DNA of 64,000 nt from an uncultured virus (IMG/VR IMGVR_UViG_3300042053_000001) (lineage: Duplodnaviria > Heunggongvirae > Uroviricota > Caudoviricetes). A program made the position numbers and the translations under genes. The stretch lies in the IMG/VR virus record IMGVR_UViG_3300042053_000001. The stretch is one strand, 5' to 3'. Under the pieces are notes generated by a model. The model was not told the DNA's origin. It did no database searches and saw only the letters and a list, made by a program, of their open reading frames with translations. How positions within the stretch are numbered: the first letter of the stretch is position 1; the number at the start of each line of letters is the position of its first letter. Below, one piece after another: positions 1-64,000 of this stretch.

Positions 1-69
1 CAAGAGCTAGTAACAGACAAACTAAACTGGAATCAGTTCCATAGAGAGTATAAGAGCCATCAAACCCTA

Positions 70-98
70 TTGACTAAAATAATAAGGTAACCTACGCT
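70..98 (+). promoter_or_regulatory. Putative sigma70-type promoter
   Basis: TTGACT(70-75)-17 bp-TACGCT(93-98) upstream of ORF 134. Confidence 0.45.
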
Positions 99-133
99 AG
101 ATGTCGTACGTCACCAACATATGAGGGCATAGT

Positions 134-322
134 ATGAGAATTCTAGTTCGATTATTTTCGTTCTTTCTTAAGATAAGAACTCCTTTAACAATGATATTTG
201 ATCAGCTGATAAAATCTGTTAATCAAGCGATCGAAAAAGAGAATGTCCGTAAAGAAAAAGTGCAAGAGAAGAAAGTTCTCAAACAAACTATTAAAACTCT
301 TAAGAGTAAAGGTACAAAATGA
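134..322 (+). CDS. Small basic hypothetical protein
   Basis: 62 aa, GAGGG upstream, ATGA overlap with the next gene. Confidence 0.6.
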   Translation: MRILVRLFSFFLKIRTPLTMIFDQLIKSVNQAIEKENVRKEKVQEKKVLKQTIKTLKSKGTK

Positions 323-3003
323 CTTTCACTCTTTCAGGTTCTGTTATAACTCAAGCAGCTACAGATGCTAATCTTAGTGGATTAGCAGCTTTAGCTGGGG
401 TCACTGTGTCTACCCAACAAGGGTATACTGTATATAATATTGGTGATAGACAACTTAACATTGGTGGTACTTTAACTATAGACCCTGAGATTGAAATGCT
501 TTTCGTAGGGTATGATGGTTCTGGTGATTTAATGACGGTCACTGGAAATCTTACTATAGGCAGAGCCATAGTGTATCAAGGGGTGACTAGATATTCTGAA
601 GGTTTGGCGATTTATTTTGACACTACTCCTACAGGGTATATTAACAGAGTGTCTTTTAATGGGGCTGCAAACTTCACGTGGAATGGAGGAACTATTTCTT
701 TACGTAACGGGAAGTTTGGGTTTTACGCGGATACAGTAAAGGTTCGGATAAATTCAGACAAGGCTGTACTTTTTTATAGAGTACACGACGCTAATAATCA
801 AGTTAGGCAAGAAACATCAGATTTTATAAGTACAGCATTTCAAATGATAAACGGCTCTTTTACTGTAATCAAACAGGGGCTTGTTTTAGGTGGGTACACT
901 CCAACACATTGTACAGGGGCTTTAGGTTTTTCAGGGGCTACACCTAACGTAGAGTTTATTTTAAGGGATTACAGCGGAGGTGGAAGAGGTAACTCTCCGG
1001 ATATTAAGTTCTGGGGTGGGAATAGAACCACTCTTTATAACTCAAGATCAGGTACAGAATTAACAGCTCATCATCATATTAATAATAATGTTTCTGCTGG
1101 AATTCTTAGAGTATACCAAGAGTTTGATCTACAAACTACTAAGTTTGTAGGTGGTGTTGTAGAGGGAGCTAAAGTATGGTTTCAAGATTATGATAATGGA
1201 AACAGGAGACTCTATGATTTTGAGCTCCCTGCTATTGATTTATCAGCAACAGTTACGTACACAGGGACATCTGATGCTTCTGGTAACATCCCTAAATTAG
1301 TTGTGATGACAGGTGCGGTTGTTGCTGATACCTCATATGGATCATCAGGAGATGGGCCTAATACAGGGCGATATTCTTGGGATTACAGAAGTAAATCCAA
1401 CAATACAGATGATCTTTTTGACATGATATTTATTGCCTATGATCAAGATATATTATCTTTGGTAGATGTTGGTCTAAAAGGTGTCGGAGGTTCTTCTTTA
1501 AATGCAGTATTTTTCGCAGACAAGTTAACAACTGAGCCACTAAAAGCTACAGTTGACGCATACCCGTTTTCTATCTCTCTAACAACAGACACTATTACCA
1601 TTACAGGAGCAGCGCCTACCTTACGACGTATAACAACTGAACAGGTTTACGATAAAGTAAAATCTTTTCTTGTAGATTCGTATGTAGGAGAAACACAAAC
1701 TATTGTTACTAGGACCGGAGATCTTCTAAATGCTAGAGCTTTGAATCTTACTTTAGATAATATAATTCTTACAGGCGGAATTATAACTACTGGGGCGCTT
1801 TCCCTAACGAATAGTTCTACTATATCTGGTAGTATTTCAGATTCATCTTCAAATTCGGTTTTGGTTTTTAGAGGTGTTGCGAGCTGGAGATTATACTCTT
1901 CAGACAATGACAGAAATTCAGATAGCAATCTTGTTGATAGTGGAATGACAAACTATCGATTTGTCTTCGTCGCTAACACTACTTTTTTCCTACGGCTTAC
2001 AATAAACCGGGACGTAATTTTTCAAGATGTAACCCCTCAAGCTGTTGGAGAAACAATTGTTGAGTTAAGTGTTTCAGGGTTACTTGCTTCTATTTCAGCT
2101 GAAACAGCACTGTCTCAGATATTTTCTGAACAGGCTAGGGATGCGGCTTTAGCTCTCCCAACCGTAGCACAGATCGAAGCAATTGTTATAGATAAAGGTG
2201 CGGATGTATTAACGACATATACGGTGCCAAAAACTCCAGCTATGGAAGCTATCGTTACCACTAAGGTTACAGAGGCATTAACGACGTATACGGTGCCGAA
2301 AACGCCAGCTATGGAAGCTATCGTTACCACTAAGGTTACAGAGGCATTAACGACGTATACGAGTCCTACTACTGCTGAAATGATAGCTCTTATACTTACA
2401 CATGTGCAAGCTGCTATGACTACGTATACAAGTCCTAAAACTGCTGAGATGGTAACTCTTATACTTACACATGTTCAGGCTGCTATGACTACGTATACAG
2501 TTCCTAAAACTGCTGAAATGATAGCGCTCATATTGGAACATGTTCAGGCTGCTATGACCACATATACAAGTCCTAAAACTGCTGAGATGATAGCTCTTAT
2601 ACTTACACATGTTCAAGCTGCTATGACAACATTCACATCACCTACAACTGCTGAGATGGAAGCTATCGTTATTGCTAAGGTTGGCGAAGTTATAGAAGAT
2701 AAAGATCTTCCAACTGCATTAGAGGTTGTGGATGCAGTTCTAGATGTTACATACGGTAAGAGAACAGATGGTACTAATGTTCGTCCTACTACATTAGGAA
2801 GACATTGGTGGGATTTCTATCCAGGGCAAATTGTTCGTGTGATGGCTGAATTAACTTTGGATGGTACAGCCCCTGCTACAAGATTTACTCCTACCCCTGG
2901 CACCTTACCTGATGGTTCTTTTGGCAAGGTTATGCTATCTATCAAAGATAATACGAAAGCTTCTAACGAACAAACTAAGAGAGTGGTACCCTCTACCCCG
3001 TAA
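319..3003 (+). CDS. Large putative virion/fibre-like protein with a C-terminal 23-aa tandem repeat
   Basis: 894 aa, G/T/S/N-rich beta-type N-terminal two-thirds, seven 23-aa repeats; function inferred from composition only. Confidence 0.55.
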   Translation: MTFTLSGSVITQAATDANLSGLAALAGVTVSTQQGYTVYNIGDRQLNIGGTLTIDPEIEMLFVGYDGSGDLMTVTGNLTIGRAIVYQGVTRYSEGLAIYFDTTPTGYINRVSFNGAANFTWNGGTISLRNGKFGFYADTVKVRINSDKAVLFYRVHDANNQVRQETSDFISTAFQMINGSFTVIKQGLVLGGYTPTHCTGALGFSGATPNVEFILRDYSGGGRGNSPDIKFWGGNRTTLYNSRSGTELTAHHHINNNVSAGILRVYQEFDLQTTKFVGGVVEGAKVWFQDYDNGNRRLYDFELPAIDLSATVTYTGTSDASGNIPKLVVMTGAVVADTSYGSSGDGPNTGRYSWDYRSKSNNTDDLFDMIFIAYDQDILSLVDVGLKGVGGSSLNAVFFADKLTTEPLKATVDAYPFSISLTTDTITITGAAPTLRRITTEQVYDKVKSFLVDSYVGETQTIVTRTGDLLNARALNLTLDNIILTGGIITTGALSLTNSSTISGSISDSSSNSVLVFRGVASWRLYSSDNDRNSDSNLVDSGMTNYRFVFVANTTFFLRLTINRDVIFQDVTPQAVGETIVELSVSGLLASISAETALSQIFSEQARDAALALPTVAQIEAIVIDKGADVLTTYTVPKTPAMEAIVTTKVTEALTTYTVPKTPAMEAIVTTKVTEALTTYTSPTTAEMIALILTHVQAAMTTYTSPKTAEMVTLILTHVQAAMTTYTVPKTAEMIALILEHVQAAMTTYTSPKTAEMIALILTHVQAAMTTFTSPTTAEMEAIVIAKVGEVIEDKDLPTALEVVDAVLDVTYGKRTDGTNVRPTTLGRHWWDFYPGQIVRVMAELTLDGTAPATRFTPTPGTLPDGSFGKVMLSIKDNTKASNEQTKRVVPSTP
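2209..2691 (+). repeat. Seven tandem 69-bp (23-aa) coding repeats
   Basis: Units LTTYTVPKTPAMEAIVTTKVTEA x2, (L/M)TTYT(S/V)P(K/T)TAEM(I/V)xLILxHVQAA x4, then MTTFTSPTTAEMEAIVIAKVGEV. Confidence 0.95.
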
Positions 3004-3182
3004 TTCTATAAATATTCGTAATAAACAAGCTAAAGGATTTCATCGTGTAGAGTTTTGGCAGTTGATGATTTCGCGTGGTTTCGTTTGGAGGAGAGTTAGA
3101 GTACGGTCAATTCAGAAGGTGTGTTGAACCTAGATACTTAGGCCTACAGACATTGAGGTTTTAGTTTTGAAAGGAACAATAT

Positions 3183-3458
3183 ATGGCTAAGAAACCTGAG
3201 GAGGGATTTCATCAGCTTACTGATGAAGTTCTAAAAAAGCTGATAAATGACCGTGTTGATGGACAAACCCCTATTACATTCTCAGAGGAAGAATACACGT
3301 ATATCTTACGTGTCATTAATATTATTAAGGCTTTTGATACGTTAGGTAGTTTAGGCACTATCTTAAAGAATGTATTTATAGCTCTTGCTACAGTGATGGC
3401 AACCTATGCGGCTATTAAAGGTGGTTTCATCGGTTGGTTAAAGGCGGGTCTATCATGA
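3183..3458 (+). CDS. Putative holin
   Basis: 91 aa with a C-terminal hydrophobic helix (VFIALATVMATYAAI), AAGGA RBS, upstream of the endolysin. Confidence 0.55.
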   Translation: MAKKPEEGFHQLTDEVLKKLINDRVDGQTPITFSEEEYTYILRVINIIKAFDTLGSLGTILKNVFIALATVMATYAAIKGGFIGWLKAGLS

Positions 3459-3568
3459 AGAACCACAAAAAAGTTACCTTTAAAGGGCATATAGTAGTAG
3501 TTATCCTAACGGTAGGTTGGTCTATATGTCTTATAACAGTGTTTAAAGTTTTCTTTTTGATGGAATAA
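3455..3568 (+). CDS. 37-aa single-TM protein (not in ORF track), possible lysis accessory
   Basis: ATGA overlap with holin stop; MKNHKKVTFKGHIVVVILTVGWSICLITVFKVFFLME. Confidence 0.55.
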   Translation: MKNHKKVTFKGHIVVVILTVGWSICLITVFKVFFLME

Positions 3569-3590
3569 ACCTAGGTAAAAAAGAGGTCTT

Positions 3591-4619
3591 ATGGAACAAG
3601 TTTCAAATTACTGTACTAGACATGTAGGTGGTAGAAGTGATGAAGAGCTTTCCAATAGGCTTTCTAAATTATTAAGGTCTAAGTCAACATCGATTGCTAC
3701 TGAGAAGAAGATATCCATTATAAAGGATGAGATATCAAAAAGATCCTCAATGCAGGAGGAGACTTTTAACGGGTTCTCAGTGAAAGATGGTAAGTTCACA
3801 TCTTTGTGGTATGACCACTCACCCAACAATTCTGATCAGTTTCAGAAGCCTATCAAGTATATTGTTATGCATTATACAGCTAACGCAAGCTCTGTCTCTA
3901 CAAGGAGTTTGTTTATGGATGATTCTGCAAGAGGGAAGCCTTCATCTCATTTTATTATAGGGGATGATTTGAGTTCAACCTTTCAAGTTGTTTCTTTGGT
4001 AGACATTGCTCATCACGCAGGTATTTCCTCATATGGTAATGATAAGTACCTAAATAACTGCTCTATAGGTATAGAGGTTGTAAACTGGGGTAAGTTGACT
4101 AGAACTGAATCGGGTGCTTTTAAATCTTGGTGTGGGGTTGAGATACCAGACACAGAAGTTGTTCCATTTGGAGGTTCTTCCTCTCCGGTAACGTACTGGC
4201 AGGCTTATCCTCATAAACAGATATGTTGTCTTGTAGATATTTTTAAGGCTATTCTGTTGGTATGTCCTTCTATACAGGAAGTTGTCCAACACAGCGAAAT
4301 CGCACCAGATAGGAAGATTGACCCAGGACCTGCTTTTCCTATTGATGTATTTAGGTCTATAATAGATGATCACTCTAAGCTTTATACTACGGCTGAGGAT
4401 CTTTACGTTGTGGACGTTTCGTCTACTTTAAATGTTAGGGGTGGTGCAGGGGTTGAATTTCCTGTAATAAAAGGGGTAAGTCCTTTACATAAAGGATGTT
4501 TAGTAGAGGTGTTAGATTCAAGTTTAACTCCTTGGAGTCTTGTTAATATTGTAGAAGGTTCTTCTCAAGGGAACACAGGTTACGTATTTGACAAGTTTTT
4601 GAAGAAGTTTTCAGGTTAG
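3591..4619 (+). CDS. Endolysin: N-acetylmuramoyl-L-alanine amidase (Amidase_2/AmpD-like) with C-terminal SH3b domain
   Basis: YIVMHYT, SSHFII, AHHAG, NNCSIGIE and HSEIAPDRKIDPGPAFP motifs; C-terminal LNVRGGAG...GYVFDKFL. Confidence 0.92.
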   Translation: MEQVSNYCTRHVGGRSDEELSNRLSKLLRSKSTSIATEKKISIIKDEISKRSSMQEETFNGFSVKDGKFTSLWYDHSPNNSDQFQKPIKYIVMHYTANASSVSTRSLFMDDSARGKPSSHFIIGDDLSSTFQVVSLVDIAHHAGISSYGNDKYLNNCSIGIEVVNWGKLTRTESGAFKSWCGVEIPDTEVVPFGGSSSPVTYWQAYPHKQICCLVDIFKAILLVCPSIQEVVQHSEIAPDRKIDPGPAFPIDVFRSIIDDHSKLYTTAEDLYVVDVSSTLNVRGGAGVEFPVIKGVSPLHKGCLVEVLDSSLTPWSLVNIVEGSSQGNTGYVFDKFLKKFSG

Positions 4620-4630
4620 GAGATAGAGAG

Positions 4631-4924
4631 ATGGGTTCAGGGTTTTTTTCAGGGGAGTTATCAAACTCTAATTTTGATTTTAGGGTTGTATCTAGAAGTC
4701 CAGACTCTGGAAATGTTCTTCCATTCTCTGCCACTATTTGGATAGAAAGTTCAGCTGTCATGGAGGTACAGAGTGATACTTTTATCGGAGGGTTCGTAAA
4801 AGTTCTTGATCTGGTTGCAGATGACCACACAGTGTTTTCAGATGTAGATATGCAAGGTACGATCCGTTTAAGAGGAACAGGAAAGTTTACTATCACATCT
4901 ACGCTAGTGCTTAAGGCGTTATAA
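4631..4924 (+). CDS. Hypothetical protein
   Basis: 97-aa ORF with AGGAG RBS in operon context. Confidence 0.65.
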   Translation: MGSGFFSGELSNSNFDFRVVSRSPDSGNVLPFSATIWIESSAVMEVQSDTFIGGFVKVLDLVADDHTVFSDVDMQGTIRLRGTGKFTITSTLVLKAL

Positions 4925-4945
4925 TCTTTACATTTAGGATAAAAT

Positions 4946-5281
4946 GTGGCAAGAATCTTAAAATCAAAGACTTATGCGGTTGTAGTAGAAGGTAGCACAC
5001 AGTTTTCTATTACTTATATATGTCTATGTGTTATAGAAGGTGTCGAGAGCTTAGAGGTTAATACATTAACGATAGACGAAAACTATACCACCAAAGACGC
5101 TATTATTAATATTTTAATCCATGCCGGTTTAAGTGTTAGGTTCTTTGATGTTGAAGAAAAGATGTGGATGGTTTGTGATACAGAGAATGGTCCTTCAGGT
5201 GTTTCAGGTAATAGAGACGGTTCTTGGGGACCTCCAAACACAGTAGAAGAGTTTAAGAAGGATTTCCTTAAACACAGTTAG
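4946..5281 (+). CDS. Hypothetical protein
   Basis: 111-aa ORF, GTG start with AGGA RBS. Confidence 0.65.
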   Translation: MARILKSKTYAVVVEGSTQFSITYICLCVIEGVESLEVNTLTIDENYTTKDAIINILIHAGLSVRFFDVEEKMWMVCDTENGPSGVSGNRDGSWGPPNTVEEFKKDFLKHS

Positions 5282-5293
5282 AGGTATATAGAG

Positions 5294-5974
5294 ATGGTAC
5301 AAGAGCTTCCAGATCCTCAGGGTTTTATAAAGAAAATACGTGATTCTCTAAAGCCTGAATGTGCTGTGGCAAGATCACCGTTCTGTGACCATATAATTTC
5401 TCAAAGGATGCAGAAAGTTCCTTTTAAGAGAATAGAGGAATGGCTATCTAATCAAGGTAACGGGGATGAGAATTTCCGTATAACTGCTTCTTCTTTATGT
5501 AAGAACTTTAAAGATACAAGACTTTCCGTATCATTATCGTATGCTGAGGATCTTATTGATAGATCAGGAGGATCTGTACATTTAGATTGCGTTTATGAGT
5601 TAGCAATGTCTGTTATAACGCAGAAAAGGCGAGTAGATTCTCTAACACGATCAGAGAAAAGTGTTCAAGAATCTCAAGATCTTAAAGACCATCAAAACAG
5701 AATCTATTTGGATGAAAGAATTAAATCTGAATACGAACTTCTGTTAAAAATGATGTCACAGTTCGGGAAGTTGACAGAGAAGCTTCCAGAAGAAGTTCTG
5801 AAAGAAAGACATTCCAAGCTAGAAGAGTTGGAACGAGGAAGTTTGGCTATGTCTCCATCTGTAGTAAAGAGCTTGTCTGATATGATAGTCTCAGGAGATA
5901 TAAGTCTTAATCGTGGTGTACCTTCTAATAGGAACAAGGATGAGAGCGCAAAGAAACGAAACACCAACCGCTAA
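5294..5974 (+). CDS. Putative terminase small subunit
   Basis: 226 aa, helical, directly upstream of and overlapping terL. Confidence 0.5.
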   Translation: MVQELPDPQGFIKKIRDSLKPECAVARSPFCDHIISQRMQKVPFKRIEEWLSNQGNGDENFRITASSLCKNFKDTRLSVSLSYAEDLIDRSGGSVHLDCVYELAMSVITQKRRVDSLTRSEKSVQESQDLKDHQNRIYLDERIKSEYELLLKMMSQFGKLTEKLPEEVLKERHSKLEELERGSLAMSPSVVKSLSDMIVSGDISLNRGVPSNRNKDESAKKRNTNR

Positions 5975-7907
5975 CTCAGCTATTATAGACGTATACAAAG
6001 ATGAGTTAACACAAGCTATTTTAAGTTTATATAAAACAGATTTTTTAGTTTTTCAAAAAAGTGTTCTAGGATTTGAGATAGGCCCTCAACATAAAATATG
6101 GTGGCAACATCTTAAGACTGGTGAAGATGTTTGTGAGATGGCTCCAAGGGATCATGGAAAGCTATTAAGTTCCGATACAAAGGTTCTTACTGTTGAAGGT
6201 TGGAAAACTCACGGTGATTTAAGGATAGGTCATAGAGTCTTTAATAAGGACGGTATTCCAACTAAAGTTATCGGTGTATCTAAGTTAGGGTTTGCTACCC
6301 TAAAAGTAACAACCTCTATAGGAGAGATTTTCTATTGTCACCCACACCATGAGTGGGAAGTTTATGATAGAAAAAATTGCGGTACGGTTGTCATAGAGAC
6401 AGGGAGAATGTTAAATTTAGGGTTATTAAACAAAGGTGAGAGTCGTTATGTTCTTAAAAGGTCTTATAATGTAAGGAACAACGTTTTTTCTTTAACAACT
6501 CCAAACCCCTTTTTCTCTAAGCCTCCAGAAAAACTTACAGATGTTTTAATAACAAGGATTGAATCTTGCACACCAAGGGTAGGACAATGTATTGAGATAA
6601 TGGATACAAGAGGAGTATATCTTGTAGGGGAAAAACTTATTCCGACTCACAACTCCTACTCTTTAGCTTTAGCGTATCCTTTATGGAAATTAAAGTATGA
6701 CCCTTGGGTTAGAGAGGTTTTGATACTCGGAGCAGATCAGCCTTCAGCTATTGAAAACTTAGATAAGATAAAAAACCTTTTAAATACAAACAGATGTTTG
6801 AACGAGATGCTTCCTTCTAGGAGTGACGGAATTTACTCTCGAACAGAGATCAGTTTAGTAGGTGGGAAAAAGATAAAAGCTAAAGGTATTGGCTCACCTC
6901 TTAGGGGTAGACATCCTCAGTTAATCATTCTTGATGATATTTTAAACGAGAAGAATTCAAACACAGATGATTTACGCTCACACATCATAAACTATTTCAA
7001 TGAAGTTATAGTTCCTATGAAGGATAAGGGTTTATCTAAAGATAAAAAGGCAGGTCACAAGTCACAAATAGTTGTCATAGGTACAGCTCAGCATTATAAC
7101 GACTTATACCATTATCTTATTTCCAACCCTCAATATCTAGGAGAGAAGTTAAAAGCTGTTGTTAGTTTTGAAGATAAAGAGGTTTTGTGGTCTGAAAGAT
7201 ATACCTTTAAAGATATGATGGATATGAAGGAGCGAGTAGGTAACATCTCCTTTTTGAAAGAATATCAGAACGAACCTACAAGTGATGACACAACTTTATT
7301 CCCTTATTCGCTTTTTGAACCTCTTCTTGATGAAGATCTTAGTTATGTGGAATCTAGACCTAGGGACACTCTCACCTATTTAGGGGCTGATTTTTCAGTT
7401 CCTGGTAATTTAGATGGTGATTATACAGTTATAGTTGTTCTGTCTTATGACTCCATAGAGTGTAAATATACACTATGTGGGTTTTGGAGGAGTAGACCGA
7501 AGACTTTACAAGAGCAGTTAGACAAAATAAGTTTGTTCAGTTCTAAGTACAGCATTACACTAGGGTACTTAGAAGATAATATGTTCCAGAAGATCTATAA
7601 GGAACATTTCAAACATAATTCTAATTTACCTTTAAAAGGGGTGACTGTAACGTCTTCTGGTAAGAAGTCTTTAAAGTCAGGTGTCCTGTCCCTTCGTCCT
7701 CTATTAGAGAATGAGAAAATGATTTTCCCATATAAGACTGAGGAAGATAAGAGGAAGACTGACTTATTAGTGAGAGAATTCTCGGGGGTAAGGCAAAAAT
7801 CTGGTAAAGTAGGGAATAGTACAAGTCATGATGATATAGTTATGGCAGTCTGGCACGCTATTACAGCTTCAAGAGGTTGTGTATTCGAAGCCGACTTTGG
7901 GGATTGA
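5940..7907 (+). CDS. terL: Terminase large subunit containing an intein (ORF open from 5913)
   Basis: Walker A APRDHGK|S after intein removal, LRGRHPQLIILDD Walker B, VIGT, EYQNEP, nuclease LGADFS and HDDIVMA. Confidence 0.95.
   Translation: MRAQRNETPTANSAIIDVYKDELTQAILSLYKTDFLVFQKSVLGFEIGPQHKIWWQHLKTGEDVCEMAPRDHGKLLSSDTKVLTVEGWKTHGDLRIGHRVFNKDGIPTKVIGVSKLGFATLKVTTSIGEIFYCHPHHEWEVYDRKNCGTVVIETGRMLNLGLLNKGESRYVLKRSYNVRNNVFSLTTPNPFFSKPPEKLTDVLITRIESCTPRVGQCIEIMDTRGVYLVGEKLIPTHNSYSLALAYPLWKLKYDPWVREVLILGADQPSAIENLDKIKNLLNTNRCLNEMLPSRSDGIYSRTEISLVGGKKIKAKGIGSPLRGRHPQLIILDDILNEKNSNTDDLRSHIINYFNEVIVPMKDKGLSKDKKAGHKSQIVVIGTAQHYNDLYHYLISNPQYLGEKLKAVVSFEDKEVLWSERYTFKDMMDMKERVGNISFLKEYQNEPTSDDTTLFPYSLFEPLLDEDLSYVESRPRDTLTYLGADFSVPGNLDGDYTVIVVLSYDSIECKYTLCGFWRSRPKTLQEQLDKISLFSSKYSITLGYLEDNMFQKIYKEHFKHNSNLPLKGVTVTSSGKKSLKSGVLSLRPLLENEKMIFPYKTEEDKRKTDLLVREFSGVRQKSGKVGNSTSHDDIVMAVWHAITASRGCVFEADFGD
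6162..6653 (+). mobile_element. 164-aa mini-intein in the TerL P-loop with a class 3 (WCT) signature
   Basis: GK|LLSSDTKVLT...HHEW...VGQCIEI...LIPTHN|S; too short to hold a homing endonuclease. Confidence 0.9.
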
Positions 7908-7919
7908 GGAGAAGACACT

Positions 7920-9434
7920 ATGAGTGATGGAGATCGCACCTTTCTTTCAACGGTAAAAGGGTTATTCTCTGGTAAAAAACCCAAGGAAGAACTTGTAATT
8001 AAACTTGCAGATGAACCTGTTTTTAATGCCCCTTTCCCTGCTGCAAAATCTTCTTTTTACGACTCTGGGTCTGTTTTTAATGAATCTGGGATTTTAAGGA
8101 GAGAAGGTGTCCCTTTAACAGCTAAAGATCTTCGGGCTATGGCTTCAAACCCTATTATATCCGCTATAATTAACACTCGCCTCGGACAGATCTCATCATT
8201 TTGTTATCCTAAACCTTCTACTTATGAATCAGGGTATGAAATTGTTCCTAAAAACCCAGAATATAAAGTTAACTTGAGAGAGGTTAATGCTTTAAAGAAC
8301 TGGATTTTAAATTGTGGTGCAATTGGCTTTGGTGAGAGTTCTTTTGAAAGCCTAGTCCGTAAAATGGTAAGAGATAGTTTAACTCTTGATCAAACCTGTG
8401 TAGAGGTAGTCTCTAGGAGAAATGGAAAACCTGCTTATTTAGTTGCTGTAGACTCTTCAACTATCGTTAAGTTGAGAGCTTCTTTAAATTATTTCCTTCC
8501 TACTGACCCAGAGACTCCTTATTACGCTCAAGTTATTGATGATAAAATTGTCGCCTCTTATGGGAGACAAGATATGATATTCGGAGTGAGGAACGGTCAA
8601 ACAGACTTGGAATTTTTTGGGTATGGTAAACCAGAATTAGAGAGTTTGATTCGTGTTGTCACCACTATAATTAACACAGAGAGATTTAACGCAAGCCAAT
8701 TATCACAAGGTGGTACATCAAAGGGTATTCTAATCGTTAAAGGTGATGTAGACCCAGAATCCTTTGCCATCTTTAAGAAAGAATTCAGGGCAATCCTCAA
8801 GAATGCTTCAAAGTCTTGGGTTCCACCTATTTTGAAAGTTTCTAGTGATAGTAGTGTAGATTGGAAGACTTTAGATAGGTCGAACAGAGATATGGAATAT
8901 GCACAACTGTTTGATTTCCTTATTAAACAATCTTGTGGTGCATATCAGATAGATCCTTCTGAAATTAACTGGACGATCGGGGCTACTGGAAGTACAACAA
9001 CATTTGAATCTAAGAGTAATGGGAAAGTAGCAGCATCAAAAGAGAAGGGTTTGAAACCTTTATTAGCATTTATCGCAGGTCTTATTAATATAAATGTTAT
9101 AGACAGATTGAACCCTAATTATAAGTTAGTTTTCACCCCTGTATCAGACAACATTCATGAGACGAGTGTTGTTCGTGACAGACAAGTAAGAAGTTACAAG
9201 ACTATAAACGAAGTCAGATCAGAAGTAGGGTTACCTTCTTTAGGGAAGAAGGGAGACATTATCCTCGACCCTCAATTCATGTCTGCAGAAGAAACCTCTA
9301 TTGAAGACGGTGGGCGTGTAAGAGCATCAGACCCTTCTAACCCTTCTAAAACACTTCCGAAAGACCCTTCTAAACCTCCAAATAGAACGAGACCTAACTC
9401 TGATACAGCTAACAGAGAGAAAGAAGGTTCATAA
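7920..9434 (+). CDS. Portal protein
   Basis: 504 aa after terL; GYGKPELE, NRDMEYAQL, YQIDPSEIN, SKEKGLKPLL, TINEVR motifs typical of phage portals. Confidence 0.92.
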   Translation: MSDGDRTFLSTVKGLFSGKKPKEELVIKLADEPVFNAPFPAAKSSFYDSGSVFNESGILRREGVPLTAKDLRAMASNPIISAIINTRLGQISSFCYPKPSTYESGYEIVPKNPEYKVNLREVNALKNWILNCGAIGFGESSFESLVRKMVRDSLTLDQTCVEVVSRRNGKPAYLVAVDSSTIVKLRASLNYFLPTDPETPYYAQVIDDKIVASYGRQDMIFGVRNGQTDLEFFGYGKPELESLIRVVTTIINTERFNASQLSQGGTSKGILIVKGDVDPESFAIFKKEFRAILKNASKSWVPPILKVSSDSSVDWKTLDRSNRDMEYAQLFDFLIKQSCGAYQIDPSEINWTIGATGSTTTFESKSNGKVAASKEKGLKPLLAFIAGLININVIDRLNPNYKLVFTPVSDNIHETSVVRDRQVRSYKTINEVRSEVGLPSLGKKGDIILDPQFMSAEETSIEDGGRVRASDPSNPSKTLPKDPSKPPNRTRPNSDTANREKEGS

Positions 9435-9893
9435 ATGAGTGATAAGATAGAGAGAAAAGCTTATGATAAGGACAGTATGGGTTATGGGAAGCACGAGTAC
9501 CATAATATTGATCCTAGTACAATTAATTGTGCAGATTTCGCCAAAGTTCTTAATGATGAAGAAGTGTTTTTTGGTGACGTAAGGCAGTACAATACAGCCT
9601 ACAACGAGAAGAATAAAAATAATACAGTTGATCTAGACTGGTTAAATAGGAGAGACACTATTTTCTCTACAAATGCAGAAGGGTTAGAGGGTAGATATAG
9701 GGTTGTAGAGTCACTTTTATCCAGAGAAGGGACTATAGAGTGTAGATGTGTTAAGGTAGACTGTTCAGACTCAGAGCAGGAAGTCCTCAGTTTAAATTGT
9801 GTCGCTTTGGGGTGTGTTGCAGATTCTTATAACCTATATAAAGACGTTGAGACTTCTCTTATAGAGAAGGGCATTGTAGGCGGCAACATTTGA
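9435..9893 (+). CDS. Hypothetical protein
   Basis: 152-aa ORF abutting the portal stop. Confidence 0.7.
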   Translation: MSDKIERKAYDKDSMGYGKHEYHNIDPSTINCADFAKVLNDEEVFFGDVRQYNTAYNEKNKNNTVDLDWLNRRDTIFSTNAEGLEGRYRVVESLLSREGTIECRCVKVDCSDSEQEVLSLNCVALGCVADSYNLYKDVETSLIEKGIVGGNI

Positions 9894-9899
9894 TACTGT

Positions 9900-9927
9900 T
9901 TGTAAAACATTGTTTGTCGTGTATACT
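9900..9927 (+). promoter_or_regulatory. Putative sigma70-type promoter for the head genes
   Basis: TTGTAA-16 bp-TATACT in the intergenic gap before the protease. Confidence 0.35.
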
Positions 9928-9968
9928 TGAATCCCTAAAGTCTTCTATAAATACATAGGAAGTGTTTA

Positions 9969-10745
9969 ATGAAAATTCTTCAAGATTCAGAAGTTGATGA
10001 AAAAGGTACCCACACATTATTTAACGGAAGTGTGTGCGCACTGAAAGCTGTCAATAGTGATGAAGAGTCAGAAGATGACGAAAAAAATATTTTTAAGATC
10101 GCTGCAATAGCCTCTGATGAGGTTAAGGATACAGATGGAGATATTATCCTAAGAGATTCTCTGGACATTTCCTACTTATCCTCGAAAGGGTATATAAATT
10201 GGAATCATGGACATGAGTTGAAAGATGTTCTTGGTTATGTCAATAAAGCTGAGATATTAGAAGGTGATAGAATTGACTGGGTTAAGTCTAATGTATTCCC
10301 TTCTGTTTCAGAGTCGTCCTCTCTTTATATAGAAGGATCAATTCTTAAGGTAGGTTTAAGTCCTAACAACATGCTCGTTGAGTCGATTCTAACGGCAGTA
10401 CCTAAAAAAGATGCAGGAAAAGGTTTAGGAGTTTCTATTGAAGGTCTTTTTGTTAGAGATGAAGATTCAAATATAATAAAAGCAAGAATTTTAGGTGTAG
10501 CTCTTACAATGATGCCTGCTAATCCTAGAACCTTAGTGTCATTAATGAAGAGCATTTCATCCTATAATAAAGCAGATAAGGATTTGACTTCTAACTTACC
10601 TATTGAAGTTATGGAGGATATAACTTATAATCTTAAATCAGAAAAAGGTATTGACGACTTAGCTCTACGAATTCTTAGATTAAGACCTAAGTGGAGTCTA
10701 AAAATGGCAAGAAGTTTAGTTCACCAATTGTATACAGGAGTTTGA
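9969..10745 (+). CDS. Prohead (HK97-type) maturation protease
   Basis: ASDEVKDTDGD, GYINWNH, LGVSIEG, VALTMMPANP motifs. Confidence 0.88.
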   Translation: MKILQDSEVDEKGTHTLFNGSVCALKAVNSDEESEDDEKNIFKIAAIASDEVKDTDGDIILRDSLDISYLSSKGYINWNHGHELKDVLGYVNKAEILEGDRIDWVKSNVFPSVSESSSLYIEGSILKVGLSPNNMLVESILTAVPKKDAGKGLGVSIEGLFVRDEDSNIIKARILGVALTMMPANPRTLVSLMKSISSYNKADKDLTSNLPIEVMEDITYNLKSEKGIDDLALRILRLRPKWSLKMARSLVHQLYTGV

Positions 10746-10747
10746 CG

Positions 10748-11389
10748 ATGTCAAGTAAATCTACAAGTGTTAAAGCCTCGGAAGAGGAAGTTTTGAATGA
10801 GTCTCAGCTCCTGAAAGCTATCAAGGACTTAGAACCTCAGGACGAAAAGTCTGTTGAGAAAGAAACTAAGATGGAAGCTTTGGATATCCCATCACTTGAT
10901 TTAAAATCAGTGTCAGATCTTCTAGAATCAGAAGAGGTAATTACAGAAAAGTCTCAAAAAGTAGATATGAAGTCTAACTTTGAGAGTCTAAATAAAAATA
11001 TTAAGGTTTTATCAGGCTTCGTAGAGAGTTCTGTACAGACTGTTACAAAAAGTTTAAACAGTTCAGCAGAGAGAGATCTCTCTTTTCTAAAAGTCCTAGA
11101 AGGTTTTCAGAAAAGTATCGATGGTTTGACAAGCAAGATAGAGGCTTACGGAAATCAGCCTGTATTGAAGTCAGCTTTGGAAAGTGACCTCCTTCATAAA
11201 CCTACGCAGAAACAAGGTCCTTCTGCTATTACGAGAGCTCAAGTTGATAACGCTCTAAAAAGTTTAGCTGCAAAAACTCAGAATCTTGATGAGAAAACCG
11301 CGTATGCAGATGCGGCTTCCACTTTAAGTAGACGAGGAAATCTCTCACAAGAGATGACAAAAGCTATTAAAGATGAGTTAGGTGTCTAA
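10748..11389 (+). CDS. Putative scaffold/head assembly protein (ATG 10748 with AGGAG RBS; ORF open from 10691)
   Basis: Charged coiled-coil protein with repeated KS/KA dipeptides, located between protease and capsid. Confidence 0.65.
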   Translation: MSSKSTSVKASEEEVLNESQLLKAIKDLEPQDEKSVEKETKMEALDIPSLDLKSVSDLLESEEVITEKSQKVDMKSNFESLNKNIKVLSGFVESSVQTVTKSLNSSAERDLSFLKVLEGFQKSIDGLTSKIEAYGNQPVLKSALESDLLHKPTQKQGPSAITRAQVDNALKSLAAKTQNLDEKTAYADAASTLSRRGNLSQEMTKAIKDELGV

Positions 11390-11442
11390 TTCAGAGTGGT
11401 TAAAACTGTTCTGGTAAGTTAAGTTTAGGAAGGATTTAGTAA

Positions 11443-12834
11443 ATGTCAAATATGTCAGGTTTAGGGTTGGGACCAGAAGATTTCGAAGTAGGGGATATTC
11501 AAGGAAGGTTCTCAGGAGATTATGAAGCTTTTCAGAAAGCTTTAAGTTTCTCATATAATGAACCAATTGGGGATACCACTGATGCTCTGAGAGCTGAGAG
11601 TTTAGATGCTACTCTCAGAATTCTTACAGACAGTCTCTCGAGATACAGCCTTTATCATTCTGTACCTAAGGTACGTGTGACAGGTAACGTCCATGAATAT
11701 GCTCTTCAGACAAGTGAAGGGGATTCCAATGATTCGACGTTTGTAAATTCAGGGGAACTTCCTTCTGTTCAAGATTCGCAGTTCTCTCGAAAATCCATCA
11801 ACATCATGTATATGGGTTCTGTTCGAACGATTCATCATCAAGCTTTGGTCACGGGTTCTATCGACAATCTTATGAATATAGAGACTCGTAACGGTATGAA
11901 TCATATGATTGCACGGTTAAACAACAATCTGTATACCATGGATTCAGATTGTATTGACGGTTCTTTTGATTCATTCACTAAACAGATTGAAGATGGAAAC
12001 GGTCATGTTATCGATCTTCTAGGAGAACCACTGAATAAGCGTACTATTGAGGAAGCTTCTTTTCTTTCGTCTGATAATAACGGGAATGCAACTGAGTTTT
12101 TCACTGCTCAGAAAGTGATTTCGGATTTCTCGAACGTTTATGATAGTTCGCAGAGGTGGAATGTTCCTAATACAGCTACCTATGCAGGTACCCCCATTTC
12201 TGGTATTAATACTACGAATGGCGGAGTTATGTTTAAGCCTGATGTTTCTATCAAAACAGGTCAAACTCCTCCGACAGCTGCATCGTCTTCGCACAGCCCT
12301 TCAACCCCTACTATCTCAGGAAACCCTGCTGTAGCGACATCCGCAGAGAGTAAGTTTTCTGCATCAGATGCTGGCGCTTATCGTTATGCTGTTTCTGGTT
12401 TGAACAAGTACGGTGAATCAGCGGCGGTTGTTGTAACAGCAGCTACTACTGTACAAGCAGGTAGACAAGTTACAGTCACTATTGTAGATGGTGGTGGAAC
12501 TAATCCAGCTACTTGTTACAAGATCTACCGTTCAGAGAAGGATGGTACGGATACAACGTTTATCGGTTATACGCAGCCGAGAACGAGGTCAGGTAACTCG
12601 TTTGCAGCCAATACGGTATTTATTGATAGAAACATCTATCGTCCTAACACGTTCACAGGCTTACTCTTAGATCTATCTACACAGAGTTTGGCATATGCTG
12701 AACTTATGGCTATGGGAAGGTTTCCTTTAGCCCGTATTGCTCCTACGGTTAGTTGGATGCAATTAATGTACGGTACACCTATTGTTTATGCCCCTAGACG
12801 TAATGTAATCATTAGGAATATTGGAAAAGCATAA
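11443..12834 (+). CDS. Major capsid protein, Herelleviridae (phage K/SPO1)-like
   Basis: 463 aa; ALRAESLD near the N-terminus and ELMAMGRFPLARI...MYGTPIVYAPRRNVIIRNI at the C-terminus resemble the phage K capsid as I recall it. Confidence 0.9.
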   Translation: MSNMSGLGLGPEDFEVGDIQGRFSGDYEAFQKALSFSYNEPIGDTTDALRAESLDATLRILTDSLSRYSLYHSVPKVRVTGNVHEYALQTSEGDSNDSTFVNSGELPSVQDSQFSRKSINIMYMGSVRTIHHQALVTGSIDNLMNIETRNGMNHMIARLNNNLYTMDSDCIDGSFDSFTKQIEDGNGHVIDLLGEPLNKRTIEEASFLSSDNNGNATEFFTAQKVISDFSNVYDSSQRWNVPNTATYAGTPISGINTTNGGVMFKPDVSIKTGQTPPTAASSSHSPSTPTISGNPAVATSAESKFSASDAGAYRYAVSGLNKYGESAAVVVTAATTVQAGRQVTVTIVDGGGTNPATCYKIYRSEKDGTDTTFIGYTQPRTRSGNSFAANTVFIDRNIYRPNTFTGLLLDLSTQSLAYAELMAMGRFPLARIAPTVSWMQLMYGTPIVYAPRRNVIIRNIGKA

Positions 12835-12847
12835 GAGAGGGTTATAA

Positions 12848-13282
12848 ATGGCTGTATCTCATATAACTATAAGAAGTGAGACTGTTAGTACAGAGTACGG
12901 TCCTATAGAGTTAGATTCAGAAGGTCGTGTAGTTGCTCTACATGACCTTCTGGTCGCCCCTAATAAAATTCTAGCTTTACCAGGTTTTATTGACACAGAA
13001 GTCTATACTGGTGGGGCAACAAAATCAGAGATTAGAAATAAAGATAAAGATCTTGCAGAAGAGAAATACAAAAGACTTATTTTGACCCTTGAGAGGGATT
13101 ACCCTGATAATATTAATGTAGATGGGTACTTAGACCTCCCCTTTTTTAATGAACATGCTGTAGAGCAAGGTTTAGAAAAATTAAAAGGTTTAAAGAGGCA
13201 GAAACTTTCTGAGATTGCTCGATCCCAATCTGCTTTTCTTTTGAGAGAAGAGGATAATAGCGATGGCAAAACTATTCCTTAG
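12848..13282 (+). CDS. Hypothetical protein (head module)
   Basis: 144-aa ORF with GAGG RBS after the capsid gene. Confidence 0.7.
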   Translation: MAVSHITIRSETVSTEYGPIELDSEGRVVALHDLLVAPNKILALPGFIDTEVYTGGATKSEIRNKDKDLAEEKYKRLILTLERDYPDNINVDGYLDLPFFNEHAVEQGLEKLKGLKRQKLSEIARSQSAFLLREEDNSDGKTIP

Positions 13283-13862
13283 ATCAGAGGTAAAAGATGT
13301 GTTAGGGATAACACATGCAGATACAAAAATAGATGTTGTTTTAGAGAGAGCAATTCTTCAAGTTTCCGCAGAAGCAGAAGCTCTTACAAAAAGAAATTTT
13401 ACCTCAGGAACTATTCACGAGTATTTTAGATCTTTCCAGTATGATTCTCTAGAGACAGAGATGACAATCCTAAAACCTAAGTGCTACCCTATTCAAACGG
13501 TAGACTCGGTTAGAAAAGAAACAAAATTTAACGTCTTTGAAACTATTGAACGTAGTTCGAATCTTTTTACATGGGATGGGGATCGAGGATATATCTATCT
13601 CGCTCCAGAGGCTTGTATACGTTGCACAGATAATCCTAAAGGTTTGTATGTTACATACCAAGGTGGTTACGGTGTTAACAGCACAGCCCCTGTAAATGCC
13701 AATGAGCCTACAATAGAACGGAATGTCACACAAACCCCTAATGGTTTAAGACAGATATTAATTCATAAGGTAGCTAACGACTTTCAAAAGTATGCTAAGG
13801 TAAAACCTTTTACGGAGGAAGAGAAGATTCATCTTCTACCGTGGAAGCGTATTATAGTATAA
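13263..13862 (+). CDS. Head-tail connector/adaptor (HK97 gp6-like)
   Basis: EVKDVLGI...D..LE..I..VSAEAEALTKRNF, YPIQTVDSV, VTYQGGY pattern. Confidence 0.7.
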   Translation: MAKLFLRSEVKDVLGITHADTKIDVVLERAILQVSAEAEALTKRNFTSGTIHEYFRSFQYDSLETEMTILKPKCYPIQTVDSVRKETKFNVFETIERSSNLFTWDGDRGYIYLAPEACIRCTDNPKGLYVTYQGGYGVNSTAPVNANEPTIERNVTQTPNGLRQILIHKVANDFQKYAKVKPFTEEEKIHLLPWKRIIV

Positions 13863-13876
13863 GGAGGTTATAGATT

Positions 13877-14455
13877 GTGCCTATTCATCTAAATGCAGTC
13901 GAAGGAGACACTTGGCAGAACAGTTATTTCTCTCTTACTACTATTAGAACAAAATTAGCATTAGAAAGAGGGACAGATAAGTGGGATGCACTTACTGATG
14001 AGAAAAAGAAAGAGTTAGCTATTCAAACAACAAGTTTCATGGATACAAGATTTCGGTTTTATGGAAATAAGGTTAATGCTGGACAAGGGTTAAGAGGGTT
14101 TCCTACTACAAACAGAATATCTGAAAGTGAGTCTGGTTTTAGTTTCTTTGAAAGAGCTTATATTTGGCTAGTCTCTACAGTCTTAGAAGCCCCTTCCCTA
14201 TTAAACTCTATGGGTGTAGAGGTTGGTAGTGGTTCAGCTGAAAAAGGTATTAAAATTTGGGAAACTACTGAACTGAAGATAGAGTATGAAGATCCTCCAG
14301 ATACAGGGGTTCCTGCACCTGTAAATGATAGTCAGAATGTTTTCTCTTTTACTTTGAAAGAATTAGAAGTCCTTCTTGCAGAGATAGCGGAACCGTTGTC
14401 AAAATCCTCATTTGACGATAAGACAGTTCCGTTTAAGTATAGTAGAGGGTTTTAA
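13877..14455 (+). CDS. DnaT-like-domain head-tail adaptor protein
   Basis: NSYFSL...WDAL..EKK..LAIQTTSFMD..FRFYGNK...QGL..FP pattern; GTG start with AGGAGG RBS. Confidence 0.65.
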   Translation: MPIHLNAVEGDTWQNSYFSLTTIRTKLALERGTDKWDALTDEKKKELAIQTTSFMDTRFRFYGNKVNAGQGLRGFPTTNRISESESGFSFFERAYIWLVSTVLEAPSLLNSMGVEVGSGSAEKGIKIWETTELKIEYEDPPDTGVPAPVNDSQNVFSFTLKELEVLLAEIAEPLSKSSFDDKTVPFKYSRGF

Positions 14456-14817
14456 TGACTTTAAAGGATGACATTAATTTAAGTACACGGAAACTATTTG
14501 TAGAGACTTTACAATTACAAACAGGAGTAAGTTATCTTGAGAATTCTGTAGGAGAGTATAACCCAGCTACAGCAACTGTAGACACTACCGTTACTACTCA
14601 TAGCTTGTCTGGTTTTTTAACGAATGTAAAAGTTGTAGATTCTCTTGCTACTAGATCTTCCCCAAAGACTAAAGTTTTACAAGTTGAGAAGAGAACTGTT
14701 ACTTTCACACCGAAGGTGAGTGATTTTATAAAGATAGGTTCAGAGACTTGGGAGATTATAGAAGTAATTTCTGAGATGACAGATTCGATTACAACTTTCC
14801 ATATAATGTTGAGATAA
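14455..14817 (+). CDS. Putative head closure/stopper protein
   Basis: 120 aa, GEYNPAT and PKVSDFIKIGSETWEII; position in the neck module. Confidence 0.6.
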   Translation: MTLKDDINLSTRKLFVETLQLQTGVSYLENSVGEYNPATATVDTTVTTHSLSGFLTNVKVVDSLATRSSPKTKVLQVEKRTVTFTPKVSDFIKIGSETWEIIEVISEMTDSITTFHIMLR

Positions 14818-15227
14818 TGGTTGCCACTAAAAAAGAATTTCTTTTAGATATGACTACTTGGGTAGACTCTTTAGAAGATGATGCAGAGAAGATTATTGTG
14901 AAATTCTGCAAGAGGTTAAGATATCGATTAGCTGTTTTAACCCCTGTAGACACTGGAAGAGCTGCGTCGTCGTGGAATTTGTCGGTAGGTGATATTAATC
15001 CATACAGCTATCCAGAAGGTTACTATAACCATTTGGATTATCCTAATCTAGGGAAAGTTACTGTTGGAGGTTTTAAGATAGGAAAACCTCTTTATATCTC
15101 TAACAACATCGTTTATATTACATCTTTAAATAAAGGGTTTAGTAGGCACCAACCACAACCTTTCTACATAGAACGAGAGGTATTTTTAAATGCTAGAACT
15201 TACTTACGTGAAGTAGTTAGAGGTTAA
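14817..15227 (+). CDS. Neck/tail completion protein (HK97 gp10-like)
   Basis: TPVDTGRAASSW and YISNNIVYI..LN.G.S..QP motifs. Confidence 0.85.
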   Translation: MVATKKEFLLDMTTWVDSLEDDAEKIIVKFCKRLRYRLAVLTPVDTGRAASSWNLSVGDINPYSYPEGYYNHLDYPNLGKVTVGGFKIGKPLYISNNIVYITSLNKGFSRHQPQPFYIEREVFLNARTYLREVVRG

Positions 15228-15228
15228 A

Positions 15229-15642
15229 ATGTCATTCCAAGACTGTAGGATCTGTCTAGAGACAAAGTTTAAGACTGATTGGGGTTCTAGAAGTAAGGTT
15301 GTGTATGAAAACCAACATATAGAGGATCTTTCTTCTGAAACTTCGTTTGTAGAGTTTTTTGTTTTAGAGGGTGACGGCACAATTGAAACAATGTCCATTC
15401 CCCATCTGGTTTCATTCGAAGGCTTAATTATTTTAATTATTAACGTGAAAAGTGGTCAAGGTCTTGGCTCATCTTCTTCCTACATAGATGAATTTTCAAA
15501 TATATTTAATTTTAAGCAACTAGAGTTTAGAAACAGTGGTATAATAAACTGTCAAGTAACATCTAGTGAGGTTGTAGGAGAGTCTAAGGGTTGGTACAGG
15601 TTAAAAGCTAGATGCACATACACTAGATTCCTCACCGAATAA
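15229..15642 (+). CDS. Tail terminator protein
   Basis: 137 aa, VVYENQ, G...I.I....GQG, GWY motif; directly before the tail tube. Confidence 0.75.
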   Translation: MSFQDCRICLETKFKTDWGSRSKVVYENQHIEDLSSETSFVEFFVLEGDGTIETMSIPHLVSFEGLIILIINVKSGQGLGSSSSYIDEFSNIFNFKQLEFRNSGIINCQVTSSEVVGESKGWYRLKARCTYTRFLTE

Positions 15643-15658
15643 GTACAAGGAGATTTTT

Positions 15659-17089
15659 ATGGCTACCGCTGATACAAACAACGTCGCAACTTATTTCTTG
15701 GTTGAGGATGAATGGGGAACTGATTTAGAGACTATTGCCGCAGAAAAACGTGGTAAGATGTACGGAGCAGGGATTTCTTCATCTACTCTTTCTATGGATA
15801 AAGAGACAGTATCTTCAGACGTTCTGTCTTCTGATAGAATGAGAGACAATGATTCTGTAGTAGGTATAAGTTGTAGTGGGGATCTTGGATTTCAACTTTC
15901 TTCTTATGACTGGGACATCCCACTAGCTCACGCACTAGCTTCCGAAGCTTCATATATCTTCAGCAAAACCTATACTGGTACGTCTGTAACGACTACAAAG
16001 GCAAACAACAGGTTCACAATATCTTCAGGAGGTACTGTAGGTCTTACAGTAGGTGCAGAGGTTTATATCTCAGGTCTTACAGCGCATGCTGCTAATGTAG
16101 GTCGTTTTAAGATTACAGCTGTTACGGCAAACTCCTTTACTGTCTCAGGGAATTCTTTGGAGAATGAGACTTCTGTAGCTGCAACCAATGTCATTGTAAG
16201 GACAGATAGAGTAAGACCAGGTGATTTAGTTGTAGCCTCTTCAACTACTATCACAAGCACTTCTTTAGACTTCACCTCTTTAGGGTTAGAAGTCGGTCAG
16301 TGGTTTACTATGGGAGGTCTTTCTGATGCAGAAAACGTTGGTAAGAGGTTCAGAATCGCTTCTATTACAGCAAACACCATAACTATTAATTCTGGAACGT
16401 TAAAAACAGCATCAGGTCAATCTTCTACAGGGTACCTTATAGCTAAACGTATTAAGAATGGTGTTAAGAAGACATCAATCCTTGTCCAATTCCATCATAC
16501 AGACGTAGAGACCTTCTCAACCTATAGTGGTTTGAGAACTGGAGGGGTTAAGTTAAATTTTGAGGCTAAGAAAGTTATCACAGGTACTTTCTCCTATATG
16601 GGTAAGAAACCAGGTGCTAGTACTTCATCAATTTCCCCTTTATTAATACCTGCAGAAGTGACAGAACCTTTAACAGCTTCCAATAATATCGGGTCGATTA
16701 TAGAGGGTGGAACTGTTATCTCTACAGGAATCAAGACGATTGATCTTGATGTAAACAATTATTTAAGATCTAAGCCAAGTGTTGGAACTCAATACCCTAT
16801 TGATATTGGTTATGGGTATTGTGAATGTACCGGGACATTAGAAGCATATTTTTCTGATTTAAGATTACTATCAAAGGTTTTGAATCACACTGAAACTTCT
16901 ATCGAGTATGGTTCTACAGATGCAAAAGGCAACATGATTCAATTTTCTCTCTTGCGTGTTGTTCTCACCAGTGGTAGTCCTTCTTTGGGTGGGGGAAATC
17001 AAGACTCAATGCTTAACATTAATTTTAAGTCTTTGAAGCATCCTGACTCTGGAAGTGTAATCATTATTGATAGTTTAAATGTTGAGTAA
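15659..17089 (+). CDS. Major tail tube protein with two inserted beta-domains
   Basis: 476 aa, S/T/G-rich; EDEWGT, SDVLSSDR, GTLEAYFSD; duplicated GLxVGxxxxxxG...NVGxFxI module. Confidence 0.85.
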   Translation: MATADTNNVATYFLVEDEWGTDLETIAAEKRGKMYGAGISSSTLSMDKETVSSDVLSSDRMRDNDSVVGISCSGDLGFQLSSYDWDIPLAHALASEASYIFSKTYTGTSVTTTKANNRFTISSGGTVGLTVGAEVYISGLTAHAANVGRFKITAVTANSFTVSGNSLENETSVAATNVIVRTDRVRPGDLVVASSTTITSTSLDFTSLGLEVGQWFTMGGLSDAENVGKRFRIASITANTITINSGTLKTASGQSSTGYLIAKRIKNGVKKTSILVQFHHTDVETFSTYSGLRTGGVKLNFEAKKVITGTFSYMGKKPGASTSSISPLLIPAEVTEPLTASNNIGSIIEGGTVISTGIKTIDLDVNNYLRSKPSVGTQYPIDIGYGYCECTGTLEAYFSDLRLLSKVLNHTETSIEYGSTDAKGNMIQFSLLRVVLTSGSPSLGGGNQDSMLNINFKSLKHPDSGSVIIIDSLNVE

Positions 17090-17101
17090 TAGGAGTTAAA
17101 G

Positions 17102-17518
17102 TTGGAATTAAATAGTATAAAAACAGATAAAATCAAAGAGACAGAAGGAGTTGTCCACCACATCGGGGGTGGCGGTTGGGTTAAAGTAGCTAGGATGAAT
17201 AATTCTAAGTTTATGGTTCTTGTAAAAGAAGCGAAGAGAGAGATTGAACTTTCAAACTCGTTGATAACCCTCTCTCCTGAGGAAGACGCACGTAAATTCA
17301 ACGTTATTTTAGCTAAGTCTATTCTTGTAGAGTGGGGTGGGATTGAGGAAGACGGTAAGGATCTTCCTTGCACTCTAGAAAATAAGATTAGAGTTCTGGA
17401 AGAAATTTCTGTGTTGAAGGAGTTAGTCCTTAAAATAGCTACAGAGTTTGAGAACTTTAAAATAAAGGCTGACGAAGTTGACTCGGGAAACTTAGAGCAA
17501 GGCTACGTTGGGACATAG
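17102..17518 (+). CDS. Tail assembly chaperone (lambda G-like)
   Basis: Between tube and tape measure; KVARMNN, ILVEWGGI; slippery site near the 3' end. Confidence 0.85.
   Translation: MELNSIKTDKIKETEGVVHHIGGGGWVKVARMNNSKFMVLVKEAKREIELSNSLITLSPEEDARKFNVILAKSILVEWGGIEEDGKDLPCTLENKIRVLEEISVLKELVLKIATEFENFKIKADEVDSGNLEQGYVGT
17485..17491 (+). promoter_or_regulatory. Programmed -1 ribosomal frameshift site G GGA AAC
   Basis: XXXYYYZ heptamer in the chaperone frame; the -1 frame is open into ORF 17557..17829. Confidence 0.85.
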
Positions 17519-17829
17519 AGAACGCCAAAGACTTTGAATTTTTACAAGATTTAGCTTTGGATACTGGAGTCACTCCAGAAATTTTAAAAAGATTACCTCA
17601 ACTAACATTCTGTCAGAGGTATTACTACAAAATATTTGGAGAGTTGAATAGCTACAGACAAAGGCATTCAGAAGGTTTAAATCCAATATCTCTGACAGAC
17701 ATAGAGTCATACATCAGACTTTACAAAATCTCCTCTTTAGATGAAATTGAAAATATATTATACTTTATTAGAGTTCTAGATACAGAGTATCTAGAAGTTT
17801 CAAGAGAACTATCTTCTAAAAAGGTGTAG
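17485..17829 (+). CDS. Tail assembly chaperone frameshift extension (lambda T-like; ORF track start 17557)
   Basis: -1 frame reads GKLRARLRWDIENAKDFEFLQDLALDTGVTPE...FGELNSYRQ...LNPISLTDIESY...IRVLDTEYL. Confidence 0.8.
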   Translation, partial: GKLRARLRWDIENAKDFEFLQDLALDTGVTPEILKRLPQLTFCQRYYYKIFGELNSYRQRHSEGLNPISLTDIESYIRLYKISSLDEIENILYFIRVLDTEYLEVSRELSSKKV

Positions 17830-17831
17830 AT

Positions 17832-20800
17832 TTGGTTTCCTTAGCAGAACTAGACGTTGTCATTAAAACAAGAACCTCTGTTGAGAACTTAAAGAAAGTT
17901 AAGAGAGAGGCTAAGGATACCGCATCATCAGTCGTCTCATCTACTGAACGTATGGAAGGGTCTTTTAGAGGAGCTTCTAGAAGTGTTCTTTCCTTTAGAG
18001 GTGTCTTAACAGGTGTATCATTAGGTTTTGGTCTTATACAGTCTATAAGAACTCTTTCAGAGTTTGAGAGAGCGATGCATGCTGTTAAAGCTATTTCTGG
18101 CGCAACTGGTAGTGTGTTTACAGATTTATCCAATAAAGCTAAGTTTCTTGGCTCTACAACAATGTTTACAGCATCTGAGTCTGCAGAAGGAATGAAGTTT
18201 CTAGCTCAAGCGGGTTTTAATGCTGGAGAGATTATCTCAGGTATCGGACCAAGTTTGCAGTTAGCAGCTGCGGGTATGCTTTCTCTGGGAGAAGCCGCAG
18301 ATTTTTCCTCTAACATTCTTTCTACTTTTAATATTGAAGCTTCTAATCTTACTTTTGTCGGAGACATTTTAGCTAGAATATCCGCTAGATCAAATACATC
18401 TGTAAGACAGATGGCAGAAGCTATGAAATATGTCGGACCTGTAGCAGCAGCTTTAGATCAGGATTTGAGAGATGTAGCTGCTGCTCTAGGTGTTCTTGGT
18501 GATTCAGGTTTACAATCATCTCTTGCCGGTACTGGTCTAAGACAAGCTATGTTAGCCCTAGTCTCCCCTACTAAACTTGCTCAAAGGACTTTAGAGTCAA
18601 TGAACGTGGATTTAGAGAAGATAAATCCAGCAGCTAATAGTGTTATTGATGTTATTAACGAGTTAGGTAGAGCCCAAATTACAGCTGCTCAATCTTCTGA
18701 TATTTTTGGGGTAAGGGCTTCTGGTAGTATTCTTATTCTGACTCAAAGTAGAGATCGTTTAAAAGAGTTAACTACAGAAGCTTATGGAGCTTCAGGTGCT
18801 CTTGAAGAGATGATGTTTGTTATGATGAATAACTTGTACGGTGTTTTCAAGGAGTTTAAATCCTCTCTAGAGGGTTTGGTTCTAACCTTGGGTGCAAGTG
18901 GTTTGACAAAAGTTCTGATGGAGTCCACAAGAGCTTTAACTGATTTTGTTCGTGCAGTCTCAGGTTCTTTAGACACCACCAAAGAGGGTGCGGATAATGT
19001 TTACCTTCTTGTAGATGGGTTTAAGATTTTAGGTGCTACAATTGCCAGTTTTTATATTGGGAAGTTCGTCAGTTCAATGGCTGCGGCAACGATCGGTATT
19101 ATTTCCTATACTACTGCTGTAATTGCTACCTCAAAATCTTTAGGTATTGCTGCTACAGCCCAGGCGGCTTTTAATCTTGTTATAAAATCGAACCCTTATG
19201 TTTTTGTGGCTACTACACTAGGTGCGGTGTTGGCTGCCTATACTATATTTTCTAGTAATACTAGAGATGCCAAAGAGGCTACAGATGTGTTTAACGAAGC
19301 TATGAAATCTTCTAAAAATGCATTAGATAGTTACAGAAGTAGTCTAGAGCTTGCTAACATAGGTCTAAGCCCTGTATCTACAGATGAGTTACAAGCTTCA
19401 TCAGTTCACTTAGATGAAGCTTTAGAGAGACAGAAAACCTCTATACTAGAGTTTAAAGAAATTATCTCAGGGTTGTATGATAGCTTTAACTTTTCGGATA
19501 TCTCGTTCGATGACTCTATACAATCAGTTTTCAAGGATCTTATTGTGTCAAGCGTCCACACTACAAAAGAGGCTAAAAAGACAAGGCAAGAAATAACGCT
19601 TTTGTTTGATGCTTTTGACAGTGGTAAGGAATCTTTAGATGGTTTGATTTATGGGCTAGCAGAATTGGCTAAAGAAAACTCTGTGTTTACGGGAACTATT
19701 GAATCTACGGTTACGAATCTTATAGAATTGAAGAAAGGGTATTCTGAGGTCATAGACCAGAGGAATTCTCTTATAGCTCAGAAATCTTCTATAGAAGCAG
19801 CTTTGGTAGGTGATTTAGATGCTTTTAATCTGGATAATGTAACAGATAGAATAGTTCTTACAGAAACAGCATTTAAAATGTTAGGAAAGACTTCACAAGA
19901 AGCTCTTGCTATGACAGAACAAGCTATAAGGAAAGCCAATCTGGTTGCAAGGTCTTTGGAAGGTTTTCAAGCAAAAGCTTCTGACCCTGCTCTAGTCTTG
20001 TTAGAAACTAACGTCACAGCTATTGAGGAGAGAAGAGATATTCTCGTCGCATCTCTAAAAGGTCAAAAAGCAACTGCAGATTCTATTCTTTCTGTTATAT
20101 CTTCCGCAGACATTCAGATAGGGAGATTGAGAGATGAGTTTGACAGGATTTCTTCTTCACGAAGCAAGGCTTCTGACTTTGATAGAGTTACTGAGACTTT
20201 AACAAAGAACATCACTATTTTAAGGGCTACTGAAGGGTTATCAAGGGAGATAGCCAGCAACCTACTAGCTGCAGGTTTAAGTCCTTCTTTTGATGAGGAA
20301 TCTTTAAAAGGTAAGACTAAAGCTATAGTAGATTTAACCACCGCTCTATATAACTTAGAGAATCCTGTGTTGAGTGGACAGGAAAAGGGTATTAAAGAGA
20401 CTTTAGAAAGTATGGAAAGTTTATCTGAAGGGGTTGCAGATGCTTTCGGGGACGCTGTAAAAAGTATGATTCTTGATGGGACATCTCTTCAAGACTCTTT
20501 ATCTAACATTGCAAGATCTATTCAACAACTTGTTGTTGAGCTTTTAGTTATGGAACCATTAAAGAGAGGGTTAGTGGCAGCTTTCTCTGGACCAGCTGGA
20601 AGTGGGGGAGGGCTCTTCGGCGCAGCAACCTCTGCAATAGGCTCTCAAGTCTCCTCTATATTCACAGCACATAGAGGGGGAGTTGTTGGAAATTCGACAT
20701 CTTTTTCTGGAGATTCAGCTTTAGCTGCTAATTTTATAAAATCTTCTTTACGAAGAGCAGAACATTTGTCTATATTGGAAGAAGGAGAAGAAGTTCTACC

Positions 20801-21005
20801 TAGAACAGACCCCCGACATGTACAGAACGTGTTTCAGAACCAAACACCTCAAAGACGGAATAACTCGTCAGGGAAAGGAAGCAGCAGTCCTATTATTAAT
20901 ATGTACATTACGACTCAAGATGCAACATCATTTTCTAAAGGTAAGGGGAGAATGTTATCTGAGATGTTGTTAGCTCTTAAAAATGCAAATCAAAGAACAA
21001 GTTAA
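17832..21005 (+). CDS. Tape measure protein (TP901-type core)
   Basis: 1057 aa, Ala/Ser-rich; LGSTTMFTASESAEGMKFLAQAGF, AEAMKYVGPVA, AGTGLR motifs. Confidence 0.95.
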   Translation: MVSLAELDVVIKTRTSVENLKKVKREAKDTASSVVSSTERMEGSFRGASRSVLSFRGVLTGVSLGFGLIQSIRTLSEFERAMHAVKAISGATGSVFTDLSNKAKFLGSTTMFTASESAEGMKFLAQAGFNAGEIISGIGPSLQLAAAGMLSLGEAADFSSNILSTFNIEASNLTFVGDILARISARSNTSVRQMAEAMKYVGPVAAALDQDLRDVAAALGVLGDSGLQSSLAGTGLRQAMLALVSPTKLAQRTLESMNVDLEKINPAANSVIDVINELGRAQITAAQSSDIFGVRASGSILILTQSRDRLKELTTEAYGASGALEEMMFVMMNNLYGVFKEFKSSLEGLVLTLGASGLTKVLMESTRALTDFVRAVSGSLDTTKEGADNVYLLVDGFKILGATIASFYIGKFVSSMAAATIGIISYTTAVIATSKSLGIAATAQAAFNLVIKSNPYVFVATTLGAVLAAYTIFSSNTRDAKEATDVFNEAMKSSKNALDSYRSSLELANIGLSPVSTDELQASSVHLDEALERQKTSILEFKEIISGLYDSFNFSDISFDDSIQSVFKDLIVSSVHTTKEAKKTRQEITLLFDAFDSGKESLDGLIYGLAELAKENSVFTGTIESTVTNLIELKKGYSEVIDQRNSLIAQKSSIEAALVGDLDAFNLDNVTDRIVLTETAFKMLGKTSQEALAMTEQAIRKANLVARSLEGFQAKASDPALVLLETNVTAIEERRDILVASLKGQKATADSILSVISSADIQIGRLRDEFDRISSSRSKASDFDRVTETLTKNITILRATEGLSREIASNLLAAGLSPSFDEESLKGKTKAIVDLTTALYNLENPVLSGQEKGIKETLESMESLSEGVADAFGDAVKSMILDGTSLQDSLSNIARSIQQLVVELLVMEPLKRGLVAAFSGPAGSGGGLFGAATSAIGSQVSSIFTAHRGGVVGNSTSFSGDSALAANFIKSSLRRAEHLSILEEGEEVLPRTDPRHVQNVFQNQTPQRRNNSSGKGSSSPIINMYITTQDATSFSKGKGRMLSEMLLALKNANQRTS

Positions 21006-21014
21006 GGAGGAAGA

Positions 21015-21605
21015 ATGAGTTTTCATGAAGTATTATTCCCTGTAGATATTTCTTACGGGGCTTCGGGAGGGCCGATGTACAGTACATCGGTTACAATGTC
21101 AGACAGTGGATTTGAACAGAGAAATATAAATTGGGCTCAGTCAAGATTAAGATGGGAAGTTGTCCACGCTATTAAGACAGATGAACAGATGAGAGAGCTA
21201 ATCGAATTTTTTAGAGCAAGAAAAGGTAAAGCTTACGGTTTCAGATTTAAAGACTGGTCAGATTATACAGCAGTAGACCAGCCAGCGTCTTTAATAACGG
21301 GAGAAACTAGAAAGTTTCAGTGTAGGAAGCAGTATGTTTCAGGTCCTAGAACGGAAGTTCGTGAGATAAAGAAGTTAGCAGATGGTACAGTAAAGGTTAA
21401 AGATGGAGCTACTGAGACAGCTAATTTCACAGTAGATAATAACACAGGAATTATCTCACTAGGTTTTACACCTGTTAATCAGGTAACGACATCATTCGAG
21501 TTTCACGTACCATGTAGATTCGATACAGACTCCATGGATTTTTCATTAGACTTCTTTAACACATCCACCTGGTCAAGCGTCCCTATTGTGGAGTTAAGGG
21601 TATGA
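21015..21605 (+). CDS. Distal tail protein, DUF2460/TIGR02217 (RcGTA g12-like)
   Basis: FHEVLFP.DISYGASGGP...SGFEQRNINWAQ...FFRARKG.AYGFRFKDWSDY...VPCRFDTD. Confidence 0.93.
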   Translation: MSFHEVLFPVDISYGASGGPMYSTSVTMSDSGFEQRNINWAQSRLRWEVVHAIKTDEQMRELIEFFRARKGKAYGFRFKDWSDYTAVDQPASLITGETRKFQCRKQYVSGPRTEVREIKKLADGTVKVKDGATETANFTVDNNTGIISLGFTPVNQVTTSFEFHVPCRFDTDSMDFSLDFFNTSTWSSVPIVELRV

Positions 21606-22501
21606 GGGATTTAGGCGCTGCCTTACTGGCACATCTCAGTCAAGAAGTGACCACAATATGTTTTTGTTGGAAGATAGTTCGTTCAGACAATACTGTTATA
21701 GGGTTTACAAACCATGATTTAGATATTGAGTTTGACGGTGTGAAGTATGAAGCTTCTACAGGATTTTCTTCTTCATCTATGAAGTCCACAGATAGTCTCT
21801 CAGTGGATGATATGGAAGCACAAGGGATACTAGGAGCATTAGATTCAGAAACGATAACAGAGCAAGATCTACAGAATGGGTTGTATGACAACGCAGATAT
21901 AGAGATATATGTTGTTAACTGGGAAGATATTTCTCAAAGGTCTTTAGAGAGATTTGGAACTATTGGAGAGGTAGAACGCTCTGGCAGATTCTTTAAGACA
22001 GAGATTAGAGGATACTCTCATGTTTTGGGTCAACCTTTTGGAAGGTTATATCAGAGAACTTGTCCTTATGTTGTAGGAGACAGTGAGTGCAGGGTTAATC
22101 TTAGTGGATCAACTTTTATAGCTTCTGGTGTGGTTAGTACAGTAGACGGGCGTTCTGTGTTCCATAGCACAGGTTTAGATATGTCTGCGTCGGGGTGGTT
22201 CACTAAAGGAGTTCTAACGTGGACATCTGGACATAATACAGGAAGAAGGATAGATGTTAGGTCACACGGATTAGAGAACACAATTTCTAGAATCCAAATT
22301 CTTTACCCAATGGGGAGAGACATTCAAGTAGGGGACTCATTTTCTATTAGTGCAGGGTGTGACAATGAGTTCAAAACTTGTAAGGAAAAGTTTAATAATG
22401 CTATTAACTTTGGAGGTTTTCCTCATATGCCTGGTAATGATTTTATAGCTTCCTACCCAAATAAAGGGGGTGGTAATGATGGTTCAAAGCTTGTTGATTA
22501 A
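21602..22501 (+). CDS. Tail hub protein, DUF2163/TIGR02218 (RcGTA g13-like)
   Basis: TTICFCWKI.R.D...GFTNHD, GCDNEFKTCKEKFNNAINFGGFPHMPG. Confidence 0.95.
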   Translation: MRDLGAALLAHLSQEVTTICFCWKIVRSDNTVIGFTNHDLDIEFDGVKYEASTGFSSSSMKSTDSLSVDDMEAQGILGALDSETITEQDLQNGLYDNADIEIYVVNWEDISQRSLERFGTIGEVERSGRFFKTEIRGYSHVLGQPFGRLYQRTCPYVVGDSECRVNLSGSTFIASGVVSTVDGRSVFHSTGLDMSASGWFTKGVLTWTSGHNTGRRIDVRSHGLENTISRIQILYPMGRDIQVGDSFSISAGCDNEFKTCKEKFNNAINFGGFPHMPGNDFIASYPNKGGGNDGSKLVD

Positions 22502-22943
22502 ACAGCTAACACCAGACACCATTATACAAGAGGTAAGGTCTTGGATAGGAACTCCTTACATCCACCAACAAAGAAAGAAACAGGTAGCTACAGATTGCAT
22601 CGGCCTTGTGTACGGAGTCTATTCTAATCTAGTAGGAGAAGTTCTAGAAGAGTCTGTTGTACCTTACTCACCTTCTTGGGCTGAAGAGGGTAACAAAGAC
22701 ATTTTAAGTACAGCATTATCTAAATATCTCGTTAGAGTTTCTTCTAGCTCTAGGAGAAAAGGTTCTATTGTAGTATTTTCCTTTAAAGAAAACACTGCCA
22801 TGAAGCATGTAGCTTTTTTAAGTGGTGATGGTTGTATGATTCATGCATACGGAACACACCCAGTCCATGAGACTACACTTTCCCCTTGGTGGGAGAGTAG
22901 AATTCGTCAGGTTTACGAGCTACCTAACATGGAAGAGGTTTAA
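22470..22943 (+). CDS. NlpC/P60 tail peptidase (RcGTA g14-like)
   Basis: RSWIGTPYIHQ, DCIGLV, KHVAF, MIHAY. Confidence 0.92.
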   Translation: MVMMVQSLLIKQLTPDTIIQEVRSWIGTPYIHQQRKKQVATDCIGLVYGVYSNLVGEVLEESVVPYSPSWAEEGNKDILSTALSKYLVRVSSSSRRKGSIVVFSFKENTAMKHVAFLSGDGCMIHAYGTHPVHETTLSPWWESRIRQVYELPNMEEV

Positions 22944-23899
22944 TGGCTACTTTACTATTAGCAGTTGGGGGAGCAGGTGTAGCTTCTGGACTAGGGTTAA
23001 CAGCTTCTGCTGCCGCTGGTTCTATTGCTGCATCGATGGGTGTTGCAGGTATTGGAGTTGTATCTACTATCTTAGGTTCGATTATAGATAGTTATCTTTT
23101 TCAACCTCATTCAAAACATGAAGGACCTAGATTAAACGCCCTTCAGATTCAGTCATCTACTGAAGGGTCACCTATAGTTGAAGTGTTTGGAAAAGCAAGA
23201 GTTGCAGGTCAACTTATATGGGCTACAAATTTTAGAGAAGTGTCGAAGGTAGAATCTTCTACAGTTGGGGGTAAGGGAGGTGCTGGAACAGCTGTCACTA
23301 CAACAACCTACGAGTATTATGTATCGCTAGCCTTTGCGCTATGTAGAAAGATAACGTCTTTAGATAGAATATGGGCGGATGGTAAGCTAGTAGTTAGAAA
23401 ACCTCGAAGAATCGTTGAGTCCTTTGCTCCTACTTTAGTTAAATTTGTGTCTTCTAGCTCTGCTGGAAGTGGTGGAGCATACATAGAGCTAGTTACTGCT
23501 GAAATGAGAGCGGGTATACCTTCTGTTGTTGTAGGTGCGGAGTTATCTGTCACCATTCTCGAAGGGGAACGAGACAATGTGGGAATATACGTAATTACTT
23601 ATATTAGATTTTCTCAGTTTCATGTTAAACTAGGTGTAACCCCAGATCTTACAGACGCTAGAATTGTAGAAGATGTATTTATGGGTATGAGGATTCTGCA
23701 TGAAATAGCAGACTTAAACCCTCCTTCTATTTATCTAGGGTTGGACACACAGAATCCTGACTCAGTCATAACCTCTGTACAAGGTGTTGGTAATACCCCT
23801 GCATATAGAGGCGTAAGCTACGTAGTTCTTGAGGATATACCCTTAGGGAGATATGGAAATAGAATACCGAACTTTTTATTTGAGGTGGAGAATGGCTAG
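22943..23899 (+). CDS. Stand-alone paralogue of the megatron N-terminal region with an internal insertion
   Basis: HEGPRL...STEG.PI.EVFG..RVAGQLIWAT...RIWADG...PAYRGV.Y.VLED..L.RYGNRIP.F.FEV, matching the start of 24110..28156. Confidence 0.85.
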   Translation: MATLLLAVGGAGVASGLGLTASAAAGSIAASMGVAGIGVVSTILGSIIDSYLFQPHSKHEGPRLNALQIQSSTEGSPIVEVFGKARVAGQLIWATNFREVSKVESSTVGGKGGAGTAVTTTTYEYYVSLAFALCRKITSLDRIWADGKLVVRKPRRIVESFAPTLVKFVSSSSAGSGGAYIELVTAEMRAGIPSVVVGAELSVTILEGERDNVGIYVITYIRFSQFHVKLGVTPDLTDARIVEDVFMGMRILHEIADLNPPSIYLGLDTQNPDSVITSVQGVGNTPAYRGVSYVVLEDIPLGRYGNRIPNFLFEVENG

Positions 23900-24401
23900 T
23901 AAACTTTTAAGCTTGAAAGATCGTATAGATAAGTCATGTAAATTAAAACTTCTAAGAAAGAGATACGGATTATCTATCAAAGATGCTTCAAAAATGTTAG
24001 GTGTTCAAGAAATCACTTTAAAGAGGATGGAAGGTGGTGTAGAGTTTATCCCTTTTAAAGAGGAAGATCTTTCAAGTATATTTCTTGACATAAATTAGCA
24101 AGGCTTCTCATGGCAACTCTATTACTAGGTGTAGCTAGTTCCGGTCTGGCTACTGCAACAGGAGTTACGGCAGCAGCTGCTGGAGGTTCTATTGGAGCAT
24201 CGTTTGTTCAAGCAGGGATTGGAGCTGTTTCAGTTATCTTAGGAAGTTATATCGATAATCTTCTGTTTGGAGGTATTCGAGATAGAACTCATGAGGGACC
24301 AAGGCTAACCGAATTAAAAATAACAGGTTCTACAGAAGGCGCACCTATTCTTGAAGTGTTTGGGAATGTTAGAGTTGCAGGTCAACTTATATGGGCTACA
24401 A
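23198..24401 (+). repeat. 31-bp perfect direct repeat (23198-23228 and 24371-24401)
   Basis: agagttgcaggtcaacttatatgggctacaa occurs in both megatron paralogues in the same codon phase, 1173 bp apart. Confidence 0.9.
23892..24098 (+). CDS. Small XRE/Cro-type HTH protein (ATG 23892; ORF open from 23853)
   Basis: LKLLRKRYGLSIKDASKMLGVQEITLKRMEGG. Confidence 0.8.
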   Translation: MASKLLSLKDRIDKSCKLKLLRKRYGLSIKDASKMLGVQEITLKRMEGGVEFIPFKEEDLSSIFLDIN

Positions 24402-27400
24402 GACATAATCAGATAGAGACTCCAGATTTACCTATAAAAATTAAGTATACTATCTCCCTTGCTATAGCAATATGTAAGGGTCCTGTCTCAATGATAAGAA
24501 GAGTGTGGGCTGATCAACAGTTCATAGATCAGAGCGATAGTAAAGTAAGGATTTACTATGGAGACCAAACTCAAGATATAGATCCTTTAATGACTACTAT
24601 TCAAGGGTCTGGGAACGTCCCATCCTATAGAGGAGTTTGTTATATCGTTTTAGAAGACCTAGACTTACAAAGATTTGGCAACAGAATACCTATTTTTAAT
24701 TTTGAGGTTGTGAATACTTTACCTAAGACAGGTGGTTCTGTAGAAGACCTAATACAAGCTGTAACTATGATTCCAGGTTCTACAGAGCATGGATATGATC
24801 CACTTGAAGTTAAGGATGTTTCTGGGTTCCCTACCACAGAGAATGAAACATCTTCAGAACAACAGACTCGATCTGACGCACAGAGAACAGAGAAATCAGC
24901 TGGGACAGTTGTAAACATTCAAAATAAGATAGGGTACACCGATTGGAAAGCTTCACTAGATGAACTACAAAAAGTGTGTAAGAACGTAAAGTCCGTTCTA
25001 CTTGTTATAGCTTGGATGGGTTCTGATCTTAGGTTAGGAGAGTGTAAGATAAGACCTAAGATAGAGTACAAAGGTGGAAAGGTTACAAACCCTATATGGA
25101 AGGTGAATAATATAACGAGGCAAGACGCTATCCTCGTAAGCTATTTCAATGGTTCTGCTTCGTACGGATCATCCCCTTCTGATGGATCTGTTATAAGAGC
25201 TATAAAGGATTTAAAGGAAAGAGGGTTAGAAGTTATATTTTACCCTTTAATCATGATGGATATTCCGCAAGGGAGTACTTTACCTAACCCATACAGCCCA
25301 GGTCAAAATCAACCTTCATACCCTTGGAGAGGTAGGATTACATGTTTTCCTGCACCGGGTGTACCTAACTCACCAGATAAATCTAGTGCTGTTAACGCAG
25401 AAATAGATAAATTTTTCGGTACTGCTATTCCTTCAGATTTTATCTTTAGAGATGAGACAACTATTTTTAGACAAGGGGTAGTTGTAGCAGAAGAGGATGA
25501 AGAGTGGGGTTTTAACAGAATGGTTCTTCACTATGCGCACTTATGCGCAAATGCAGGTGGTGTAGATTCATTTATAATAGGGACAGAACTTAGGGGGATA
25601 ACCTCACTAAGATCAAGTACCTCTACATACCCTGCTGTAGATAAGCTTGTAGAGCTTTCTTCTCATGTGAGAACTGTAGTTGGATCTTCTACTAAGATAG
25701 GTTATTCAGCAGATTGGTCAGAGTATGCAGGTCATGACCCATATGACGGTTCAAATGATTTTGCTTTCCATTTAGATACATTATGGGCTTCTTCCAACAT
25801 AGACTTTGTAGGGATTGATAATTACTTACCTATGTCTGATTGGAGAGAGGGAAGGCAGCACTTAGATTCTAAAGCAGGGTTTAAGAGTATTTATGATATT
25901 GAATATCTTCACTCAAACATAGAAGGTGGAGAGTACTACGACTGGTATTATTCTTCTGAAGGTGCTACCGGTAATGAAGCATCTGTAGATAGAATAAATC
26001 AGAACCGTAGAGATATAACAGATGGAAGGTATAATAAACCTTGGGTTTATAGGAAGAAAGATTTTAAGAATTGGTGGTTAAACTTTCACTTTAACAGGGA
26101 GGCAGGTGCAGAAGTATCTTCACATACAGCATGGGTTCCTCAATCAAAGCCTATAGTGTTTACGGAGGCTGGTACTGCTGCGGTAGATAGGTCAACAAAC
26201 CAACCAAACGTTTTTGTTGATGATAAATCTTTTGAAAGTTTTAAACCTTACTTTTCAATGTCTCGAAGAGATGATTATATGCAGAGGCAGTTCTTGAGAT
26301 CTATACATTCGTATTGGGAACCGTCTAAAGGTAACAATCCCTCCTCGAATAGGTATAGCGGTTCTATGTTAGATAGTGATAGAATTCATATATGGACGTG
26401 GGATGCTAGGCCTTATCCAGCTTTCCCTAACAGAACAGACTATTGGTCAGATGCTAAGAACTGGTCAGAGAATCACTGGATTACAGGAAGGATGGGTTTC
26501 GTGGATTTAAAAGATTTGGTGCTAGCTATTGCATTGAGAAGCGGCGCACCTGCTTCTAGAATAGATGCTTCTTCTTTAGAAGGAACTGTCCAAGGATATG
26601 TTATCGACAGAAGAATGTCTTCTAGAGCAGCTTTAAATCAGTTAATGAGTTTATACAGGTTCTCTGCTATAGAGACAGACGGAAAGATTAAGTTCCAGCA
26701 TAGAAACCAAGCTCCGACAGTCTTTATCCCTACAGCAGATTTAATCAGAGATGTGACTGATGATGATAGCAATTTATATAATATTGCAAGATCACAAGAA
26801 ACTGATTTACCTAGGGTATTGTCTTTCAATTACATTGATACATTAGCCAACTATAGACAATCCGTAGTAGATGCTAAGAACAGAACCACTACATCTACTC
26901 GAGAGGATAGCATAAATTATTCCATAGGCTTGAACACAGCTCAAGCTCAAGGCATTGTAGAAAGCTTACTTTCAGAGGTATGGGCTGGAAGAGAGAAGTT
27001 AGATTTCACTCTTCCAATGAAGTACTGGTATTTAGAGCCTGGGGATGTCATTACCTTTTCTCTAGCCGGTTTCGTATCTACGTTTAGGATTATAACGGTT
27101 ATCAAGGAGTTTGCGATTCAGGTTGAGTGTATAAGGATGGATGAGAGTTCGTTCACAGTTATACCAGGTACAGATAGAGACCCCATTAAGGAGATTATTG
27201 CTATTTCTTCTCCTGTAAAGCTCTACATTCTTGAACTTCCTTTAAAGGAAGATACAGCAAACCCTTCATACCCTTTTGCAGCAAGTGCAGGAGCACCTTG
27301 GTCAGGTGCTTCTATCTACAGCTCAGCTACAACGACTAACTACACTCTCAATATATCTATTCCTAATAGAACTGTGTTAGGAAACACTAGATCAGTTCTT

Positions 27401-28156
27401 AAAGGTTCACAATCCATCTTTCTGCAAACAGATGAAGAGTTGTTATTAGATTTAAACTTCGGAAATTTACAATCTATCTCAAAGGCAGATTTACTTAACG
27501 GAGGAAATTTATGTGCTATAGAAACTTCAACGGATGTTTGGGAGGTTCTACAGTTTATGACTGCTGAGGCAACAGGTGTGAATCAGTGGAAGATATCTAA
27601 ATTCCTTAGGGGTAGAGGTGGTACAGAACATGCGATAGCAGCCACACTCGCTATAGGAGCTAAATTTGTGCTATTAGATAGTTCAACGTTAGTGAAGATA
27701 ACATCTGGTACAGGAAACATTGGGGCTGCTATTAATTATAAGTACGGTCCTTCAAACAAAGCTATAGGTTCAGACAGTTACTCTACAACAGCGTTTACAG
27801 CAAAGGGTGTAGCATTAAAGCCACTCTCTCCGGTACACCTTAAAGTAGTAAGGGATGGTAGCACTTCTGATGTAGAGATATCTTGGATAAGGAGGACTAG
27901 ATATGATGGAAGGTGGGCAAACCATGTAGATGTTCCACTGAACGAAGATAGTGAGTTATACGAAGTTACAGTTTTTAAAGGTTCTGTTTTAAAGAGAACA
28001 GAAATTATATCTACCTCTACTTATACGTACACGAGTGCTAAACAGATAGAAGATACTATTAGTTCAGGGTCTGGGTCGGCAATTAATGTAACAGTTAAGC
28101 AGATAAGTGCAATAGTAGGGAACGGTTACCCTTCGTCAATAGAGTATAGGAGTTAA
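24110..28156 (+). CDS. Tail tip megatron/host-specificity protein (GTA TIM-barrel plus Phage-tail_3; RcGTA g15-like)
   Basis: MIPGSTE, YPWRGRITC, GGVDSFIIGTELRG, GYSADWSEY, GIDNYLPMSDWR, NIEGGEYYDWYY, WTWDARPYP, SWIRRTR. Confidence 0.95.
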   Translation: MATLLLGVASSGLATATGVTAAAAGGSIGASFVQAGIGAVSVILGSYIDNLLFGGIRDRTHEGPRLTELKITGSTEGAPILEVFGNVRVAGQLIWATRHNQIETPDLPIKIKYTISLAIAICKGPVSMIRRVWADQQFIDQSDSKVRIYYGDQTQDIDPLMTTIQGSGNVPSYRGVCYIVLEDLDLQRFGNRIPIFNFEVVNTLPKTGGSVEDLIQAVTMIPGSTEHGYDPLEVKDVSGFPTTENETSSEQQTRSDAQRTEKSAGTVVNIQNKIGYTDWKASLDELQKVCKNVKSVLLVIAWMGSDLRLGECKIRPKIEYKGGKVTNPIWKVNNITRQDAILVSYFNGSASYGSSPSDGSVIRAIKDLKERGLEVIFYPLIMMDIPQGSTLPNPYSPGQNQPSYPWRGRITCFPAPGVPNSPDKSSAVNAEIDKFFGTAIPSDFIFRDETTIFRQGVVVAEEDEEWGFNRMVLHYAHLCANAGGVDSFIIGTELRGITSLRSSTSTYPAVDKLVELSSHVRTVVGSSTKIGYSADWSEYAGHDPYDGSNDFAFHLDTLWASSNIDFVGIDNYLPMSDWREGRQHLDSKAGFKSIYDIEYLHSNIEGGEYYDWYYSSEGATGNEASVDRINQNRRDITDGRYNKPWVYRKKDFKNWWLNFHFNREAGAEVSSHTAWVPQSKPIVFTEAGTAAVDRSTNQPNVFVDDKSFESFKPYFSMSRRDDYMQRQFLRSIHSYWEPSKGNNPSSNRYSGSMLDSDRIHIWTWDARPYPAFPNRTDYWSDAKNWSENHWITGRMGFVDLKDLVLAIALRSGAPASRIDASSLEGTVQGYVIDRRMSSRAALNQLMSLYRFSAIETDGKIKFQHRNQAPTVFIPTADLIRDVTDDDSNLYNIARSQETDLPRVLSFNYIDTLANYRQSVVDAKNRTTTSTREDSINYSIGLNTAQAQGIVESLLSEVWAGREKLDFTLPMKYWYLEPGDVITFSLAGFVSTFRIITVIKEFAIQVECIRMDESSFTVIPGTDRDPIKEIIAISSPVKLYILELPLKEDTANPSYPFAASAGAPWSGASIYSSATTTNYTLNISIPNRTVLGNTRSVLKGSQSIFLQTDEELLLDLNFGNLQSISKADLLNGGNLCAIETSTDVWEVLQFMTAEATGVNQWKISKFLRGRGGTEHAIAATLAIGAKFVLLDSSTLVKITSGTGNIGAAINYKYGPSNKAIGSDSYSTTAFTAKGVALKPLSPVHLKVVRDGSTSDVEISWIRRTRYDGRWANHVDVPLNEDSELYEVTVFKGSVLKRTEIISTSTYTYTSAKQIEDTISSGSGSAINVTVKQISAIVGNGYPSSIEYRS

Positions 28157-28158
28157 AA

Positions 28159-28911
28159 ATGCCGACAACACGATCAAAAATTCCGTATATCGTTACAAAC
28201 CAAGCTTCGAAAGAAGTAACTTTTGCTGAAGCAATGAATATTTTAGATGTAGTGGTCAATTGTAGTGCTATTAATATGTCCACTACTACCCCTCCAGCAA
28301 GTCCAGTCGATGGTGATATTTATGTAGTTGCAACCGGTGCAACGGGTATTTGGCAAACGGAGGTTAATAGTATTGCGGCTTATCAATCCGGGTGGGTTTA
28401 TATTAAACCATTTAAAGGATTAATTGTTTATAATGAATCTGATAATATTTCATACAGGTTTTCCACTCTCAACTATTCTGCTCTATCTTCGGGCGGTTCT
28501 AGCGGTGGTTCTAGTTTTACTCTCCCTAACTCCAACACTCAACAGATAGTAGAGACAGCAAGTTCTGCTTCTACTGGGTTAGGAATTCTAGAGGAAGAGT
28601 TGACCTTGACAGGAGCTTCTGTCACTTCAACAATAATGATTCCAAGTAGATCTATCGTAGAGGCTGTTTGTGTTAGAACCACTCACCACGTTACTGGTGC
28701 GGCTGCATACGACTGTGGTGTCACTGGGGAGACAACAAAGTACGGTGGTAGGTTGAGTGTGTTTGCTGACAGTGTCAATATAGGAGTCACAGGACCTACA
28801 GCTTTCTATAGTCCTACATCGATCATTCTCACCGCACAGGGAGGGTCTTTTACGGGAGGTAGAGTAAGAGTCAGTATTCACTATAAGACATACATACCTC
28901 CGCAATCATAG
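28159..28911 (+). CDS. DUF2793-domain tail fibre/tip protein
   Basis: IPYIVTNQASKEVTFAEAMNILD...PPASPVDGDIYVVA.GATG.W. Confidence 0.88.
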   Translation: MPTTRSKIPYIVTNQASKEVTFAEAMNILDVVVNCSAINMSTTTPPASPVDGDIYVVATGATGIWQTEVNSIAAYQSGWVYIKPFKGLIVYNESDNISYRFSTLNYSALSSGGSSGGSSFTLPNSNTQQIVETASSASTGLGILEEELTLTGASVTSTIMIPSRSIVEAVCVRTTHHVTGAAAYDCGVTGETTKYGGRLSVFADSVNIGVTGPTAFYSPTSIILTAQGGSFTGGRVRVSIHYKTYIPPQS

Positions 28912-28946
28912 AAGGGTAAATAAATACAGATACAAAAGGAAAAAGG

Positions 28947-30497
28947 ATGTGGAATGCGAACGATATTATTAACAAGACAAAGATAGATTTAAAAGATAAC
29001 GGAATATTTAAACCTTTGTCAGGTAAAGTTCCTTTTGAATATCAGAAGGTTGCGTCAACTTTAATGTTGTTAAGACCTAGAATGGTTCTAGGAGATGATG
29101 TAGGGCTTGGTAAGACTTTAGAGATGATTCTCTCTATGAGTTATATGAAGTTTAAGAATCCAGAGACTAAGTTTCTTGTTTTCACAGAAATATCTGCTCT
29201 TCATCAATGGCAGAAGGAGTTAAGAGATCTAACCCCTTCTCTTACTTCTATTATAATCACAGCAGAGACGCATAGAGATATTACTAATAGGGTTGCTGTT
29301 ATGAGAAATCATAACAGCGATGTTGTCATTTCTACCTACTCGATGTTGTATAAGCACTGTGAAGATTTGAAGAAGGGTTTACAACCAAGATGGGTGTTTA
29401 TAGCGGATGAACCAGACATATTTAAAAGCATAACATGTATAGCTCACAAAAAGGCTTTTGCCTTAGTGAACAATGAAGGCGGCCCTTGTAGGGCTTATGG
29501 GCTAACCGCTACTTTGGTAGGGAATAGGTTGTCAGAGGCGTATGGTATCTTTAGAGTTATCATGCCTTCGTTAATGCCTAATTATAGAGTTTTTGAGAAT
29601 ATGTTCTGTGTGAAGTACAGGAATCGGATTAGAGGTTATAAAAACTTAGATAGTTTTAAAAGTATAGTTTCAGACCATTTTTTTGGAAGATTACAGGATG
29701 ACCCAAAAGTTGAACAAGAGTTACCAGAAGTAATCACTAAAGATATACCTGTGGTCTGTTCTGTAGATCAATCATGGAAGATTGTAGAAGCTTTTGAAAG
29801 ACTTATAGAAACTGTAGAAGGTTCCGTTAAGAGACTTCTCCCGCTTCCTTCTATTACATATGCTAAGTTAATGACAAATGACCCTAGGTTAAAAGGTTTT
29901 CCAGAGCAAGGTGCAAAGGTAAAAGCTTTACAAGATCTAGTTACAGGAACCCTTAAGGGTAAGAGAGTTATCATTTTCTGTTTCTTTAAAATGATGATTT
30001 TAAATCTGAAAGAGGACTTTAAGAAAATTGGGATTGATAGCCTAAAGATAACTGGAGATGAGAATATTCTTCAGAAGAAACGTGTTGTAGAGAGATTTAT
30101 GTCTGATGGGGATGACCATGTTCCCATACTGTTTATGAATAAAGCAGGTTCTAAAGCTCTTAATCTACAATCCGCAGGGCATGTAGTCTTCTTTGATCTA
30201 CCTTGGGGTTATGATTTATATAGACAAGTAATAGGTCGTGTAAAGAGAACAGGATCTCTCCACTCAAAAATAGGAGTTTTTAGATTCCTAGCTGAACTTC
30301 ACCCAGAGGTAGAGAAAGAGTTTAAATCTAAACGAACGATGGATCATTTTACGTTAGATATCATTCTACGAAAGTTTGAGCTTTGGAAGTCCTTAACAGG
30401 AGACAATAAGACAATGGACAGTGGAGAAGGGGATATAGAAGAGATTTTTAACGATATAATCTCTTCTTATAAGAGAGAGGTACAAAATGAGTTTTAG
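28947..30497 (+). CDS. SNF2-family helicase
   Basis: FEYQK, LGDDVGLGKT, IADEPD, LTAT, LNLQSA, LPW, QVIGRVKRTG. Confidence 0.92.
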   Translation: MWNANDIINKTKIDLKDNGIFKPLSGKVPFEYQKVASTLMLLRPRMVLGDDVGLGKTLEMILSMSYMKFKNPETKFLVFTEISALHQWQKELRDLTPSLTSIIITAETHRDITNRVAVMRNHNSDVVISTYSMLYKHCEDLKKGLQPRWVFIADEPDIFKSITCIAHKKAFALVNNEGGPCRAYGLTATLVGNRLSEAYGIFRVIMPSLMPNYRVFENMFCVKYRNRIRGYKNLDSFKSIVSDHFFGRLQDDPKVEQELPEVITKDIPVVCSVDQSWKIVEAFERLIETVEGSVKRLLPLPSITYAKLMTNDPRLKGFPEQGAKVKALQDLVTGTLKGKRVIIFCFFKMMILNLKEDFKKIGIDSLKITGDENILQKKRVVERFMSDGDDHVPILFMNKAGSKALNLQSAGHVVFFDLPWGYDLYRQVIGRVKRTGSLHSKIGVFRFLAELHPEVEKEFKSKRTMDHFTLDIILRKFELWKSLTGDNKTMDSGEGDIEEIFNDIISSYKREVQNEF

Positions 30498-31047
30498 AGA
30501 AAATTGTCCTGATAGAGAGATATGTGGGTCTACAGGACATATACATACAGAGAAAGGCTATGTTAGATGTAAGTGTCTACAGTTAGAGATGAACGAACAA
30601 AAGTTAGGAAGTATGTTCTGTGAAAATCCTGCTAAGAACTCCCCATTAATAGAATTCTTAGATAAAAATATAATCATCTCTCACCCTTTACAAGCAGCGA
30701 GAAAAATTATTTCAGGTGCGCTTCTTACTCTACTAGATAAGAAAAAAGTCTTTAAGACTATTGATGCTTATAGACTTATAGAGATTCATCTTGAGAAAGA
30801 TTTAGAGTATAGAACGAATTACCCGATTGTTAATTGTGACTTACTGGTAATTCTCTTAGGTTTTGGGGACCCTACTAACAAATATCTTCCTGAACTTCTT
30901 TTACAAGTTCTAAATAGAAGGGAGTTAACTAGAAAGCCTACGTGGGTGTTGCTAGGTTCGACTTTAACGTACGACAATATATATAAAAAGTACTCTGGAG
31001 AATTGCAAGATTACCTAGATACTTTTAGGAAAGTAGGTACAAAATGA
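30487..31047 (+). CDS. Degenerate DnaC/IstB-like helicase loader
   Basis: N-terminal C..C..CxC; CDLLVILLG and LLQVLNRRELTRKPTWV resemble DnaC-family segments; no Walker A; upstream of the helicase. Confidence 0.5.
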   Translation: MSFRENCPDREICGSTGHIHTEKGYVRCKCLQLEMNEQKLGSMFCENPAKNSPLIEFLDKNIIISHPLQAARKIISGALLTLLDKKKVFKTIDAYRLIEIHLEKDLEYRTNYPIVNCDLLVILLGFGDPTNKYLPELLLQVLNRRELTRKPTWVLLGSTLTYDNIYKKYSGELQDYLDTFRKVGTK

Positions 31048-32489
31048 TAAAGGTTTTCAGATCTTTAGTTTATAAGGACAGCGGGGAAAAAGAGAAGTCC
31101 CTAGAAAACTTTAGAAATATGGATGTAGAAAGATTATTGAATCTAACACCTCCAGAGTCTTTATTGTGGACGACTTTATCAGATTTTTGTTTTAATTCTG
31201 GAGAGACTCCAAGTCTTCAACATTTACAAGATGTGTTTGAAGGCTTGAATAACGTTCAAGTAGGGTTGATTCTTGATGAGATGGAAGAACAACCTTTTTA
31301 TGAAGGGGCTAGCTTTCTAGCTTGTTTCGAGTTTGAAGTAGAAGCACAGTCTTTAACCTCTTTCCAAGCGATTGTAAGAACCTCTGTAGACATTGCTAAT
31401 CGTCCTAAGGATTCAAAGCAAGGGGGAGGTGTTTCACAAGCTGTCAGCTATCTATTCACAGAGGCAAAACCTACACCTATGATTAGTACAGGTCGTCTTT
31501 CTCATATAATGACAGAGAATAAAGATGACTTGAGTAAGCTTTATTGGTCGAGAAAGAACAGCCCTACAAGAGGGTATGGTATATCAACTGGACTTTCTTT
31601 ATTTGATGAGTCAACAGGAGGGTTGAGAAAGAAGCAACTTCATTTACTAGCAGGTTTTGGTGGTCATTTAAAATCTACTTTAATGTTTAATATGATTGTT
31701 AATAGTTGTGTAGATGGTTGGAACCCTATCTTGTTTACTTCAGAGATGCCTGCTGAGGATGTCCAGCAAACACTTATATGTATCCATAGTACAAACCCAA
31801 AGTTCAAAGGAGTATGTAACCCTGTACCCTCTAACAAGCTGTTATTAGGAGATATGACACAAAAACAGGAAGAAGACTACGAGATAGTAAAGGAAGATTT
31901 TCTTACAAATAAAGAGCATGGTAAAATCCGGGTTATTGACAGTGCTGATTTCTCAACTTTTGGTTCTATTAAACAAAGGGTTATGAGAGAACACAGTGAA
32001 AATGAAATTGATATTCTTTGGATTGATTACCTAACGAGACTCCCTGTAGATCTTAGTTATAAAAGTATGGATATGACATCCGCTAGGAATGAAATCATTG
32101 CAGATGCTAAAAGGTTTGCCATGTCTTTTAATGGTGGGGAAGGGTTACCTGTTTGCACACCTTTTCAGGTCAATCGAGAAGGGTTCAAGAAAGCTAAAGT
32201 TACAGAAGGGAAGATGGATTCAACGGCATTAGCTCAGTACAATGCAGCAGAGAAAGAAGCTGATGCTATTTTTTATGTGTTTTATGGTGAGGAGGAGATG
32301 AAGACCAAAGAGCCAAAGATAGGTATTATGAAATCTAGGTATGGTTTTCTACCTCCAGACCCTCTTAGTGTGTATGTAGACCCTGATAGTCGGAGAGTCT
32401 TTGATTTAGCAACAGGACTAAGTTCTAGTTCAAACTCGTTTGATTTCAACAATTCTCCAAATACACTAGATGAGGAGACAGTTATATGA
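31044..32489 (+). CDS. dnaB: DnaB-like replicative helicase
   Basis: GISTGL..FDESTGGL, AGFGGHLKST, FTSEM, WIDYL, QVNREG, EKEAD, KSRYG. Confidence 0.9.
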   Translation: MIKVFRSLVYKDSGEKEKSLENFRNMDVERLLNLTPPESLLWTTLSDFCFNSGETPSLQHLQDVFEGLNNVQVGLILDEMEEQPFYEGASFLACFEFEVEAQSLTSFQAIVRTSVDIANRPKDSKQGGGVSQAVSYLFTEAKPTPMISTGRLSHIMTENKDDLSKLYWSRKNSPTRGYGISTGLSLFDESTGGLRKKQLHLLAGFGGHLKSTLMFNMIVNSCVDGWNPILFTSEMPAEDVQQTLICIHSTNPKFKGVCNPVPSNKLLLGDMTQKQEEDYEIVKEDFLTNKEHGKIRVIDSADFSTFGSIKQRVMREHSENEIDILWIDYLTRLPVDLSYKSMDMTSARNEIIADAKRFAMSFNGGEGLPVCTPFQVNREGFKKAKVTEGKMDSTALAQYNAAEKEADAIFYVFYGEEEMKTKEPKIGIMKSRYGFLPPDPLSVYVDPDSRRVFDLATGLSSSSNSFDFNNSPNTLDEETVI

Positions 32490-33013
32490 GTCAACTGCAA
32501 GAAATTGATGTTGCTAAGTTTCTGTATTTGGCAGGAATAAAGTTTTCAGAGAAAGAAGGAAGGATGTCAATCTTGTGTCCTTTTCATGATGATACAAGAC
32601 CTTCAGCAAGTGTGTATAAAGATACTCAGAGATTTCACTGTTTTAAGTGTGATTTACATCTAGACCTAATTTCTTTCTACGCAAAGCTACATAAGGTTAG
32701 TAGAGATCAAGCCTCTAAAATTCTTAGTAGATTGGAAGACCCAGAAACACAGGAAAAGAACAGGATAGAGGAAAAGGAGAACAAGTTATCGAAAAAGATT
32801 GAGGAAAGGTTGGTAAATAAGTTAAAACCTTATAAGAAGTGTTTAGGAATGGTGTTATATGCAAAAATGTTAGAAAGTATAGACGCTTCTATGTGGTGCT
32901 ACTCGAAAAAAGAGTTACCATTTGAAGACATTAAAAATTTCGAAAAGAAATGGGAAGATAAATTACAGGAGATACTCGATGGACGTAAATTACAAGTTAG
33001 CGAAAAGTGTTAA
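32486..33013 (+). CDS. CHC2 zinc-finger protein (primase Zn-binding domain, stand-alone)
   Basis: CPFHDDTRPS...FHCFKC; no TOPRIM domain in this ORF. Confidence 0.88.
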   Translation: MSQLQEIDVAKFLYLAGIKFSEKEGRMSILCPFHDDTRPSASVYKDTQRFHCFKCDLHLDLISFYAKLHKVSRDQASKILSRLEDPETQEKNRIEEKENKLSKKIEERLVNKLKPYKKCLGMVLYAKMLESIDASMWCYSKKELPFEDIKNFEKKWEDKLQEILDGRKLQVSEKC

Positions 33014-35225
33014 AGACATAGAAGATTACATAGAGGAGTTTCCTCAGGAACATCCTTATTTTGGTTTAGATACAGAGACTACAGGGTTAGATACCAATAT
33101 CGCAGGATTAGTTGGGATATCTATTAGTACTAAAGAGGGTACAGGGTTATATATCCCTATCGGTCACACAGATACAGTTAATCTTCCAGTACATGAGTGT
33201 TGGAATATCATTAGCAAATTAAAGAACCCTGTCTTTTTCAATGCTAAGTTTGATTTAAATGTTTTAGAAACTGCTTTAGGTTTTCTTTTAGAAGGTACGT
33301 TCGAGGATGTACTAGAGATAGCATACATAGACGACTCTAACCAGAAACAAAAAGGTTTAAAATATCTTTCTCTAGTTAAATTAGGGTTTGAGATGGATGA
33401 ACTCGATTCTTTATTCACTGAGCAAGAGATAAAAGCTAATTTAAAGAATATATCTACAAAAACAGGGGAAGCGTGTGTTAATTATGCATGTGCGGATGCA
33501 GACGCTACACTTAGGTTACGAAACTACTACCAGCCTGTTTATGAAGAATATAAATCTGTTATAGAGTTAGACTATAGAGTTACAAACGTAGTAAGAAGGA
33601 TGGAGTCTGTAGGAGGCTTGGAGATTGATGAAGATTTTGTAACTAAGACATATGACACATTAATTAGAATTAAAACTGAGCTACAGGATAATGTCTTCAG
33701 GATATCTGGAAGGTCTTTCAATATCGGGTCACCTCAACAGCTTGCAACGATATTGTTTGAAGAGTTGAAAATCCCTAGCCAAGGAAAAACTAAGACAGGT
33801 AAGTATAAGACAGGTGAGGAAGTATTGAAGGAATTGTCAGGGACATACCCTATTGTCGAATATGTCTTATCGTATAGAAAAGTGGCAAGGTCAATTTCTT
33901 CTGATTTTGAAAAATTTAGGTTCTTAATAAAGACTGAAAAGCCTGTGAGATTTGCGTTTAACACTGTTTCAGTTCCTACGTTTAGATTTTCAGCCCCTGG
34001 AGGAGATCCTAATGAAGACGGGTTTTCAGGATTACCTATTCAAGCCATGTCTAAAGGAGAGGAGAGAAGTTTTCCTGCTGTAGACTTATCAAGGAAGGTG
34101 GATAAAGAAACCGAAAAGGCTTACTTAGAAGATTCAGAATTAGAGGAAGACTGGGATATAGACTGGGATGAATTATCAGAAACCTGTTCTTCTGGCGAAA
34201 TCTCACTGGAAAATGGAAAATCACTTAATAGAGGTGAGTTATCAGAAACAAACCCCTTCAGTGAAATTTCACCAGAAAAGGTAGAACCTCTTAATATGGA
34301 AGAGATTATTAAGTTACCTCATGTTGTGCCTTATAAGAACGGTCGTTTTGTTTGTATAAGAAATGTGTGCTCAGGTTGTCCAGCGGTGTGCAAAGATTTA
34401 GGGATAGACACTACACGAAGAATCTTAGAAGGGTTACCTATTATCCCTTCGTGCCGTAAAGCTTTTAAAGCACCTAAAGGGTATAAGATTGTCTCTTTAG
34501 ATTACAAGTCTCAAGAACTAGTTATTCTGACAAACTTCTGTAAAGATCCTTTATACGTAGAAGCTTTTAACCAAGGAGATGACGTTCATTTAAATGCAGC
34601 AGCCTACGCTTTTTCACTAGAAAAAGAAGATCTTGCTAAGATGAAGGTCGAGGATCCTGAGAAGTACAGTAGGGTAAGGAGTGCTGGGAAGACTTTGAAC
34701 TTTTCTATTCTTTATGGTGCCAGCTCTGCAAAAATATCAGAGAACTTAGGTGTAAATTTAAAGAGAGCAGAAGAAATAATAACAAAATTTAATTCTAGCT
34801 TTTCTACTTTGTCAGACTGGTTAGGGAGATGTAAAAGTTTTACAAGAACCAACGGGTATACAACTACTTACTTCGGTAGAAAGCGCTGGCTTCAACAGGA
34901 GTATGGTGATCCTAGTTTCCTAGATAGATCATCTGTTAACACTAAGATTCAAGGAACAGCAGCTGAGGTAACAAGAATAGCGCTGGTAAAGGTAGATAAA
35001 AAACTTAAAGAAAATGATATCTTCTCGAATGAATGTCGTTTAGTTATGCAGATTCACGATGAACTCTCTTATATAATAAGGGAAGAATCCATAGATAAGG
35101 TTATCCCTATTATCAAAGAGGCTATGGAGTTCAAAGTTAAGGGGTGGGTTGTGCAACTAACTGTTGATTGTAAGATAGGGGATTCGTGGGGTCTTCAAGA
35201 AGATTACACCTTCTCAGATATGTAA
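32979..35225 (+). CDS. polA: Family A DNA polymerase with 3'-5' exonuclease (ATG 32979, AGGAG RBS; ORF open from 32922)
   Basis: LDTETTGL, FNAKFD, YACADA; motif A SLDYKSQEL, motif B RSAGKTLNFSILYG, motif C QIHDEL. Confidence 0.95.
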   Translation: MDVNYKLAKSVKDIEDYIEEFPQEHPYFGLDTETTGLDTNIAGLVGISISTKEGTGLYIPIGHTDTVNLPVHECWNIISKLKNPVFFNAKFDLNVLETALGFLLEGTFEDVLEIAYIDDSNQKQKGLKYLSLVKLGFEMDELDSLFTEQEIKANLKNISTKTGEACVNYACADADATLRLRNYYQPVYEEYKSVIELDYRVTNVVRRMESVGGLEIDEDFVTKTYDTLIRIKTELQDNVFRISGRSFNIGSPQQLATILFEELKIPSQGKTKTGKYKTGEEVLKELSGTYPIVEYVLSYRKVARSISSDFEKFRFLIKTEKPVRFAFNTVSVPTFRFSAPGGDPNEDGFSGLPIQAMSKGEERSFPAVDLSRKVDKETEKAYLEDSELEEDWDIDWDELSETCSSGEISLENGKSLNRGELSETNPFSEISPEKVEPLNMEEIIKLPHVVPYKNGRFVCIRNVCSGCPAVCKDLGIDTTRRILEGLPIIPSCRKAFKAPKGYKIVSLDYKSQELVILTNFCKDPLYVEAFNQGDDVHLNAAAYAFSLEKEDLAKMKVEDPEKYSRVRSAGKTLNFSILYGASSAKISENLGVNLKRAEEIITKFNSSFSTLSDWLGRCKSFTRTNGYTTTYFGRKRWLQQEYGDPSFLDRSSVNTKIQGTAAEVTRIALVKVDKKLKENDIFSNECRLVMQIHDELSYIIREESIDKVIPIIKEAMEFKVKGWVVQLTVDCKIGDSWGLQEDYTFSDM

Positions 35226-35234
35226 GGTGTACTA

Positions 35235-35966
35235 ATGAAGATAAACAGTTTTTTCAGACTCGTTGTAGAGAGTAGTCAATCACACCTAACAGTCGTATGT
35301 CCAGAATCTTTAGGGGTAAACTCGTCTTTAAGAAAGGTTTTAAACAGGATCAGCAATCATCACGATCAGATCTTTGTAAATGCACAAGGGTTAACAGTGA
35401 GTGAGGCTAAAGACCTTATAAACCAAACTTCATTTTCCCCTAAAGGGTGTTCAGATAGAACACACGTATTTGTGTTTAACACTGAGAGGATATCTAGACT
35501 TATAGTCTCTATCCTACTAAAGAGTGTAGAAGAGTCTAAATGCTGTAGGTGGATCTTTCAAACAAGTTATCTGAGAGAAGATGTTCTACCTGTGTTTAGC
35601 AGAACGAAAGTATGTCACATCCCTTTTCTTTCTAGAAAAGTTGTGTTGGCTAACCTTCAGAAGTCTGGTAAGGATGCTAGCAGTGTGGATGAGTTAAACC
35701 TATATGATGGGACTATAGATGGTACTATCGAAGGCTTGGTGAACAGTTCTAAGATATCCACGTTAAAAGACCTTCTAAGAGAGCGGTCATCTTATGCAGT
35801 GTCTGATTTATTATCAGACAAGGTGTTGTTTGATAAGGAGATACTTCTAAAGTTCGTTAAAGAAGGTTTAACGAGGGAGGAGGAGGTTTTTCTAGATAGA
35901 GATAAAAACTCCATAAGCAGACTTAGGCTCTTAATGTTCTCTCTATTAAAAGCAGGGAGGATATAA
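35235..35966 (+). CDS. Clamp-loader delta-prime (HolB)-like subunit
   Basis: LTVSEAKDL...SP...HVFVFNTERI...ILLKSVEE...WIFQT...LPVFSR, a degenerate AAA+ clamp-loader pattern. Confidence 0.6.
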   Translation: MKINSFFRLVVESSQSHLTVVCPESLGVNSSLRKVLNRISNHHDQIFVNAQGLTVSEAKDLINQTSFSPKGCSDRTHVFVFNTERISRLIVSILLKSVEESKCCRWIFQTSYLREDVLPVFSRTKVCHIPFLSRKVVLANLQKSGKDASSVDELNLYDGTIDGTIEGLVNSSKISTLKDLLRERSSYAVSDLLSDKVLFDKEILLKFVKEGLTREEEVFLDRDKNSISRLRLLMFSLLKAGRI

Positions 35967-36890
35967 ATGAAGTCAAGTAGATTGGATCAAGAGACTTTGT
36001 TAGATAGAAGTTCACTCGTTCTGAAAAGCAGTCTTAAAAATTTAGGTTCTGTAACTTTGGCTAAAGCTACACCGAATTTTAAACATCAGTTCTATCTTCT
36101 AGGAAGAGTCATATCTTTTAAGCTAGGTATGAAGCCAATAGTGTTTGACCGTTCTGTAGACACTCCTGAATATGTAGGGAGTGTTCTTCAGGACTATGAC
36201 ATCTTTAATCCAAGGGGTGTAAGGTTCTTTATCTTAGAAGGGTTCTGTACCAAGTGGATTGGAAAGTTAACTCTTCAAGAGAATACATTTATCCTAGCGA
36301 GTTCGAGTAATGAAGGTTTACCTTCTGCTTTCTTTAATAAGAAAGGGTTAAGATCATTCTTAAAAATCTTGTGGGGTATCACAAAGATTAATGAGGGTCA
36401 CATTACTTTGAAAGAGTTACAGTCTTTAGACTTATCAAGTTTCACTTCATATTGTGAGATTGAGATTCTGACTAATATCTTATCTGTCACACAACCTTCT
36501 CTAAGAGACATAGAGTCGAAGATGGATAAAGTAAACCGGGTAAACCTACTTACTTTATTAAAAAAAGCTCCAGTAGAAGAGGTTATTAAAACTCTAAGAA
36601 GAGTAGGTCATCTTTCTTGTATGACTATGTTAATTAACACAGTCAGCGACTTCGTTCTCTACAGATTACTTTTATCTTCTGAGGGAAGTCATGAGGTTGC
36701 TTTACAAAGGCTGGATATAAGTATGTACAGCCCTCGTTCCAAAGAGTTTATGGAATTGACCAGTCTTTACTCTATACAGGATCTAGGTTTAGTTATAGAT
36801 AGACTAGTGAAGTTCGATAAGTATATCTATACGTTACATGATGTAGCTATAGAGTTGTTTTTTCTAAACATAACATTAAGGAGAAGATAA
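35967..36890 (+). CDS. Possible clamp-loader delta (HolA)-like subunit
   Basis: 307 aa, adjacent to the HolB-like gene; DIFNPRGVRFFILE and helical C-terminal collar; weak resemblance. Confidence 0.4.
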   Translation: MKSSRLDQETLLDRSSLVLKSSLKNLGSVTLAKATPNFKHQFYLLGRVISFKLGMKPIVFDRSVDTPEYVGSVLQDYDIFNPRGVRFFILEGFCTKWIGKLTLQENTFILASSSNEGLPSAFFNKKGLRSFLKILWGITKINEGHITLKELQSLDLSSFTSYCEIEILTNILSVTQPSLRDIESKMDKVNRVNLLTLLKKAPVEEVIKTLRRVGHLSCMTMLINTVSDFVLYRLLLSSEGSHEVALQRLDISMYSPRSKEFMELTSLYSIQDLGLVIDRLVKFDKYIYTLHDVAIELFFLNITLRRR

Positions 36891-37427
36891 ATGACAGATT
36901 CACAGGAAGGATTTTCAATAGAAAAAGCGGTAACGGTCAGATCTAAATTGAGGGAGTTATTTTCCGAAGTAGGATGTATGGAAATAGATTTATCAGATGA
37001 TACATCTTTTTATACTGCAGATTATATTAGGGAGAAGCTTGCGAGAGTTAGTTCGTTATGTGAGAGGATAGCCGATATTCAGTGTGAGATAATTCCTTTA
37101 AAGCTTCTTTCTAGAGCAGCCTTTGAAACATTAAAAGTCGATCTTACTTATGAAAAGGCTAAGTTCAAGGCTTCAGAAGAGTACGAGATTATAAGTAGAG
37201 ATAAAAGGGAATTTTGGTTAGTTGGAAAGGTAAGCACTATTTCAAAACTATATAACGAGTGGTATGACACTGTGAGTGAAGCAAAGATAGTTATTGATGC
37301 TATCAAAGAAAAAGGTTCAGCTTACAAACGTATAGATTCTGATTTAAGGTTGCATGCAAAGATTCTTTCTTCTACAGTCATAAGCTCACCTTCAGGAACA
37401 ACTGAGAATCTAACATTTGATATATAA
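36891..37427 (+). CDS. Hypothetical helical/coiled-coil protein
   Basis: 178-aa ORF, AGGAG RBS, abuts the previous stop. Confidence 0.7.
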   Translation: MTDSQEGFSIEKAVTVRSKLRELFSEVGCMEIDLSDDTSFYTADYIREKLARVSSLCERIADIQCEIIPLKLLSRAAFETLKVDLTYEKAKFKASEEYEIISRDKREFWLVGKVSTISKLYNEWYDTVSEAKIVIDAIKEKGSAYKRIDSDLRLHAKILSSTVISSPSGTTENLTFDI

Positions 37428-37881
37428 TAAGAGAGGACTTATGAGGCAGCGGAAAAAACAAGATCCTATAAGAACAACAGAAGAGACATCTGGAATGGAC
37501 TTTGTGTACTTTACAATGTCAGATGCTGTAGATAAGATGGGTAGACCTAGGAAGAAGGGAAGTAGAAGGAAGCTTTCTGTTAAGAATTCAAAAGCGTTAT
37601 TCCACATAGCTATGAGAGCAGTTCTGGAAGTACTCTATAAAGAAGGTTCCGTCAGATTAGGGGATGGGTTTGGCACTTTAAAAATTGTAATTCTACCACC
37701 TTCTCTCTACAAACTACCCTCAGGACATATTATAGAGAAGGGTTCAAGAAAGAAGGTAAAATTTAGTGAAGGGATTGTTGTAAAAGCTGCTATGAAAGAG
37801 GACATATCGTTTGAGGAAATATATGAAAAAAGAGAAAGGAAAAGTAATTATAGAGGAAGATACAAGGATTTTATTCAATAA
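37417..37881 (+). CDS. HU/IHF-like DNA-binding protein (true start probably 37441 or later)
   Basis: EVLYKEGSVRLGDGFGTLKIV...G..IE..SRKKVKFSEG. Confidence 0.75.
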   Translation: MIYNKRGLMRQRKKQDPIRTTEETSGMDFVYFTMSDAVDKMGRPRKKGSRRKLSVKNSKALFHIAMRAVLEVLYKEGSVRLGDGFGTLKIVILPPSLYKLPSGHIIEKGSRKKVKFSEGIVVKAAMKEDISFEEIYEKRERKSNYRGRYKDFIQ

Positions 37882-37912
37882 ATACAAAAATCTTGTTTTT
37901 ATTGAAAGTATA

Positions 37913-37942
37913 ATATAATATAGTAAGGTTACTATATTATAT
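37913..37942. promoter_or_regulatory. Perfect 14-bp inverted repeat overlapping TATAAT boxes (operator- or origin-like)
   Basis: atataatatagtaa-gg-ttactatattatat in the AT-rich gap 37882-37972. Confidence 0.7.
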
Positions 37943-37972
37943 AAACATAGTTACTTAAAAAGGAAATGTAAA

Positions 37973-38698
37973 ATGCAAGAAGAAACCAGAGACAAAACCA
38001 GTCATATAAAAATGGCGAAGATGGGGGATAAATCAGAGACAGTTGTAATCCCTAAATTCTCAGCAGAGAGTGGAAAGACATACCGTGTCTGTATCCCAAC
38101 GAATCAATTCCCTAAAAGTCTAACCTTCTATGACAAAGTTAGACCTAACAAGAACCTTTTTAAAGCTCCTTCAGACCAGAATCTATGTAATAAAATAGAA
38201 CACTGTCTCGGGACACATCCGAAAGAGTTCTTTGTCATTGTTCTTTTTGTATACCATGCTAATAATGATGGAGAGCTTCTACCTCTACAAGTTCATCAGG
38301 GTGAACTTTACCACTGGAAAATTTCAAATATTAAGTGGAAGAAGTTAGGGATATTAAATAACAGGTCAACCATCATTAATGACGGGAGACAAAGCCAGCA
38401 AGTAGATCTTTTGTTAAGGCTAGAGGGAGACCCTCAATGGCAGAACATTGAGATGGATCTAGCAAAAGATGCAGCTTTTAAGAGAGACGATGCATCTTAT
38501 GTATTCGCTACTAAAGGTGTGCCACACGCACTGTCTATGTGCCAAGATAAGTTAGGTTTCCATATCTCAGACCAAGAGTTAGAAGAGTATTATTCATTTG
38601 AATCTCCCAAAAATTTTGGTCAGGTTATTGTTGACAAAGATTTTACACCACATGGATCAGAGGACAAAGATCCATTAGACGGTATCTTAGACATATAG
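37973..38698 (+). CDS. Putative single-stranded DNA-binding protein
   Basis: 241 aa in the recombination cluster; acidic/hydrophobic C-tail EDKDPLDGILDI; family not firmly recognised. Confidence 0.45.
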   Translation: MQEETRDKTSHIKMAKMGDKSETVVIPKFSAESGKTYRVCIPTNQFPKSLTFYDKVRPNKNLFKAPSDQNLCNKIEHCLGTHPKEFFVIVLFVYHANNDGELLPLQVHQGELYHWKISNIKWKKLGILNNRSTIINDGRQSQQVDLLLRLEGDPQWQNIEMDLAKDAAFKRDDASYVFATKGVPHALSMCQDKLGFHISDQELEEYYSFESPKNFGQVIVDKDFTPHGSEDKDPLDGILDI

Positions 38699-38702
38699 GG
38701 TT

Positions 38703-39251
38703 ATGCCATTAATTCTAGGGATAGACCCATCTTTAAGGCATACAGGTCTTTGTCTTAAAGATGGGAATAACTTAACTTTTCACGAAATAAAAACTAAGTC
38801 TTTAGATGTGCTATCTGCAAGCGAACTTATAAGAGAAGAGTTCTTTAAGTTTGTTGAGGAAACAGGTTGTAGCAATTGTTCCGTGAGTATGGAGAAGCAG
38901 CTCAGTGTAGGTGCTAGCTATTCCTCGTTAATGTTCCATGTCCAAATGAATATGTTACAGGCCATTAAATTGCAGTGGGTTAAACCTTTCAATTTAATCA
39001 TGCCGTTACCAGTTCATCTTCTTTCATATTTAAAGAGAGTGTACGGTCTAAAACCTTCTAGAGAAGCTTCTCCTGTAGTCAAGTTGTTTAAGGAGACGAC
39101 TCTTTATCAAGACAGAGTATCTGTACATTGTGTAGACGCTTACTATCTCGCAGAGATAGGAGAGAAAATCATACGAGGTGAGCATTCATACAATAAGCCT
39201 AAGAAAGAGAAAAATTTAACTCCATGGAGGATATTAGATGGAACAGAGTAA
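38703..39251 (+). CDS. ruvC: RuvC-like Holliday junction resolvase
   Basis: ILGIDPSLRHTG, conserved E (SMEKQ), C-terminal DAY. Confidence 0.85.
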   Translation: MPLILGIDPSLRHTGLCLKDGNNLTFHEIKTKSLDVLSASELIREEFFKFVEETGCSNCSVSMEKQLSVGASYSSLMFHVQMNMLQAIKLQWVKPFNLIMPLPVHLLSYLKRVYGLKPSREASPVVKLFKETTLYQDRVSVHCVDAYYLAEIGEKIIRGEHSYNKPKKEKNLTPWRILDGTE

Positions 39252-40632
39252 ATCACAAAAGAAAGCCCAGAAATTAAGAGACACATTAAAATTTATACAA
39301 GAATTTCAGAAAAGAAGTAATGATGATGAGATATTCCCAGATCTATTAAAAGCAAAAAATATGGAAGTAACTCCTTCATCTTCTGCGATTATTAACACAA
39401 TAACAGGTATAGGTGGTTTTCCTAAAGGTCGCATAGTTGAGATATATGGAAGCTACTCCACAGGAAAGACTACAATAGCTATTGAATCAATGGCTTGTGT
39501 ACAACAGAACGACGAAGATGCATGTGTTTTATTTATAGATTTTGAACATGCATTTGATTGGACATACGCAAAAAAATTAGGTCTTTGTTTAGATCATGAT
39601 AAGTTTATTTACATGCAACCTACGTGCCTTGAACAAGGCGCAGATGCAGCTATCACTGCATCTGAACGAGATTTAGTTGATTTCATAGTTATAGATTCTG
39701 TAGCTGCTATGACTCCTAAAAGTGAAATGGAAGGAGATATGTATACAGAGAAAGGTACACAGAAAGGTCTTCAAGCCGCTTTACTATCTAAATTTCTTGG
39801 CATACTCACTAAGAAGATAACGAGGGGAAAGAAACCACCTGTAATTTTAATTAACCAAACTAGATCAAGTATCAATATCAATCCTCTTATAAAAGAAGAC
39901 ATTGATAAATCAGCTGGAGGTAAAGCGTTAACGTTTTATACAACTATGAGATTGGAATTAAAAGAGATTAAAAAGGAGGGAGGGGATAATAGAGGTACAA
40001 AAGGTACAGACCAAGCGTTTACACGTACCATTGTAAGTGTAAAATGCACAAAAAATAAGGTAGCTCCTCCTCAAATGCGAGGGAAGATCTGCATAGATTA
40101 TGGTTCAGGTATTGATAACGTAAGTTCTATTGTAGAGTTAGCCACAGCTCATTTAGGTTTAACCACTGGGGGTGGTTATTATGATTACGAAGGGGATTCG
40201 GAAGAAACTTCATTTAAAATAAGAGGTCTAGACAATCTACATGAATTATGTAAGTCAAATGATTCTTTAGCTTTAGAGTTAGAGAGAAAGGTTTTAGAGG
40301 CTCTAAAGAGAAAACATAGAGAGATGCTTTCTCTAGACGCTAATCAATGTAAATCATACTTACCGAAGGCACAAAACCGTAAAACTTCTTCAAACACGAT
40401 TCTTGATCAGTATGTAGATGAAGAGATAAAGGAAGTCCTTTTAACTCATGACATAGGTAACGAAGATAGGGTTAGTGGAGAAAAAATACTTTTACCTGTT
40501 GAGGTAGAAGAACCCTCGAAGGTAGAGGAAGAAGTACTTCTTGAACTAGAAAAGGTTCCTAGTTCAGATTCAGAAGGGGTATTAGATGAAGTTAAAATAT
40601 CTAGTGCTGAAATTGATAACTTAGGACTATAA
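39238..40632 (+). CDS. recA: RecA recombinase with a long acidic C-terminal extension
   Basis: GGFPKGRIVEIYGSYSTGKTT, FIDFEHA, VIDSVAAM, INQTR, GGKALTFY, KNKVAPP. Confidence 0.96.
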   Translation: MEQSKSQKKAQKLRDTLKFIQEFQKRSNDDEIFPDLLKAKNMEVTPSSSAIINTITGIGGFPKGRIVEIYGSYSTGKTTIAIESMACVQQNDEDACVLFIDFEHAFDWTYAKKLGLCLDHDKFIYMQPTCLEQGADAAITASERDLVDFIVIDSVAAMTPKSEMEGDMYTEKGTQKGLQAALLSKFLGILTKKITRGKKPPVILINQTRSSININPLIKEDIDKSAGGKALTFYTTMRLELKEIKKEGGDNRGTKGTDQAFTRTIVSVKCTKNKVAPPQMRGKICIDYGSGIDNVSSIVELATAHLGLTTGGGYYDYEGDSEETSFKIRGLDNLHELCKSNDSLALELERKVLEALKRKHREMLSLDANQCKSYLPKAQNRKTSSNTILDQYVDEEIKEVLLTHDIGNEDRVSGEKILLPVEVEEPSKVEEEVLLELEKVPSSDSEGVLDEVKISSAEIDNLGL

Positions 40633-40642
40633 AGGAGATTAT

Positions 40643-41362
40643 ATGCGTACAATTCTAGTAACAAGCTCAAGAGGAGTTAAGTCTCAAGATCTTCATGTTA
40701 TGAGACATAGTCTCAATAAAGCTTTTCCTCACGCCAAGGTAGTGACGATTGCCCCTCATATAGATGATCGCTGGGGAAGTTTAAGAGTAACTGATCCTTA
40801 TAATGGACAAAGTATAGAAAAAATAGCTACAGACTTCTACTCCATTAAAAATGGGTCTGTAGCGGATGTTATCTACCATGCTATACAATCCAGGGAAGAC
40901 TATGTAAAAAGTCCTTGGGATTTAGTTGTAGCAGGATGTACATACGGAAGTACTTTAGGTCTGGATATCTATCACTCAGGGAATGCCTCAGCGTGCATGT
41001 TAGCAACAAGCTTACTATCCATCACCTCTCTATGTATCTCTCAAGAGATAGACCCACCTATTGAATCGGAAGTGGATGTTCCACCTATGTCGGAGGAAGA
41101 CTTAGAGCCTTCATTCGCACCTTCTTACAACACGTTACCAGACATCCTTAGAAAGGTTGAGACTTTCGAAGAAGGTAGTTGTTGGAATATAAACATTCCA
41201 CGTAAACCATCTATGGGAGTTAAATCTTGTCAGGTTTCTTCAAGTTCGATTATCCGACCAGTCTCACAGAATGTAAAACAGGTTCAAAATAATCTTGGGA
41301 GAGATATACAGGCTGTAAGTGAAGGATATTGCACAGTGTCAAGGATTGGGTATTACTTTTAA
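40643..41362 (+). CDS. SurE-like protein lacking the catalytic NDDG motif
   Basis: ILVTSSRG, TIAP, GSVADV, DLVVAG..YG.TLG.DIYHSG, WNINIP, DIQAVSEGYCTVS. Confidence 0.75.
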   Translation: MRTILVTSSRGVKSQDLHVMRHSLNKAFPHAKVVTIAPHIDDRWGSLRVTDPYNGQSIEKIATDFYSIKNGSVADVIYHAIQSREDYVKSPWDLVVAGCTYGSTLGLDIYHSGNASACMLATSLLSITSLCISQEIDPPIESEVDVPPMSEEDLEPSFAPSYNTLPDILRKVETFEEGSCWNINIPRKPSMGVKSCQVSSSSIIRPVSQNVKQVQNNLGRDIQAVSEGYCTVSRIGYYF

Positions 41363-41375
41363 ATAAAGGTGTAAA

Positions 41376-42647
41376 GTGAAAGAAGATAATGGGGTTAGCC
41401 TGGAAGTTAGTGTTAGGAACTTCCAGGCTTTAGAGAATGTAGATCTTGTTATAAAAGGTTTTACAGTTGTAACAGGGGCTTCTAACACGGGTAAGTCTTC
41501 GTTAATAAGAGCTATAAGCTTCTGTTTATATGGGGATCAAGGCGAGACTTATATAAGGAGAGGTAAAGAGTATGCAGAGTGTAGTGTGACGCATACATTT
41601 CCATTATCTAATAAAAAGATAAGATATAGAAAAGTTTCGCAAAGCAGTACTAAAGAAGGGTTCTGTACAGAGTTCGAAATTGATGGAGTAGTTCATACTA
41701 AGTTAGGAAGGAGTCGCTCTATATCTATAGAGACAGGGTTTGAACCTGTCTCAACTACGTATGAAAGTCATAAGTTAAATCTGTCTTTACAACACGAAGG
41801 TTTATTTTTGATCTCAAGTCAGGGGTCAACTGTTGCTGAAGTTCTTCAATGTGTAGGAAGAGTAAATATCTTAACAGAGGCTTCAGGGTACGTTAAAGTA
41901 GACCACAGCCAAGAGACTTTAAAAAAGAAAGCTTGTTTAACTCTGGTAGAGGAGTGTCAAAAACGGTTTCAGGCGTTGGCATCTGTTCCAGAGATTAGTA
42001 GGAGTTTTTCAGAAGTAGACTCTTCTTTTGAAAAGATGGTAGGGGTCAGAAAGAAAAATAATAAGCTTCTAAACTTATTACAGGAGTTTTTAGGGATAAA
42101 GGTAGTCTCTCTCCCTAAGGCGTTGACACTATTCTCTCCTTTAACAGACTTGAAAATCCTCCCTTTACTTCGTGAATTACAGTCCATTAAACTTTTTACG
42201 TTACCTACCCACAAAGGTGCGAAAGATTTTGTAGATGTGGAAGATAGGTTAAAGAATATTCTCCTATTGAGAGAGCTTGAGAAGCTTCAAAGCAGTGTTC
42301 TACATTGTACAGTGGTACCTCCAGATAGTATGAAGTCTCCTTTTGTATCTTTAGTCTCTGATAAGAAAATCCCTCTTTTAGTAGAACTTTCTAACTTACA
42401 AGCTTCTCTAAGCTCTCACTCTACAAAGAATTTAAAACCTTTAGAGGAGAGTTTTAGACAAACAAGTCTAGGAGAGATTCCTCTTTATCAGGAGTTATGT
42501 ATGTTACAGGAAAGTCTTATAGATATTCAAACACGTCTTATAGAGGCTAAGGAGTCTATAACCAAGGTTGAAGAGTTAAAGAGAGAAATGGAAGTAGAGC
42601 TAGGAAATTGTCCTACTTGTGGAAGGAGTTTTGATAATGTTGAATAG
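41376..42647 (+). CDS. SbcC/Rad50-like ATPase, N-terminal half (Walker A, coiled coil, Zn hook)
   Basis: VRNFQ, VTGASNTGKSSLIRAI, C-terminal CPTCG; no signature or Walker B motif. Confidence 0.88.
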   Translation: MKEDNGVSLEVSVRNFQALENVDLVIKGFTVVTGASNTGKSSLIRAISFCLYGDQGETYIRRGKEYAECSVTHTFPLSNKKIRYRKVSQSSTKEGFCTEFEIDGVVHTKLGRSRSISIETGFEPVSTTYESHKLNLSLQHEGLFLISSQGSTVAEVLQCVGRVNILTEASGYVKVDHSQETLKKKACLTLVEECQKRFQALASVPEISRSFSEVDSSFEKMVGVRKKNNKLLNLLQEFLGIKVVSLPKALTLFSPLTDLKILPLLRELQSIKLFTLPTHKGAKDFVDVEDRLKNILLLRELEKLQSSVLHCTVVPPDSMKSPFVSLVSDKKIPLLVELSNLQASLSSHSTKNLKPLEESFRQTSLGEIPLYQELCMLQESLIDIQTRLIEAKESITKVEELKREMEVELGNCPTCGRSFDNVE

Positions 42648-43761
42648 TGAAATACCTACGATAGAACTACCTATGAACAATCCAAAAGTGTTTAGAGTTG
42701 TAGGAATTAATGACCCTCATTTCAGTGAAAGAGCCCCTTCAAATTTTAAAACTACTGAGGATTATTTTTCTCATGTAAAGGAGAACGTCACTAAGGTGAT
42801 AGAGAAGGCTCGTTCTTTGAATGCCGATGCAGTTCTGTGGGGTGGTGACATGTTCCACTCTATAAATGCAAAAGCAATCCCACACTCTCTAGTGTCACAG
42901 ATTTCTAGTTTACTTACTATGGTAGATACAGGTGGGGAAGATGAGAATCTTAGGTTTAAAGCTTTACCTTCTTTAGGGATAGCTGGAAATCATGATTACA
43001 AGAATGGGAGTGTAGAGGCAGGGCTATCAGGACAGCCTTTGGAAACTTTAATAAATTCAGGGATCTTCCATCTTTTAGATAGGACAGAGTATGTTTTCAC
43101 TTCGTCCGAGGATAAAAATTTCTCAGTTAGGATTGCAGGAGGATCTTACTATCACAGTAGAGCAGACCACGTTAAAGAGAAGAAGAGAAAAGGGGCTACC
43201 CATCTAATAGCTTTAGGTCACTTCTGGTTAGAAAAGTCTGACGGGGGTTTCTTTGGGGAAAAAGTATATGGTCATGGGTATTTTTCAGACAGTGAGGTAG
43301 ATACACTCATGGTAGGTCACCACCATGAGGATAAAGGCATCACAACGATAGGAAGGCAGGCGTTTGCGTCCCAAGGGTCAATATCTATTACAGGTCACCA
43401 TAATGAGTGTTTGGATAGAAAGCCCGCAGCTATTCTTATAGAACTAAAACCTGAGTATAGTGAAGAAGGTACTTTTTCTATTGATAGAAAAGTATACATA
43501 CTTAGACCTTCACAAAAGTCAGGAAGAGATTTAGTAGATGAGAATAAGGTGTCACAGAAGAAGAAAGAAAATAAACAAATATCAGATTTTCTTTCTCATG
43601 ACACAGGAGAAACCTCTATAGAATCCCCAATGGATTATCTTGGTGATATGAAACTTACAAAGGAGATAAAGGAAAGAACAGCAACATATATAAAAAGAGC
43701 AGAAGAGAGTGTTAAGGAAACAGAAATGATAGGTGAAGATAATGAAGGAAGTGCAGAATAA
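42637..43761 (+). CDS. sbcD: SbcD/Mre11-like metallophosphoesterase nuclease (ATG 42637; ORF open from 42619)
   Basis: NDPH, GGDMFH, GNHD, GH, GHHH motifs. Confidence 0.9.
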   Translation: MLNSEIPTIELPMNNPKVFRVVGINDPHFSERAPSNFKTTEDYFSHVKENVTKVIEKARSLNADAVLWGGDMFHSINAKAIPHSLVSQISSLLTMVDTGGEDENLRFKALPSLGIAGNHDYKNGSVEAGLSGQPLETLINSGIFHLLDRTEYVFTSSEDKNFSVRIAGGSYYHSRADHVKEKKRKGATHLIALGHFWLEKSDGGFFGEKVYGHGYFSDSEVDTLMVGHHHEDKGITTIGRQAFASQGSISITGHHNECLDRKPAAILIELKPEYSEEGTFSIDRKVYILRPSQKSGRDLVDENKVSQKKKENKQISDFLSHDTGETSIESPMDYLGDMKLTKEIKERTATYIKRAEESVKETEMIGEDNEGSAE

Positions 43762-44593
43762 CGAGAATTACCATGAGGATTACAGTAGTGTTGTAACGTA
43801 TTGGAATAAGGCAATATCATGGACAAAGTTCAATCAATCTATGAATTGTCAAAGGCAGTTACAGAATACCATTTTGGGTATGCCAAGTCCTGATTTCATA
43901 GATTATAATTACTATGCTGTTCTAGGTATAATAGTTCAAAGAGTGTTCGAGGTATACTTTAATAGACGGTTAAATATACAAAACAAGTATAGAAATGCAG
44001 CTTTCTATGACAAATTAATAGAGAGGGTGTGGAGCGCTATGTCTCCGGAGAAAGATACCGTTATCTACAGAGACGGAGAAACTCTTTCCAACTTAAACGA
44101 GGAGGTTATCTTCCTTTCTCACAAAGGGTTTAAGACATTTTCAGACATGGGAGTTCTTGGGTGTACTATTGACAGTGAAGTTCCATGGAGAACATGTTTA
44201 AGAGGCTTGACTCTATTTAGTAAGGTTGACTTTGTTCATGAGACTTTTTATGGAATCAAGATTTTTGACGGAAAATCTAATAAGGCGAGAGGTATATTAC
44301 CAGATCAGCTTCTCTTTAATTCTTTGACAGCTCTAGGTTCAAGTAAGACTGTTATAAGTGCGGGGTATGTATATTGGAGGTCTGGGTTTAGTAAGGAGGA
44401 TGTATCAGCCCCAGCCCTTAAAACTTTTAAAGATACAAAACTTCTAGCTCAAAAACCTCTATTCGACTCACTACAGAAGGGTATAAAACACGCCCTTCCA
44501 ACTTCGCCTTCACTTAGTAAGTGTAGGTTTTGTAAATGGGGAAGTCTTTGCTCAGACTCTCTTTATCCATCAGCCCATAACACAGGAGATTAA
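43733..44593 (+). CDS. PD-(D/E)XK nuclease (AddB/Cas4-like, Cys staple)
   Basis: SWT...NCQRQ, E, KVD, IFDGKS, QL, C-terminal CRFCKWGSLC. Confidence 0.8.
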   Translation: MKIMKEVQNNENYHEDYSSVVTYWNKAISWTKFNQSMNCQRQLQNTILGMPSPDFIDYNYYAVLGIIVQRVFEVYFNRRLNIQNKYRNAAFYDKLIERVWSAMSPEKDTVIYRDGETLSNLNEEVIFLSHKGFKTFSDMGVLGCTIDSEVPWRTCLRGLTLFSKVDFVHETFYGIKIFDGKSNKARGILPDQLLFNSLTALGSSKTVISAGYVYWRSGFSKEDVSAPALKTFKDTKLLAQKPLFDSLQKGIKHALPTSPSLSKCRFCKWGSLCSDSLYPSAHNTGD

Positions 44594-44594
44594 A

Positions 44595-44873
44595 ATGGGA
44601 ACTAAAGAAAAATACGACGAACTTAATTCAAAAAGAGAAAAGTTAAATTCAGATTTATCATACTTAGCAGCTCAAGAGGCTTTGAAGGTTCAGAAGATCG
44701 AAGCGATAAAGAAATCTCTTGAAGACTTAGGGTGTTCTACAGAAGACCCTTCAGCTCAAATTAAGGTTCTTGAAGAGAAAGAGGCAGAAAACTTAAAAAA
44801 AATAGAGGAAGAGTTAAAATCCTTTGAGGACAGTTTAATAGAGTGTGAGAAGTCAGGAGGGATCAATGTCTAA
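44595..44873 (+). CDS. Small coiled-coil protein
   Basis: 92 aa, E/K heptads, AGGAG RBS. Confidence 0.75.
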   Translation: MGTKEKYDELNSKREKLNSDLSYLAAQEALKVQKIEAIKKSLEDLGCSTEDPSAQIKVLEEKEAENLKKIEEELKSFEDSLIECEKSGGINV

Positions 44874-46131
44874 AGTCGAGTTCTCTGTAGATTCCGATGT
44901 GTTTAAATCTCACATTGATTTTGTTAAGAGTGGGTTAGGTGTCTCGGATACAAATATAGCTAACCTTCTTGTTTTGATGCGGTTAGAAGGAACAACCTTG
45001 CATTTCTTCACATCAAATAATGATATGTTCTGTATCACCTCAACTGAAGTTTCTCTTAAAGGTTCTTGTGAAGGTGTGAAGAACTTTAGTATCTTGGGGT
45101 CAAAGTTAACCTCATTAGTTCAAGTAACAGATACTGAATCCATTACTTTTACGGTAGAAGAAGGTGTTGTAGGAATTAAGGTAGGGTTATTTCAAATAAG
45201 CTTGATTCAGCTTGACTCAAAAGTCATCAGTTCTCTATTAGATATGTACATAAGGTATGAGGATTGTTCAGATTATTTTGAGGTAGACAGCTCTATTCTA
45301 CGTGAATCTGTATTGTGCGCATCTTCTTGCACTACTGTAAAGTCAGTAAGGTCAGAGTTAATGCATGTTCAATTAAGAAGAGGGAAGGTTATATCTACAG
45401 ATGGTAGGAGAGTAATGATATATGATGCTCCAAATGCTTTCCCTAAGGATAAAGGTTTCAAGATACCTTCATCATGTATAACCCAATCTGTTATCTGTAT
45501 GAAGCACATTCCTTCTTCTATAATCAAAGTGTCTGAGGAGTCTTCCCATTTTGTGTTCTCTGGGAATAACGTAGGGTTTATTTTTGGAGTAAGAAAAGTA
45601 GACAGTGATATTCCAGACATAGAGAATCAGGTTTGTAATGTAGAAGTCTCCCCTGAAGACGAAATCTCTATTGATGCTGCTTCTCTTGATAATGCAGTGA
45701 AATCTACTTCTATAGGAATAGACACAGATAGTGAGGTCATTAGGTTTGAAGTTCATGGTGAAGATAGAAAAGCTTACATAGAGATATCTGCTTTAAATTC
45801 CTTACAGAAAAGGTCTTATAAAAAAGCTAGCGTCTCTAGGGGAGGTAGTAAGTCTATATCCTTCCCTATTTCCTATAAGCATCTTTTAGAAACTTTGAAG
45901 ACTTCTACAAAAGGAGGAATCATTGATATCGAGGTTAGAACACCAGGAAATTATCTAGTTGTAAAAGATGAAACAGATGTTAGAATCGTTTATACATTAA
46001 TTCCTTTTAGGACTTCAAACGAACTTCAGGAAGAAATTCCTCACCCTAACACTCAGAGTGTTGAACCTAATATGGAAGACGTTATTCAAGAGTCTGATGT
46101 AGTAGATTCTTCTCAAGAGTTAGATTTGTAG
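44866..46131 (+). CDS. dnaN: DNA sliding clamp, beta (DnaN)-like (ATG 44866; ORF open from 44845)
   Basis: ~390-aa three-domain pattern; LHFFTSNND, STDGRRV, RKVDSDIPDIE, FPISYKHLLETL, LIPFR. Confidence 0.78.
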   Translation: MSKVEFSVDSDVFKSHIDFVKSGLGVSDTNIANLLVLMRLEGTTLHFFTSNNDMFCITSTEVSLKGSCEGVKNFSILGSKLTSLVQVTDTESITFTVEEGVVGIKVGLFQISLIQLDSKVISSLLDMYIRYEDCSDYFEVDSSILRESVLCASSCTTVKSVRSELMHVQLRRGKVISTDGRRVMIYDAPNAFPKDKGFKIPSSCITQSVICMKHIPSSIIKVSEESSHFVFSGNNVGFIFGVRKVDSDIPDIENQVCNVEVSPEDEISIDAASLDNAVKSTSIGIDTDSEVIRFEVHGEDRKAYIEISALNSLQKRSYKKASVSRGGSKSISFPISYKHLLETLKTSTKGGIIDIEVRTPGNYLVVKDETDVRIVYTLIPFRTSNELQEEIPHPNTQSVEPNMEDVIQESDVVDSSQELDL

Positions 46132-46153
46132 GTTTGAATTAAAGGGGATAAAA

Positions 46154-46807
46154 ATGCAAGTGGAAGAAGATGTAGAGATAGACCTATTGCAAAAACTTGT
46201 ACAAGATGTAAAACTTAGAGTTAAAGTTCTTGAACACACTTTTTCAGATAGGGAAGCAGTGCTAAAGAAAGCTCAAGATGACTCAGAAATTACAGAGAGA
46301 GAGTTACAGGTTTTACAGCAAGTGAAAGAAGTTCTGTCTGCAATAACAGGTAAGTGTTTTAGTTCTGCTACTAAGAGGATAGAAGGTCTAGTTAATAAAG
46401 GGCTAAGTGAGGTTTTCGACGATCAGAACTTAGTATTCTCTATTCGGGCAAGTGTTTCAAGAAAGAAGAGTTTTGTATCATTTCACTTAAGAGAGGGTTC
46501 AACTGGTGAGGATCTTCCTTTAATATCCTCTTATGGAGGAGGTGTTCTTAGTGTTATAGCAATTCTTTTGAGGATTACAACAATTCACCTTCTAGAGAAA
46601 AGAAAGGTTTTGATCTTAGATGAGTCTTTATCTCAAGTCTCAGATGAGTATATAGAGAATTTATCAGCGTTCTTAAACAACCTGTGTGAGAACAGTGATT
46701 TTATAATCCTTCTAGTCACTCATCAAAGAAAGTTCACTACTTATGCATCAGAACATTATCGAATGGTAAAAGGGTCGAATTCGACTACTTTAGAAAGGGT
46801 AACATGA
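46154..46807 (+). CDS. SbcC/Rad50-like ATPase, C-terminal half
   Basis: Coiled coil, then signature SYGGG, Walker B LILDESL and H-loop LLVTH. Confidence 0.88.
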   Translation: MQVEEDVEIDLLQKLVQDVKLRVKVLEHTFSDREAVLKKAQDDSEITERELQVLQQVKEVLSAITGKCFSSATKRIEGLVNKGLSEVFDDQNLVFSIRASVSRKKSFVSFHLREGSTGEDLPLISSYGGGVLSVIAILLRITTIHLLEKRKVLILDESLSQVSDEYIENLSAFLNNLCENSDFIILLVTHQRKFTTYASEHYRMVKGSNSTTLERVT

Positions 46808-49800
46808 GTAATTCAGACGAAGATCTATATGAAGTCTACTCAACAATGCAAGAGCAAATGTTGCCTGAGGATCGTCAAGCTCTAGAAGGAGGTTTTACTT
46901 CTGGAGGAAATCTTATAGACTTCATTGATCTAAGACCTGAACACACTCTAGATGAGTCTAAAGTGTTAAACCCTCCCATTGTAAATGATGGTGAGGGTTT
47001 ACTCACTTTTTTACGTAAAACACTTCATAAGTTCCAATGTCCTTACGCATATATAGGGGGGGAGGCGAACTCCCCTTCTGTAGATACATATAAAGACTCA
47101 AAGTTAAAGATTCTTATTTGCAGACTGTCAACTTATAACTCTGTTAGTTTGTCCATGTCTCACTCACTAATGGCTCAAATATATGCAGAGATAGACAACG
47201 TATTTTGTGATCTAGCTTTTCTTCCAAGCCCTAAAGACTTCGAACTATTATGTAAAAATAGTTTCCCTGTATGGTTTGGGTTAAACACAAAGTTAGGTGC
47301 TAAGAAGTTCGATATTTTATCCATAACACATGCAGTAGTTATGGAGCAGGTTAATTTCATTCCTTTACTATGGGAGTCAGGGATACCTATATTTAAATCA
47401 CAGAGGATAGATGACGAGTCACAACCTATAATTCTGGTTGGGGGTTCCAATTCAGGGACAACAGCCCCTTTAAATGGAGAGTTTAAAGATAGTACAGGAA
47501 AGGTTCATAGAGGAATCATAGACTGTGTTATTTACGGTGATGGTGAAGAAGCTGCTAAACAGTTCGTAGAGATAGTTATAAGTGGTAGAAAAGAGGGTAA
47601 GACAAAAAGGGAAATCTTTAGAGATTGCCACGGAAATGTAGAGGGTTTTTATGAGCCAGATTGTTACGAACACAATTATGACGGGAAAGGTGTCTTAACC
47701 TCGATAACAAAGTCTAAAGGTAGAGAATATGCAGATCTACCGGTCGTACGCGCTACGGTTGAAAACTTAGATACTGTTAGAACATTAGAAGAAAAGATTT
47801 TACCTTACAGTGGTGACGGTACTTCCGTAGACGCTGCTATTGCAGGCTCAGTAGGGTGTATAGGTTCTGCGGGTTTAGGTGCATGTTCTTTTTGTAGAGA
47901 AGGGTCAGAAGGACCGTATAGAGAAAGATCTTTAGATAAAGTTATTGAAGCCATCGGGTTAGCTACAAAGAATCAAGGTACTAAAGAGGTAACATTCTTC
48001 TCTTTAAATTTTAACCAGTATGCAGACTTCTTCCCTCTAGTAGCGAAGAGTGTAGAGAAGGGTTATAAGGTTGGACTCATCTCACAACGGGTAGATATGC
48101 TTGCAGAAACACCTGAACAGATTTCTGTTCAGAAATGGTTAAAAAAATCTAATTATACTTTAGGGATAGAAGGAATTTCTGGAAGAACTAGAGCGTATTT
48201 AAACAAGAATCTTCAAGAGTGGGAGATTCTCAAGTGTGTTTATGTAATGATGAAAGAAGGGGCTTCGGAAATAAAATTGTTTCAAATTCTAACAGGGTTA
48301 GAAACTGATGTAGACATCGATGAGTTCAATACATTGATGGAGAAGATCAATGCAATAAGAGCTAATTTAGGGGCTTGTACAAGGTTTAGGATATCTTTCA
48401 CACCTCTATTTCCAGCAGCTTTCACAGCTCTACAGTTTGCACCTGTTAGAGCTGCTTTGAACCATGGGGCCAGGTTGGTAGATAAAGTTTTCATACGGGC
48501 TAAAGAACTAGGGTGGAATAGAAGGTTTTCAGTGACAAGGGAAGAACCTCTAATAGCAAACTCTATTACACATGGAGGTCGTGTACTTACAGATATTCTT
48601 GTTCGATCATACTTCTGTGATGATTATGTGTTCTACGGATGTATTCCTGAAGGAACTTGGGATAGGTGGGAGAGAAGAATAGATAAAGATCCTAATATAG
48701 ATATAGATAGAATCTGGGGAGAGAAAGAGAAAGATTATGTATTTCCTTGGGAGGACATTGCTTACTCTACTACCAAACAAATTTTGTGGTTAGGGTATGT
48801 AAAAGCTACTGCTTTTATGGGATCTACATATTGTCTATCTACTAGAACAGTTAAAGGGATATGTAAGTGGAGAGAGTGTGGGGCATGTGACCCTAAGAAA
48901 ACAGGTAAGCCTAATGCACAAATAATGAAAAATATTGTAGGAAGAAAGGTAGCCCCTACTATACCAGTATCAAAGATAGCAGAACTTGCTAAGACAAATG
49001 ATAAGAGCTACCACGTAAGAGTCTTATTTAGAACAGAAGATCCTATATACCGGTACGTTAGTAAAGGGTATTTTTCTTGTCAAATACCACGAGCCTTAAT
49101 GCTTACATCTCCTAAGTTTGATAATGCTTATATAACCAGTCTAGGACATGCCAGAATGTCGGCAGGAGCAAATACAACCAAGGATTGGACTTTTGGAAGC
49201 AACATCTATGACTTTTCTTTACGAGAAAAAGTGTCGCAGCAAGAGTTAAAATCTATTCTTCCTGAAGCTAACAAGTTAATAGGTGAGGGAAGTATTTTAG
49301 ATATAAAAGTAGAGACTCACCTAACTATGTTGAGAAACGACGTAGATTATGCTGTTTACAGTGTTTTCATCCCTAATAAAGGGGTGACGTTTCATAAGCT
49401 TAGTACTGATATAGATAGGTTTATTGAAGCTCGTAATAAGGGAAAGAAGGCTTTTATAAATGTAAAGGTTGCAAAGGGAAAGGATTCTGTTGCTACGGTT
49501 AAGAAACTACTTTTAGATAAGGATGTAAGAGCGGTTACTTACCAATTTACCCCTGAATTTAAAGGTACATTAGTTAGAATGGCTATATCTGCAAACTTCA
49601 ACCCTTTCGCTATGTTGGAAGCTATTACGAAGAGGAAGTTTCAGATGTGGAAAGAGTTCCCTATTTTCTGTGACGGGTATGTACAGGTTCCTAAGGTCGA
49701 AGGTGAGGTAGATTTGTTCGCTACTCTCCTAAATGAAAACCCTTTATGTAAAGCTACAGGGAGACAGATCGAGATAGACTTATTTACAGGTAAAGTTCTA

Positions 49801-49911
49801 CCTTCAGGATATAGTCTCAGCTCAGAAGATGGGATAGACAAAAACTATCCTATAGATATAGATGTCTTCTTCACCAAGAAATTAAAATCATTAGAGGAGT
49901 TATGCAAATAG
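46804..49911 (+). CDS. Large radical SAM protein, TIGR03960-like (annotated B12-binding), with probable DUF2344/TIGR03936-like C-terminal region
   Basis: YIGGEANS, FDILSIT, GIPIF..QR....PIILVGG, GDGEE, GFYEP, CIGSAGLGACSFC, PYRERS, TLGIEG.S.R.R..LNK, FTALQF, FPWE, CGAC. Confidence 0.82.
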   Translation: MSNSDEDLYEVYSTMQEQMLPEDRQALEGGFTSGGNLIDFIDLRPEHTLDESKVLNPPIVNDGEGLLTFLRKTLHKFQCPYAYIGGEANSPSVDTYKDSKLKILICRLSTYNSVSLSMSHSLMAQIYAEIDNVFCDLAFLPSPKDFELLCKNSFPVWFGLNTKLGAKKFDILSITHAVVMEQVNFIPLLWESGIPIFKSQRIDDESQPIILVGGSNSGTTAPLNGEFKDSTGKVHRGIIDCVIYGDGEEAAKQFVEIVISGRKEGKTKREIFRDCHGNVEGFYEPDCYEHNYDGKGVLTSITKSKGREYADLPVVRATVENLDTVRTLEEKILPYSGDGTSVDAAIAGSVGCIGSAGLGACSFCREGSEGPYRERSLDKVIEAIGLATKNQGTKEVTFFSLNFNQYADFFPLVAKSVEKGYKVGLISQRVDMLAETPEQISVQKWLKKSNYTLGIEGISGRTRAYLNKNLQEWEILKCVYVMMKEGASEIKLFQILTGLETDVDIDEFNTLMEKINAIRANLGACTRFRISFTPLFPAAFTALQFAPVRAALNHGARLVDKVFIRAKELGWNRRFSVTREEPLIANSITHGGRVLTDILVRSYFCDDYVFYGCIPEGTWDRWERRIDKDPNIDIDRIWGEKEKDYVFPWEDIAYSTTKQILWLGYVKATAFMGSTYCLSTRTVKGICKWRECGACDPKKTGKPNAQIMKNIVGRKVAPTIPVSKIAELAKTNDKSYHVRVLFRTEDPIYRYVSKGYFSCQIPRALMLTSPKFDNAYITSLGHARMSAGANTTKDWTFGSNIYDFSLREKVSQQELKSILPEANKLIGEGSILDIKVETHLTMLRNDVDYAVYSVFIPNKGVTFHKLSTDIDRFIEARNKGKKAFINVKVAKGKDSVATVKKLLLDKDVRAVTYQFTPEFKGTLVRMAISANFNPFAMLEAITKRKFQMWKEFPIFCDGYVQVPKVEGEVDLFATLLNENPLCKATGRQIEIDLFTGKVLPSGYSLSSEDGIDKNYPIDIDVFFTKKLKSLEELCK

Positions 49912-50510
49912 AGGTAAGACCATTAACACAAAGAGCAAAAGAATACATAAAATCAAGAGGGTACACGGAAGAGATTATAGAAAAAGAGAAGGTCTACAGT
50001 ATTACAGACCCTTATGACAGACCTTGTATAAGATGGCTATGTTACTCAATGTCAGGTGCTTTCATAGGATATAATGACAGGACTATAGAAGGTAAGAGAT
50101 TCTGCTGGGGTCATTCAAGCAGAAGGTTCCTTCCTACTCTCTACGGCACAGAGGAAGACTACAAAATCCTATTTGATACTGGTTCAATGATTCTTGTAGA
50201 AGGAATATTTGACAGAGTAGCTTTAAAGAGATGTTTTCCTAATCAAGCCGTTTTCTCTAGAATGACTGTAGGGTTATCAAACAGTATCTTCAATTTCATC
50301 TTGAGGTTCTGTTCGTGTTTAATCCTGTGCTATGATCAGGATGATGCTGGAGTGAAATCAACAAAAGATGTAGAGAGTAAACTTCTAGGAAAAGTACCTG
50401 TAATATCTTTAAGTTACCGTCATAAAGACCCCTCACTTTTCTTAGAGAAAAGAGGTATTAACGTAATGTTAGAGAAGTTCAAGACTCAAATAGATAGGTA
50501 TACATTATGA
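49902..50510 (+). CDS. DNA primase catalytic/TOPRIM domain (stand-alone)
   Basis: YIKSRG, GYNDR, LVEGIFD, CYDQDDAG, KDP; lacks the Zn-binding domain. Confidence 0.88.
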   Translation: MQIEVRPLTQRAKEYIKSRGYTEEIIEKEKVYSITDPYDRPCIRWLCYSMSGAFIGYNDRTIEGKRFCWGHSSRRFLPTLYGTEEDYKILFDTGSMILVEGIFDRVALKRCFPNQAVFSRMTVGLSNSIFNFILRFCSCLILCYDQDDAGVKSTKDVESKLLGKVPVISLSYRHKDPSLFLEKRGINVMLEKFKTQIDRYTL

Positions 50511-51637
50511 CGAATTTGAATCTGCCAAATAAGTACAGACCAAAAAACTTCTGTTCTGTATTAGGTCAAGATAGTGAAGTCAAGATACTGAGACAGATAG
50601 CAACCAAAGACTGGTTACCTAATGCTATTCTCATCTCGGGACCTTTCGGAACAGGTAAAACGACTCTTGCAAGATTATTGGCAAGATCTTTATTCTGTTC
50701 AGATAGGAAGAAGGATTCACAAGGGGTTTTGTGTGAACCTTGTGGGGAATGTAGAAGTTGTAAGTCTATGGATTCATTAAACCATCCTAACTACAGGGAG
50801 GTTGATTCTGCTTCTCATGGATCTGTTGCAGATATTAGATCTTTAAAAGGAGACTTGGCATATAGGTCAGGGAGTACAGGGGTTATAATAGTTCTTGATG
50901 AATGCCATCAGTTGACTAGTGCAGCACAGAATTCTCTTTTACAGATTTTAGAAGAAGGGAGTTCAAAAGATGTTCTGTTCATTTTTGCTACTACAGCCAA
51001 AGATAAGATGTTGCCAACCATCTTATCTAGATGTATCAATTTGAATATGAGACTTCTCACTCCTACTCAAGTTAGTACGAGATTACAACAGGTGTGTGGT
51101 TTAGAAGGTATTAAACACACAGGCTCTGCACTTAAACTCATAGCTTCTTATATAAAAGGTCATATGAGAGATGCTCTAATGTTATTAGAGCAATTGTCAA
51201 ACACAACAGATATCATTACTGAAGACATAGTTAGAACCTATTTAAGGTTAGACAAAGACATTGAGATTTATAAGTTCTTAAGTGAGAGCGACGTAAAGAC
51301 AAATTTACAGACGTTAGAGGCGTTATTGTGTACATACCATTCATCAGAGTTATTAAAGTGTTTAGTAACTATACTGGTAGAGGCTTTTAAAGTTTCTAAG
51401 GGTTTACCCGCAGCAACTGAGGTAGACTCTGTGTGGTTGAAAAAGGTTGCAACTACTAGAGGAGAGGATAATTTGTTAAACATGGCAGAGAGTTTGTTAC
51501 TAAAGTCGAACAGCCCTGTATCCTTTATACAAGAAGGGATTGCGGTAATTGGAGGTGTTCTGTTTCGACATAAAGCCGTTGAGGTTAGTGTTCAGCAGAA
51601 TAGTTCTGATTTTCGAAGGAAGAAAAGTTCGTGTTAA
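50507..51637 (+). CDS. dnaX: Clamp-loader ATPase, DNA pol III gamma/tau-like
   Basis: KYRP..F..VLGQ, GPFGTGKTT, PCGECRSC, EVDSAS, LDECHQLT..AQN.LL..LEE, TILSRC, G.MRDA. Confidence 0.95.
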   Translation: MTNLNLPNKYRPKNFCSVLGQDSEVKILRQIATKDWLPNAILISGPFGTGKTTLARLLARSLFCSDRKKDSQGVLCEPCGECRSCKSMDSLNHPNYREVDSASHGSVADIRSLKGDLAYRSGSTGVIIVLDECHQLTSAAQNSLLQILEEGSSKDVLFIFATTAKDKMLPTILSRCINLNMRLLTPTQVSTRLQQVCGLEGIKHTGSALKLIASYIKGHMRDALMLLEQLSNTTDIITEDIVRTYLRLDKDIEIYKFLSESDVKTNLQTLEALLCTYHSSELLKCLVTILVEAFKVSKGLPAATEVDSVWLKKVATTRGEDNLLNMAESLLLKSNSPVSFIQEGIAVIGGVLFRHKAVEVSVQQNSSDFRRKKSSC

Positions 51638-51653
51638 TTAAAAGGAGATCATT

Positions 51654-52532
51654 ATGGAAAGAGTGTTAATAGTGGATGCCTCACCACTAATATATAGTAA
51701 TTACAGTAAGTTATCCCATATAAAAAGTTCTAAGGGTGAACCTACAGGAGTTCGATATGGGTTCATTCGTTCTATTAAGTCTTTACAAGTTAAGACTAGG
51801 GTAGATAGAGTTATAATTTGTTATGACAGTAAAGGGTCTATAGATAAAGCTGAAGGTGTTTCTGAGTATAAAGCTAACAGAGTTGAGACTCAGGTAAAGA
51901 AAGACATGTACTCTCAGATAGATGATTTAAAGGCTCTGTTAAGTTTAACAAGATGGGCTCAAGTAGAAAAACCTGGTGTAGAAGCAGATGACATAGTCGC
52001 TACTCTAGCTAGGAAAGAGTATGAAAAGGGACATAAGGTAATAATATTTTCAGTTGACGAAGATTTTTTACAGCTGATATGTAATAGACCTTGTTCTAGT
52101 ATAAGTGTCGCAGTTAAAATTAATTCAAAATTACAGATAAGAGATGATTCCTTCGTTATAGACAAGTACGGGGTAAGACCTTCAAACTTGCTATATCTAA
52201 GGTCATTAAAGGGTGACACATCCGATAATCTAAAGAGTGTTGGTTTAAAAAGTTCTACACTTGCACACATTATAAAAGTATTAGATGGAGTTCCGGAAGG
52301 GTTAAATCTTCAGGAGTTGGGTTTATATGTCAGATGTAAGTGTGATTCTGAAATGCAAGAAGAGTTACTGAGTGTTGAAGATAAAATTCTGAGAAACCAG
52401 AAGGTAATGACTTTATATAACATAGATGATTTATATGTAAAAGAAGGGCTCTCAGATCTTGAGAGCCTTACGAAATTGTTTGAGGAGTTGGAGTTTAAGT
52501 CTTTGATTCAACATATAAATTTATTTCTGTGA
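51654..52532 (+). CDS. 5'-3' exonuclease/flap endonuclease
   Basis: LIVDAS, YKANR, GVEADD, SVDEDFLQL, LKGDTSDNL. Confidence 0.93.
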   Translation: MERVLIVDASPLIYSNYSKLSHIKSSKGEPTGVRYGFIRSIKSLQVKTRVDRVIICYDSKGSIDKAEGVSEYKANRVETQVKKDMYSQIDDLKALLSLTRWAQVEKPGVEADDIVATLARKEYEKGHKVIIFSVDEDFLQLICNRPCSSISVAVKINSKLQIRDDSFVIDKYGVRPSNLLYLRSLKGDTSDNLKSVGLKSSTLAHIIKVLDGVPEGLNLQELGLYVRCKCDSEMQEELLSVEDKILRNQKVMTLYNIDDLYVKEGLSDLESLTKLFEELEFKSLIQHINLFL

Positions 52533-52554
52533 GTAGATAACAAAGGAGGTTTTA

Positions 52555-52620
52555 ATGGGCGTTAATCTTATTATATGTGTGGTCATTCTTCTATTACTAG
52601 TTGCGAAGTCTATTAGATAG
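52555..52620 (+). CDS. 21-aa hydrophobic peptide (not in ORF track)
   Basis: Strong AAAGGAGGT RBS, then MGVNLIICVVILLLLVAKSIR*. Confidence 0.5.
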   Translation: MGVNLIICVVILLLLVAKSIR

Positions 52621-52629
52621 TCTGAAATA

Positions 52630-52663
52630 GAAACCTTTACAGGTTTCCCCTCTATGATACAAT
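52630..52663 (+). promoter_or_regulatory. Putative promoter for nrdJ overlapped by a 7-bp inverted repeat
   Basis: TTTACA-16 bp-TACAAT with TGn extension; GAAACCT-TTAC-AGGTTTC covers the -35. Confidence 0.4.
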
Positions 52664-52701
52664 TCTTTCCCCTAACTAAGAATTTTAAAAGGAGATTAAG
52701 T

Positions 52702-54558
52702 ATGGTGGACCCCTACAAACAGCAGATAGTTCTAGATGTTTGGAAAGAAAAGTATTCGACTAAAGGGGAGGTGTGCATCGATGAAAGTTTTAAACGTGTT
52801 GTAGAGGCTATAATACCTTTAACTGTAAAGAACAAGCACCGAGAGAAAATTCTTCAGGCGTTAAAAGATAGGCATCAGATTTTAGCTGGCAGGGTTTTAT
52901 CCGGAGCAGGTTCTTCAAAGAGAGTGACCTTATTAAATTGTTTTGTATCACCTAAGATAGAGGATTCCTTAGATTCTATTATGGATTGTCTAGCTACATC
53001 TGCGTTCACTCAACAGATGGGTGGTGGAATAGGTATGGACTTCTCTAACTTAAGACCTTGTGGGGCTACAGTTTTCAGGACTGGCTCTGAGTCTAGCGGA
53101 GTAATACCTTTTATGCATATGTGGGATGCCATGTGTAAAACTATTATGTCCTCAGGATCTCGTAGAGGTGCAATGATGGGGACACTGTCTGTATACCACC
53201 CAGATATTGAAAGATTCATAGACGTAAAGAAGAAGAGTGGAAGCTTAGAGATGTTCAATCTCTCTATTCTAATACCGGATAGCTTTATGCGTTCTGTAGC
53301 GGATGATGGTATAGTTCATTTGAAATGCCCTAACCCTAGGGTAGACGAAACTTACACAGAAATCTTAGAAGAAGGTGGCCAGAAGTTTTATGTGTATAAG
53401 ACTATTAAGGCTAGAGATTTGTGGGAAAGAATAACTAAATCCACTTATGTTTATAGTGAACCAGGTCTTATTTTTATTGATAGGGTAAACAAGCTCAACA
53501 ACCTTTACTATTGTGAGTCTATATCCGCTACAAACCCTTGTGGAGAGCAACCCCTACCTCATAATGGTTGTTGTAACTTAGGTCATATAAATCTTGCTGG
53601 CATGGTCAAGAATTCTTTTACAGATGAAGCAAGTATAGATTGGGAATTGTTGAAGGAGACTGCAACAGGGTTAACGTATTTTCAAGATGCAGTTATCGAG
53701 AACTCTTTATACCCTACCGAAGAACAAAGAACAGAGGCTTTAGATAAGCGCAGATTAGGGCTTGGGTATACAGGTCTAGCGAACATGCTTCAGCAGTTAA
53801 AGGTTGCCTACGGTACAGATAAGGCTGTTTCCATAACACGAGAAGTTTCTGAGGCTTTTGCTTGTGCAGTTTATAGAGCCTCAATCAGTCTATCTAAAGA
53901 GAAAGGGAGTTTCCCAAGTTTTGACGTAGATAATTTTCTGAAAGCTTCTTTTGTTACCAAGCTTCCAAAGGATATAAGGGATGGTATTAGAAAACACGGA
54001 ATTAGAAACGGGGTGTTGCTAACTATAGCCCCTACAGGTACAAGTTCTATTATCGCAGGGAATGTAAGTTCCGGTATAGAGCCTGTGTTTGCATTTACGT
54101 ATACAAGAAAGGTTCTTGTTAAAGATGAGTTTAACGAAGATACTAAGAGACAGTACGAAGTTTACGACTATGGTTATCTAAAGTTTTATTCTACTTTACA
54201 CCCTGATAAAGAACTAGGATCTGTCCCTCTTCCTCACTATATGAATACAGCAAAAGATTTGACAGTGGTGTCTCATTTAAAGATGGTAGCAGCAGCTCAA
54301 GAGTGGGTAGATTCTGCTATTTCAAAAACAGTTAATGTACCTACAGATCTTTCGTATGAAGACTTTAAAAACATCTATTTAGCGGCTTATTCTCTCGGGT
54401 TAAAGGGGTGTACAACTTATAGAGAGTGTGCGGAGTCAGGGAGGATGTCTGTGCTACAGTCATCAGAGATGGTATGTAAAACCTGTAATTCTTCTATCCC
54501 TTCTAATTCAGGTTCATGTGCTATATGCCCTATATGCGGTGTTGGTTCATGCGGGTAA
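52702..54558 (+). CDS. nrdJ: Class II (adenosylcobalamin-dependent) ribonucleotide reductase (ATG 52702; ORF open from 52654)
   Basis: NCFV, GGGIGMDFS.LRP, RRGAMM, EPGLIFID, TNPCGEQPL, CNLG, TIAPTGT, LKGCTTYR, C-terminal Zn ribbon; no nrdB nearby. Confidence 0.92.
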   Translation: MVDPYKQQIVLDVWKEKYSTKGEVCIDESFKRVVEAIIPLTVKNKHREKILQALKDRHQILAGRVLSGAGSSKRVTLLNCFVSPKIEDSLDSIMDCLATSAFTQQMGGGIGMDFSNLRPCGATVFRTGSESSGVIPFMHMWDAMCKTIMSSGSRRGAMMGTLSVYHPDIERFIDVKKKSGSLEMFNLSILIPDSFMRSVADDGIVHLKCPNPRVDETYTEILEEGGQKFYVYKTIKARDLWERITKSTYVYSEPGLIFIDRVNKLNNLYYCESISATNPCGEQPLPHNGCCNLGHINLAGMVKNSFTDEASIDWELLKETATGLTYFQDAVIENSLYPTEEQRTEALDKRRLGLGYTGLANMLQQLKVAYGTDKAVSITREVSEAFACAVYRASISLSKEKGSFPSFDVDNFLKASFVTKLPKDIRDGIRKHGIRNGVLLTIAPTGTSSIIAGNVSSGIEPVFAFTYTRKVLVKDEFNEDTKRQYEVYDYGYLKFYSTLHPDKELGSVPLPHYMNTAKDLTVVSHLKMVAAAQEWVDSAISKTVNVPTDLSYEDFKNIYLAAYSLGLKGCTTYRECAESGRMSVLQSSEMVCKTCNSSIPSNSGSCAICPICGVGSCG

Positions 54559-54563
54559 ATAGA

Positions 54564-54974
54564 ATGTCTGATAAACAACACATCTGTAAGGATATTCGAG
54601 ATTTACTGGCTAGTGGTTTAGATTGTAATGTTCAAGATGTGTATGGGAACTCTTGCCTCCATTATTCATGTGTGAATGCAAGGTCTGATATCAAGCAGTT
54701 ATTATTAAAGAGACTTAAAGTTAAGGAAAGGTGTCCTAGTAAGGAGAAATATTTGAAATTATTTTCACTTTGTATTATACACGGTGTTAGATGCACCCAA
54801 ACTCTTATAGAGTTTGGGTGTAAGGTATCTATAAGAAACATGTTAGGTCACTCTTCTCTATACGTTGCTTGTTATAATGATCATTTAGACGTTTTGAGAT
54901 ACCTAATACCTGAAGAACAGAAGGTCGTAAGATCAGATGTAAAAAAGTATCTTGCTATATTGTCAGAGTGTTAA
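54564..54974 (+). CDS. Ankyrin-repeat protein 1 (degenerate; ORF open from 54516)
   Basis: QDVYGNSCLHYSC, NMLGHSSLYVAC. Confidence 0.8.
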   Translation: MSDKQHICKDIRDLLASGLDCNVQDVYGNSCLHYSCVNARSDIKQLLLKRLKVKERCPSKEKYLKLFSLCIIHGVRCTQTLIEFGCKVSIRNMLGHSSLYVACYNDHLDVLRYLIPEEQKVVRSDVKKYLAILSEC

Positions 54975-54987
54975 GAGGTCCTCTAAA

Positions 54988-55878
54988 ATGGTTTTAGACT
55001 TACTGGATGCCTGTAGAAAAGGTAACACTGTACAGGTTAGATCTATTATAAAGGGTAAGAACAGTTTCAAGTTTCAAGTTTCAAGTAAAGGAGAGACACC
55101 TTTACATTTAGCTTGTAAATATGGTCATTCTGCCATAGTAAAAATCCTGACAACAAAAGGGGAAAACCTAAACAGTAAAACATTAATAGGTCAAACTCCT
55201 TTACATTTAGCATGTTTAAATACCGTTACGAAAGTGGTAACAATTATGCTTAAAAAAGGTGCAGACATGTTAGAGGGAGATTGTAGGGGAGATTCTCCTT
55301 TACACTATGTCGCGTTAAAAGGTTCTATGGAATTCTTAAATCTTTTTATTGGGACAGGGGTTTCTTTAGATAAGAAGAATCTATTTGGGAACTCTGCTCT
55401 ACACCACGCCTGTTTCTGTGGTCATTATAAGGTCGTAGAAGCTCTTGTAGGTTCAGGGTGTAATATAGACGTCACTAATAACGAGATGTTCCTTCCTATC
55501 CACATAGCAAGCTCTGAGGGCAAGACTTCTTGTGTAGAGTTGTTGTTAAATCTAGGAGTTTCTCCAGAAATAAAAAGTGGTTCTGAAGGGAACACTTGTT
55601 TACATCTTGCCTCACTGGCTGGGAGAGAAGATACAGTACAAGTGCTGTTAGATAAATCTGCTCGTATTTCGGCGGTTAACGATCATGGCGACTCCTCGTT
55701 ACATTTAGCTTGTATGAAAGATCATTTATCAGTGTGTAAACTTCTTCTATCTAGCGGGTCTAGTATCTTACTTAAAAATAAATTAGGTTTCTCCCCTAGA
55801 CAGTTAGCTACTAGCAGAGGTCATATTAGAATAGTTAATTTAATGAAGTCCGCAGAGAGTTTTGGGAAAATAGACTAG
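54988..55878 (+). CDS. Ankyrin-repeat protein 2 (~8 repeats; ORF open from 54952)
   Basis: Repeated GETPLHLAC/GDSPLHY/GNSALHHAC at ~33-aa spacing. Confidence 0.95.
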   Translation: MVLDLLDACRKGNTVQVRSIIKGKNSFKFQVSSKGETPLHLACKYGHSAIVKILTTKGENLNSKTLIGQTPLHLACLNTVTKVVTIMLKKGADMLEGDCRGDSPLHYVALKGSMEFLNLFIGTGVSLDKKNLFGNSALHHACFCGHYKVVEALVGSGCNIDVTNNEMFLPIHIASSEGKTSCVELLLNLGVSPEIKSGSEGNTCLHLASLAGREDTVQVLLDKSARISAVNDHGDSSLHLACMKDHLSVCKLLLSSGSSILLKNKLGFSPRQLATSRGHIRIVNLMKSAESFGKID

Positions 55879-55903
55879 AAGTTATACATGTAGTCCAAAG
55901 AAT

Positions 55904-55993
55904 GGCAGCCACACGCGCTGTACAATACCTGTAGGAAAAGGCAGCCACACGCGCTGTACAATACCTGTAGGAAAAGGCAGCCACACGCGCTGT
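55904..55993. repeat. 36-bp tandem repeat x2.5 with a GC-rich core, intergenic
   Basis: ggcagccacacgcgctgtacaatacctgtaggaaaa at 55904 and 55940; first 18 bp again at 55976. Confidence 0.95.
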
Positions 55994-56039
55994 GAAACTA
56001 CAGTAGGAAGAATAAGTAGAGGTTAGAGGGTAGGTTAGA

Positions 56040-56549
56040 ATGCATCAATCAGAAGACTTGAATAAGGACTTACAAGAGTATTGCCTCATAGGGGATATTC
56101 AGAAAATTGTTAGGTCTATAGATAAAGGGGCAGATAGGTTTTGTGTAGATGAAGAAGGTCGTACTTGTCTTCATACAGCTTGCATAGCAGGAAATGTTGT
56201 AGTTGTTAGATTTCTTTTAAATTTTACATACCGTGTTGACGAGGATGCAAAGGATAAGTTTGGGCTCACTCCTTTTCACTACGCATGTAAGTTGGGCTAT
56301 AAAGAGATATGCATTATTCTTGTTAGTTATGGATGTCTTATAGACTGTATAGGTTCAGAAGGTACAGCTCTTCTTTTAGCTTGTAGAAATGGGTATGTAG
56401 ATATAGCCAGACTTCTAATTAAAAGAGGTGCAGATGTGAACTATTGTGATCAGTTTGGAAAGAGTATTCTTTCAAATTGTAGAATAAAAGGTTGTTTAGA
56501 TATATTGTCTTTATTACTAGACAGTGGAGTTCTTGTTGACGATGGTTAA
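56040..56549 (+). CDS. Ankyrin-repeat protein 3
   Basis: GRTCLHTAC, GLTPFHYAC, TALLLAC..G. Confidence 0.93.
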   Translation: MHQSEDLNKDLQEYCLIGDIQKIVRSIDKGADRFCVDEEGRTCLHTACIAGNVVVVRFLLNFTYRVDEDAKDKFGLTPFHYACKLGYKEICIILVSYGCLIDCIGSEGTALLLACRNGYVDIARLLIKRGADVNYCDQFGKSILSNCRIKGCLDILSLLLDSGVLVDDG

Positions 56550-56706
56550 AGAGCCAAAGTAACAGAATTATTTTTAATGTTTTAATTTAGGTGTAAATTT
56601 AATAAAATATTTATACTATACATTCTATTCTTATAAATAAATTATTCGTTGTTAGTTCAATAAGGTTTATTTTAAAAATTTGTACTTTCTGCGAAAAATA
56701 AAAATG

Positions 56707-56735
56707 TTGATTAAATTTTCGCTTTCTGTTAATAT
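56707..56735 (+). promoter_or_regulatory. Putative sigma70-type promoter in an AT-rich intergenic island
   Basis: TTGATT-17 bp-TAATAT with TGn extension, 33 bp before ATG 56768. Confidence 0.45.
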
Positions 56736-56767
56736 TTAAAAATCAATATTATATTTTAGGTGGTAAA

Positions 56768-57859
56768 ATGGGTACAAGAGCTTATTCAAGTATAAGTAGG
56801 AGTTCGAGTGTACCCGCAGATTTATCTAAGTTAGATGAAATAGACCAGTTTCAAGCTACAGTAGTTAGAGCTGTAGAAAAAATTACTCCTCCAACAAAAA
56901 TAATTCTATTAAGTCCAGACATGGCGTCCTCGCCTTATGTCACGTACAGTGAGATGAGTGTTCAAGATTATCAATTAGACCTTCTAGAGTCTTGCTCTAC
57001 AGGAAATGAGAAGAACGTCAAGAAACTATTAGAAAAGAATTTAGATTTAGAGATAAGAGATGCGAAAGGGAATTCTGCTTTACATATAGCGTGTGGTTGG
57101 GGATACGTTAATATTGTACAGGCTTTAATCTCAAAAGGATGTGACATAGAATCCAGAGATGCAGATTCTGATACAAGTTTACACCTAGCATGTAGACATG
57201 GATATCCTGAAATTGTTCAAGAACTTCTTGATTGCGGCGCAGACCCTACCGCTTTAGATAAAGATGGAGATGAGCCTTTACATATCGCTTGTGTGTATGG
57301 GTACACTAAAGTTGTAAAATGTCTTTTAATGAAGACATTTACAAATTTAAAAGGCAGTAATGGAGCTTCACCACTACATACAGCTTGTTGTAGCGGATAC
57401 ATTGAGATTGCAGACATGTTAATTCTTTCTGGTTGTGATATAGATGTAAAGGATAAAGACGGGTTCACTCCACTCCATTACGCTAGTGTTAAAGGAAGCA
57501 CCCCAATAGTTAAGAGGCTTCTACAGAAAGGGGCAAGAATTGAGGAAAGTTCATATAAATTTACAGCTCTACATTTAGCTTGTCAGATGGGCTACTTAGG
57601 TGTCGCCATGGTGTTATTAGACAACGGTGCTAAAGTTAATGTGGCTAATATTTATAGAGACACACCTTTGCACCTAGCGTGTTCTTCGAATTCTTTGTCG
57701 ATTGTTAAACTTCTCTGTACAAGAGACATACACTTTGACATTAAGAACGTGTGGGATATGACCCCACTTGACTTAGCTAAAGACAATAACTATGAAGATA
57801 TTTGTTTAGTCTTAGAAAAAGCTATGTCACAAGACTACAGCTATGAAACTGTAGTATAA
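56768..57859 (+). CDS. Ankyrin-repeat protein 4 (~8 repeats, ~65-aa N-terminal extension)
   Basis: GNSALHIAC, DTSLHLAC, GDEPLHIAC, GFTPLHYAS and others. Confidence 0.95.
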   Translation: MGTRAYSSISRSSSVPADLSKLDEIDQFQATVVRAVEKITPPTKIILLSPDMASSPYVTYSEMSVQDYQLDLLESCSTGNEKNVKKLLEKNLDLEIRDAKGNSALHIACGWGYVNIVQALISKGCDIESRDADSDTSLHLACRHGYPEIVQELLDCGADPTALDKDGDEPLHIACVYGYTKVVKCLLMKTFTNLKGSNGASPLHTACCSGYIEIADMLILSGCDIDVKDKDGFTPLHYASVKGSTPIVKRLLQKGARIEESSYKFTALHLACQMGYLGVAMVLLDNGAKVNVANIYRDTPLHLACSSNSLSIVKLLCTRDIHFDIKNVWDMTPLDLAKDNNYEDICLVLEKAMSQDYSYETVV

Positions 57860-57926
57860 ACCCACAATTTATTTTACATATCTTAGAATCCGTTTTAATC
57901 GGTGTTTAGGTTAAGAAATCTTTACC

Positions 57927-64000: not shown

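Follow-up and report, generated by a model that had tools for sequence, protein, structure and literature searches.

A predicted fused radical SAM enzyme of an uncultured phage, related to the bacterial TIGR03960/TIGR03936 pair and encoded among replication genes

The 64,000-nucleotide stretch of DNA from an uncultured virus of the Caudoviricetes that we analyzed here (the window) encodes, as its sequence leads us to conclude with very little doubt, an intact radical SAM enzyme in which the bacterial pair TIGR03960 and TIGR03936 is fused into a virus-borne 'long form'. From the N-terminus onwards, the protein is predicted to consist of an acidic extension, a Rossmann-like domain (Radical_SAM_N2), the radical SAM core with the [4Fe-4S] cluster ligands C352, C361 and C364 and a five-residue glycine-rich insertion, a second metal site of four cysteines, a strongly diverged DUF2344/TIGR03936 domain and a decayed zinc ribbon (Table 1), and its gene appears to be the most strongly conserved one of the phage lineage. 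The reading frame is open over 1035 codons and is closed by TAG (49909-49911). As this length is reached at about 37% G+C and more than 50 homologues of the 1035-residue protein share 51-68% identity with it, a chance open reading frame is excluded. The radical SAM assignment made in a preliminary description of the window holds, since Pfam Radical_SAM (PF04055) matches residues 360-508 with 32.3 bits and thus above its gathering cut-off of 29.5; Radical_SAM_N2 (PF19864) matches residues 125-285 (60.7 bits, 1.4e-16).

Table 1. Features of the radical SAM gene and of neighboring genes in the window
Feature	Coordinates	Strand	Basis or remark
Sliding-clamp-like gene, two genes upstream	44845..46131	+	phrog_947
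Upstream gene, 217 aa, ABC/SMC-type C-terminal ATPase lobe	46154..46807	+	phrog_15167; ABC ATPase match
Whole gene: predicted fused radical SAM enzyme, phage long form of TIGR03960 + DUF2344-like domain	46804..49911	+	
Acidic N-terminal extension, residues 1-72	46804..47019	+	19-sequence alignment; phage-clade-specific, not in bacterial relatives
Rossmann-like N-domain, residues 73-290, Radical_SAM_N2	47020..47673	+	PF19864 match; Atlas clusters 0.95
Radical SAM core, residues 346-560	47839..48483	+	PF04055, residues 360-508; solved relatives QCMT 9ccb, RimO and MiaB match here only
Cluster motif C352-x8-C361-x2-C364, CIGSAGLGACSFC	47857..47895	+	Codons read C-IGSAGLGA-C-SF-C; alignment
Second metal motif C677-x9-C687-x4-C692-x2-C695	48832..48888	+	Invariance; intein sites
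Diverged TIGR03936/DUF2344-like domain, residues 729-957	48988..49674	+	hhalign 92.6% and 97.1%
C-terminal tail, residues 958-1035: decayed zinc ribbon, then conserved VFFTKKL	49675..49908	+	Clade survey
Downstream gene, DnaG Toprim part, 10-nt overlap	49902..50510	+	Profile matches
Clamp loader (DnaX-like), 4-nt overlap with Toprim gene	50507..51637	+	Profile matches
NrdJ, class II (adenosylcobalamin) ribonucleotide reductase	52654..54558	+	TIGR02504

The TIGR03960 family, named in the preliminary description, was recovered by an HMM search in which positions 3-605 of the 605 profile positions, that is, the profile from end to end, align with residues 73-695 (E 2.2e-48), although the score of 165.2 bits lies well under the curated cut-off of 462.3. 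Judged from its sequence, the protein is a divergent member of this uncharacterized family (rSAM_fuse_unch), to which NCBI gives the name 'B12-binding radical SAM protein'. No published function for TIGR03960/TIGR03936 was found in the literature, and more than 601 genome stretches are among the matches listed. The bacterial counterparts, in which TIGR03960 and TIGR03936/PF10105 are either fused or adjacent, have the same domain order as the phage enzyme and are collinear with it over about 800 columns (hhalign of the phage clade against the fused bacterial proteins: 100%, E 1e-53, 796 columns, query 82-966, template 8-837). The cysteine triad of the cluster and the C-terminal cysteine motif are common to both, their C-domains are homologous at the profile level, and the phage protein retains 73 of the 173 columns that are invariant in 13 bacterial members, including all metal ligands. 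It differs from the bacterial proteins in having CX8CX2C instead of CX3CX2C, in the additional acidic N-terminal extension and zinc-ribbon tail, in a C-domain that is too diverged for the PF10105 or TIGR03936 HMM, and in the location of its gene, which lies in a block of replisome genes and not in front of RNase E/G. In the tree, the phage proteins form a monophyletic clade (SH-aLRT 100) within a long-form branch apart from the canonical bacterial enzymes. The phage enzyme is a virus-specific offshoot of the widespread bacterial pair, and the gain of the N-terminal extension and the zinc ribbon by a clade on a separate branch would fit a changed job. The phage branch provides a new handle on TIGR03960/TIGR03936: here, the pair occurs as one fused polypeptide that is strongly constrained, coupled to replisome genes and repeatedly invaded by inteins at its metal ligands.

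The CX8CX2C spacing that had been noticed before is correct, but it does not constitute a motif of its own. In a 19-sequence alignment, C352, C361 and C364 are invariant and aligned with the canonical CX3CX2C of Planctomycetota and bacterial relatives, so that the x8 spacing is explained by the five-residue insertion in the cluster loop. Among 55 proteins of the phage clade, the loop is x8 in 49, x7 in two and x6 in one, and it is interrupted by an intein in the other three; in bacterial relatives it is x3 in all 63 sequences of one set and in 113 of the 119 sequences of a second (the remaining six are fragments). The second cysteine cluster, likewise pointed out earlier, is confirmed by the same alignment, in which C677, C687 and C692 do not vary, bacteria included; C695 is likewise invariant throughout a set of 15 diverse long forms. 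These four residues are predicted to form an auxiliary site for either an Fe-S cluster or zinc. The gene is an intein hot spot, with insertions exactly at metal-binding cysteines; in at least 19 of 107 homologues the protein is interrupted by inteins, the +1 residues being C352, C364, C677, C687, S349, S400, T497 and T533.

The acidic extension shows 45% mean identity within the phage clade. The N-domain that follows matches PF19864 alone and is B12-binding-like by family name only; PF02310 is absent from the 1035-residue protein at E<=1, and precomputed matches to it exist for 22 of the 120 fused bacterial homologues listed and for none of the phage-clade homologues listed. The use of cobalamin, which had been called probable, is only a possibility. 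The best solved match to the core by sequence is the class I B12-dependent radical SAM glutamine C-methyltransferase QCMT/MgmA (PDB 9CCB; E 2.2e-6 with a phage-inclusive profile, 1e-12 with a bacterial profile). A section of PMC12931638 describes for QCMT a Rossmann-type N-domain followed by a TIM-barrel core, a layout like that of the phage protein; however, only about 170 residues align, all in the radical SAM core, and QCMT acts on protein and has no DUF2344 domain. The cores of RimO (2e-8 to 4e-8) and MiaB (0.006, both with the bacterial profile) are also similar, and the three-part layout of an N-terminal Rossmann-like domain, core and C-terminal substrate-binding domain is the same. In contrast to these enzymes, the C-domain of the phage protein is DUF2344-like instead of TRAM, and its N-domain is devoid of conserved cysteines in the family alignment, so that an MTTase-type auxiliary cluster is absent there.

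The fusion with TIGR03936/DUF2344 that had been proposed is apparent at the level of profile-profile comparison, but not from Pfam or NCBIfam HMMs applied to the C-terminal region. No Pfam family was detected at E<=10 on residues 601-1035 or 681-1035, the TIGR03936 HMM gave no match in a near-identical record (G001) at E<=0.01, and PF10105 appeared below threshold in three of 30 distant long-form relatives (18.9-22.9 bits, cut-off 23.8). With hhalign, the value for DUF2344 rose from 1.9% for a narrow clade profile to 92.6% and then 97.1% (E 6.9e-11, 207 columns, template positions 19-238 of 242) when the profile was widened, and 24 control comparisons remained at or below 2.0%. DUF2344 itself is similar to the tRNA pseudouridine synthase I TruA (hhalign 82.6%, E 9.7e-6), and a part of PMC7955657 reports that Pfam pairs it with PseudoU_synth_1. 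The TruA resemblance of the phage domain runs through DUF2344 only, its direct comparison with TruA yielding 0.2%. TruA and DUF2344 have a common core near 'LN..LP.G/D-I.v ... Y.Y.I', and the catalytic 'RTDAGVHA' of TruA faces a non-acidic 'pLpVGmES' in DUF2344, albeit in low-confidence columns, so that the domain is probably not a pseudouridine synthase. Residues 729-957 probably represent a TruA-type nucleic-acid-binding module. The CxxC...CxxC zinc ribbon of the tail is kept in 24 of 55 clade members and missing in 31, among them the window protein, in which it is reduced to C982.

The genetic environment agrees with the replisome setting described earlier. The gene overlaps both neighbors as stated, by 4 nt upstream, where the preceding frame stops at 46807 within ATGA, and by 10 nt downstream, where the Toprim frame starts at 49902. 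The identity given for the downstream neighbor is correct; it is the Toprim part of DnaG, and the N-terminal part of the primase is encoded apart (32486-33013). The upstream neighbor matches phrog_15167 'ATPase' (8e-21) and, among ABC ATPases, the segment with the signature and Walker-B motifs, and an SbcC-like N-half at 41376-42647 terminates in a CPTCG zinc-hook motif; that this neighbor is the C-half of a split SbcC, as had been claimed, is plausible. Only four homologues, with 27-31% identity, were found for the sliding-clamp-like protein. The B12-dependent ribonucleotide reductase reported nearby is indeed of class II (TIGR02504, 526 bits versus a cut-off of 400). Synteny extends to three other loci, one of which (L001) has the same order RecA-SurE-SbcC(N)-SbcD-x-clamp-ATPase-rSAM-Toprim-clamp loader-FEN-NrdJ, while the other two (L002 and L004) share the segment rSAM-Toprim-clamp loader. 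The radical SAM gene is translationally coupled to replisome genes. It is also under stronger constraint than terminase or polymerase: in a complete 118-kb relative (G007) with a GC content of 56.6%, very different from the value of about 37% here, for which 49 ORFs were tested and 31 are shared, the radical SAM protein ranks first with 63.4% identity over 1027 residues, ahead of terminase (53.5%), NrdJ (52.4%), major capsid protein (44.4%), Pol A (38.3%) and clamp (30.9%). This relative carries ThyX and a dCTP-deaminase-like gene.

The enzyme would reductively cleave SAM to a 5'-deoxyadenosyl radical that is applied to a nucleic acid, which would be held by the TruA-like C-domain and, where retained, the zinc ribbon. 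A nucleic-acid role is a reasonable proposal because the bacterial homologues adjoin RNase E/G and DUF2344 resembles TruA. For the phage, the DNA on which the replication and recombination proteins work would be the likeliest substrate, and we grant it somewhat less than an even chance; RNA is a tentative candidate, and so is a substrate that is neither. On DNA, the radical could serve post-replicative C-H functionalization of a base, for example C-methylation, provided that the N-domain is a cobalamin binder, or the repair of a lesion. Synteny with replisome genes, the overlaps with both neighbors and the lack of phage tRNA genes count in favor of DNA. Radical SAM enzymes acting on DNA exist, namely spore photoproduct lyase and the radical SAM enzyme in the hypermodification of thymidine in phages, but these belong to unrelated subfamilies, no sequence link to the phage protein was seen, and none of the genes accompanying thymidine hypermodification turned up in the complete relative. 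A scan of 78 ORFs of this relative at E<=1e-6 also revealed no DNA methyltransferase, TGT/DpdA-type or other hypermodification gene, which counts against DNA. So does the only functional hint for the family, the RNase E/G adjacency, which points to RNA. Furthermore, TruA itself is a tRNA enzyme, phage gene order mirrors expression timing in addition to function, and enzymes of demanding chemistry are usually highly conserved whatever their substrate. We regard it as rather unlikely, in this specific form, that the enzyme travels with the replisome and installs an undescribed carbon-linked modification of phage DNA or reverses a DNA lesion by radical chemistry. If this is true, phages would have a novel type of DNA chemistry, the enzyme would be the first in the B12-like radical SAM group to act on DNA, and the reaction catalyzed by the orphan TIGR03960/TIGR03936 family as a whole would come to light.

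Alternatively, the phage enzyme may have the same function in infected cells as the bacterial pair, which would be the radical modification of rRNA, tRNA or another RNA processed beside the substrates of RNase E/G. This is possible, though doubtful, and the same degree of doubt applies to the idea that the phage uses its own copy for tuning translation or RNA turnover or for acting on primer RNA. The bacterial gene neighborhoods argue for RNA: RNase E/G lies directly downstream of the bacterial homologue in 48 of 80 loci (median gap 23.5 nt), or in 39 of the 58 loci with enough downstream sequence, and further followers in the 80 loci are L21 (22), L27 (15), Prp (13) and Obg (28); some Desulfobacterales have rnpA-yidC-jag in place of these RNase E/G neighbors. 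The likeness of DUF2344 to a tRNA enzyme points in the same direction, as do the presence of MiaB and RimO among the nearest solved relatives by sequence and the succession of Rossmann-like domain, core and nucleic-acid-binding C-domain, which parallels MiaB. However, the phage clade forms a deep separate branch, its gene resides in a replication block in four of four loci, and RNase E/G is encoded neither among the window ORFs scanned nor in the complete relative. As tRNA genes are absent from both phages, there is no phage-encoded tRNA substrate, and for an auxiliary helper of translation, the highest conservation among all genes of its lineage would be unexpected. Should RNA nevertheless be the substrate, the phage enzyme would disclose the task that the bacterial family has next to RNase G.

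A protein or small molecule as the substrate, with the C-domain as a mere docking module, appears improbable. Conceivable reactions are, for instance, the C-methylation or thiolation of a protein of the replisome or the ribosome, or a step in the metabolism of nucleotides or cofactors; the nearest solved relatives by sequence include the protein modifiers QCMT/MgmA and RimO, NrdJ and a SurE-like nucleotidase are nucleotide-metabolism neighbors, and the bacterial L21/L27/Prp neighbors could hint at a ribosomal protein. On the other hand, the alignment with QCMT and RimO is confined to the radical SAM core, the TruA-like domain and the zinc ribbon point to nucleic-acid binding, and beyond the replisome genes no candidate substrate gene co-travels. 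Finally, a loss of radical activity, in which the stretched loop would have disabled SAM cleavage and left a structural or nucleic-acid-binding accessory of the replisome, may be suggested by the non-canonical spacing and the decayed zinc ribbon of the window protein but is highly improbable, because the cysteine triad is invariant, the core is the best-conserved part of the protein (74% mean identity in the phage clade), inteins target exactly the cluster cysteines, and a portion of PMC9477430 lists loops of x4 to x11, CX8CX2C among them, for other radical SAM groups.

The family identity of the radical SAM protein in the replication block is firm. Its open frame translates into 1035 residues, in which Pfam recognizes Radical_SAM_N2 (residues 125-285) and Radical_SAM (residues 360-508), each above its cut-off. 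The preliminary description had named the family TIGR03960, and the NCBIfam model indeed aligns end to end (profile positions 3-605 of 605 on residues 73-695, E 2.2e-48), but the score of 165 bits stays below the curated cut-off of 462 bits. No PHROGs family matches the protein, and no functional study of the TIGR03960/TIGR03936/DUF2344 family was found in the literature available without subscription. The unusual cluster motif and the overlap with both neighbours, both noted before, are borne out at the nucleotide level: the cluster codons, CIGSAGLGACSFC, specify C352-x8-C361-x2-C364, the ATG shares 4 nt with the TGA of the upstream frame, and the Toprim frame begins 10 nt upstream of the radical SAM TAG. 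Purine-rich, Shine-Dalgarno-like stretches precede both the radical SAM start and that of the downstream Toprim gene. The G+C content of the gene (0.37) equals that of the remainder of the window, and promoter-like and terminator-like sites around it show no excess over shuffled expectation.

A word-indexed search retrieved 375 relatives. Among them, 52 listed proteins of about 1030-1800 residues are 51-68% identical to the query, two further, intein-bearing homologues 38-45%, two proteins of about 950 residues labelled Planctomycetota 33% and the 612-residue bacterial TIGR03960 proteins about 26%; a virus record of 72.6 kb (G001, estimated 68% complete) encodes the identical protein. The phage database yielded five weak matches (22-26% identity). 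A match in Microcystis phage MaAM05 was set aside, since the gene adjoins trpS, mqnC and ispG in a stretch at the start of that record that looks cellular (L108). In alignments, C352, C361 and C364 fall on the canonical CX3CX2C of bacterial and Planctomycetota proteins, and C677, C687 and C692 are invariant across all aligned proteins, these two groups included. The x8 loop is a trait of the phage clade (49 of 55 members), the two nearest outgroups in the tree have loops of x7 and x6, and among 15 long forms from a broader sample it is x3, x5, x6, x7 or x8. The spacing is thus unusual for the TIGR03960 family, yet not unprecedented, because variants from CX4 to CX11, CX8CX2C included, are given for other megaclusters in passages of the paper on RadicalSAM.org (PMC9477430).

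The domain at residues 729-957 (C-domain) is a diverged counterpart of DUF2344. The link to TIGR03936/DUF2344 drawn in the preliminary description finds support in profile-profile comparison, but not in family models: TIGR03936 has no match in G001, and no Pfam model matches the C-terminal region even at E<=10. TIGR03936 does match in the bacteria Synechococcus elongatus, Thermus thermophilus, Bacteroides thetaiotaomicron and Thermotoga maritima. When full-length profiles were compared, the match to 31 bacterial proteins in which TIGR03960 and PF10105 are fused reached 100% probability over 796 columns and spanned the C-domain; as the core might by itself account for the extension of such a match, the C-domain was also compared alone. 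A narrow clade profile gave 1.9% against DUF2344, a profile widened with 28 distant relatives 92.6% against the bacterial DUF2344 region, and comparison with a 77-sequence DUF2344 alignment, gathered from 80 bacterial loci, 97.1% (E 6.9e-11, 207 collinear columns, residues 729-957 on positions 19-238 of 242), so that significance appeared only once the profile was widened. In 24 control comparisons with eight unrelated families, the maximum was 2.0%. Sub-threshold PF10105 matches were seen in three of 30 distant relatives scanned. When a C-domain profile of six sequences (the window and further loci) was searched against 1.84 billion representatives, 54 proteins were found at E<=1e-3; in the full-length ones the C-domain sits at the C-terminus of a protein of 700-2660 residues, and the shorter ones are mostly fragments. 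Split phage forms are not claimed, because most short matches in the stand-alone search are fragments or post-intein pieces; a single short protein (P0257) has a methionine at the domain start. Behind the C-domain, most long forms carry a CxxC...CxxC zinc ribbon, which is kept in 24 of the 55 clade members, while the other 31, the window protein included, retain the first cysteine alone. The conserved C-terminal VFFTKxL of the radical SAM protein might be a clamp-binding motif; the termini of the other replisome proteins have no motif in common.

The DUF2344 alignment in turn matches an alignment of 35 TruA sequences (82.6%, E 9.7e-6), and Pfam pairs DUF2344 with PseudoU_synth_1, according to passages of PMC7955657. 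The phage-family profile compared with TruA directly gave only 0.1-0.2%, and the catalytic RTD stretch of TruA faces no acidic residue in DUF2344, in columns that are unreliable. A PDB sequence search with the C-domain returned chance-level uS3 matches alone (E 0.3), and an ESM Atlas search with residues 700-1035 reached a top score of 0.81, which we treat as a lead only. Among solved structures, sequence matches are confined to the radical SAM core and lead to QCMT/MgmA (9ccb), RimO and MiaB; 9CCB itself is described as a class I B12-dependent enzyme (PMC12931638; PMC11796369). Cobalamin binding by the phage protein is a possibility at most; PF02310 does not match that protein, though 22 of the 120 fused homologues listed from bacteria have a precomputed PF02310 match.

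In the tree (48 chosen rows, 816 columns, intein-bearing proteins and fragments left out), the 11 phage-clade rows form a single branch (SH-aLRT 100) within a 23-row long-form group (SH-aLRT 100) to which the two Planctomycetota proteins also belong. All 23 rows of canonical bacterial enzymes stand apart (support 100, branch length 0.95), with P0279 and P0283 placed in between. As the root is a midpoint only, no direction of transfer is claimed. Within the clade, mean identity is 74% in the core, 62% in the N-domain and 50% in the DUF2344-like domain. Large insertions, recognized by HSP breaks, occur in 16 of 107 homologues, and three more were found by eye; Pfam labels them as intein and LAGLIDADG domains. 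Their +1 residues are C352, C364, C677, C687, S349, S400, T497 and T533. P0259 (2662 residues) harbours five intein-splicing stretches in one gene, and P0038, P0042, P0047, P0054 and P0055 have two inteins each.

Locus L001 is part of G007, a related phage record of 118,081 bp that has terminal repeats, is rated as complete and has a G+C content of 56.6%. Matches in it were found for 31 of the 49 window ORFs, and among these the radical SAM protein ranks first (63.4% over 1027 residues, 1.36 bits per residue), ahead of terminase (53.5%), NrdJ (52.4%), DnaB (50.8%), portal (48.8%), capsid (44.4%), Pol A (38.3%) and the clamp (30.9%), for which just four homologues are detectable. Despite these 31 ORFs and a common gene order, the two genomes differ by about 20 points in G+C (about 37% in the window); their hosts are presumably very different.

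Coordinates of features in the window phage, in gene order, and in related records
Feature	Position	Remarks
894-aa ORF	319-3003	upstream of lysin; no PHROGs, NCBIfam or PDB match
Terminase, portal, protease		
Major capsid protein	11443-12834	
Large tail protein	24110-28156	in tail module
SNF2 helicase, DnaB		
DnaG zinc-finger/N part	32486-33013	profile positions 35-153
Pol A		
Six ORFs		no Pfam or PHROGs family; one weakly matches holB in NCBIfam
RecA/UvsX		
SurE-like 5'/3'-nucleotidase	40643-41362	between RecA and SbcC; 28% identity in G007
SbcC N-half	41376-42647	ends ...CPTCGRSFDNVE
SbcD		
Two unknown ORFs		
286-aa ORF	43733-44593	one of the two unknown ORFs between SbcD and the clamp; Cys-rich end …CRFCKWGSLC…; 29% identity in G007; no match in family and PDB searches
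Clamp		
ABC-type ATPase C-lobe	46154-46807	
Radical SAM gene	46804-49911 (+)	
Cluster motif codons	47857-47895	CX8CX2C
DnaG Toprim part	49902-50510	profile positions 242-357
Clamp loader, FEN, NrdJ		
Ankyrin-repeat genes	54516-64000	at least 12, tandem array
Fpg/Nei-type glycosylase	L103:3935-4744	G007
AP endonuclease 2	L104:15497-16339	G007
CobT-like VWA protein	L104:12569-14380	G007
RlaP nucleotidyltransferase	L107:8872-9666	G007
Cellular-looking start of MaAM05	MW495066.1, bases 1-10591	L108; ispG, mqnC, trpS, TIGR03960-like gene

A survey of phage neighbourhoods, called for in the preliminary description, places the gene in the replication block in all four cases covered, i.e., the window, L001/G007 and two further loci (L002 and L004). 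The order from RecA to NrdJ is conserved in L001/G007, and the part from the radical SAM gene through Toprim to the clamp loader (and FEN) in L002 and L004. Scans of IMG/VR for further loci gave 0, 1 and 0 loci, and L008 was dropped on account of stops and a chimeric look. PDB sequence searches with three neighbouring ORFs returned nothing significant. For bacteria, more than 601 matches were obtained, of which the 80 best were surveyed, a sample biased toward the Desulfobacterota and Bacillota of the query. These loci have a different setting: in 48 of the 80 the next gene on that strand encodes RNase E/G (39 of 58 when counting just the loci whose downstream sequence extends for at least 2.5 kb; median gap 23.5 nt), often followed by L21, Prp, L27 and Obg.

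We tentatively favour DNA as the substrate of the phage enzyme, at somewhat less than an even chance, because the replisome setting is invariable, the gene is translationally coupled, the virus-specific branch is deep and has added domains, and tRNA genes are absent from both the window and G007. That the enzyme acts on RNA, as the association of the bacterial homologues with RNase G and the kinship of DUF2344 to TruA would suggest, is only a little less probable; a protein or small molecule is an unlikely substrate, and a non-catalytic role is very improbable. By analogy, the enzyme would cleave SAM at the cluster bound by C352, C361 and C364, would have a further metal site and would hold the nucleic acid in its C-domain.

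G007 has one radical SAM gene; it also encodes ThyX, a dCTP-deaminase-like protein, an Fpg/Nei glycosylase, an AP endonuclease, a ligase, a CobT-like VWA protein, RlaP and NADAR. With the glycosylase, the AP endonuclease, the CobT-like protein and RlaP, its repair repertoire is unusually rich by phage standards. Neither a DNA methyltransferase nor a TGT-type gene was detected among the 78 G007 ORFs scanned at E<=1e-6. DnaG primase is divided between two genes 17 kb apart in the window, and both parts also occur in G007. SbcC likewise appears split, at its zinc hook, the ABC-type C-lobe following 3.5 kb downstream of the N-half, beyond SbcD, two unassigned ORFs and the clamp gene; L001 has the same split order.

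The window represents a tailed phage with every gene on one strand. Judged by sequence similarity, its virion module is mosaic, with a GTA-type tail as in alphaproteobacterial phages and a capsid nearest to those of SPO1-like Bacillus phages: phages of Rhodobacter and Caulobacter have 'GTA TIM-barrel-like' proteins with which the large protein of the tail module shares about 40% identity, and the capsid protein is just about 29% identical to SPO1-type capsids. Ankyrin genes were found in none of the 78 G007 ORFs scanned; the array in the window recalls the 'ankyphage' idea, as outlined in bioRxiv 10.1101/608950. No RNA run is among the listed matches of sequencing runs to the window DNA, and the contigs examined show just this phage, in one study. 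The runs that contain the window DNA are labelled 'mollusc metagenome'.
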